A stretch of DNA of 62,474 bases, counting the filler, from Kipferlia bialata (taxonomy: Eukaryota), in NCBI GenBank assembly GCA_003568945.1. It is 3 parts of 3 records of this genome, joined end to end, with 100 filler letters (N's around TTAATTAATTAA, not from the genome) between each part and the next. Parts side by side here need not be neighbours in the genome. Positions count along the whole stretch, not along the records: positions 1 to 30,277 come from BDIP01000125.1; 2 more parts are not named here. The stretch is one strand, 5' to 3'. The notes under the pieces were generated by a model. That model saw only the letters and a list, made by a program, of their open reading frames with translations. It was not told the origin of the DNA and did not search any database. The number at the start of each line of letters is the position of its first letter. Within the stretch, counting starts at the first letter, position 1. The translations under genes were made by a program, and so were the position numbers. This document shows positions 1-62,474 of this stretch, one piece after another.

Positions 1-59
1 GGGAGGGGAAGGGAGGGGAGGGGGGGGGGGGGGGGGAGAGAGAGAGACTCAACCCCCAG

Positions 60-3000
60 AGCCTGCAGGTACCCACGTCCTATGCTTAACTTCTATATAT
101 TCTCCTTATGTATATACTGCACCCTCCAATCCCCCCTCTGTTCCTCTCCCCCACCCCAGACCTCCCACGGCCTTGAGTTACCTTCGTACATAAGCTTCAT
201 CCTCTAATTCTACATATACATCACACGTCCCACCCCCACCCCAGACCTCCCACGGCCTTGAGCAGCAGATACAGGGATATATATTGTATATCTAAATATT
301 TAGAGTATTCATAGTATTCATAGTACCCCTCTCTCCTATATCTATTCACTCTTTCCCACCCCAGACCTCCCACGGCCTTGAGCAGCAGAAGCACACCCAC
401 TCCGTCACTACACCCTCAGACACCCTGTCGGTCTGTGCATGTGGGGGGGTGGTGGCATCACTTAGAAGGAGGTATAGAGTACCTATACACATACATACAC
501 AGTTTTCCACCTTGTGTTTATGTTTCTTTCTCTCTTTCTTTCTCCCCCCCCCCCCTCACCCCCAGGGGTGCCACCCTCGGCAACAGACGGAGGAACAGAG
601 ACGCACTCCTGTCAAGGTATGTACATAGATCTATCTCTACACACTAATATACTATTACACCCCTCACCCCAGGGGCATCCCCCAGTCCCGTCTGATGAAG
701 CGGGGTGCTGTCCCTGTCTGTGACCTGATAGCAGTGGCACCCAGACAGAGGCACACGGTGGTGGTCAGGGAGGGACTGACTAATGTACGTACTACCTATA
801 TATCTTTTGGTTGCTAATAGTTAGTACCAAGGTTATAGTTGTAAGTATTTAGTGTAAGTACCTTGCTTCATCATAATGGTGGTCAGGGAGGGACTCACTA
901 ACGTATGTGGCAGTGTATGTATATACTATATGTATTCACCAGACCTCCCCCCACCCCCAGGTCCTAGACATTGCTGCCTGGCCCATGTCGTCCAAGAGGA
1001 TATACATACTGCAGGTATGCTATTGTATACCAACTTCTATCACTCTGTGCAATGTATACTATTCTAACCGTTATTGCATTCTATATTTCCATTGGTTCCC
1101 TCACCTCCAGGTCTCTGCCCAGGAGTCCACCTCTGACACTCTGTTCAAGGTCACAGTCCTGGTGGAGAGGCCACTCAGGCAGAAGGTATTGACAGAGCTA
1201 TATAGTATAAATAGTGTGTGTGTATGTTTATATATATTCGTATTCTAGGTTGATACGTGTGTATTGGAGAGGCCACTCAGGCAGAAGGTATTGATAGAGC
1301 TGTATATATTATACACTGTTTGTACATGTTTATGTATTAGAGAGATATGTATATATTGGAGGCCCCTCAGGCAGAAGGTATTGCGAATATGTATATTCAA
1401 GGATACATTCCTACATATTCTGTCTCTGTTGTGGGTGGAAAATGTATGATATGTAAATATACATACATTTCTTTTCCCCACCTCACCCCTCCAGGTCAAG
1501 CAGCTTGTGCAGAATGAGAGATATGGAGACGCTTTGGAGCTGGGGGCAGACCTCGATAGGTACGGTCATATATATACACCGTCCAATACCTCTCTCTATA
1601 CATATCTATGTATATATATCCCTATATCATATACATATTTATAGACGCCCTGGAGCTGGGGGCAGACCTCGATAGGTACTATTCTTTCATATACCGTTGT
1701 ATCTGATACGCATACATTTGTATATGCAATTTGTCTGATCTGGATTGATATCGTTGTATCTAACCAATCAGGTATGAGATTGCCCAGATCTATCCATGTA
1801 TAAATATCATATACCTCTGTGTCTAACCCCCCCAGGTATGAGATTGCCCAGATCAAGGTGTCCCATGCCAGAAGGGTATTCGACACACACCCGGAGGAGG
1901 TGAGGATACATTAATTCGTAATCATATACCCACATGCACTATATGCCTTCCTCTATCTGTCCACTGTGTAATACTCCTGTCACCAATATACACTCAATGT
2001 ATATATCTCTCTGTACTTTTCATATTCTCCCACGCCAGGCCCTCGAGCTGTTCCTATCCACCGTGTCAGATGGGGTCATAGAGCCAGCAGAGGTATGATA
2101 TCTGGCGAGAATGCATTTGTATTAGTATATATGGTGATTGTATTAATAATTCTATAAGTAACATAGGAGAGATAAGTATGTATTAATGGGGTCATAGAGC
2201 CAGCTGAGGTATGTTTGTATATGTATATATGTATTCATCTATAGATTTGGCAGTTGGGTCATGGAGCCAGCTGAGGTATGGTGATATGTGACTGTGTGGG
2301 TGTCTACCATATTCGTCACATTCTTTCCTCTCTAACCCCTTAGGTTGTCAAGCTGTACCTTGACTCTGGCCAGATCCCACCCTTGGTCAGATACCTCGAG
2401 AGGCTGCAGGTATCTTTGGGCATGGGTTGATAATTACTATACCATACTCTCTTCTATAGTCTCGTTAGAAGTATATACTCCAACACAATGTTGTGTTCTT
2501 AAGATAAGTATTTCAACTCTTTGGAGTAATTTTGTCTCACCCCAGGGCGAGAAGGACATTGGCGGTGGCCCCAACCTCACCATGCTCCTACTCAACAGCT
2601 ATGTCAGGAGTGAGCCACAGAAGCTAGGTATGGGGAAGTATGTTAGCTCAACATCCTCATCTCTCTCTCTCTCTCTCTCTCTTGTATTCTAGTCTGACCT
2701 CCAGTCCACTTTATCGAGTCTGCCCAGGACAAGTACATCAAGGACGCAGTCAGGGTGAGTACTGAGTATAACCATGTGTGGGGAGATATTTGTATGTTAC
2801 ATTTGTATATATTCTACCTCCCATTCCAACCATCTTACCCTCCAGAACCGTTCCAGTGCACAGGGTCAGGGACAGGCAGTCGCAAAGTGAGTGAATTATA
2901 GTTGTGTTCGTATCAGTGTGCAGAATATGTCTCTTGCCCCCCGACTTATCACACACACACAAATATATACACATTTCTACCTACCTACCCCAGGCCTGTC

Positions 3001-6000
3001 CTTGACATCGATGTGGCTGTGGAGGTGTGTGCCAGATCAGGAAAGACAGGTACAAGTGTATACTGTTGTATGTCACTCTGACCCTGAACTAACTGTACAA
3101 GGCTTGCCTGTGACCTCGCTGCCTTCTTTGATATGCGTATACTAATACTATACACTCCCTCACTCTCTATATATATACTTACATCAGGCCTTGCCTGTGA
3201 CCTCGCTGCCTTCTTTGACAGACACACCCAGGTTATGGACATACTCACTAGGACACCGGACCTGGTGCCACAGGTACATCCATATTGTATATATATATAT
3301 ATATATATTATCTGATACTGGTGCAGATATACTGATATATATACGCTGATACCGGACCTGGTGTCACAGGTACAGTCGTACAGTATATATATATATATAT
3401 ATATATCTATATATATATATTAACTGATACTGGTGTTTATATACTGATATATATACGTATACCAGACCTGGTGCCACAGGTACAGTCATACTGCATCTCT
3501 CTTTCTTCCCTTCTCTCTTTCCATATGTTTATCCCTGTGTATATCCCTCACCCCCAGGCCGTGATGTACCTGGGTACCCTCTCCCTCAAGGACTGCCACG
3601 AGCAGCTGACACCCAGGCTCAGCACGCTGCTCACACACACACCGGACCAGGTATATAGGTGTATTTGTATATGCAGTGACTGATTAACATAAATACACAA
3701 CGGATCATATTTGGTCAGCCATATATGACTGTCTTTGTGTGTATGTATTTACCTCCTTACCCACCCCAGGTCACCTCTCTGCTGAAGAGACTCTGCACCA
3801 GCTACACCCCAGACTCAGTCGGTGAGTGACCACATTAGTGTTACTGATGCTGCTCTCTGTCTCTCTATCTCTCTCTTTGTCTGTCTCACCTCCAGGCGTG
3901 CTGTCTGGCCTTGAGGTTGATGACAGGCTGTGGGGAAGGGCACTCGTCAGGAGGCACAGGTATTAGATATTGATATAAACGCAAATTCACACATATATAT
4001 ATATATCCCACATACACTATATATCTAAAGTGTGGGGCAGGGTACTCGTGAAGTTGCACAGGTACACACAGTATTGGTATATATAGTAAATGTACATTGT
4101 TCCATCTGACCGTCCCCCTCACCCTCCCAGGGCCAAGGTCCAGTGCCCTGTGGATGAGTTTGAGATAGACCTCTCGGGTCTGGCTCAGGTATATATATGA
4201 ATTTGTGGTATATACGTTGTTCATTGCAACTCATGTGAGTATATTAATGGATACTTGTGCTTATGGCCCACCGCAGGCCGGTCCCCAGGAGAGTGTGTTC
4301 AAGGGAGACCACCTCGATGCGTCATTCTGTGTGCACGAGTACCTGAGGTATACATATATATATATATATATATCTGAGGTAGCCATATATATCTGTATGT
4401 TATATGTGTAAACGAGTACCTGAGGTACAATTCATAAACAGACGTATATTCTATTGTCATATATCTATACATACCTCCTAACCCTAAGGGTGCGTGCCTC
4501 TAGAAGGGAGAGGGTCAGAAGGCAGGCCCAGGAGGCACTCGAGGCAGCTACTCAGGTATATACAAGTATAGAAATTAGCATTCACTGGATCATGGTTAAC
4601 ATGGCTCCAGACCCACCCCCAGGCCTCCGAGGGCAAGGGCCTAATCCCATCAACACATATCACTATACATTGTTAATACGTGTAATACATTAATATTATA
4701 TATATGCATTATGCCTCTAATACCCAAGGCCTCCGAGGGCAAGGGCCTGACCCCTGCCGAGGTTGCCTCTGTCACACCCTCTGCCCTGGAGGAGATATGC
4801 TCAGACACCACCCTGCTGGAGTTCCTGGTGCACGTCATGTGCTACTTCAGGTAAGGGATGCATATGTATATCCACTATATACCCACTATATATCAATACG
4901 TGTTTGTGATTTATTGTGGTAGTCTTACCATCCATGTATATACATCCATATATATACATCCCCACCCCCAGCATGTCCATGTCCAATGATGACGACACCC
5001 GCCCCCTGGACAGTGTCACAGACATGGATGCCACACAGACGGAGGGGGGGGCAAACACTAACAACGAGGTATGTATTTATATATATATATACTCATGAAC
5101 TACGCGATGACCCCCAGGAGTCTGAGGACTGGGGACTCTCTGTGCTGCTGTGGCACTACATCCTGGAGGAGCTCCTCCACCTGTGGAGTGGCCTAGGCAT
5201 GAGTGAGGGCATGAGTGAGGGGGCCCAGGAGACAGAGGAGGACAGCGAGTGTGCGCCACTCGATACAGGTGTGTATTATCGATGGCGAGTGTTGTCGTTG
5301 TATTCATATATGCATCCGTCTAACCCCCTAGGCGATGGCGAGTGGAAGCTTGAGGAGGAGGCCGACCCCTCCACGCATGTCAGTGCCCTGTCAACCCTCA
5401 GTGCCAGTGAGGGTGTCACCACACACGCTGTGCTGGACACACCCCTGCCCAGCGTCAGCATAGACCTCAACAACCCGCACAGGTGTATGCTACTATAAAT
5501 GTATGGATACATATACATAAATAGATACTTATTGTGATATACGAAGACCTCAACAACCCGCACAGGTAGACCTAGATAAGTCTCTCTCTCTCTCTCCCTT
5601 TCTCACCTCCAGTGCCAGGGACAGCTGCAGAGACCTCATCATGGCAATCTTCAAGGTATCGGTGTATGTATAGATATATAGGTTTAAATATAGATAGATA
5701 GATATGTCGACATAGATGAATAGTTGCCCTGGCGTAATACTAATCCATAGGGTGTGATCCCCGCCTCCTTTGATAAGGACCACGCCTGCATCCTGTGCAA
5801 GAGATACGACTTTGCAGACGGACTCGTGTTCCTGCTAGGTATGATAGAGTCAACATATATACACTACATAGGTACAACAGATGGATACGACACATATATA
5901 CAGTATCAGAACACAGTATATTACTCACTCTCCAGGTGCCCTTGGCCAGCACAACGAGGTCATCAGACACCACCTCAGGTATGGGTATAGTCATATATCA

Positions 6001-7985
6001 TATATATCATATTGTATCTCACTCACTGTTATACTTACACCAGGACCGGCAACCATGCCATGGTGTCCCGGATGGTGGTGGAGCACCCCAGGCTGGTGCA
6101 GGAGGTATGATACGAATATACAAATACATGTATATGCCCTATATACCTCTATGTTTTCCTTGCTCATCCTAGTTGTGGCCCGGTGTGCTTAGAGTGTATA
6201 TACACAATGTAGCAATGCCTCTAGTATTTATGCTAACTGTAGGTGTGGCCCGGTGTCCTCAGAGACAAATATCAAGAGCGATATATATATACAATTGTAT
6301 GTATATATGCTATATATACTCACCTCTAGGTGTGGCCCGGTGTCCTTAGGGACATGGTCAAGAGCGATATATATATATAGCATTGTATATATATATATGC
6401 TATATATACTAACCCTAGGTGTGGCCCGGTGTGCTGAGGGACATGGTCAAGGCAGACCTGGGGCCACTCCTCTGTGAGTCAGAGAGGTGGGGGTATATGT
6501 GTATATAACGTATATTTCCATATACATAGTATGTGTGTTCGTATTCAATTACTCCCCCTTCGCAGTGAAACTGAGGTAGGGCCAGCGTATATGCATGTAT
6601 ATTATAAACGTATTAAGAACACCCTACTCACCCCAGAGACAGGGAGAAGGGCGGCGAGGCCGGCAGGGAGAGAGAGAGAGAGAAGCAGCAGGCAGCAGCC
6701 AGACTGGGGACCACACTCCAGGTATTCCATATTCTGTATATTCTGTGTATACCATATGCATACATCTATATATTAGTCACTCACCCCCCAGGCCCTCACC
6801 GGTGCTGGTATTGCCACTGCTGTCAGTGGGATAGACCTGGTCATATCGGCATGCAACGAGGTACACATACAGTACAGTATATAGTATCTTGACACTCATC
6901 CCTAACCCCCCATGGTCCATGCTGCCTCTACCCACCTTCCCTATATAGCCATACAATATAGCATATATAGTACTCTCCTTCATTTCTTAGCCTTACAAGT
7001 AGGTCCAGGCTGCCTCAGCCCCCCCTTCATCGGACAGGAGTGGGGACTTCCCAGTCTCGATGGTGGCAGACCTCATGACCAGTGAGCTCAGGTATATATT
7101 CTCTCTCTCTCTCTCTCCATATATAATGAGTCTCTGATTCTTTATATGTATATATTGACATGCCTCACCCCCAGGATTCTGGACGATGCCATTGATCAGG
7201 CCAGACGTGACCTGGCAGACAGCACGGACCTCGTGGAGAAGGACATGGTATGATATATGTATTGCTACTTATGCACAGTGTATAGTCACTATTTATTCCT
7301 ACTCTCTAACCTAACCACAGGCCACCCTGCGCACCCTGACCACCTCGGGTGTCTATTTCTCTATACATATATATATGTGTGTGATTGTCAATGCATATGT
7401 ACACCACTCACCTTCAGGCCACCCTGCGCACCCTGACCACCTCTGGTGTGTCCTATGATGGCACCATCTGCCAGCAGTGCAACAGAGTGCTGTCCACACC
7501 AGCAGTGCACTGCAGGTGTGTAGTCTGTATGTGTAGTATTGATTCACACATTCACATATACTTTATATATGAACATGTGCATATCCTCCCACACCAGGTG
7601 TGGCCACTCGTACCACTTTGGGTGCTTCATCTCTGAGGGCGGGGAGTGCAGGACATGCGTCAAGAGACTGGACCAGGAGCCACAGAGACCGGGTCTGGAG
7701 CCTAACCCTAGGTATACAGTTGCATAGATGGGAACATAAGTGTGGTATGTGTGTTCCATTGTTCCAGTTCCTCACCCCTCAGGTTCCCCCACACCATCCT
7801 GATTGACAGACTCAGAAGGGCGCCCCTGGCTCAGGTAGGGTGATAGTGTATTTGCTGTACATTCTGAATATAGTAGGATAAACACTTCTTTCTACCACTA
7901 TATCTATCTCCTGTCTCCCCTCACCCCGTAGGCCAAGGTGCAGAGATACTCCACAGAGGACAGTGACAGTGACAGTGATGAGTAG
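60..7985 (+). CDS. VPS11: Vacuolar protein sorting 11 homolog (CORVET/HOPS core), multi-exon, 5' end lies upstream of the window
   Basis: Spliced exons give VVKLYLDSGQIPPLVRYLERLQ...NLTMLLLNSYVR...LDIDVAVEVC, which resembles the Vps11 clathrin-repeat segment (VIxKFLDxQxIxxLxxYLxxL...TxLLLNCY...FDVxxA). A C-terminal RING reads CQQCNRVLSTPAVHCRCGHSYHFGCFISEGGECRTC (7447-7660). Stop TAG at 7983-7985 after ...EDSDSDSDE. Confidence 0.88.
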
Positions 7986-8257
7986 ACGGGTGTTGGATAG
8001 GTCATGGAGTGGCTTGAGAGAGTAAATGTAAACCGTAGTCTGTTGGGCATTGTATGTCACTGTCGTGGAGCTTGTACTAATAATGTGAAAATAAGTGAAT
8101 ACATTAGTAATGTCAATGTAACAGGACAAAAATTCTGGCTTCATCCACACCCTGACACGACTGACTCAATATCTCCTATTTACTCACGATATCCTTGCAC
8201 ATTGTCATATACAGACATATGGTTCACAGTGTCTGTATCCCAAGCAACCCTCTCCAC

Positions 8258-9566
8258 TTACTTGCCGAACACAGTGTCGAGCCTGCCCTGGGGGTCCTAG
8301 GGGTGAGAGGGAGAGAGAGAGAGAGAGACCAAGAAATAGAGGGGCGAGGAGGGGGAGATAGGGACAGAAAGAGTAGCAGAGAGGGGTAGAGCATATATAC
8401 ATACCTGGAGGATAGTCTTGACGAGCATCTCCATGACATCTCCCACGATGAGGTCGCAGAACTTGTTGAAGTCAATGTGGTTGTCGCACTCGTCTGAGGG
8501 GTTAGATTATATGTATATATTTATAAATATTTATATATATGCATGACAACTTATATAAATAGTAAATACAAATATTTACACATAGATATGAGTCAATGTG
8601 GTTGTCGCACTCGTCTGGGGGGTTAGAACGGGGTGAGACGGAGTGTATGCATACTTTCATACTTACACCTCCGTAAATACATGTGTGTATATAGGTATTA
8701 ATTCATATAAACATCTACCCACCGGACACGGCACGCACAACGGCGTATGGGGCACCCCAGGTGTAGCAGACCTAGGGTGAGTGATATAGTAAATACAATC
8801 ATAGTAATTTCAGCTCAGTCATACTATTATTGACCCATTACATCTACCCTACCTGGGCCATGGCAGCCTTCCATCTCGGCCACATAGGCATACATATATA
8901 TGTGTATAAACAATACACATGAGACTACTACTCCCTCTACACATCATACCTGGGCCATGGCAGCTCCCTCCATCTCGGCCACATAGGCATCGGGGATGGC
9001 ACTCATGATGCCGTCCCTGGGGGGTGAGGGGTATAGTTACACATGTATGAAGAATATATACACAAAGACTATACACTATATACTATGTATATAGGCCCAA
9101 CCTGGTGGCTGCGGTGGCCACGAACTTGTCACCGGTGACAATGACTCCCTTGTGCACCTGGGGTAAGAGTATGCGTGTATACACTATATAAATATATATA
9201 TATATATAGTGGAGGAGTAGTTAATGAATACAGGGTATAGAACATTCACAAAAGGTACCGTAGGCAGTCTAGTGAGTGTATGTGTGTACCTTCGGGACTG
9301 TGAATACACAAATATACACAATTGCTAATTACTGATATTGTATATATAATGGTCACTGCTCCATACCTTGGGTGCTGTGATTCCGAGCTCCTCAGAGACA
9401 CCGGGCTTGGCAAGAACCTGGGGTGAGGGTGTGGGATATATCGATGCTCATATACATATTTACACTGCTGACTATATATTATGTAGACCATACGTTGATA
9501 TACATAGATATTGACATATACACGCATACACCTTCCTGAGCTCCTGGGAGGGCATTACTGTATGAT

Positions 9567-9618
<52 letters not shown>

Positions 9619-9823
9619 TCACCTTCTTGAACTCCCAACATATATACCAATGCATGTACCTTCTTGAACTCCTGGGACAGGACCAGTATCAATATATACA
9701 CACACATATATATACGAATATACATCCATACACCAATATATATATATATATACCTTCTTGAACTCCTGGGACTGGACCAGGGAGGAGGCGGCATCGAACA
9801 TGAACTGGGTCACCTCCTGGGGG

Positions 9824-9858
<35 letters not shown>

Positions 9859-10612
9859 GCCACTCAACGTACGGGCTTGACTGGGAGCCTGGCGATGTCG
9901 AGGGAGGGCAGGATGAGCTTGTCCATGAGGGGGGAGCAGTCCATGTCGTGCTGCACAAGCTCGGTGCCAATCACAATGTCACCTACAAGGTGAGGGTGGC
10001 AGGTATAGGTGTACTATATACACATGATGCACTATGGTAGTGGTGGGGGGGGGGGGGGTACATACTACACTGGGGAACCCGTACCGATCTTGCATCCGTT
10101 GAAGAGGCCACCGGCGCTGCCGACGAAGATGATGGCGTCGCACTCGTACCTGGGGGGTCAGTAAGGAGAGAAGTCATTATAACACAGTATATCTGCACTC
10201 TCTCCCACATATATAGGTATATCGTGTATCTAGATGCCCTACCTGTCAAGGAGCACGGTGGTGGAGATGGCAGCACAGACCTGGAGTGAGAGAACATATA
10301 TAGATATATATACAGAGAGATAGGGGGTACTCTGGGAGTAGAGGAAGATAGTTCAACACAGTCGACACACCTTTCCGATGTCGGACCTGCACACAGTGAC
10401 GCGCCTGTCGTAGATCTCGCCGTCAACGTAGGTGACGCCTCCGCGGACCTCCTAGAGATAAGAGGCAATGGGACAGAGTGTAGTTACAGAAAGATACGGA
10501 ACCAATCCAATCTCACGCATTCCCCCACCTTGTTGGCTCCGTCAACCATGTGGGCGATCTTCTCGTACTCCCTAGTGGTAGCGGTCATGATTCCAAGCTT
10601 GAGTCCGGCCAT
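8258..10612 (-). CDS. mtnN: 5'-methylthioadenosine/S-adenosylhomocysteine nucleosidase (PNP/UDP phosphorylase family), about 12 exons
   Basis: Spliced product reads MAGLKLGIMTATTREY...SDIGKVCAAISTTVLLDRYECDAIIFVGSAGGL...KIGDIVIGTELVQHDMD...GVIVTGDKFVA...AEMEGAAMAQVC...PYAVVRAVSD...DFNKF. This contains the GIGKV-like, GSAGGL, QHD, TGDxF, EMEGAA and RAxSD motifs of MTAN. Confidence 0.92.
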
Positions 10613-10760
10613 CTTTGATAGTCTGCAAGAGAGGGGGAGAGAGAGGTGAAGCCAGGCGTTGCGCAACCGGAAAAGGCGTTGATGCAATTACGTTGAAAAA
10701 GTTGCCCAACGTTGTCATTTTGGTTGCTCCAGACGCAACCCTCCCAAGCACTAAACCAGC
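10613..10760. promoter_or_regulatory. Probable bidirectional promoter between the MTA/SAH nucleosidase and LSm4 genes
   Basis: Two start codons face away from each other about 148 bp apart: CAT at 10610-10612 and ATG at 10761. Confidence 0.6.
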
Positions 10761-11035
10761 ATGGTAAGTGGTGTTGTGGCCCATATTGTAGGATACAATG
10801 AGTATAGAACCACCTAGTCTCACCCTCAGCTTCCCATTGAGCTCCTTTCTGGAGCCAGAGACTGCGAAGTGGTACGTATAGCGTGTCAAAGCCTCTCTTG
10901 TGTAACGCTGTTTCCTCTGTTGTTTCTCTGCTAGATGATCTTTGTGGACTTTAGTCTATCACTCACTGCCTGTGTTCCCATACCTCCCCCCTGACCCCCA
11001 GCTCCTAGAGCTCAAGACAGAGCAGACAGTCACAG
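10761..11035 (+). CDS. LSM4: LSm4-like Sm-fold protein, 5' part only (the rest is presumably in or beyond the N gap)
   Basis: Exons ATG (10761-10763) | 10830-10871 | 11002-11035 have GT/AG boundaries and give MLPIELLSGARDCEVLLELKTEQTVTG. This matches the LSm4 N-terminus pattern MLPLxLLxxAxxxPxLVELKxGETxNG. Missed by the ORF track. Confidence 0.75.
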
Positions 11036-11161
11036 GTGGGCGGCATATACATATACACACACACTCTACCTCTAGCATCTACATCAGATCTGGTTCCTGG
11101 TGTACTGCTCTGTTTATAGGGATATATTCTATGGTCGCGGCTCCTCTAGTGTTATATTGCC

Positions 11162-11193
<32 letters not shown>

Positions 11194-11208
11194 ACCCCCC
11201 TCCCTCCT

Positions 11209-12128
11209 NNNNNNNNNNNNNNNNNNNNNNNNNNNNNNNNNNNNNNNNNNNNNNNNNNNNNNNNNNNNNNNNNNNNNNNNNNNNNNNNNNNNNNNNNNNN
11301 NNNNNNNNNNNNNNNNNNNNNNNNNNNNNNNNNNNNNNNNNNNNNNNNNNNNNNNNNNNNNNNNNNNNNNNNNNNNNNNNNNNNNNNNNNNNNNNNNNNN
11401 NNNNNNNNNNNNNNNNNNNNNNNNNNNNNNNNNNNNNNNNNNNNNNNNNNNNNNNNNNNNNNNNNNNNNNNNNNNNNNNNNNNNNNNNNNNNNNNNNNNN
11501 NNNNNNNNNNNNNNNNNNNNNNNNNNNNNNNNNNNNNNNNNNNNNNNNNNNNNNNNNNNNNNNNNNNNNNNNNNNNNNNNNNNNNNNNNNNNNNNNNNNN
11601 NNNNNNNNNNNNNNNNNNNNNNNNNNNNNNNNNNNNNNNNNNNNNNNNNNNNNNNNNNNNNNNNNNNNNNNNNNNNNNNNNNNNNNNNNNNNNNNNNNNN
11701 NNNNNNNNNNNNNNNNNNNNNNNNNNNNNNNNNNNNNNNNNNNNNNNNNNNNNNNNNNNNNNNNNNNNNNNNNNNNNNNNNNNNNNNNNNNNNNNNNNNN
11801 NNNNNNNNNNNNNNNNNNNNNNNNNNNNNNNNNNNNNNNNNNNNNNNNNNNNNNNNNNNNNNNNNNNNNNNNNNNNNNNNNNNNNNNNNNNNNNNNNNNN
11901 NNNNNNNNNNNNNNNNNNNNNNNNNNNNNNNNNNNNNNNNNNNNNNNNNNNNNNNNNNNNNNNNNNNNNNNNNNNNNNNNNNNNNNNNNNNNNNNNNNNN
12001 NNNNNNNNNNNNNNNNNNNNNNNNNNNNNNNNNNNNNNNNNNNNNNNNNNNNNNNNNNNNNNNNNNNNNNNNNNNNNNNNNNNNNNNNNNNNNNNNNNNN
12101 NNNNNNNNNNNNNNNNNNNNNNNNNNNN
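11209..12128. other. Assembly gap flanked by poly-C and poly-G
   Basis: N run. Confidence 0.99.
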
Positions 12129-12131
12129 GAA

Positions 12132-12173
<42 letters not shown>

Positions 12174-13315
12174 GGGGTTATGCCAAGAAAATACATACAT
12201 AGTCAGAGCAGTTATAGATAGAGGGGGATGATGGGGGAGACAGAGAGAGAGAGACAAGAAACGTGCAGTGGCTGAATACGGGCAGATACGACGACATTAT
12301 GAGTCATATTGGAAAGAGAGAGGGTACAATCAATAGAATCAAAAGCATGAGGAGAGACAATGCACTCTGAAACTGTAGTGATGGAAGAGTAGCGGGAGGT
12401 AAGAGGAAAATGCAAACAGATGTACGGAAAGTAATAGAGATAGATAAAAGTGGATATACTATCTCCAAGAGCAGTAATGTACATATATATACCCTGAAGT
12501 GTGTATCTATGCTTTAAGTATGCATCGAATGTGGAGTGTGCGAGTTATAGAGAGAGAGAGTATCAGCGAGATAGTACAGTGCACTACTGAGTGCCTAATC
12601 AAAGCTGAAACAGACAGAATCCCACTGTCCTTGCATGAAGATATGCATAACTTATAAGTATTCCAATGAAGGCGCATGTGAAGAGAGAGTGGGTGCCTGA
12701 TATGCAATCAGTGCAAGCGTGTGAAATAGACACACATTAGTATATATCTAGTGTCCACACTAACTATATCGCGACAATACACCACCACCGTACCATTGCT
12801 GAGTGATCCTCTCTCCCCCTCTCTCTCTACCAAGACCAGTCTACCTAAAGAGTAGGCGTTTTACAGCTCACAAGTGAAGTGCTAATCCAACTGTCTGGTT
12901 TGGTGCACTGATTCAAAAACTCACTAAAGGGGCTAGCGACTTGGAGCATGGTGTGAAATGGCGCGGTGGAAACCGCACCTCAGACTGTACCTATATAGCA
13001 TCGTATCATATATATATGTATATGTATATACTGCGTCACTCTATGTTTGTTATTACTTAGAGTTCAGGCGTTCTCACCTACTCTCGAAGGGAAGTATAGG
13101 TCCTACATGGCCCAATGGGAGAAAGACACATACTAATGCTACAATACGAACACCACATGTACAAAATGTCTATTTGTTAACAATTCCACGCCATTTCCGA
13201 GCTCGGCTGATACAAAGACCCAGCCGCTAAATCAGACAATACGCTCCCTCTCTCTCTCTCTCTCTCTCTCTTCTTTCTCTCATTTGGCACGCGATACACA
13301 CGCTCACCAAGTACA

Positions 13316-13363
<48 letters not shown>

Positions 13364-13473
13364 CTCTCTGGTTCTCAGGCAAACACACACACACACCAAT
13401 AGATCACTGGTTAGTGGAAGGTAAGTACACCTGATACCACACCTGTAATGCATCTCCTAGACCCGTAGTTCCC

Positions 13474-14530
13474 TTAGTTCAGGTACTGAAGGGGCAGGTA
13501 CCAGGATAGGTACTCGGGGTCAAAGGCAAACTCAGCCTCGTCATAGTTGAGGTCAGGGATGGTGTTCATCCTGCGAGATAAGAGAATAAAGGGTGTAAAG
13601 GAAAAATAATACAAACAATACAATATATATATAATAATAAAAATACATAATAATAATAATAATATATATATATAGGATTGGATAATGAAAATCTGTCAAT
13701 ATCAATAATATATTTATTCATATTCAGTTATGGGTCTAGAGAGAGAGAGAGAGAGAGTGAGATACCTAGGTGCCTCGTGGTTCATGGTTGTGAGCATCCA
13801 CACTAATTATACTATTATACATACACTATATCCAAATATATACACTATACTATAAATATACACTATACACTACACTTTATACCTAGGTGCCTCGTGGTTC
13901 ATGGTTGTGAGCATCCATACATACAATATATAACATCATGTTGCAGATACAATTAGGGGTCTAGTGAGAGAGAGAGAGATACCTTGGGGCCTCGTGGTTC
14001 ATGGTTGTGAGCATCCATGGTGCAACGGCATAGATGCCAAGGAGAGACTGCCACTGGGTGTAAAAAGGGTGTAGAGAGAGAGAGNNNNNNNCCAAGGAGA
14101 GACTGCCACTGGGTGTAAAAAGGGTGTAGAGAGAGAGAGAGAGAGAAGGCATAGATGCCAAGGAGAGACTGCCACTGGGTGTAAAAGGGTGTAGAGGAAG
14201 AAAGAGAGAGAGAGAGTAGTACCTGTATGAACCTTGGGCTAGCTGTGTTAACATCACCCACTGTATACATACACATAATACAAGTACAATAAGGGGTCTA
14301 GGGAGAGAAAGAGAGAGAGTAGTACCTGCATAAACATTGGGCTAGCAGTGTTAACATCCCCAACAGTGGATGTGATCAGAGTGGGGGGTGTCACAGTGTA
14401 CATCTGGAGAGCGGCCCAGTTGAACTGAGGGATTAGGGGTGTAGGGGGAGAGAATCAAGGGTCTAGAGGGAGAGAGAGAAGGGTCTGGAGGAATAAAAAA
14501 TGAAACTATATATATATGTATATATATATG

Positions 14531-27150: not shown

Positions 27151-30100
27151 CCTTGCATACATATATATATATATATCCTTGCATCATTGCATGAATGGGA
27201 CTGCCTCTGCCATTGGGAGGTCATCTACCATATGTATACATACCTAAGTATATATAATATATAATATATATATATAATATGATACATATATATGTATATA
27301 TCAATACCTGAATGGAACTGCCTCTGCCATTGGAAGGTCACTGTTACCAGCCTGGAGATCAAGAGAGGCATTGGACTACACATTCAGAACTTTTCAGGCA
27401 CGCCATTGGCTACAATACACACACACATATATATGTCTATATTTATATGATTGTCTATATATTATCTATATATATATGCATATATATCCCTACCTTCCTA
27501 GGGAGTATGCCTCGATTGGCCACAAAGGCTATGTACTAATTCTCTCTCTCTCTCTCTCATTCTCTCTCTCCATATATATATCTATATATATTAATGAATA
27601 TGTACATATCCATACCTTCCTAGGCAGTATGGCCCCATTGGCCACAAAGGCCACACCCCCTGCAGACACAGTCTGGCTGGGGGTGAGATATCTACTTATA
27701 TATGGGATATATACATAGAGATTGATATGGTGGGCTATGCTATGATAAATAGGCCACACCGCCTACAGACACAGTCTGGCTGGGATAAAGGGTATGTATA
27801 TAGAGTGTATATATAGATAGAGAATGGTATGATGGTGGGAATGTGACATATGATATGGGTCACACCCCCTGCAGACACAGTCTGGCNNNNTGGGAATGTG
27901 ACATATGATATGGGTCACACCCCCTGCAGACACAGTCTGGCTGGGGGCCATTAATGTTATGTATAAGATATAAGTATATAAAATCCTACAAATGCATACA
28001 ATTCCGCTCTAACAGTACTTCTTCGCATCTCTCACTCTATGTATACCTTCTGAGCGACACTGCGTTCTCCTTGGTCCTGACACCTCTTATCCAACAACAG
28101 ATACAATAATAATATACGTATATACTACAGAAGTACTGAATAATAGTAATATATGTATATATATGTGTGTATATGTATACCTTCTGAGTGACACTGCGTT
28201 CTCCTTGGTCCTGACAGCCAGGGCACCGGCAGCGGCCTGCATTAATATATGAGTATATACATACATATATATATATAGAAAGAGAGAGAGAGGGAGAGAG
28301 AGAGATGCTTGGTCCTGACAGAAAGGGCACCGGCAGCGGCCTGGTGGTTAGTATATATATATATGAGTATATATACAGAGAGAGAGAGGTGCAAGGGCAC
28401 CGGCATATTGTTACATGTCTATATCTATCTAACAATACATGCATACTGTAAGTGAGAGTGTGTGATGCTAGGGTAGCAGCAGCACCCTGCTAGGATCTGG
28501 TGGTACAATAGCAATATAGTGTACATTCAGATGAATATGTCGGCACCCCCCATCAGTGAATATCGGCAGTCTGCCCCCTCTCTATATGCATGTAGTATAT
28601 ATACCGTATCTCCCCACACCAGCGCCCACTGCAGTGCATAGGCCACTCTCTCGCTGTCTATATATATAAATGTCAATATATATATAACATACATATAAAT
28701 ATATACATTCATACCTTATCCCCCCACACCAGTGCCCACTGCAGTGCCTGGGGCAGTCTCTCTCCCTCTCTCTCTCTCTCTCTCTCAATATATACATTCA
28801 TATCGATATATGTACCTTATCCCCCCATACTAGTGCCCACTGCAGTGCCTGGGGCAGGTGGTCACACACGCCCAGGGCAGCGGCATTGCCAGCTATGCTC
28901 CTATAGTGAGATACATATACATATATATATATGAGTAGAGAGAGAGAGAGAGAGAGAGAGCGCGAGAGAGAGAGAGAATGGTCACACCCAGGGCAGCGGC
29001 ATTGCCTGCAATGCTCCTAGCGTGTGAGACATACTAGTAACCTGATAACTATTTACATAAGTATATATAGATATGTAGATATATATATATATACATATAT
29101 ACTCTATATACCTAGCGTATGCCGTTGCCACAGAGTAGAATCAAAACCAAGACATGTATATGGTTCACATACGAATATATACCCCTCGTACGCAGGTGCT
29201 GCACTGTAGAATGAATACCAAGCCAGATAATAGATACACTTATAGTATATACCTTCCATATGCAGGTGCCGCATAGTAGAACCTGGCTGTGACTGCACCC
29301 TCAGCAGAGACAGTCACACAGGCACGCCTAAGGACCTCCTGGCCTGAAATAAGGGTGTAGAGGGAGAGAGAGAGAGAGACAGTCACACAGGCACGTCTAA
29401 GGACCTCCTGGCTTATGGGTGAGAGGGGTCAGAGGGAGAGAGAGAGTGTGTGTGTGTGTGTGAAGGACCTCATGGCCTGGAATAAGGGTGTAGAGAGAGA
29501 GTTAACCAGGCATCAGTACCACTCTATATATGAAACATACCCGGTGTGTCACTGTTGAAGTAGCCTCCCTTGGGTCCGTCTGGCTCCCTGATGCCCTTGA
29601 GGGCAGTGGACAGGTGCATGGCCTATACATAAGTATATAAGTATATTAGTATATATGTATACTCATATATATAGTATTCATTCACTGATGTCCTTGTGGG
29701 CAGTGGAAAGGTGCATGGCCTAGGGCATAAGGGTGGGTCTATACCCAACTCTATGAACATGTATACAGTAAATAGCAATCGATATACATACACTACTCTG
29801 CTGTCCTTCAGAGCAGAGTTCAATGGCGAGTCTTCAGCTCAGCAGGCTGCATTTAAGGATGTGAATATATACAAAAGAGAGAGATTTAGTCTACTCTCCA
29901 AGGTTGAAAGGTAAGTGCAGCTCTTATGCCACTTCCACATCAATGAAAAACCTAATACCATATCATACAATCACATACCAGGAAGTCTGCTGCAGCTATC
30001 CTCTGATCATCGGTGGATCTGGCCTGGGGGTGAGATGTGTGTAAAGTATAGATGTTACTATTCAGAGGAGATGAACAAATAGTGATCATGAATGTATATG

Positions 30101-30258
30101 AACAATACAATATCCTCCACAGGTATTTACACAGTCTGGAGAGGCCGTCTGAAATGCAGTACATCATGTAACACCCACAACAACAATACAATCAGACATG
30201 AATATGGTATTATACCTCTGCCGGTATGCCCACTGTCTGTGGCGGCAGTCTGGCCTCA
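23910..30258 (-). CDS. ABC_ATPase-family P-loop protein (bacterial 'predicted ABC-class ATPase', MRB1590-like), 5' truncated by the scaffold end and apparently 3' truncated
   Basis: Spliced motifs: RIAAADFL, PGQEVLRRAC, ARFYYAAPAYGR, VAFVANGAILPRK, GCTLLVGGGFHGKSTLLRALETGVYDHRPGDGRE (Walker A), KVRAEDGRSV, FSTQNASGSTSQA, LLLDEDTSAMNLLVRD (Walker B), EPIVPL. All are characteristic of this family. Confidence 0.9.
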
Positions 30259-30277
30259 AGGAGAGATGTATATATAT

Positions 30278-30377
30278 NNNNNNNNNNNNNNNNNNNNNNN
30301 NNNNNNNNNNNNNNNNNNNNNTTAATTAATTAANNNNNNNNNNNNNNNNNNNNNNNNNNNNNNNNNNNNNNNNNNNN
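30278..30377. other. Artificial scaffold-concatenation spacer
   Basis: 44 N + TTAATTAATTAA (stop codons in all six frames) + 44 N = 100 bp. Identical to 53900-53999. Confidence 0.97.
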
Positions 30378-30390
30378 TTCACGGGGCCCT

Positions 30391-30427
<37 letters not shown>

Positions 30428-30458
30428 ATCAACTCTCATTGCTGCCATCAACTCCAGG

Positions 30459-33400
30459 ACATACCCCAAGTGACAGGGACAGACACGGTCTCAGACAACC
30501 TCATCGGGTCTGTACCAGAATCCCTCTTCTCTGGGTCCGCAGCCCCCCTCTCGTTCCTGGGTGGCTCTTCCATCGATGCTTCCATTGACCTGTTTGGCCA
30601 GGGGAGTGCCCCTGTTCAAGACCTGTATCAAGGGTCAGGGCAAGACTTAGGCAGGGGGGCACAGACCATACCCAGCAGCTACGGCCGGAACTCCACCTCA
30701 GGTACTAACAGTGCCGTACCTGTCTATTTCTTTCTATCTGTCTATTCTCTCTCTGACTGTGGTTCACCCCCCCTCCCCCCCCTCACTCTAGCGCTGGATG
30801 AGTCCCTCTTTGGAGGCAATGTGCCCTCCCTCGACGACCTGCTGTTCCCCAAGAGATCCAGCAGGATAGGGGGGCAGACAGGCATAGACACAGGCATAGA
30901 CCAGGGGCAGGGCAAGCATCCGGCAAGTCCATCTGCCACTGCCACTACCCGATCCTCAGTGACCCTCAGTGGTATTACTGGGGAGGCCACCACTTGGGGA
31001 GAGAGGCGAGAGAGCAGGGACAGTGGGTTGGTCAGTGTGTCTGGGGACCTTGGGGCAGAGGGTGAGGGTGGGATGGATGAGAGTGGCCCAGCACTGCCCC
31101 AGTCCCAGCCTACCTCGCCCCCTCTGGCCCAAGGCACCGTCTCAACACTATATGTCTCTGCCTACAAGGAGCCAGTGAGAGAGGAGTCCGGCAGTGCAGG
31201 TGGCACAGATGAGGTGAGGGTGTCGGGCCCTCTCAGGGTCAGTGCATCTGAGACAGACACTGGTGCAGCTGCCAATGCGGTACACCCTGACTCTGCCGAG
31301 CCCGTCCATATACATGAGATGCTGATACATGAGATGGCCACCCAGACACAAGCGTCCGTCGTATCCACCGGATCACAGACTGTTCTTAGGTATTGATGTT
31401 TATATTGCAGTTGTTGCCGCTAGTAACCGAGTGAGTGTGTGCCTCTGATCTCTCTCTGCCCTTACCCAGTATGGCTGTAATGGAGGAGACACCGGCGGAT
31501 GGGTACCCTGGCCGATACCCAGACCCACCCCACCCTCTTGGGACCCCAGGGGGTGCCTTCCCAACCGACAGAGGCATCCACACATACAGCTCTCCCCTCC
31601 AGCTGCAGAACAAGAGTTTCCTGTCTCCAGCCGAGCCTGTCACGTTCCGTCCACTTGACACGTCGTCAATGGGAGGTACTGCATTGATATAGTGGTACCT
31701 CTTCCTTTGCTCACCTCCAGACACCCCGCTTGCGGAGAGTCCCTTTCCTCCAACCACCACTGGGTACCATGAAGATGGACAGGGAGAGAGTAATGGGGAG
31801 GGGGAGGCTGGCAAGGCAGGCCCAGACCAGTCTGTTGAGGAGGGTTGCACTGGCCAACTGGCAGACGATGCTGCTGCTGCACCTACAGTGCAACCACCCA
31901 CAGGTATACCCCCATCACCTACCATGGGTGATGGGTTGACAGGCACTGTGGCAGGGACTGATGTCCCAGACACATTGTATGATGCACACCCTGATATGCT
32001 GAGAGAGGCCATGGAGGCAGAGGGGCCAGACCTGTACAGGGGTGGGGTGTCTCTCCCGCCCGATGCTGACCGTGATGGGTATGATGTGTATCAGTCTGAT
32101 GTAGAGGGGAGGCACAGTGTGTCTGTCGGGGTAGGCGCAGACAGGCGTCTCTTGCGCAGTCCCCACTCGACGTCTCTCCCACCCGCTGTCTCCCCTTCTA
32201 CTGTCTCCCCTTCTACTTGTCGTTCCCAGTCTCCCTCTCCTTCTGGCTCCTCCGTGCATTCCAGACAGGGGAGGGGAGAGAAGGGGTATAGCGACGAGAG
32301 CCACGACTCTCGAGTGTCTGAGTCTCCTGTGAGAGACTCTGACTCTGACGAATCAATGAGGGAGGAGATAGGGGATATGGAGAGAGAGGGGAATGTCGAG
32401 GAAGGTGTTGGAGAGGGGGGGATGGAGTGCCCTGCTGAGGGAGAGGGATGGGAGGGTGTAGAGAGAGAGATGGCTGGAGACTCTGGTCGTAGTCTGTCTG
32501 GGACTCTCAGTACTCACACCATGCAGGGAGAACACCCAGACCTCACTGTGTCTGCCTATAATGCCACCCTTCCAGGCCAGGTGGGATGTAGTATTGTAAG
32601 TCGTAGTTGATTGTGCCTCTGTGTCTCTGACCTCAGATGACCCTATCAGGCACCGGTCGCCCTCAAAGACCTCCCCCCAGCGCCCCAGGTATATCGTGTG
32701 GTGTAGTGATTTGTGAAGAGAGTGTGCCATCTGTCATCATATTCAATGTGTTATGGCCCTCTACCCAATTCCATATTCTGTATGGTGTTGTATATCATGG
32801 GGCATTGTGATATATCATCAAGCTGTGTCCAGTCAACTATTGGTCCAGCCTCTGACGGCAGGTCTCTGGTATCCGTCCACCACCCTGATTGGGCTCCTTG
32901 TCAAGGAGCAGAGAGAGCGGCAACAGAGGGTGTTGTCTGCACAGCCAGGCCCAGACGCATATGCTGACTCTGAGGCTGAGGCTCTGAAGGCATTGACGGG
33001 AAAGACCATAGTGGTAAGGTATTGAATGGGTGTTTGGGCATCCCATTATATGTGTCTCATATCGGATACCGGGATGACACACTGATATCTACACTTCCGT
33101 TGCAACTTCGGTTAGGTCTCTTCGTCCTTCTCCCTCTGACCATGAGGTATGAGGTGTCGCAGCAGGACTCCGTGTCCACTGCCCTCTCCCACACAATGGG
33201 CACAGATCTGCCTCTGATCGTCAGGTAGGGGGTCGGCACAGACTCTATGGTGTCCTTCTGCTTTGCCATTCGTCTCTCACCCCACTCACCCAGACCCCGT
33301 GCCTGCAGTCTGTCTGTCTCCATGTCCACGAGGACCCAGGAGACATCAGATACCAAGAGGTGTGTTGCGTAGATACCGTTCTCCTGTGAGCATTCTTGTG

Positions 33401-33878
33401 ACACTGACCCCAGGGAGTGGATGGCCGGGGTTACCCAGTCTGCCCCGACCCCTCTCCTCTCAGTCACACCCATAGGGCTGGGCGGGGGGGACACAGTGGC
33501 CCTGGCAGACACAGACCTCGTCAGCACGGGGGCCCTAGGTGTGCACTTCCATTACTCTTGTTACTGCTAGAGAATGTATAGATACATACTGAATAATGTG
33601 TATGTCCTGATCTTGTTCTCATGGGACAGGTCCTGATTTCGGGCGAGTGGCCACTGAGAGAGGTCTAGATACAGACCTATGCCTCTCCATCTGGTACAGG
33701 CTACCGAGGCATGTCACCGTAGGGTATGTCTAACGATGCATGTGTATGTGCATGTGACGTGTACCCTCTGTCTGACCCCAGTGGTGTGCCTGTCTCGCAT
33801 GGGTCTGTGCACCTGGTCTGTGGGTCCAAGGCTATGTGTGAGTCTCTCGCCACTTCACTGCAGACCCTTGTCTTATAG
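30459..33878 (+). CDS. Hypothetical Ser/Pro/Gly/acidic low-complexity protein with a possible C-terminal PH-like domain (5' truncated)
   Basis: Long GC-rich exons (30791-31389, 31721-32580) with GT-AG introns. Terminal exons give ...LCLSIWYRLP...GSVHLVCGSKAMCESLATSLQTLVL* (TAG 33876-33878), which resembles the last strands and helix of a PH fold. Confidence 0.55.
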
Positions 33879-34445
33879 GCCCTGCCACAGGATGCACCCT
33901 TTCAGGTGTACTAGATACTGGGTACCCACTTTTGGCCATAGACCATGGACGCCTGTCCTAGTAGCAAACTCTGTTGCCACTGAGTTATTGTTCCCTCGGC
34001 ATTAGCCCAGGCTACGATACATGCTTGCCAACCATCTCATCACCCCTGCCATTATCATTGGGCAAGTAGCCTCTGTGCTATTTACCTAAGACGATGTCCA
34101 CTGGCATGTATATTATTGTAATAGCACTATACTGTGCCATTATGTGTTTGAATGTGGACCTCAAGTGCGTAGATGATTCCCTGTACAATTCTCAATGGCG
34201 CAGCATCATGAAAATGTCTATGGCTGTTTTAAATATGCCCCAAGCAGCGTTAGCAATAGAAGTGTGTATCACACCGGAATGTTGGAGTTATGATCAAAAC
34301 TCGCTGGACCAGGGAAACAAATTGAAATGAACTCTCGGTTCAACTCTAACAGTTGAGAAGAACCCCTTTTCCATTTTTTGCTACGATATCTGTGTGCCGC
34401 AACGGTGCTCTTCTAGGCTCACGTTGTGAAGGGAACGTGAGGAAG

Positions 34446-37400
34446 ATGGGAGATCCGTCGAGTGATGACCTATATCGGTCGATACTCATGTGTACTATGC
34501 GGTTGGCATGTCTCCCTGAAGCTAGAGAACTAGCTGCAGAGTCAGAGGTGACGTATAGTGATACACACATACTGTTTCAACCTTCACACAGACACACTGT
34601 TACAGTGTCACCTCTCTTTGCATACATTCTTTGTCTGACCCCCCCCTTCCCCAACTGGCCGGTCCTATTCTTATCCCAGACTCTGATTGCTGCCCATCCC
34701 GTATCCCCCTATGTGTCCTGTGCCTTTGAGGCCAGTCTGGGTATGCTGACAGTGGAGGGACTCAAGCAGCCTCTCCTGGATGCCAGGAAGAGGTCTGAGA
34801 ATGGTACGTCTGGGAAGGACTGAATCGGTAATCATACATATGGCCATTCTGACTCATATCTGGTCTTGTCCTTGTATCTCCTATGTGTACTGACATCCAG
34901 GTGATTACACTGCCTTGGAGGCAGATGAGGTGTCTGTGACAGCTAGTGGGTGCATTCAGTCCCTAGGAGCCACCCCTGCCGGTGCTGTGTTCATAGTGGG
35001 ACAGGTATAGGCTTTCACTCATCTGGTGTCACTGTGTGGTATATATATACTATTACTTATCTCTCAGGACCTGTATGCCGCCAAGTTTGGGAGTGCGTCC
35101 CCCTCACAGGTGACTGCTGTGGGCGCAGGAAGTAGGGTAGTCCAGCTCTCTGAGACCTACAAGGTGTGACAGCTGTGTTGATTGTTCACATGCCTGTGTT
35201 TGCTATACATCTTCCTTTATATATACGAATGCCCCCTCTCTCCCCTTTCCCTCCCCTGCCTTCAGGTCTCCAGCGGCCTGGTCACCTGTGTGGTACACAC
35301 CCCGGAGCAGAGTGGTCTGGACCTGGTGGTGTGTACTGAGGGAGGGGCAGTGTCTCTCCAGCATGTCCCTTCTCTCCCTGGATTCCCCACACCCTCTCTA
35401 GCCAAGTACCCGACAGCACTGATGCTGCCCCACTCCAAAGGTAGGATATATTCATGGATTCATCACCCATACAGTCATTTGCGTATTCACTTCACAACCC
35501 CACCTCTAAGACAATACCATACCTCCTGTCCCCTGTAACCCCAGGTCTGTTTGCAGCCCCCATGTCCCCCCCTGGTGACTATGACTACATGATCCCTCTG
35601 CTGCAGTACAGTGCCTCTTCCAAGGGTCTCGAGGAGATTGAGGTGAGTTGAGAGTGTGTATCATGCCATGCTCCCAACCCTCTCTGATGTACCTGTTCCT
35701 AGTCCTCATGCCAGGAGAGACAGGTCGTCGAGGAGTATGACTGTGATGTGCCTGCCCCTAGCATTGCCGGTGGGTACTCTCTGTCGAGACGCATCTCTCC
35801 TTCCCTCTGTCTCCCTCCCCCCCAGTGCCCCCTCCCTCACCCCCAGGCATCATGGCGCTGGATGCAGACGAGGACGACTTCCCAGAGGAGCCAGAGGACT
35901 TCCTGCCCTCCTGCTGCGGAGTCACTACCCTCTCCCTGCCCCCCTCCCTCTTTGGAAAGGATGGGGAGGACTCCCCGTGCGATGTCCTGTTCACAGCCTC
36001 CACAGGGACACAGGTATCAGTATCAGTATCAGTATAACGTGGCAGTGGGGTCTCTTACGGTTATGTTCGTCAGTGACCGTGTATCCTCTCTCATCCTCAG
36101 GAGGTTATGATCCATGCCTTCTTCTATGACAGCCCCTCTACCCCGGCTGTCCACCCTGTCCAGGTCTCCGGGCCTTCTGCGACGCCCACTCCTGCAAGTG
36201 TACAGCCCAAGCCCGCTGCCCCATCGGCATCTGAGACACCCAAGTCTGCCTTTGCTGGGTTTGGAACTCCAACAGGTGGCCTGGCCCCTGCCCCCCCTGC
36301 CGCATTCGGAGCCTTTAGCGCAGGACCGAAGAAGGCTGGCGGTTTCGGTGGGTTCGGAGGGTTCTTCTCCGATGCCAAGGCCTCCCCCTCCACAGCACAG
36401 CCCACAGGTACAGTCCTAGTGCAGATCGATGGAATCATTCACGATTCATATGATCATGATATTGTGCCGTAGCATTCTTCTCACCTGTAGGCTTTGGTGG
36501 CTTTGGCAAGAGTCAGGGGACCTCTGCTGCTAAGCCTGCTGCTGTGTCTGGGTTTGGGGTCCAGTCTGACCCCGCCCCCACCTCTGGGTTCGGTGGCTTC
36601 CCCCCTGCCTCCACTGCCTCCACTGGGTCTGGGTTTGGAGTGCCTGATACTGGTAGCACCTCCGCTCCCTCCTCAGGCTTCGGGGGCTTCGGGGTACCCT
36701 CACAGACCGCCACACCCTCCCACCGGCCCTCCTTCAATGTGGTGTTCGGTGGTACCCCAGCTGCGGCTGATACCACCGATGCCGATAAGGAGGGGACCAC
36801 CTCTTCAGGTATAGGAGTCTCTGTTCATATGTGCATTTGCCTGTTTGCCTTCATCTCTCATCTCCCTACTCCCTGCCTGTCTCATCTTAGGGTTCTCGGG
36901 CTTCGGGTCCTTTGGGTCTGGGGCTGCCCCTGGCTTTGGCTCCACCCCCTCCAAGTCCGTGTTTGGTGTGTCGACAGGTACCGATGTCACCCCCGCTGGG
37001 CAGCAGGTCTCCAAGGACTCCAAGGACTCTACCAGGGGACAGACGGAGGTGGATGAGATAGATGAGACTGCACAGCCTAGGGCGTTCTCACAGTCCCTTT
37101 CTCCCGCTGTCAGCCGTCCTTCATTTGGCGAGTCCGGTGCTGGTGGTGGCCGCCTGTCTCCTGTCCTTCCTTCTGTCAAGCAGAGTGACGTCGAGCAGAG
37201 TGACGTCGAGCATGGTGACGTGAGTGACGAGGAGTCCGAGACTGCCACTCTCGAGTCATCCCCGTCCCCACCGCTCTCTCCCACTGAGGGTGGCCCCACT
37301 GGCTCCTTTGGTGGGGATAAGACATCCATATTTGGGTTTGGAGCTGGTGAGTCTGCTCCAAAGGCAGAGTCAGACAAGCCTGCCACTGGATTCGGTGGGT

Positions 37401-39623
37401 TTGGAGCATCCTCTTTCGGTGCTAAGCCAGCTGAGACCGACGCTGCCGACAAGCCTGCTACTGGATTCGGTGGATTCCCATCTTCATCTTTCGGCGTCAA
37501 GCCCGTGGAGTCCAAGCCTGCTGACAAGAAGCCCGACGCTGGTGGATTCCCACCCATGTCCTCTTTCGGTGTCAAGCCCGTGGAGTCCAAGCCTGCCGAC
37601 AAGAAGCCCGACGCGGGTGGATTCCCTCCCATGTCATCTTTCCAGGCACCTCAGGCAACCCCAGCTCCCTCGGGCGCTGCGTCTTTCGGTGGTATGGGAC
37701 TGTGTTGTTACCCATATTTAGTATTTGGTGCTATTCTTGTGTTCTTGAGTCTCTTGTTGCTAATGTGTCAGGTGCAGCCGCCGCTCCAGCTGCAACTGGG
37801 TTTGGGGCCACAGGTACCGTGTTATATGTATATCAATGGGACTGGCGAGTGTGCCATGTGTTTGTTGCTGATACATTGTAAAACAGATTGATTCTAATCC
37901 TAGCTGCCCAGCCCACTCAGTCTGCACCTGCAACTGGATTTGGAACGACAACAACAGGTGGCTAGTTTGTTGGAGCAGTAGTGTATATGAATGGACAGTG
38001 ATTCCTATATACTTTGCCTTCTCTGTATCCTCAATGATCTGACACAGGTTTCGGTGCCACTACAACTAGTACCGCTGCTCAGGGTGGAGGTGCCACAGGT
38101 TTGATGTGTCTGTTGTCATATATGTGTTTGCTACAATGAACCATCGGTTGTATCCAAGTGCCTGTATTCATTTAGGCCTGTATTCATTTACCCACTGCAG
38201 GGTTCGGTGTCTCCACCCCTGCCAAGCCCGGTGCCTCTGGATGGGGCTCTTCCAGTGGGTGGGGCCAGACAACCACAGCCACAGCCTCGCCAGCCGCTGC
38301 AGCCCCTGCACCAGCTGCCTTTGGGGTGGCCCCTGCCCCACCTGCCCCCAGTGCCAGTACCAGTACCTTTGGCCAGGCTGCACCTAAGGAGACCCCCAAG
38401 GCATCAGGTGCGGATGTACAGTGTTGATTGACATGTCCAGGGTGTGATACCAACACGTATATTCAATGTCACTTTGATGTGTTGTTCTATATTGTCCTCA
38501 TTCGCAGGCTGGGGCTCCTCTAGCGGCTGGGGTACCAACCTCGGAGGAAAGGGTGAGTTCTCTGCTATTCATTTCCCATGTTAGGATAGTCTCAACGTTC
38601 TGTCCCTCACCTCTAGCCACTCCTGCTGCGTCTACACCTAGTGGCTGGGGAGCCTCTCCCGTTGCTGCTCCGGCCCCTGCCAAGCCTGCAACTGGAACTA
38701 CTGGTAAGTCATGTACACATAATTCCTTGGTATATACATATTGCACTACCTTTTCACCAGCCCTGTTCCAACGATAGGCTTTGGGGCCCCTACTACCACT
38801 GCCACTGGGGGCTGGGGCAGCTCTAGTGGCTGGGGCGGCACCACCACAGGCACCCCTGCTGCTGGTACCCCTGCAGCCCCAGCTGGGTTCGGGGTAGCCC
38901 CTACCAGCCAGGCACCTGCAGGTAAGAGGCATCCTCCATTGATTATGGGTGTGAAGGACTATATCAGTATGTGGAACATGTGGCAAGAGTGGCTACATAT
39001 CCACCCTGATCATCACCTCCCCTCACCCCCAGCCTCAGGGGGGGCCCTTGCCCCATTCAAGCCCACGACATCCTTCGGAGCCCCTACTACAGGCACCCCT
39101 TCAGGTAGGGGAGAGCTCTCATTGTGGACATTGTCTCTGTACTTTCTTATGTGTATACAATTATGTACCTGTGGCCTCTAAGACCAGCTGGAAGCTTCAG
39201 CGGCTTTGGTGGCTTTGGAAACAAGCCCACTGGCACTGCTGCTCCCCTGAGTGCCCAGACCCAGCCAGCCACACAGGCCCCAGGTACATGTGCCCATCTG
39301 CTATATCACACTGGCATATCTGATACTGTATACACACACACTCATGTCTCTCGTGCATGAGGCGTGATGACCCGTCTTTCTTACTGTCTACCCCTGCCAC
39401 TCTCACTCCAGCTGGTTTTGGCACCCCGAGCACATTCGGTGGGTTCGGACAGCCAGGTAAGGAGGATATTGTGTGGCACATGGCAACCTCTCTCGGATGC
39501 ATCTCCCTGACACCAGGCGTTGCCCCCACATCCAACCCCTTCAACTCCCTTGGTAACACCTTTGGACAGGGGGCAGACAGTGGTGGCCTCCAGTTCAAGA
39601 AGTCCTCTTTCGGAGGGATGTGA
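34446..39623 (+). CDS. FG-repeat nucleoporin with an N-terminal globular (possibly beta-propeller) domain, Nup159/Nup214-like organisation
   Basis: ATG at 34446. The first part is beta-rich with no FG motifs. Dozens of FG/GFG motifs follow across exons 36250-39620 (AFAGFG, GFGGFGGFF, SSFGVKP, FSGFGGFG), ending GGLQFKKSSFGGM*. Confidence 0.8.
37484..37640 (+). repeat. Tandem 75-bp coding repeat (SSFGVKPVESKPADKKPDAGGFPPM x2) in the nucleoporin
   Basis: Two near-identical units, preceded by two diverged DKPATGFGGF units. Confidence 0.9.
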
Positions 39624-39809
39624 GTGTCCGTAACCACAGCCAGATAGTGATCAAATAGAACATATGTTGAGTGTGTAGGAGATGTACTTTCTAGCTCTCT
39701 TAGTACTTGATCTATGTCAGTAATCCATATAGGTACGCTAACGGAGTGAAAACTCTTCAGTGATACACCTGAACCTGTCTATTCTTGCTGCCCAACATAA
39801 GAGAAAAAG

Positions 39810-40819
39810 TTAAAAGAGTCCCTTCTCCAGTCTGTCTCTCAAATATTCGATGTAGGGGGCAAAAAGGTCTCTCAACATCTTGAGCTTCTCGTCGTTAGGG
39901 ATGGCCAAGTGAAAAGGGATGTGCCCGGCTACCCTGTAGACATGGTCCATGGCTGCATCAGGAACTACCTTGGGGTCAGAGCGAACACAATGAGTATACA
40001 ACCATCTCCAACAAAGACTTTCACATACTACACAAATACATCACTTACCCGAAGTTCCCAACCCATACCAAGGCAATATGCGATGACTTGACCCAACCAC
40101 GCCCATCGTAGAGGGCTGGGGATTAGACACGGGTAAGACGTAATTGTAAAAGGGTCCCATGATAGGTTACACCATATCCTATATATAAACTATGATGCTA
40201 TTATTGAAGTGGTGGTAGTGGAGAGAGGTTCAATGGCAGCTAGTGGGCCTCGAGTCATTGATGACACTGAAGGATATAGAGAAATCGCCAGAGGTATTCA
40301 GGAGGGGTTAGACGTACCTATGAGAGATCGTGTTATCCACGGGCAGCGCCAGCATGAGTGACTCCTTGACTTGGGATGCCTGGCTAGGAGTGAGCTGGAA
40401 CTGAGCACCGGAACCAGTGGAGTTCACGAGTATCCTAGGGTGAGAGGTGTCTAATGACATACATCATATACCAATCAAACATACCCGTAACTAAGCACCC
40501 CTCTCCACCAGGTGTCCATCTGATCATCAGTCAGATATGCACACGGGTCATCCTCACCAATGTCTTCAAAGCTATCCTCCTCACCCCCATCACAGTCCTC
40601 TGGCTCCTCACCCCAAGCATCCATTATACTCATCAGACCCTCCTCGAAACCCTCTAGCAACTGCAATTCAGAGTCTATCAATTGGGGGTCAATCTTTGAA
40701 AAATCCGGATCCCAACGCATTGATCCCCAACACTCCATGCACTCTGAGATGGTGCTCCTGCCCTCGAACAGACTTGCACAGTCATGAGTCTTACTCTCTT
40801 TATCAGAGGACTCTTCCAT
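39810..40819 (-). CDS. Hypothetical acidic protein, about 4 exons
   Basis: ATG at 40819 (MEESSDK...). Exons 40819-40486, 40435-40318, about 40117-40049 and 39970-39810 have GT-AG boundaries and end ...LRDRLEKGLF*. Confidence 0.6.
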
Positions 40820-40976
40820 ATCAGGCACGGAAGAGAGAACAAGAGGCTCTTGTTACAAGAGCTCACAGTTTCCGATTTTCCGATTTTCAAAGGTGTCAGA
40901 CTCTAGAGAAATCTCTTTTTACCAGATCTCTATAGAGCTTAAAGTTGCCTTTAGTCTGCTAGGTCTAACTCAGCAA

Positions 40977-41599
40977 ATGCAAGACTTGCAGCAAGAGCAA
41001 AAGGATCTCCAGGACGTCATTTACAGGAGCAGAGATCAACTAAGTATCTGTAGTGAGAAGTACCAGATGTGAGTGTGTACACAACCAGATTCTGCGTTTG
41101 TTTCTGAGTTTGCTGTATCTATATGGGAATAAATAAATATATATATATATATATGTATAACATAATATATATACTCACATAAAGGTTGCTCCAGGACCAG
41201 AGTGAGAACCCAAGCGATGAGGACCTCCAACGCATACGCAGGGAGCTCTACTCCATTGATGAGAGGTAGGCACATGGATACAGGAAGACTTCCTGAGGAA
41301 GTGTATCACATGTCTCATAGTGACTCAAAGTCCATGGATGTGAACTGGAAAGCTGACACAGGGCCATTGACCTCGTCTGTGTTCACAACGAAGCGGTCAC
41401 CGTCCAACGGATGATGAAGGAGGACTACCTACTGTTGGCACACGAGAAGTGGAACCTGGAGTTTGCTGAGGTCTGCCGCGTTGAAGGGAAACGAGAGGAG
41501 GCAGAGATCCACATTAGGCGTGCCAATCTGATACATACATACCAGGTACACTCTAACTCCATGTCTCTCCTTGTCACGAGGAGTCCTTGTGCATTGTGA
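40977..41599 (+). CDS. Small hypothetical helical/coiled-coil protein, 3 exons
   Basis: MQDLQQEQKDLQDVIYRSRDQL...|LLQDQSENPSDEDLQRIRRELYSIDE|RAIDLV...EDYLLLAHEKWNLEFAEVCRVEGKREEAEIHIRRANLI. Splice phases are compatible. It lies head-to-head with the 40819 gene, 157 bp apart. Confidence 0.55.
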
Positions 41600-42334
41600 C
41601 TCTCACTGTGAGAGAATGAACAGAGCAGGTGCAGTATATTGAATGTGTTGTAGTTCAAATAGCGAGAGAGAGAGAGAAAGAGAGCGAAAGAGAGGTGCTG
41701 ACAGCTTGAAAGAGAGAGAAATGGATTGCCACAGTAATGGAAGCACATATTTCTATGGATAATTGCGAATAGAAGACGTTTGGTTTACGTGGACGGGTCC
41801 TAGGGTATGAACAGTACATTTACCCTTCAATACATTTCAGTATAGTCATTATGTACATATACCTGGCTGTAGGTCACCTGAACAACTCTAGCGGCGCATT
41901 TGTGTGGTTTCCAACTCACTCATAATCATAGTGCGGAGCACTGATACACACAGATATACATAGAGAGCGAGAAAGATAGAGGATTTATAGCACAAGGTAG
42001 AGTGTACAAGTACTCCTGGGTCAGCATACATAGGCATATCGTCAGGCCATTAGGATGGAGGTATGTATATGGTATACAATGGAGTATACAAAGAAATGTG
42101 AATATAGTACCTGCGTACATTGGTGAATATTCGTATACATAGGTACTTTGTCAGATGGGCACTGGCCAAGACACAAGGACAATAGGGTGCCTTGACTCAA
42201 GGTACTTAATGTAAGGAAGTAGGGATGTCTTGAGGATACGAAGTTGTGGGGGGACGGATACTGGAACTGATTCTCACTGACAGAGTGGGGGGGGGGGGGG
42301 GGGGGGGAGAAGGGGGGGGGGGGGGCCCCCGGCC

Positions 42335-42368
<34 letters not shown>

Positions 42369-42431
42369 ATAGTGTGTCTCCCGTTTCTACCTCCAAATCA
42401 TGCCCAATGCACATTGTACCCTGACCCCCAG

Positions 42432-45400
42432 ATCATGGCCATCCTGGACCTGTACATGTGGGCCCCCACCCTGAGGCCTGCCTCTCTCTCCATCGACACA
42501 TTCTCTGCCCCCATCGGAGGTAAGGACACATCTACTCGTCAGTATATAGGATGCTCATCGACTTGCTGTGTCTGACCCTCAGGTGGCCAGTATGAGGTCA
42601 ACATTCCGACTGGGTCTGTCTACACCGACTGGACCATGTCCACTGCCCCTCTCACCGTCTGCTACATAGAGACAATGTCCCCCAACGGACCCGAGGTGCC
42701 CGAGAGGGATGTGCTCAATGATGGAGAGGCCGAGATAGACGACGTGGCATACATGGCAGGTGAGGGGCAGTGTAGGGTGTTGGTTATATGAAGGATTCGA
42801 TTATATCCCTCTATCGTATGCACCACCGTCAGACCCATTCACCCCAGCCTCTGCCTGGGTTGACAGCAACTACCCTGCTGCTGAGGTCGACATCACCAGC
42901 TACAACACTGTATCCCTCGACTCCTCTTGTGAACAGGTATAGGTGTATTAGTAATATAGGGATAGCTGAAACTGACTAGGTGTATATAGTTAGACATATG
43001 GGTAGAGTCTGTTTCACCCCCCCACCCCAGGTCCTGCTTCCCTCCTACCACGCCGAGTGGTACCGCACTGAGGGACTGGCCCAGACCAACGGGGACGGCA
43101 CATACCCCAAAGTGGAGATGGAGGCTGAGGTGGGTATGGGAGATGGGTGTACTAGCCATATTTACTGTTGGACATATTGGAATGACAACTCACCCCAGAC
43201 CCTCACCCTGACCGCCGGCATCCCCCTGTACTGCAACTGGATAGACTATGGTGTTGACGCCGACCCCTTCTACGAGCTGTGGCACATGGCCATGAGGGCC
43301 GCATACGACAAGGGCCTGTTCCAGCAGGGTGCGTGGTGATTAGTGTCTCTCTCTCCATCTCATATACATACCTACATTCACCCCCCCCCCCTTACCCCAG
43401 TGTGCTCTGAGAACCTGTCCTCCGTCGTGTGTGCTGCCTCCGAGCCATCGTGGAGGATGCTGCCCGATGTGGATGGGGCACGGGCCCTGCAGCTGGTGGA
43501 GGCAGCCATCCCAAGGGTGCGTGGTGTATGTAGTGTTATGGTGCCTTCCCCTTCCAATCCCCCCTCCCCCCCTCCCAATACTTATTCTATTCTCTCTCTC
43601 TCTCTCTCTTTCTCCCCCCTCCCTATTGTCTCCCTCACTCTCAGGGTGTCCTGGCCACCGTCCTGGACTGGGGCTCTGTGTATGTCCTGGCAGGTGGGTA
43701 TGCACCCAGTCTGGTCAAGGCCACAGACGGAAACACATGGGGGGCCACAGGATACGATGCAGCATTCATGGAGGTCGGTGTGTTTATATTGTGTGATTGA
43801 GACTCAGATGGATACTTGAGTGTGATTGAATGCTAGCATCACAATGTACTGACCCCAGGTTGTGCGTGCTGAGTTCTCGACCCTCGTTGGCAAGAACATT
43901 GCCCTCATGTACCACTTTGACACCACCATGAACAACAGTGGCAGGGCAGCCGCAGTGGGGTCAGGAGAGGGGATTCCAGAGGAGCTGGCAGGTATCAAGA
44001 TTACCGATATTTAGAACATATTGTCGAGTATACCCTCCACCCACCCCAGGCGCCCCAGTGATTGGGTTTGGCCAGCTGACTGAGCGCCTCTCCCGTGCTG
44101 CGACCACACACTTCTCTGTACCATACGTCGTGTCTCCCTACACCCTGTATGTGACAAGTGCATACCCAGGGTGGTCTGCAGAGGTAGTGTTAGTGTGTGC
44201 AGTATAGTGTGTATATGCGCCCCCCCCCCCCCCTTTTACCTCCAGGGCATGGACTGGGACACATCGGTTGTCAACAACTCAGAAGAAATCAAGATTCTCT
44301 CAACAGACAGTGCTACCGACCTCATCGCCCCGTACATCGGTATGTGTAAGTATCAACCGTGTCAGTATACATGTAATGTGTGATACCGTAGTAGCCCTCC
44401 ATTTACCGTCAGGTTCCGGCAACACTGTCACCAACTTCAATACCGTCGATGGTCTGAAGGACTTCGATATCACGTATTCCCTTCAGATGCTCATTGATGG
44501 CACGCTGACAGGTGTGTGCGACAGGGGCTGGGCCTCTTTTACGTATTAGGCCCATACCCACTCCTCTTTCGAACTCCATGATACCCCCCCCCCCCTCCTG
44601 ACCCCCAGGCTACGATGCCATTCTGGCCATCGAGGTGGGTGTGGACCCAGATGCACTGACCGGAGAGGAGACCCTCACAACATTCGCCTCCCCCGTCGTG
44701 GCCCCTCAGGGTGAGTATCCAATGGTCCCACTTGTGTATCTTTTCTTGTGTATCTTTTCTCCCACCCTCAGGCATCTCCTTCCCCTATGGACCCCAGGTG
44801 ACATACACTGGCGATGCCCAGACCCGGTCTGACCTGTACCCCGAGTCCTACTACCTGTCCCTGGCCCTGGATGCAGCAGTGTCAGAGCTGATAGCCATCG
44901 GACACATCAGGTGGGGATGTGTGTGGATAGTAGTATTATTATGCATTATATCATATTGTACCATCTAACTGTGAATATTGATTCTCACTTCAGGAACTAC
45001 TACAGTGGCCTCACTGACGAGACTGACGTGGATCTGACCCTCCTCCTCGACACCCACAGCCACTCTCAGTACGACAGAGGTGGGGCAGATTGAGATATTC
45101 CAGTTCTGGCTCTGATGTATATCTTGCACAACAGAGCTGGGATCCACCTCATAGGGATACCCTATATCACAACTCATTCCAGGTCTCAACATGTGGCCTG
45201 ACCGCTCTCTCTTTGCTGGCAACGCTGCCGACTCTCTCGAGCTACTCCTCCAGGTGATATGCTGCCCATATATGGTTGACTGATATATTCAGGCTCACAT
45301 CTCATCCCAGAATGGAGGTGAGTTTGCCACCACCATCCTGCCCCTGGATGCCAACAGTGGCGCCGATGGGAACCTGCTGTACAGGACCCTTCTCGACATC

Positions 45401-48400
45401 ATCACGGCACACTACCTGGGGTCTGCCTGGGATGACGAGGATGCAGACAATGCCAACCACCTCAACACAGACGGGTACACCCAGGCAGGGACAGCCGAGG
45501 AGTACAAGGCTGCCCTGGACGAGGGAGCTGCCCACATGGGTGAGTAAGGGGTGATATGTACGTATATATTGGTGGGTGAGTTGAACGCGTTTAGTTTAGG
45601 GTTTGTCCTTTGTTATTTCAAGACGCAACTATCGTATTCCCCTCACCCCCAGGTTTGACCCCCCTGCCCTTCGATGGCCCCTCCTGTGACGAGAACTGCT
45701 TCACCCAGCCCCTTGGCTACACAGCCCTCGTGGCATACACAGCCAGTGTGTCTACAGGTGATGTGTGTGTGGTGTCTCTAGATGTGCCTCTGGGTGCACA
45801 GGAGATGCTCTACTCCGTATATGAGGACTACACCCTGGTGGATGTGGAGGACACCCTCGAGTGCAGCATCCTCGTCGGTGCCGCATACAACGTCCAGAGG
45901 TACATCGACGCCGGCCTTGTGACCGAGGCCAACTCCGAGGCTACCATGCCTCTCTTCGAGGGACTCATGTACCCAGTCGGATTCCAGTACGCATGCAACT
46001 TCTGGCAGCCCAACGTGGGAGTCAACGACTTCCAGGTGGGTGAAGCCATGTGTCGCTCATATCTTCATTCTCACTCTGACTGTTTACTCTGCCTCTCCTT
46101 TTGTCTCACCCTCAGGAGGTCTGGGACTACGCTGTGCGTCTGGCACACACCCAGGACACCCTGGTCAACCAGGGGGAGACCACAACTGTCCCAACAATCA
46201 GTGACAAGTGCACCGAGTACTGGGGCACAGACGGAGACGCTCTGTGCAACTCCTTCGACGGCATTATAGCCATGGCACCCAACTTCAACGACGACACATT
46301 CACAGGTTGAGAAGGGCCTTACATTTCACTCTCTCCTTGTTGTTCGCCTTCTCACCCCAGCCCTCTCTGACCAGCCTCTGTCTGCCATTGCAGGCCGTGT
46401 CAGAGACCTCATTGCCAGCACCCACCCCAACGGACTGCTGGCCACGGCCATATCCTGGAGGACCATCCCGGTGCTGCCAGGTGGGCATCATTGTGTGTAT
46501 ACTTACATTCGCTCTCTTAAGAAGTGTGCTATAGAGCCACTGACCCTCAGGCAACTACGCCCCCTCCTACACCCCTGGTGACTACTGGTGGCAGGCATCC
46601 GGTGTCGAGGCCACGTACATCGACAGGTGGGAGGCAGTCTGGCACACGATCATCATTGACACCTTCCTCTCATGTATCCTCTCACCCCCAGGGTTTTGTT
46701 CTGGTTCAGCTCCCTTGTGGGCCGTCAGGTGACCATGATCCATGACTTTGAGACAGACATGGCAGGGGCTGGCAACACAGGCAGGCTCAGCGCTGTGAGA
46801 GAGACCTTCAACCCCTACCTCGACGACATCCGTTCCTCTGGTGGCTACTACATGATGGCACTGGGTGAGCTGACAGAGCGCATCAGCCGCGGAAAGATCG
46901 CCCAGCTCTCGACCCCCCACAATTCTGTTGCCTACTCGGTTGCCGTGTCTGCTGCCTCCTCTGCCACCTCCTACACCGACCTGGATGTGGCTGGTTCAAC
47001 CATCTGTGCCACGGAGAGTGCCGCAGTCTTTGCCGCCAAGCTCCTTCCCTCTGCCTCTGTCGTGGGTGGGTACTCCGGCCTCTCTGCCATGCAGGGCGTG
47101 GTGGACGGCACATGCGACGGAGCATGCACCACACTCACATCCCTGATTGGGGCTGCGCAGGTTCGGTGTCTGCCTGGCATGATGTATATACATTTTATCC
47201 ATGTTAGTCGTGTCCATGTCCCTTCTGACCCCCCAGGATGCCTCCATCAACAATGCTCTCTTCTCCTACCTCGACCTCCCCATTGCATCCAACCAGGGCA
47301 TGGGCACTGCCTTTGAGGCACAGGTCCCAAGGTGGATGAGAGCATATAGTATTGGCACTCTCTTGTATTCCCTCCCATTCCCCTCACCCCAGGTCCACCG
47401 ACCCTGTGGCCTCCCACTTCATCAGAGCTGTCAATGCCGCCATCCTAGACAAGTGGTACACAGCAATCGTGCCAGCCCTCATCAGAAACAACGTGGTGAG
47501 TGACATGTATATGCACTGGTGTAGAAGTCCTGTTAGTCTCCCCCTACCTCTGTCCCTCACCCTCAGATGGACTTTGCCTCTGTGTCCAAGCCCTCTGGCA
47601 CCGAGACATGGCCTGATATGAGCGAGTTCATGGGAGACGACAACAACCTGCTGAACCAGTTCCTGCAGGGACAGGTATGTGTATGAATTACTTCTATACC
47701 CTTGTGGCAGACAATGATGAGTTGTGGATCTACTCTTTCTCCATTCTAGGAGGGACGTATGTGTCCCAGACCCCCATCGTAACCCATTCACCCCCACCCC
47801 CAGGTCCCCGTGTCCCAGGGTCTCAACCAGCTTGGCTGGACCTCCGCTGTGCTTGATGTCATCACCTCCACAATCATGTCACACTACAGCTCTGACGCAG
47901 ACGTCCTCATGGGACCAAGTGAGTAGTCTCAGTCAATTGTCAGCTGTGATATAATGGGTATGGTATTCCCCCTTCATGTCTCACCGCAGTGGTCTCCCGC
48001 TCTGCTGCCCGTGACTCCATCTACCACCTGCGCTCTGCCCTCATCGCCCAGCCCACTCTCTTCAGTGAGGTCAACTCCGAGGACGCATCCCTCACAGTGC
48101 CCATATTCCAGACAGAGATGGTGGCTGTCACCCCAGGGACCGTCAACAACGCATACACCGTGTGCTTCCTCCAGGTGGGTGGAGTCTGGGAGTGGACACT
48201 CTGGTTTAGTAATACCTTTCACATAACATCCCCTTCCAACCCCCAGGACGACTTTGTGTCTGACAACATCAACAGCATCCTGTCCAACCTGTCTGTCACG
48301 GCTGAGGCCATAGTCCAGTGGGACAGCTACCCAGCAGAGGGTAAGGCTTATGACTCAGCTCTCACTCTTTGCAACTCATATGGAGTGACATCTCACCCCA

Positions 48401-51400
48401 GACACTGACCTCACCTCCACCTGTGAGTGTGTGCTTGTGCCAGCCCACCTGTCCGACCTGGCCCTCTCCTGGTTCCCCTCTGTTGACACTGTAGACACCC
48501 TCGGTGTTGATGTTGGTGTGTCCTTCCCCATCTACAGCAACTGGCTGGACCCTTATGCAGGTAGTATGAGAGTATGTGTATGTAGTCGTAGTATCATATA
48601 CATCCATTGAATGTGCCATTCTCTCCCCTTGACCTATAGGCAAGGCCGAGTTCCTGGCCGTGTGGAACGAGGCTGTGCGTGTCTATTGGGCAGACTCAGA
48701 CTGCACATCCACCACAGAGGTAGGCTCATTGGCAGAGAATAGCATAGTCTGTTTGGGACACAAATAAGAATTATCCTCTCTGTCTAATCGTCAGGGCTTT
48801 GTCCAGGCCTGCAAGGACTCCCAGTTCAACATGTCTAACGTGTTCTCCGACAGTGTGTGCCAGACCATGTGCACCAACTCCCAGACCAATGCAGGTGGGG
48901 AGTATCTGTGAAGGAGTCTGCCAACCCCTTCTAATCTAACCCAGGTGTCACAACGAGCACCGACATCAACACCCTCATTGCTGCTGCCCAGACTAGGGTT
49001 GCTCCTCTCCTTACATCCACAGACCCCGCAGGACTCCTCCGGACTGCCATTGACTGGGCTCAGGTACACCCGCATTAGACACTCATTGTCTCTTGTGACG
49101 TTGACAGACCCACTACTTCACCCGCTATACTCATACACCCTCTCTCCCTCTGACTTCAGGTTGAGTTTGCTGTGTCTGTTGACGACACCCTCACTACATC
49201 AGCCGGCAGTGCCTCTGATGCAGCCATGTACAACGAGTCCGGCTTTACCATTGACATGGTGAATGACATCATGGGATACTTCAGCACCCTGGTCGGAAGG
49301 GACATCACAGTCAGGTGGGGCATGCTACATATGTGTATGGGTTAGGTTATGTCTCTTAAGTTTACCCTGACTATACACTCCATACTCCCCTCACCCTCCC
49401 AGATGGACCCCCCTGCAGAGTGACGTTGTGAGCACCTTTGCCGATGGGTACAACCCCAGGGCGTCCTGCTTCTCAGCCGGGGTGGGTGCATCCGACAGTG
49501 CCGACTCAGACTACCTAGGTGGGTGCATTAGTGTATATTATGAATGTGTCACTGAGTCACGCATGAACCCGTGTTTCCTCCTCACCGTTCAGGTGTCTTT
49601 GCTGGCGCCTCCTTCCTCCTGGATGAGATTGCAGTGGGCACTGTGTCGGTGAGTCAGGGTCTTTTGACATACATTGAAGATACCTCAATTGATCTATTCT
49701 CCCTCACGTTCTCTTATCACAGATCGATATATTGCAAGATACAAACGATGCGCCTCTCCTGGGTGACAGTGGTAGCCTACCCGCATACCTCCTCACCACC
49801 GCTGCCAACAAGGACAACGCCGAGCTTGTTGCCCTCCTAGACGGGGGGGATGTCACAGTGGTGACCGAGATGGGGGGCACTGCCATAGGGTCAGGTATCA
49901 CCAATCTCATTGGTCTGTATCCACTGCTAATGAAATAGCCTCAACGTGCCAAGTTGTCCCCCTCTGACTGCCAGTGCTTGAGGCCGCCCTGTACTGTATG
50001 CAGCTCAAGATGGAGGTCTCCTACGACTGTGCCTATCTGGGCCCTCTGCCCGAGGTGACCCCCGCCTCCTCCATGCTGGACAGCATGGGTATCGGCACCA
50101 CATCCATCGAGACCCAGCCCCTGATGGCGCCCTTCATGCCCGTGGTCCACTCAGACTATGACACAGAGGAGACATCCCTCGACCCAGACCACTCGGCTTG
50201 GGTCGGAGCAGGTAGGGGCCTATGTATGTATGTGCAAGTGACGTACTTGTGTCTATATCCGTATGTGTCATTCTTACAGAAACCCCCTGACCCATAGTGA
50301 ACCGTGCCATTGTCGAGCTCCAGTCCTTCGGCCATGTCAACAACCTGTATGTGGGGACAGTACTCAACGTCACACCTGGATACAACCCCAAGGTGGGGAG
50401 AATGTCTCATCTACCAACCGATATGCTGAAGTGTTCTACCAACCTTTCTTACCCCCCAGTCTCTCTATGCCTGGCCCGCCCTCTCCCCTGTGACTGGCAA
50501 CACCGATGACCTCCTGACACGCTTTGTCAGCACAGGTGTGGTACCCGTTGCCAGGAACACTGACCTCATCGACGACATCGGAGTCACCCTCTTCCAGGTA
50601 TCATCTGTCTCTATTATTATGATACTGACACTGATACTGGTACTGGTACTGAGTCACCCTCTTCCAGGTATAGTATCAATCGTCTTCCAGGTATTTTCTC
50701 TTCCCAAGTTGTTCGTTCTACTTGCTCATGTATGTCTCTTTGCTTACCTCAGGATGTTGTCGACTATGTCCTGTGCCACTACACCAATGACCCCACTGCC
50801 TCGGTAAGGACACATGTGGATATAGATGCTGAAACACATGAGTTATATGAGTGGATCACAAGCTCTGTGTAGATAACTCTCTGCCCAACACCTCTCTGAC
50901 TCTGCAGGCCGAGGTGCGTGTTGTGTCTGCCGGTGCCGGTGACTACACCGATGCCGAGGATGTCCTGGACCTTGTGTCCAATGGCAATGTGGCCATGATG
51001 GACAGCACAACCCTGGCAGACAGCGAGAGGTGGGGTGGGGCATTAAGGGCATTGACTCCCATTACTGTGTAGTATGCGGTATCTGACCCCAGGCGTGTTG
51101 TGTATGGGTTCACTGCCCCCATCGGCACCTCCACTCTTGTGGCACTACCTGTCAACCCAGACGGAGGTACGCAGTGTGTATACACAGTATCATGTACGTC
51201 TTGGGTATGTGTACTGTATCTGACACCCAGACACCGCTGAGTGCTGGGGCCCTGAGGCTACATCCTATCCTGAGGTCTTTGACTACTGGGTGAACTATGA
51301 CTCAGACTCCATGGACAGGTGGGGATGCGCTAGGTCCTGGGTTTGTGAATGTGGATATATACCCCCTCCTCAATCTTACCCCAGTGTGACCTATGCCGAT

Positions 51401-53193
51401 GTGGAGCACTGCCAGACCCTGGTGGTGCCTGAGTACATTTCCCCCCAGCTGCTAGAGCTGGGTCTGGTCACATCTGCCACCGGTGTTGCTGTGGAGGGTG
51501 CAGAGCCCATCGAGGTCTCCTTCCCTGTCTTTGTGCACCAGTGGTTCACAGTCGGATCAGGTATCAGACGTGCATGTTGCGAGTAACCCCGTCACTGTCT
51601 ATGTCTACCCCCCCCTCCCACCGCAGGTGTGTATGAGCTGGCCGAGGTCATGGGCATGGCCACCAGGCAGTGGCTGGCATCAGGCTGTGAGGACACGCTA
51701 GGCGATGCCACCCTATGCGGGGCTCAGGACTGGGCCGACTTCTCTCTCCCCAAGGCATACTACGGCCGTATCCAGGCCTTTGTCAGAGAGTCTGCCGCCC
51801 TCTCTGCCTTCGCCACCCTACGCGACTGGAGGATCCTCTATGGCATGTACACCGAGACAGACGCCACATACGAGTCATACGACTACCGCTCCTACGCAGG
51901 TATGGAGTGGTATCGTGACAATGTACTGTTATACTCTCTCCCCCCCCCCTTGCCCCCTGACCCCAGGTGGCCTTGAGAGCAGGGTGGCCGACAGCCTCAC
52001 CTCTGCCGTCGGGTCTCTGCTGGGCCAGCCTGACCTGACCATATCGATGGAGAACCCTAACCAGGACATCGTGTCCACCACTGCCCTGCTCGACGTCTCC
52101 CTCAACGACCTCGAGTGGTCACCCTACAGCCCCATGACATTTGGCAACGCAGTGTCTGCATCGTCCGGTACCAAGGGCATACCCCTGCCCCACATCAGGT
52201 ATTGGATGTATACACACACACACACACCATGGATATATATGCAGTACCTATTGTGCTGGTCTGCCCTCCTCCTCTCACCCCAGGTCTGAGTACAAGCTAG
52301 TCTCTGTCGCTCTGGATGCCAAGGACTTCAGCACTGTGACCAGTGTATGTACCGATGCAGCTGGGTCCCTGGTGCTCGAGGGCCTTGTGGACACTGACTC
52401 AGTGGGTACGGTCACAGCTGACACCGACGGCAACGAGCTCACCTTCTCTGCCTCCTGGGCCAAGCTGACAGACACCCTCGACTCCTCCTGTGACGCCATG
52501 CTCTACACTGAGTATGCCGCCATGGCCTGTGAGGACTGGCCCAGTGCCGATGCCTCTCTGGTGTCAACCGGTGTCTATGGCGTGATGGGTGCCACCATGC
52601 ACTCTGAGCCCAAGAACATCGCAGGCCCCGACACCGAGTACCGGTCCTTCTCCCCCTCTGCCCCTGTCCACCTACTGGGAGACCTGGCCACCATGTCTGT
52701 CGGTGTCACTGCCCCTGTTGTCGATGCCTCCACCCCGGCCTCCACCCCAGTCCCCACCGTGTCTGAGGATGGAGTCCTGTCCATCGTGTACCCAGACGGC
52801 ACGGCCTCGGACCCAGTCTCGGTCATGGGGGCTACAGGGGAGGCAGGTGCAGATGGAGCGGATGGAGCGGATGGAGCGGATGGAGCGGATGGAGCGGATG
52901 GAGCGGATGGAGTCGATGGAGTCGATGGAGTCGATGGGGCCCAGGGCATCCAGGGCATCCAGGGTGTACAGGGTATGCAGGGAGAGACCGGTGCCACTGG
53001 CGCCGCGGGCACCCCAGCCGACCCCGTCCTGTCCCTTGTGGGCATCGGGGCAGGGGGTCTGGCCCTGCTCGTGGGTCTCTTTGCGGTGGTGCATGGCTGC
53101 ATGCTCTCCTCCAAGCTCAAGAACCCCGTGCTCCGCAAGAACCCCCTTGCCTCCCCTGGGTCCCCCATGAGCCCCACAAGGAGCATTGTGTAA
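42432..53193 (+). CDS. Giant type I membrane protein: tandem periplasmic-binding-protein type 2 (SBP_bac_3-like) modules, collagen-like stalk, TM helix and short tail; 5' end missing
   Basis: Repeated SBP-like signatures: [14 protein letters not shown]...[47 protein letters not shown]...[52 protein letters not shown]. These are followed by 21 G-X-Y triplets, a hydrophobic segment [22 protein letters not shown], a basic tail and stop at 53191-53193. Confidence 0.75.
52828..53016 (+). repeat. Collagen-like (Gly-X-Y)21 segment including a 9-bp GGAGCGGAT tandem repeat
   Basis: GAT GEA (GAD)7 (GVD)3 [27 protein letters not shown]. Confidence 0.92.
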
Positions 53194-53849
53194 CATATGC
53201 GACACATGGAACTCTATCAGACTTGCACTCAGTGACTCTGTCTGAGCCTTGAATGCAACTGTAATATACAATGATGTGTGACAGTACTCGAGTGGGTGTA
53301 GTTGTATTCTTATGGCAATGGGTATTGTGAAATGGTGTATCAATGACATTCACACTGTGAATCAGAGTGTCATTATTGGCAATATTGCTTACCCGGACCC
53401 TCAATTTTTGGGGACTCGAGGAAACGCCGCAAAGTTGTTCAACTTGCAATGACAATGACTCTCTCTTCTTAGCAGAGGAGTGAGTGTGGTACTTTCTTTC
53501 ACGATTAGGTGTATGAGAGTGGAGTCAGTACCCCACTGGTACCGGGTACACTGACTGCGGTTGTCCAGGCTGTCCCCTCTAGGGTGTGGGCTGTCTTGGG
53601 CTTGAGTATGTGTATCCACTGACAAGTGACCCATGTCTGGCCCTATAGGTGTACTCAACCGGTGTTAGATGCCAGGTGACACTTGGGGTAGTCAGTGTCC
53701 CTGCGGCCGTTGTGCATAGACCCTGTCACAGGGTGGTCACATAGGCTATGGGTTAAGGTATAGACTGCTGCATCCATCCACAGTACCCCCACCTCACGGA
53801 TACATTCCACTTACCCCCTGGTGAAGGATCGACCTCTGGTTGGGTATAC

Positions 53850-53899
<50 letters not shown>

Positions 53900-62474: not shown

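What the first reader, a model, noticed from the sequence alone, without database searches (positions are those of the whole stretch)
150..29500. Splice-junction 'echoes': introns filled with tandem copies of the adjacent exon ends plus intact splice sites
Seen directly: in Vps11, MTAN, BPI, cystatin and the ATPase gene, many introns have the same layout. The layout is exon|GT...[exon tail+GT...]n ......[...AG+exon head]n...AG|exon. Donor echoes always lie downstream of the real donor (785 to 903; 1187 to 1288 and 1378; 1560 to 1675; 2093 to 2209 and 2276). Acceptor echoes always lie upstream of the real acceptor (160 and 244 before 364; 1771 before 1835; 4622 before 4728; 6171, 6242 and 6329 before 6418). 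Units are about 80-130 nt. The 15-55 nt exon-derived part is well preserved while the intronic part is strongly diverged and microsatellite-rich. This recurs at dozens of junctions on both strands. Inference: a systematic intron-expansion process centred on splice junctions, which I do not recognise as a named element class.
Basis: seen in the sequence. Interest (0 to 1): 0.92.

Follow-up and report, generated by a model that had tools for sequence, protein, structure and literature searches.

The report
Introns stitched from two allele versions
In five genes of the free-living protist Kipferlia, over half of the introns carry spare copies of the neighbouring exon end with its splice site (a known kind of repeat, 'mirages'), and these copies differ from the exon mostly at silent codon positions, so they likely came from other working versions (alleles) of the same gene rather than from simple local slippage.

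Summary
In the first scaffold (1-30277; Kipferlia bialata), 50 of 86 modelled introns hold 94 copies of the adjacent exon end (median 27 nt). None is on the wrong side or inverted. The other two scaffolds have 2 of 100. Reassembled DNA contigs bridge 10 of 12 copies in 3500-9550 with no difference at even depth, and spliced RNA contigs skip them. Two gap-flanking copies are likely artefacts. The class is named: amphioxus 'mirages' and F7-type junction minisatellites; the scan also noted such copies in two sea-urchin windows. Polarity is forced by geometry. New here: copy and exon differ at 16.9% of four-fold sites but 3.2% of zero-fold sites, a ratio of 5.3 where a dead copy allows at most 2. 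The outermost intron parts are mostly unrelated (9 of 63 homologous; inner units 19 of 25). Dissimilar spare acceptors still keep a branch-point motif (18 of 22). Best reading (0.55): each such intron is a mosaic of two diverged alleles' introns joined by one-ended repair, then tandemly amplified. No second allele was seen, so this stays inferred.

The parts
60..7986 (+). Vps11 gene (5' part outside the window); 37 introns modelled, 14 with echoes, 21 echoes
   Evidence: P0001 named Vps11, partial, Kipferlia bialata, contig length 30277; Pfam PF23356 E=1.8e-13; model equals P0001; counts
69..364 (+). Intron with two acceptor echoes (160-177, 245-269); its upstream 9-nt exon 60-68 is my assignment
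1186..1494 (+). Intron with two donor echoes (1265-1287, 1359-1377); spacer 1 is homologous to spacer 2, spacer 2 is not homologous to the rest of the intron
6105..6418 (+). Intron with three acceptor echoes (6174, 6243, 6330); four sequence versions differing mostly at third codon positions; bridged by one DNA contig and absent from the RNA contig
7248..7417 (+). Single acceptor echo 7321-7352 (31 of 32 identical, one silent change) between two unrelated intron 3' ends, each with a branch-point-like motif and AG
8257..10613 (-). MTA/SAH nucleosidase-like gene; 11 introns, 3 with echoes, 5 echoes; RNA joints use exon-adjacent sites
   Evidence: stop-free frame; one 22-aa exon returns only MTA/SAH nucleosidases in PDB but at E 0.6-0.9, so the name is weakly supported; joints
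13474..21866 (-).
   Evidence: stop-free 22-exon frame; no Pfam hit for 4 single exons
22334..23342 (-).
   Evidence: no Pfam hit for 2 single exons
23910..30023 (-). ABC-class ATPase gene (PF09818), modelled part; 14 introns, 13 with echoes, 31 echoes
   Evidence: PF09818 E=3.2e-7, 8.8e-4 and 1.2e-4 on three exons
23965..24673 (-). Longest echo array: four donor copies (24582, 24474, 24371, partial 24246) with homologous 103-125 nt units, plus one acceptor echo (24097)
   Evidence: not tested against reads
14037..14139 (.). 48-nt exact duplication flanking a 7-N gap; likely scaffold-overlap artefact, dropped from counts
27836..27941 (.). 51-nt exact duplication flanking a 4-N gap; likely scaffold-overlap artefact, one copy dropped from counts
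30278..30377 (.). Artificial spacer between scaffold A (echo-rich) and scaffold B (echo-poor control)
   Evidence: P0001's contig is 30277 nt
50598..50752 (+). Only echo at threshold in scaffold B (donor, 17 of 17 nt at 50651-50667)
55218..55371 (-). Only echo at threshold in scaffold C (donor, 17 of 17 nt at 55287-55271)

Best explanation
These introns carry real, spliced-out spare copies of the adjacent exon end, and each such intron is likely a mosaic of the same intron from two diverged working alleles, joined by a one-ended repair event and later amplified in tandem. Steps: (1) Inferred: alleles (or homeologs) of these genes diverged about 10-14% at silent sites while their TA/CT-rich introns became unalignable, leaving ~65-nt exons as the only islands of homology. 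(2) Inferred: a break in or beside an exon is repaired from the other allele; synthesis runs across the splice junction into that allele's intron, finds no homology to re-anneal, and is joined by microhomology back to the exon interior. The product is exon, truncated intron a, exon-end copy, complete intron b. (3) Shown: the part beyond the echo has normal intron length and the spacer is shorter; the two are mostly unrelated. (4) Shown as a pattern, mechanism inferred: once a direct repeat exists, unequal exchange copies the whole unit, giving homologous inner units. (5) Shown for the stretch tested: the dominant mRNA uses only the exon-adjacent sites, so the echo is intronic; its non-silent differences look like neutral decay. 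(6) Inferred: events that leave an acceptor echo upstream of a donor echo, or that duplicate sequence inside an exon, are removed by selection.
For: Four-fold sites differ at 77 of 456 (16.9%) and zero-fold sites at 53 of 1642 (3.2%), a ratio of 5.3; a dead copy beside a conserved exon allows at most 2 (counts not deduplicated across array members). 78 of 140 unique differences are synonymous, against a ceiling of 0.40 (p=1.2e-4; junction bootstrap 0.51-0.68). Single-echo junctions give 45 of 72; differences shared by all echoes of an array give 10 of 10. Non-synonymous differences are GC>AT-biased (32:12, p=0.004) and no more conservative than random (p=0.31), whereas synonymous ones are symmetric (27:29): two layers, coding divergence plus later decay. 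Spacer homology is found in 19 of 25 inner comparisons and 9 of 63 terminal ones (p=6e-8) at similar exon-part divergence; only 1 of 15 terminal cases with a perfect exon copy is homologous. 22 of 42 echo acceptors are as unlike their own real acceptor as unrelated acceptors are, yet 18 of those 22 keep YTNAY against a background of 14% (p=3e-12). In 22 single-echo introns the rest has median 87.5 nt against 91 for echo-free introns (p=0.88), and the spacer 63.5 (p=7e-4). Far ends continue the spacer's dinucleotide repeat more than a realigned null (p=0.013). All 16 introns with both echo kinds have donors before acceptors. DNA contigs bridge 10 of 12 echoes in 3500-9550 with 0 differences at depth 402-460, and the stretch has no repeated 30-mer. 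The published draft genome of the species shows two k-mer peaks, read as diploid (PMC5874029, passage).
Against: No second allele was seen: the DNA run shows no other letters in 3500-9550 (contigs drop variants), and two metagenome scans found no relative. Allelic divergence is therefore inferred only from the echoes. 9 of 63 terminal spacers are homologous, so plain local duplication also occurs. In amphioxus mirages, boundary units are reported to escape homogenisation (PMC3087553, passage), which can give an inner/terminal contrast without alleles. Homologous inner spacers decay to about 55-90% identity while their exon parts mostly stay above 90%, so the detection limit for intron homology is close. 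Echo presence does not depend on exon length within scaffold A (p=0.13), which gives no support to the short-homology-island step. The 3 MTAN differences are all non-synonymous. More than 60 founding events in 30 kb, against about 2 per 100 introns elsewhere, are unexplained. Only 12 of 94 echoes lay in the stretch tested against reads.
Confidence: 0.55

Rival explanations
1. An old local duplication persists as a presence/absence polymorphism, and crossovers inside the shared exon-end repeat with unexpanded alleles keep refreshing the echo and the outer intron part from working alleles. The allelic signature is the same as in the best explanation, but founding is by ordinary duplication.
For: Explains the silent-site excess, the intact outer branch points and the unrelated terminal spacers equally well. 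Mirage copy number differs between amphioxus haplotypes (PMC3087553, passage).
Against: Needs repeated exchange within 12-64 nt of homology at dozens of loci, and long-lived polymorphism. No length variant is visible in the DNA contigs (weak evidence).
Confidence: 0.15
2. Ordinary sister-chromatid or slippage tandem duplication across a junction (classic mirage); AT-rich microsatellite spacers then decay much faster than the GC-rich exon copy, and boundary units escape concerted evolution.
For: Whole-unit tandem arrays exist (19 of 25 inner units); 9 of 63 terminal spacers are homologous; spacers decay faster than exon parts; far ends lie in dinucleotide tracts; scaffold A introns are the most microsatellite-rich (22% against 6% and 15%).
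Against: Cannot give a four-fold/zero-fold ratio above 2 (observed 5.3). Does not explain acceptors that are unlike the real one yet keep the branch motif (18 of 22), or 14 of 15 perfect exon copies with unrelated intron parts. Purely intronic tandem copies, which should be common, were rare (that scan is insensitive in low-complexity DNA).
Confidence: 0.15
3. Assembly artefact: two haplotypes with conserved exons and divergent introns were linearised into one scaffold.
For: Silent-site bias, intact intron ends and a full-length 'rest' are what a second haplotype would show. Two echoes are exact gap-flank duplicates. The DNA run may be the source of the assembly. 82 of 94 echoes were not tested against reads, many of them beside long (CT)n tracts.
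Against: The run's contigs carry the same letters across 10 of 12 echoes at even depth, with no repeated 30-mer in the stretch that could join haplotypes. 0.99 of 1014 sampled 31-mers of 60-9550 are held. Arrays hold up to four or five versions. Echoes carry a stop codon, lost GT/AG and GC>AT decay.
Confidence: 0.07
4. Insertion of an intron-end module copied from another intron, with a long target-site duplication across the junction (introner-like).
For: Spacer unrelated to the rest of the intron. In the BPI-like gene, different introns share 26-50 nt near-identical (CT)n-branch-acceptor ends.
Against: A target-site duplication starts identical, so it cannot give the silent-site excess. No new intron is made. 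The shared ends are mostly microsatellite plus consensus; no dispersed element family was found, though none was sought genome-wide.
Confidence: 0.04
5. Echoes are kept by selection because they are used as alternative coding ends or as recursive splice points.
For: Silent-site bias. Echo donors score as well as their real donors (27 of 42 equal or better). Exons with donor echoes end in AG more often (28 of 31 against 38 of 55, p=0.03, one of several tests). A few acceptor echoes are followed in frame by GT.
Against: RNA contigs skip every echo visible in the output. Use of an echo site would retain the spacer. Non-synonymous changes look neutral. Acceptor-echo exons are not enriched for GT starts (9 of 34 against 15 of 52).
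Confidence: 0.04

Closest known systems
Amphioxus 'mirages' (Adh3, globins BflGb6/9, TnC, PGBD5; PMC3087553 and PMC3902484, passages read; the original Adh paper PMC117041 is not held and was not seen)
   Same: Tandem copies spanning an exon-intron boundary, at both 5' and 3' boundaries, many with GT/AG, without disturbing normal splicing; boundary units escape homogenisation.
   Different: Reported gene by gene in an animal, with whole units 81-100% alike (BflGb6) and the mechanism called unclear. Here they occur in a metamonad protist, in 50 of 86 introns of five neighbouring genes, mostly as single copies whose intron parts are unrelated, and with a silent-site excess that the passages read do not report.
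Human junction-spanning minisatellites: F7 IVS7 (37 bp), CBS IVS13, 6-16, LMNB2, PDGF (PMC1557585, abstract and passages read)
   Same: The first unit spans the exon-intron boundary; silent pseudo-donors lie downstream; the most upstream donor is used.
   Different: Near-identical many-copy VNTRs at single loci, donor side only in the passages read, with 4 bp of exon in F7. Here 12-64 nt of exon, both sides, 1-4 copies, diverged.
[quoted passage not shown]
   Same: A single duplication of a donor junction.
   Different: 403 bp, a single human disease allele that disrupts splicing; the copies tested here are skipped.
Intron gain by tandem genomic duplication (PMC3265369, abstract read; Rogers model as cited in PMC3087553)
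   Same: Local duplication that includes splice signals changes gene structure.
   Different: Creates a new intron from exonic AGGT; here existing introns lengthen and no new intron was shown.
MMBIR / template switching and one-sided invasion (PMC4888836, passages read; one-sided invasion seen only as a reference title, its mechanism is recalled)
   Same: A 3' end copies a nearby or homologous template and rejoins by microhomology, leaving a duplication.
   Different: Described for larger rearrangements; no direct test here that this pathway made the echoes.

Membership tests
Mirages (junction-spanning minisatellite-like duplications) | Head-to-tail copy spans an exon-intron boundary and lies in the adjoining intron | tested here: met
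   84 anchored plus 10 decayed copies, 0 wrong-side, 0 inverted
Mirages (junction-spanning minisatellite-like duplications) | Both 5' and 3' boundaries can be duplicated | tested here: met
   31 donor and 35 acceptor junctions among 86 introns
Mirages (junction-spanning minisatellite-like duplications) | Many copies keep GT/AG, yet normal splicing is undisturbed | tested here: met
   GT 39 of 42, AG 36 of 42; RNA contigs skip the echoes in the laid stretch; rare isoforms are not visible in contigs
Mirages (junction-spanning minisatellite-like duplications) | Whole unit, intronic part included, is a recognisable repeat | tested here: inconclusive
   Met for 19 of 25 inner units, not met for 54 of 63 terminal units; hence filed as a variant
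Mirages (junction-spanning minisatellite-like duplications) | Copy-number polymorphism between haplotypes, somatic instability | not testable with these tools
   One sample, contigs only
F7-type VNTR | Five or more near-identical monomers with identical pseudo-sites | tested here: not met
   1-4 copies per junction with diverged spacers
Introner-like elements | Insertion creates a new intron in exonic sequence | tested here: not met
   All copies lie inside existing introns of stop-free models; the definition is recalled
Introner-like elements | Dispersed family of near-identical inserts | tested here: inconclusive
   Only (CT)n-acceptor ends recur within 800 nt; no genome held
Mutually exclusive duplicated exons | Whole exon copied with both splice sites | tested here: not met
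   Copies cover 14-79% of the exon, median 43%

The most novel reading that the evidence does not exclude
Kipferlia introns grow by allele capture: repair between highly diverged alleles overshoots the exon, grafts part of one allele's intron beside the other's, and leaves a fossil exon end. Each echo is then a preserved fragment of an extinct allele and each intron a layered record of past alleles. The same process would explain mirages in other highly polymorphic species such as amphioxus and sea urchin, and the strict use of exon-adjacent sites would show exon definition in a reduced, short-intron spliceosome.
Probability: 0.35. Interest if true: 0.82.

Novelty: new variant of a known kind. 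Interest (0 to 1): 0.62.

Why it matters
The origin of mirages was called unclear (PMC3087553). Here about 90 cases in 30 kb allow statistics, and they give a testable signature (silent-site excess, unrelated but intact intron ends) that points to exchange between diverged alleles. The test can be run at once on amphioxus or urchin haplotypes. Echoes account for most of the extra intron length in this region: 18,495 intron nt in 86 introns, about 10,750 above a 90-nt norm (this includes one long echo-free first intron). They are also a natural experiment in splice-site choice. Spare sites as strong as the real ones are skipped in favour of the exon-adjacent pair, in a species reported to keep 87 of 174 spliceosomal proteins and no recognisable snRNA candidates (PMC6679479, passages). 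That favours exon definition over the shortest-intron rule expected for ~90-nt introns (inference). In practice the copies mislead gene prediction: my own gene finder called several as exons.

Tried and rejected
No whole genome is held, so there is no genome-wide count. Only the stretch 3500-9550 was compared with sequencing runs; echoes in 60-3500 rest on word sharing and one RNA loose end, and those beyond 9550 are untested. Run X2 is only guessed to be RNA; its GT-AG joints argue that it is. Metagenome scans with P0001 (40 pattern matches, none confirmed) and with a 21-nt acceptor motif (0 matches) found no relative. A full-length P0001 search returned only itself. Pfam gave nothing for most single exons, so the BPI and cystatin names are unconfirmed. 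My first Vps11 model had a 10-nt exon at 6566-6575. P0001 and the RNA contig length (622 nt between 5480 and 7417) reject it, and it looks like a decayed donor echo. Searches used that first model, which also lacked intron 69-364; searches use the corrected one, and the synonymous count is unchanged at 78 of 140. Recursive splicing was rejected as a general rule. A link to short exons within scaffold A was not found. The first microhomology test (p=0.0006) was biased by alignment extension; the realigned null gives p=0.013. Nine paper searches listed no report of such copies in a protist. In the main text of PMC5874029, 'duplicat', 'tandem', 'microsatellite', 'allel' and 'haplotyp' occur 0 times; its supplements were not opened, and PMC117041 and PMC4385179 are not held. 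Earlier scan notes: none in this genome.


Full report
Setting. The window is three scaffolds joined by N-spacers at 30278-30377 and 53900-53999. One exon of the first gene matches P0001, named Vps11 (partial) of Kipferlia bialata on a 30,277-nt contig, which is the length of scaffold A. I modelled five genes in A and three control genes in B and C (the nucleoporin-like control model is imperfect, with 2 stops and 1 non-GT-AG intron). All five genes in A read without stops when only the exon-adjacent splice sites are used.

Observation. Aligning each exon to its flanking introns, at a threshold that 0.34% of 7148 non-adjacent pairs reach, finds 42 donor echoes, 42 acceptor echoes and 10 decayed same-side copies in 50 of 86 introns. 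None lies on the wrong side and none is inverted. I dropped three hits: two exact duplicates flanking short N gaps and one 12-nt hit. B and C have 2 of 100. The exon-derived part has a median of 27 nt and covers a median 43% of the exon. Echo-bearing introns have a median of 267.5 nt against 92. All 16 introns with both kinds have donors first. The polarity needs no special process: in any head-to-tail copy of a junction, the copy continuous with the whole exon is the working one.

Is it real? Run X1 holds 0.99 of 1014 sampled 31-mers of 60-9550 and may be the source of this DNA. On 3500-9550 its contigs cover 3500-4342, 4383-7088, 7129-8296 and 8341-9550 with 0 other letters, 0 gaps and depth 402-460. 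They bridge 10 of the 12 echoes there. The stretch has no repeated 30-mer, so a path through it cannot have jumped between haplotypes; the novel junctions are in the sequenced molecules. This is one sample, and 82 of 94 echoes remain untested. Run X2 behaves as spliced RNA. Its pieces start at the real acceptors 4729 and 7418. It holds 622 nt between 5480 and 7417, exactly the echo-free exon sum. MTAN joints 8493-8723 and 8769-8948 skip echoes. Two loose ends match the real exon ends, not the echoes, at introns 3274-3557 and 9418-9753. Contigs hide rare isoforms.

What the copies show. (a) Silent-site excess. 78 of 140 unique differences between echo and exon are synonymous. A dead copy gives 0.25, and a dead copy beside an exon that changes only silently gives at most 0.40 (p=1.2e-4). 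Four-fold sites differ at 16.9%, zero-fold sites at 3.2%. Non-synonymous differences are GC>AT-biased and not conservative; synonymous ones are symmetric. So the echo diverged first as coding sequence and decayed later. (b) Unrelated intron parts. The spacer before a copy is homologous to the next unit in 19 of 25 inner comparisons, but to the remainder of the intron in only 9 of 63 terminal ones (examples). (c) Intact intron ends. 22 of 42 echo acceptors are unlike their real acceptor, yet 18 of them keep a branch-point-like YTNAY against 14% background. (d) Lengths. The part beyond a single echo has normal intron length, and the spacer is a shorter piece. (e) Far ends tend to continue a dinucleotide tract (p=0.013).

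Mechanism. Points (a)-(d) fit an intron made of a truncated piece of one allele's intron and the whole of another's, with the exon end present once from each. The likeliest route is one-ended repair or template switching between diverged alleles: synthesis overshoots the exon into non-homologous intron and is closed by microhomology. MMBIR passages are in PMC4888836; applying them here is my inference. Later unequal exchange between the two exon ends amplifies the unit, which explains homologous inner spacers and the 10 of 10 silent differences shared by all copies of an array. Selection would remove products that make a pseudo-exon or disturb an exon. Against this: no living second allele was seen, 9 of 63 terminal spacers are homologous, spacers decay quickly even when homologous, exon length does not predict echoes, and the concentration in scaffold A is unexplained. 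An old duplication refreshed from unexpanded alleles predicts the same signature (0.15). Plain slippage fails on (a) and (c) but surely made some copies (0.15). Haplotype misassembly predicts (a)-(d) too, and is excluded only for the tested stretch (0.07).

Splicing. Echo donors score as well as their real donors (27 of 42 equal or better); echo acceptors are slightly weaker (17 of 42; p=0.04). Skipping them suggests that sites are paired across the short exon rather than across the shortest intron. This is inferred from contigs of two genes.

Comparison. The class exists: amphioxus 'mirages' (PMC3087553, PMC3902484; passages) and human F7-type minisatellites (PMC1557585; abstract and passages). 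This scan noted similar copies in two sea-urchin windows (unchecked AI notes). The echoes meet three tested mirage features; whole-unit similarity is met only for inner units; polymorphism is untestable here. Nine searches listed no protist case, and the main text of the species' genome paper does not contain 'duplicat' or 'tandem'; its supplements were not seen. That amphioxus and sea urchins are highly polymorphic is recalled, not tested.

Verdict. Real, a new variant of a known kind. It is notable for its density and for a mechanistic signature that can be tested in other species. Interest 0.62.

Noticed in passing
window 1-30277 versus 30378-62474: Scaffold A genes have 11-15 introns per kb of coding sequence against 6-7 in B and C, shorter exons (65 versus 110-115 nt) and more microsatellite in introns. 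The echo-rich region is also the intron-dense region.
   Followed up: partly
window 23910-30023 (-) and 8257-10613 (-): An ABC-class ATPase (PF09818) and an MTA/SAH nucleosidase-like gene carry 14-15 introns per kb. These families are mainly prokaryotic (recalled); if they were laterally acquired, all their introns are gains, which bears on the view that Kipferlia introns are ancestral.
   Followed up: no
window 23400-23910 (-): The ATPase model stops at 23910. A short possible continuation at 23512 runs into a (CT)18 tract and then into acceptor echoes of the cystatin-like gene. This may be a mis-join or a lost 3' part.
   Followed up: no
window 14060-17810 (-): Different introns of the BPI-like gene share near-identical 26-50 nt 3' ends of (CT)n plus branch and acceptor motif, more alike than in other genes; possibly conversion between neighbouring introns.
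   Followed up: no
window 22619-22734: A purely intronic 53-nt tandem duplication in the cystatin-like gene, one of very few not tied to a junction.
   Followed up: partly
window 6566-6575, 9288-9305, 56302-56320, 57782-57800: Weaker, below-threshold echoes, including two in scaffold C; the counts given are therefore lower bounds.
   Followed up: partly
echo-free introns, all scaffolds: A YTNAY motif lies within 16 nt of the AG in 104 of 131 introns, a branch point close to the acceptor as recalled for Giardia and Trichomonas.
   Followed up: partly
window 42432-53193 (+): A 46-exon gene for a protein of over 2000 aa with a short collagen-like GAD repeat and a hydrophobic segment near the C-terminus; one exon gave no Pfam hit.
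   Followed up: no
window 54715-62413 (-): One long reading frame that by eye joins kelch-like, coiled-coil, kinase-like, HECT-like and C-terminal cysteine-rich segments; three exons gave no Pfam hit.
   Followed up: no
window 34680-39622 (+): FG-repeat, nucleoporin-like gene with a 75-nt coding tandem repeat at 37373-37642.
   Followed up: no

What the first reader, a model, noticed from the sequence alone, without database searches (positions are those of the whole stretch)
760..28220. Echo copies diverge like protein-coding sequence (mostly synonymous or conservative changes) although they sit in introns
Seen by hand comparison in the exon's reading frame. 761 vs 878: CTG ACT AAT vs CTC ACT AAC. 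1528 vs 1643: GCT TTG vs GCC CTG. 6171-6440: GTG CTG AGG vs GTC CTT AGG vs GTC CTC AGA vs GTG CTT AGA (all V-L-R). 13981 vs 13767 and 13881: GCC CCA vs GCA CCT. 14324 vs 14221: 6 of 7 differences at third positions. 17461 vs 17292: GTG CCA vs GTC CCC. 26700 vs 26539: CAT/CTG/ATT vs CAC/CTC/ATC. Replacements are often conservative (SQEFKK vs SQELRK at 9530; K to R and L to V at 23130). Exceptions exist (ATA to ATG at 2260, CCA to TCA at 3364, a CAG to TAG at 23133). A neutrally decaying intronic copy should not respect the codon frame this strongly. Inference: the copies come from divergent functional alleles (unequal recombination or templated repair), or they cycle back into the exon by array contraction or gene conversion, or they are a haplotype-mixing artefact. 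My examples were picked by eye and are not a statistical test.
Basis: partly seen in the sequence, partly recalled or inferred. Interest (0 to 1): 0.88.

Follow-up and report, generated by a model that had tools for sequence, protein, structure and literature searches.

The report
Introns stacked with displaced allele fragments
In one region of a free-living protist genome, about half of the exons have a spare copy of one end sitting in the next intron; these spliced-out copies differ from the exon mostly at silent codon positions, likely because copy and exon are two formerly working alleles that DNA repair placed side by side, which would make a single genome a record of past genetic exchange.

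Summary
Observation confirmed and statistically solid. The DNA is Kipferlia bialata. In scaffold 1 (1-30277), 48 of 91 exons carry half-exon 'echoes': exon tail plus donor downstream, or acceptor plus exon head upstream (90 pairs kept of 97). The other two scaffolds have 2 in 114 predicted exons.

Echo and exon differ at 74/449 four-fold but 49/1582 zero-fold sites. That ratio of 0.19 compares with 0.52 simulated for a constrained exon plus neutral copy (one echo per exon end, p=1e-5).

Read contigs at full depth bridge 18 of 24 pairs tested, and spliced RNA contigs skip them, so haplotype mixing is unlikely. Splice signals stay near consensus while the flanking intron is mostly unalignable.

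Best reading (0.55): a break inside an exon is repaired from a divergent allele, and the old exon end is left behind as the echo. No second allele was seen, so that step is inferred. Not found in print or in earlier scan notes.

The parts
365..7982 (+). Gene A: VPS11 (partial), 37 exons, 20 echo pairs kept
   Evidence: P0001 named VPS11 [Kipferlia bialata], mapped exon by exon; RNA contig offsets match exons 3-37
877..902 (+). Tail echo of exon 759-784 (2 silent differences), followed by its own GT donor
   Evidence: inside DNA contig 570-2503
6173..6451 (+). Array of three acceptor+head echoes (6173, 6243, 6330) before exon 6419; three adjacent codons (V-L-R) give three mutually incompatible silent splits
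   Evidence: inside DNA contig 4383-7088
8262..10612 (-). Gene B: nucleoside phosphorylase-family enzyme (MTA/SAH nucleosidase-like, label recalled), 12 exons, 6 echo pairs, no silent bias
   Evidence: weak PF01048 hit E=0.019; RNA joints 8493-8723, 8769-8948, 9415-9752 skip all six
8853..8891 (-). Tail echo of exon 8950-9016 with a 2-nt deletion, so not an intact reading frame
   Evidence: sequence
13474..21887 (-). Gene C: LBP/BPI/CETP-family protein, 22 exons, 32 echo pairs, ratio 0.12
   Evidence: P0005; 491 of 507 residues match, plus one extra 48-nt exon
13766..14018 (-). Two tail echoes (13766, 13883) sharing GCA CCT where the exon has GCC CCA
14223..14367 (-). Exon tail 14326-14367 and echo 14223-14264: 7 differences, 6 at third positions, 5 silent
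15635..15830 (-). 64-nt tail echo with GCA TCC vs GCT AGC (Ala-Ser kept across a serine codon-family switch)
20495..20865 (-). 48-nt exon 20818-20865 (absent from the deposited protein) with three tail echoes
22334..23342 (-). Gene E: 90-aa four-exon ORF, cystatin-like by recalled motifs only, 3 echo pairs
   Evidence: no Pfam or PDB hit for the exons tried
23910..30254 (-). Gene D: ABC-class ATPase (PF09818), 16 exons, truncated at both ends, 29 echo pairs, ratio 0.28
   Evidence: 50% identity over 271 aa to a Vibrio protein
24231..24707 (-). Largest array: four tail echoes of exon 24674-24716
28605..29016 (-). Exon 28816-28900 with one head echo (3 of 3 silent) and two tail echoes
50651..50667 (+). 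One of only two echoes outside scaffold 1 (identical 17-nt tail)
55271..55287 (-). Second echo outside scaffold 1 (identical 17-nt tail)

Best explanation
Each echo is a tandem copy of one end of an exon with its splice site, spliced out of the dominant mRNA in the two genes checked, and echo and exon likely descend from two different working alleles. Proposed steps. (1, inferred) A break falls inside an exon in a cell holding a divergent homolog whose introns no longer align. (2, inferred) One end invades the homolog through the only shared sequence, the rest of the exon, and copies the donor's exon end, splice site and 25-140 nt of donor intron. (3, inferred) Annealing to the other end fails and the ends are joined directly, possibly by polymerase theta; an unequal exchange between homologs gives the same local product. 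(4, shown) The result is exon + intron stub + old exon end + full intron; only tail-downstream and head-upstream echoes occur. (5, inferred) The echo has one splice site only, is ignored by splicing and then decays neutrally. Repeated events push older echoes outward. Silent differences are then mostly allelic divergence (about 0.10-0.13 per four-fold site), and replacement differences mostly later decay (0.03).
For: Ratio 0.19-0.20 vs 0.52 for the single-lineage null. Exon/near/far triplets: four-fold private changes are 9/4/7 of 85 sites, compatible with three equally distant sources (p=0.39). Zero-fold private changes are 0/4/10 of 289, a decay ladder (p=0.004). A single lineage predicts about 1.2 exon-only four-fold changes, not 9 (p=0.0004). 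Nearest echo is less diverged than the farthest in 10 of 13 untied arrays (p=0.046). Zero-fold differences are GC>AT biased (0.031 vs 0.012 per site) while four-fold counts are balanced (23 vs 29), as between two coding sequences. Echo donors keep GT in 42/44 and acceptors AG in 32/35, yet only 20 of 79 flanks beat the best unrelated intron flank and 2 of 79 look about 85% identical. Echo splice sites score near real ones: donor 5.7 vs 6.0, intronic GT 3.3; acceptor 5.5 vs 7.0, intronic AG -4.8. Echoes almost never take the whole exon: 4 of 83 leave under 15 nt, 24 expected, as if exon homology were needed for invasion. One array fails the four-gamete test. K. bialata is listed with PolQ, Spo11, four Dmc1 and five Rad52 entries and no Rad51A; metamonads lack Ku (PMC8516963). 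Failed SDSA followed by polymerase-theta joining makes tandem duplications in C. elegans (PMC8654963).
Against: No second allele was observed. The DNA contigs show no other letters in the exons of 560-10700 (contigs drop variants). Two metagenome scans confirmed none of 40 and none of 36 pattern matches. Ploidy and sex are unknown. Echo-vs-echo ratio is 0.38; variants found in only some echoes beat neutrality (p=0.005) but not the 2:1 null (p=0.25). Most of the excess sits on the exon branch, which a four-fold faster exon silent rate would also give. Gene B shows no bias. The junction test fits 0-2 nt of microhomology and not 3-4 nt, so there is no clear polymerase-theta scar. Intron flanks differ far more (about half of positions) than four-fold sites (16%), which needs much faster intron evolution or later exon-limited conversion. 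Short echoes could also result from erosion. The four-gamete result is one array and could be recurrent mutation. Perfect young duplicates would collapse in a short-read assembly, so their scarcity is not evidence.
Confidence: 0.55

Rival explanations
1. Echoes are born as ordinary same-chromosome or sister-chromatid duplicates. Later gene conversion from divergent alleles rewrites the exon, or refreshes the echo, only within the shared exon sequence, while the intron flanks drift apart. It still requires divergent alleles but changes when they enter.
For: Exon-only four-fold changes are the largest class (9 of 85), and all 9 variants shared by every echo of an array are silent-type (8 four-fold, 1 two-fold, 0 zero-fold). 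Flank similarity does not track exon-part similarity (rho -0.05). 15 identical echoes of 18 nt or more have no near-identical flank.
Against: Echo-private changes are also enriched at four-fold sites (11/170 vs 14/578, p=0.015), though the far branch can contribute up to twofold of that. Echo splice sites differ in sequence yet stay near consensus, which plain decay would erode.
Confidence: 0.2
2. Single lineage, no alleles: the exon's silent sites change about four times faster than the echo, through exon-targeted mutagenesis or selection that freezes the echo at the nucleotide level (for example as a splicing element).
For: Simulation with a 4x exon silent rate reproduces the ratio (0.19, range 0.13-0.27). 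The excess is mainly on the exon branch. No second allele was seen.
Against: Echo and exon share sequence context and transcript and lie about 100 nt apart. Intron bases next to the echo are the most diverged of all. Echoes carry deletions and a stop and are nearly absent from the other scaffolds. Removing CpG sites leaves the bias. Incompatible splits at 6173-6451.
Confidence: 0.13
3. Echoes are relics of whole-exon duplicates that were once mutually exclusive coding exons, or are still used in minor isoforms or by recursive splicing.
For: It would explain coding-type constraint directly. Spacing is intron-sized (median 100 nt). Exons with tail echoes end in AG somewhat more often (28/31 vs 39/55, p=0.057).
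Against: All 83 anchored echoes are tail-downstream (45) or head-upstream (38); none has the two other geometries that broken whole-exon duplicates would leave. No echo covers more than 79% of its exon. 0 of 45 tail echoes have an acceptor at their start. Head-echo exons are not enriched for a GT start (5/30 vs 19/56). RNA contigs skip them in genes A and B.
Confidence: 0.06
4. The assembly placed two haplotypes in tandem, and the echoes are simply the other allele's reads.
For: Short-read draft, microsatellite-rich introns. Two perfect 55-nt duplicates flank N gaps. Genes C-E were not checked against reads. The DNA run may be the source of the window.
Against: A separate contig build of the reads crosses 18 of 24 pairs in 560-10700 with no other letters or gaps, at depth 402-460, like other contigs of the run (434-600). 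Those 18 pairs alone give ratio 0.08, p=4e-4. The 6 not bridged are cut at microsatellites. Arrays hold up to five versions.
Confidence: 0.04

Closest known systems
Tandem duplications from failed SDSA completed by polymerase theta (C. elegans helq-1; PMC8654963, passages read)
   Same: Direct tandem duplication of the stretch copied during repair synthesis; sizes start at about 100 bp; the proposed two-step route.
   Different: There the template is described as the sister, so the copies start identical; it is a mutant phenotype with median size about 1 kb and microhomology scars. Here units are about 100 nt, centred on splice junctions, stacked in a wild genome, and copy and original differ like alleles; no clear microhomology.
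One-sided invasion / HR coupled to end joining (Belmaaza and Chartrand 1994, seen only as a reference-list entry in PMC4888836; Richardson and Jasin 2000, recalled)
   Same: Repair begins on a homologous template and ends by non-homologous joining, leaving a partial duplication.
   Different: Known from induced breaks in reporters. I found no report of it as a natural, recurrent process filling introns with allelic exon ends.
Intron gain with direct repeats in Daphnia (PMC4202315, passages read) and intron gain by tandem duplication (listing only)
   Same: Break repair leaves a repeat of an exon terminus inside an intron.
   Different: Daphnia repeats are 4-12 bp and mark new introns. Echoes are 12-64 nt, create no new intron in the transcripts checked, and show codon-patterned divergence.
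Mutually exclusive duplicated exons (e.g. SCN-alpha exon 5a/5b; abstract start only)
   Same: Neighbouring exon-like copies that differ mostly at silent sites.
   Different: Those are whole exons with both splice sites and are translated. Echoes have one splice site and are skipped.
High silent diversity in microbial eukaryotes (Paramecium, PMC11334263, passages read without figures; Caenorhabditis brenneri and Schizophyllum commune at roughly 0.1-0.2, recalled)
   Same: The 0.10-0.13 four-fold divergence needed is in the range I recall for hyperdiverse species.
   Different: Measured there across isolates; here only inferred from one genome.

Membership tests
Failed-SDSA / polymerase-theta tandem duplication | Head-to-tail direct duplication of about 100 bp or more | tested here: met
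   Direct copies, median spacing 100 nt
Failed-SDSA / polymerase-theta tandem duplication | Microhomology or templated insertions at the junction | tested here: inconclusive
   Outer-base test fits 0-2 nt, not 3-4 nt; junctions may be eroded
Failed-SDSA / polymerase-theta tandem duplication | Copies identical at birth (sister template) | tested here: not met
   Divergence pattern rejects identical birth plus equal-rate change; flanks unalignable. Later conversion could rescue it.
Failed-SDSA / polymerase-theta tandem duplication | Dependence on POLQ | not testable with these tools
   Gene listed as present in K. bialata (PMC8516963 supplement)
Inter-homolog one-sided invasion | Copied tract matches an allele on the homolog | tested here: inconclusive
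   No second allele in contigs or metagenomes; indirect signatures only
Mutually exclusive duplicated exons | Each copy has both acceptor and donor | tested here: not met
   0/45 tail echoes with an acceptor; 6/38 head echoes with a donor-like GT within 4 nt
Mutually exclusive duplicated exons | Copies used in mRNA | tested here: not met
   Dominant RNA contigs of genes A and B skip them; minor isoforms and genes C-E untested
Intron gain by duplication or staggered break | The repeat creates a new spliced intron | tested here: not met
   RNA joints run from the real donor to the real acceptor across the echoes
Recursive splicing units | AG|GT ratchet points with their own branch point | tested here: inconclusive
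   AG ends 28/31 vs 39/55 (p=0.057); GT starts not enriched; intermediates not testable
Haplotype-mixing assembly artefact | Junctions unsupported by reads, or half depth | tested here: not met
   18 of 24 pairs inside single full-depth contigs; genes C-E not tested

The most novel reading that the evidence does not exclude
An 'allele treadmill': in a protist without Ku and Rad51A, repair between highly divergent homologs repeatedly installs a new allele's exon end and demotes the resident end into the intron. The introns of a single genome then hold an ordered stack of former alleles, from which silent diversity (about 0.1), past outcrossing and repair-tract lengths can be read without population sampling. 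Tolerance of consensus-strength half-exon splice sites would also imply exon definition in a short-intron protist with a reduced spliceosome.
Probability: 0.4. Interest if true: 0.88.

Novelty: new variant of a known kind. Interest (0 to 1): 0.74.

Why it matters
Whether and how fornicates (the group that holds Giardia) exchange genes is a long-standing question (own knowledge). If echoes are displaced alleles, one genome would give evidence of inter-homolog recombination between very divergent alleles in a free-living member, plus an estimate of its diversity. It would also show a route of intron growth and turnover that recycles exon ends, and a natural test bed for how splice sites are chosen when strong decoys lie 100 nt away. 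Even if the allele step fails, intronic copies obeying the genetic code well beyond the neutral expectation need an explanation.

Tried and rejected
Plain constrained-exon plus neutral-echo null: rejected. A CpG or transition-bias explanation: rejected; the bias holds without CpG sites and for kappa 1-10 (p up to 0.005), and the four-fold vs zero-fold test does not depend on kappa. Selection of examples by eye: rejected, the 72 unquoted pairs give 0.23. Paralog as the source: unlikely; each exon query returned one protein, no variant letters were laid on gene A/B exons, and four of five unrelated genes show the pattern.

Led nowhere: no whole genome is held, so genome-wide prevalence is unknown. 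No run was on record as RNA; one guessed RNA run proved spliced. Metagenome scans found no relative. The protein search for gene D found none of 3 candidates. The representative-protein search was never run. Read support for 19309-30277 was not obtained, which leaves genes C-E without contig or RNA confirmation; their frames rest on the deposited protein (C), bacterial homology (D) and an open frame (E). Gene-finder output wrongly used some echoes as exons and was curated by hand.

Dropped before counting: 7 of 97 pairs; 11 of 90 in the flank test (unanchored, N, or too few controls).

Literature: searches (listings) showed no description of this pattern. The scan's own notes held nothing relevant.
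Full report
Setting. The window is three scaffolds joined by N-TTAATTAATTAA-N linkers (1-30277, 30378-53899, 54000-62474). An exon query returned VPS11 of Kipferlia bialata on a 30277-base contig, and another a K. bialata LBP/BPI protein. I had guessed the species from recalled intron motifs before these calls. I curated 91 exons in five genes of scaffold 1. A: VPS11, mapped from the deposited protein. B: phosphorylase family, boundaries from the gene finder and 8 displayed RNA joints. C: LBP/BPI. D: PF09818 ATPase, 50% identical to a Vibrio protein over 271 aa. E: a 90-aa ORF without a family hit. All frames are open and all junctions GT-AG.

The echoes. Frame-blind ungapped search of each exon against its two flanking introns gave 97 pairs. 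90 were kept, on 48 of 91 exons. Median length is 28 nt, overall identity 94% (155 differences in 2542 aligned bases), median spacing 100 nt, with arrays of up to four echoes. Of the 90, 45 are exon tails downstream of their exon and 38 exon heads upstream; the other 7 are offset or broken by indels. None is a head downstream or a tail upstream. The intron stub between a real splice site and the echo is 24-142 nt. The same search over 114 predicted exons of the other two scaffolds found 2. Scaffold 1 has 42.7 bp/kb of (TA)4+ against 2.1 and 9.7.

Are they real DNA? Run X1 (may be the source of the window, so it is a re-assembly and not an independent sample) gives contigs over 570-2503, 2692-3278, 3429-4342, 4383-7088, 7129-8296 and 8341-9560 with no other letters or gaps at depth 402-460; other contigs of the run show 434-600. 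18 of the 24 pairs in the laid stretch lie inside one contig. Run X2 gives spliced contigs. In gene B three joints cross all six echo pairs. In gene A the record offsets between displayed pieces (1210, 219, 151, 868, 166 nt, my arithmetic) equal the annotated exon sums from exon 3 to 37, so no echo is included. Contigs cannot exclude minor isoforms. Genes C-E have no such check. Two perfect 55-nt duplicates beside N gaps look like scaffolding overlaps, and pairs abutting N were dropped.

Codon test. Unique differences fall 28/23/83 on positions 1/2/3; 79 are silent and 55 not; pN/pS is 0.23-0.25 with an exon bootstrap of 0.17-0.36. Over all kept pairs, four-fold sites differ at 74/449 and zero-fold at 49/1582. 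With one echo per exon end it is 52/330 vs 36/1162, p=1.1e-5 against the 2:1 expectation of a fully constrained exon and a neutral echo. A simulation including detection gave 0.52 on average and never under 0.27 in 2000 runs. By gene: A 0.14, C 0.12, D 0.28, E 0.19 (not significant alone), B no bias on 87 sites. Replacements are only slightly conservative (p=0.04).

What kind of history gives this? Within one haplotype an echo is unselected while it is an echo, so contraction or conversion between echo and own exon leaves the ratio near 0.5 (inference). A lower ratio needs either that most of the divergence accrued while both copies were coding, on different haplotypes, or unequal rates (about 4x in the exon). 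Several features fit the first. In exon/near/far triplets, four-fold private changes are 9/4/7 of 85, while zero-fold ones are 0/4/10 of 289: roughly equal silent distances plus an age ladder of decay. Zero-fold differences lean GC>AT as decay should, and four-fold ones are balanced. Echo donors and acceptors keep GT (42/44) and AG (32/35) and score close to real sites, yet match their own exon's donor at only 51-67% of positions +4 to +6, and the flanks beyond are mostly no more alike than unrelated introns. At 6173-6451 three adjacent codons split the four copies in three incompatible ways. Against: echo-echo divergence (0.38) is not significantly under 0.5; the clearest excess is on the exon branch; no second allele was seen in contigs or in two metagenome scans; and intron flanks are more diverged than silent sites by a margin that needs its own explanation.

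Mechanism. I favour a break inside an exon, one-ended copying from a divergent homolog through the donor's splice site into its intron, failed annealing, and direct joining. This gives the two observed geometries, puts the newest echo next to the exon (10 of 13 untied arrays), leaves a stub without a second splice site, and predicts that part of the exon stays uncopied as the invasion homology (4 of 83 leave under 15 nt, 24 expected; erosion could also do this). PMC8516963 (passages, section 8 and rows of supplement file 6 read; supplement file 1 is a scan and was not searchable) reports no Ku in metamonads, loss of Rad51A in fornicates, and PolQ, Spo11, Dmc1 and Rad52 entries for K. bialata. 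PMC8654963 (passages) shows failed SDSA plus polymerase theta producing tandem duplications in C. elegans. My junction test shows no more than 0-2 nt of microhomology, so the joining enzyme is not established, and an unequal crossover between homologs is not distinguishable here. That TA-rich repeats promote breaks or stall synthesis is recalled and untested. Shown: tandem arrangement, skipping in A and B, geometry, codon bias, flank divergence. Inferred: allelic origin, break position, repair pathway, exon definition.

Comparison and novelty. It works like HR-initiated, end-joined tandem duplication, but fails the identical-at-birth feature of the sister-templated case, and fails membership of mutually exclusive exons and of intron gain by duplication (Daphnia repeats 4-12 bp; PMC4202315 passages). 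The passages I read in the genome paper (PMC5874029) report 124,912 introns and a SPAdes short-read assembly and say nothing on ploidy or such repeats; PMC6679479 (passages) reports a reduced spliceosome of 87 proteins. Searches listed no paper describing the pattern; subscription papers are not covered. Earlier scan notes held nothing on it. Verdict: real, strange and testable; a new variant of a known repair outcome, with the allele step at about 0.75 across the two allele-based readings and 0.55 for the specific route.

Noticed in passing
window 1-30277 vs 30378-62474: Echoes and TA/GA microsatellites are confined almost wholly to scaffold 1 (48/91 exons vs 2/114 predicted; intron GC 0.39 vs 0.47), suggesting a regional, perhaps recombination- or break-prone, compartment.
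   Followed up: partly
window 23453-23512 (-): The ABC-class ATPase gene stops after exon 23910-23964; what looks like the start of its next exon ends in a CT repeat, followed by an unrelated cystatin-like ORF. Possible mis-join or truncation.
   Followed up: no
window 23910-30254 (-): A bacterial-type PF09818 ATPase (50% identical to a Vibrio protein) carrying 15 introns; possible lateral acquisition, not tested by phylogeny.
   Followed up: partly
window 20818-20865 (-): In-frame 48-nt exon missing from the deposited LBP/BPI protein P0005; it has three tail echoes.
   Followed up: partly
window 14037-14139 and 27836-27941: Perfect 55-nt-period duplicates across short N gaps, likely k-mer overlap artefacts of scaffolding.
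   Followed up: partly
window 9866-10089: One DNA contig at half depth (226 vs about 430) with G>A at 10029 next to a G run: a heterozygous intron site or a homopolymer effect.
   Followed up: no
window 13440-20900 (-): Introns of gene C end in a recurring (CT)n-ACACCC/AGCCCC-TTATT-CAG motif unlike the CTCACCCCCAG-type acceptors of gene A, shared across many introns of the gene.
   Followed up: no
window 30278-30377 and 53900-53999: Artificial N-TTAATTAATTAA-N linkers join unrelated scaffolds.
   Followed up: yes
window 34600-39650 (+): Intron-rich gene with FG-like repeats, nucleoporin-like by eye; and 42380-53193 (+), a long multi-exon gene ending in Gly-X-Y repeats and a hydrophobic segment.
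   Followed up: no
window 19772-20009 (-): In this array the intron stubs also repeat with an unusual non-microsatellite motif (period about 104), one of the few places where flanks remain alignable.
   Followed up: no
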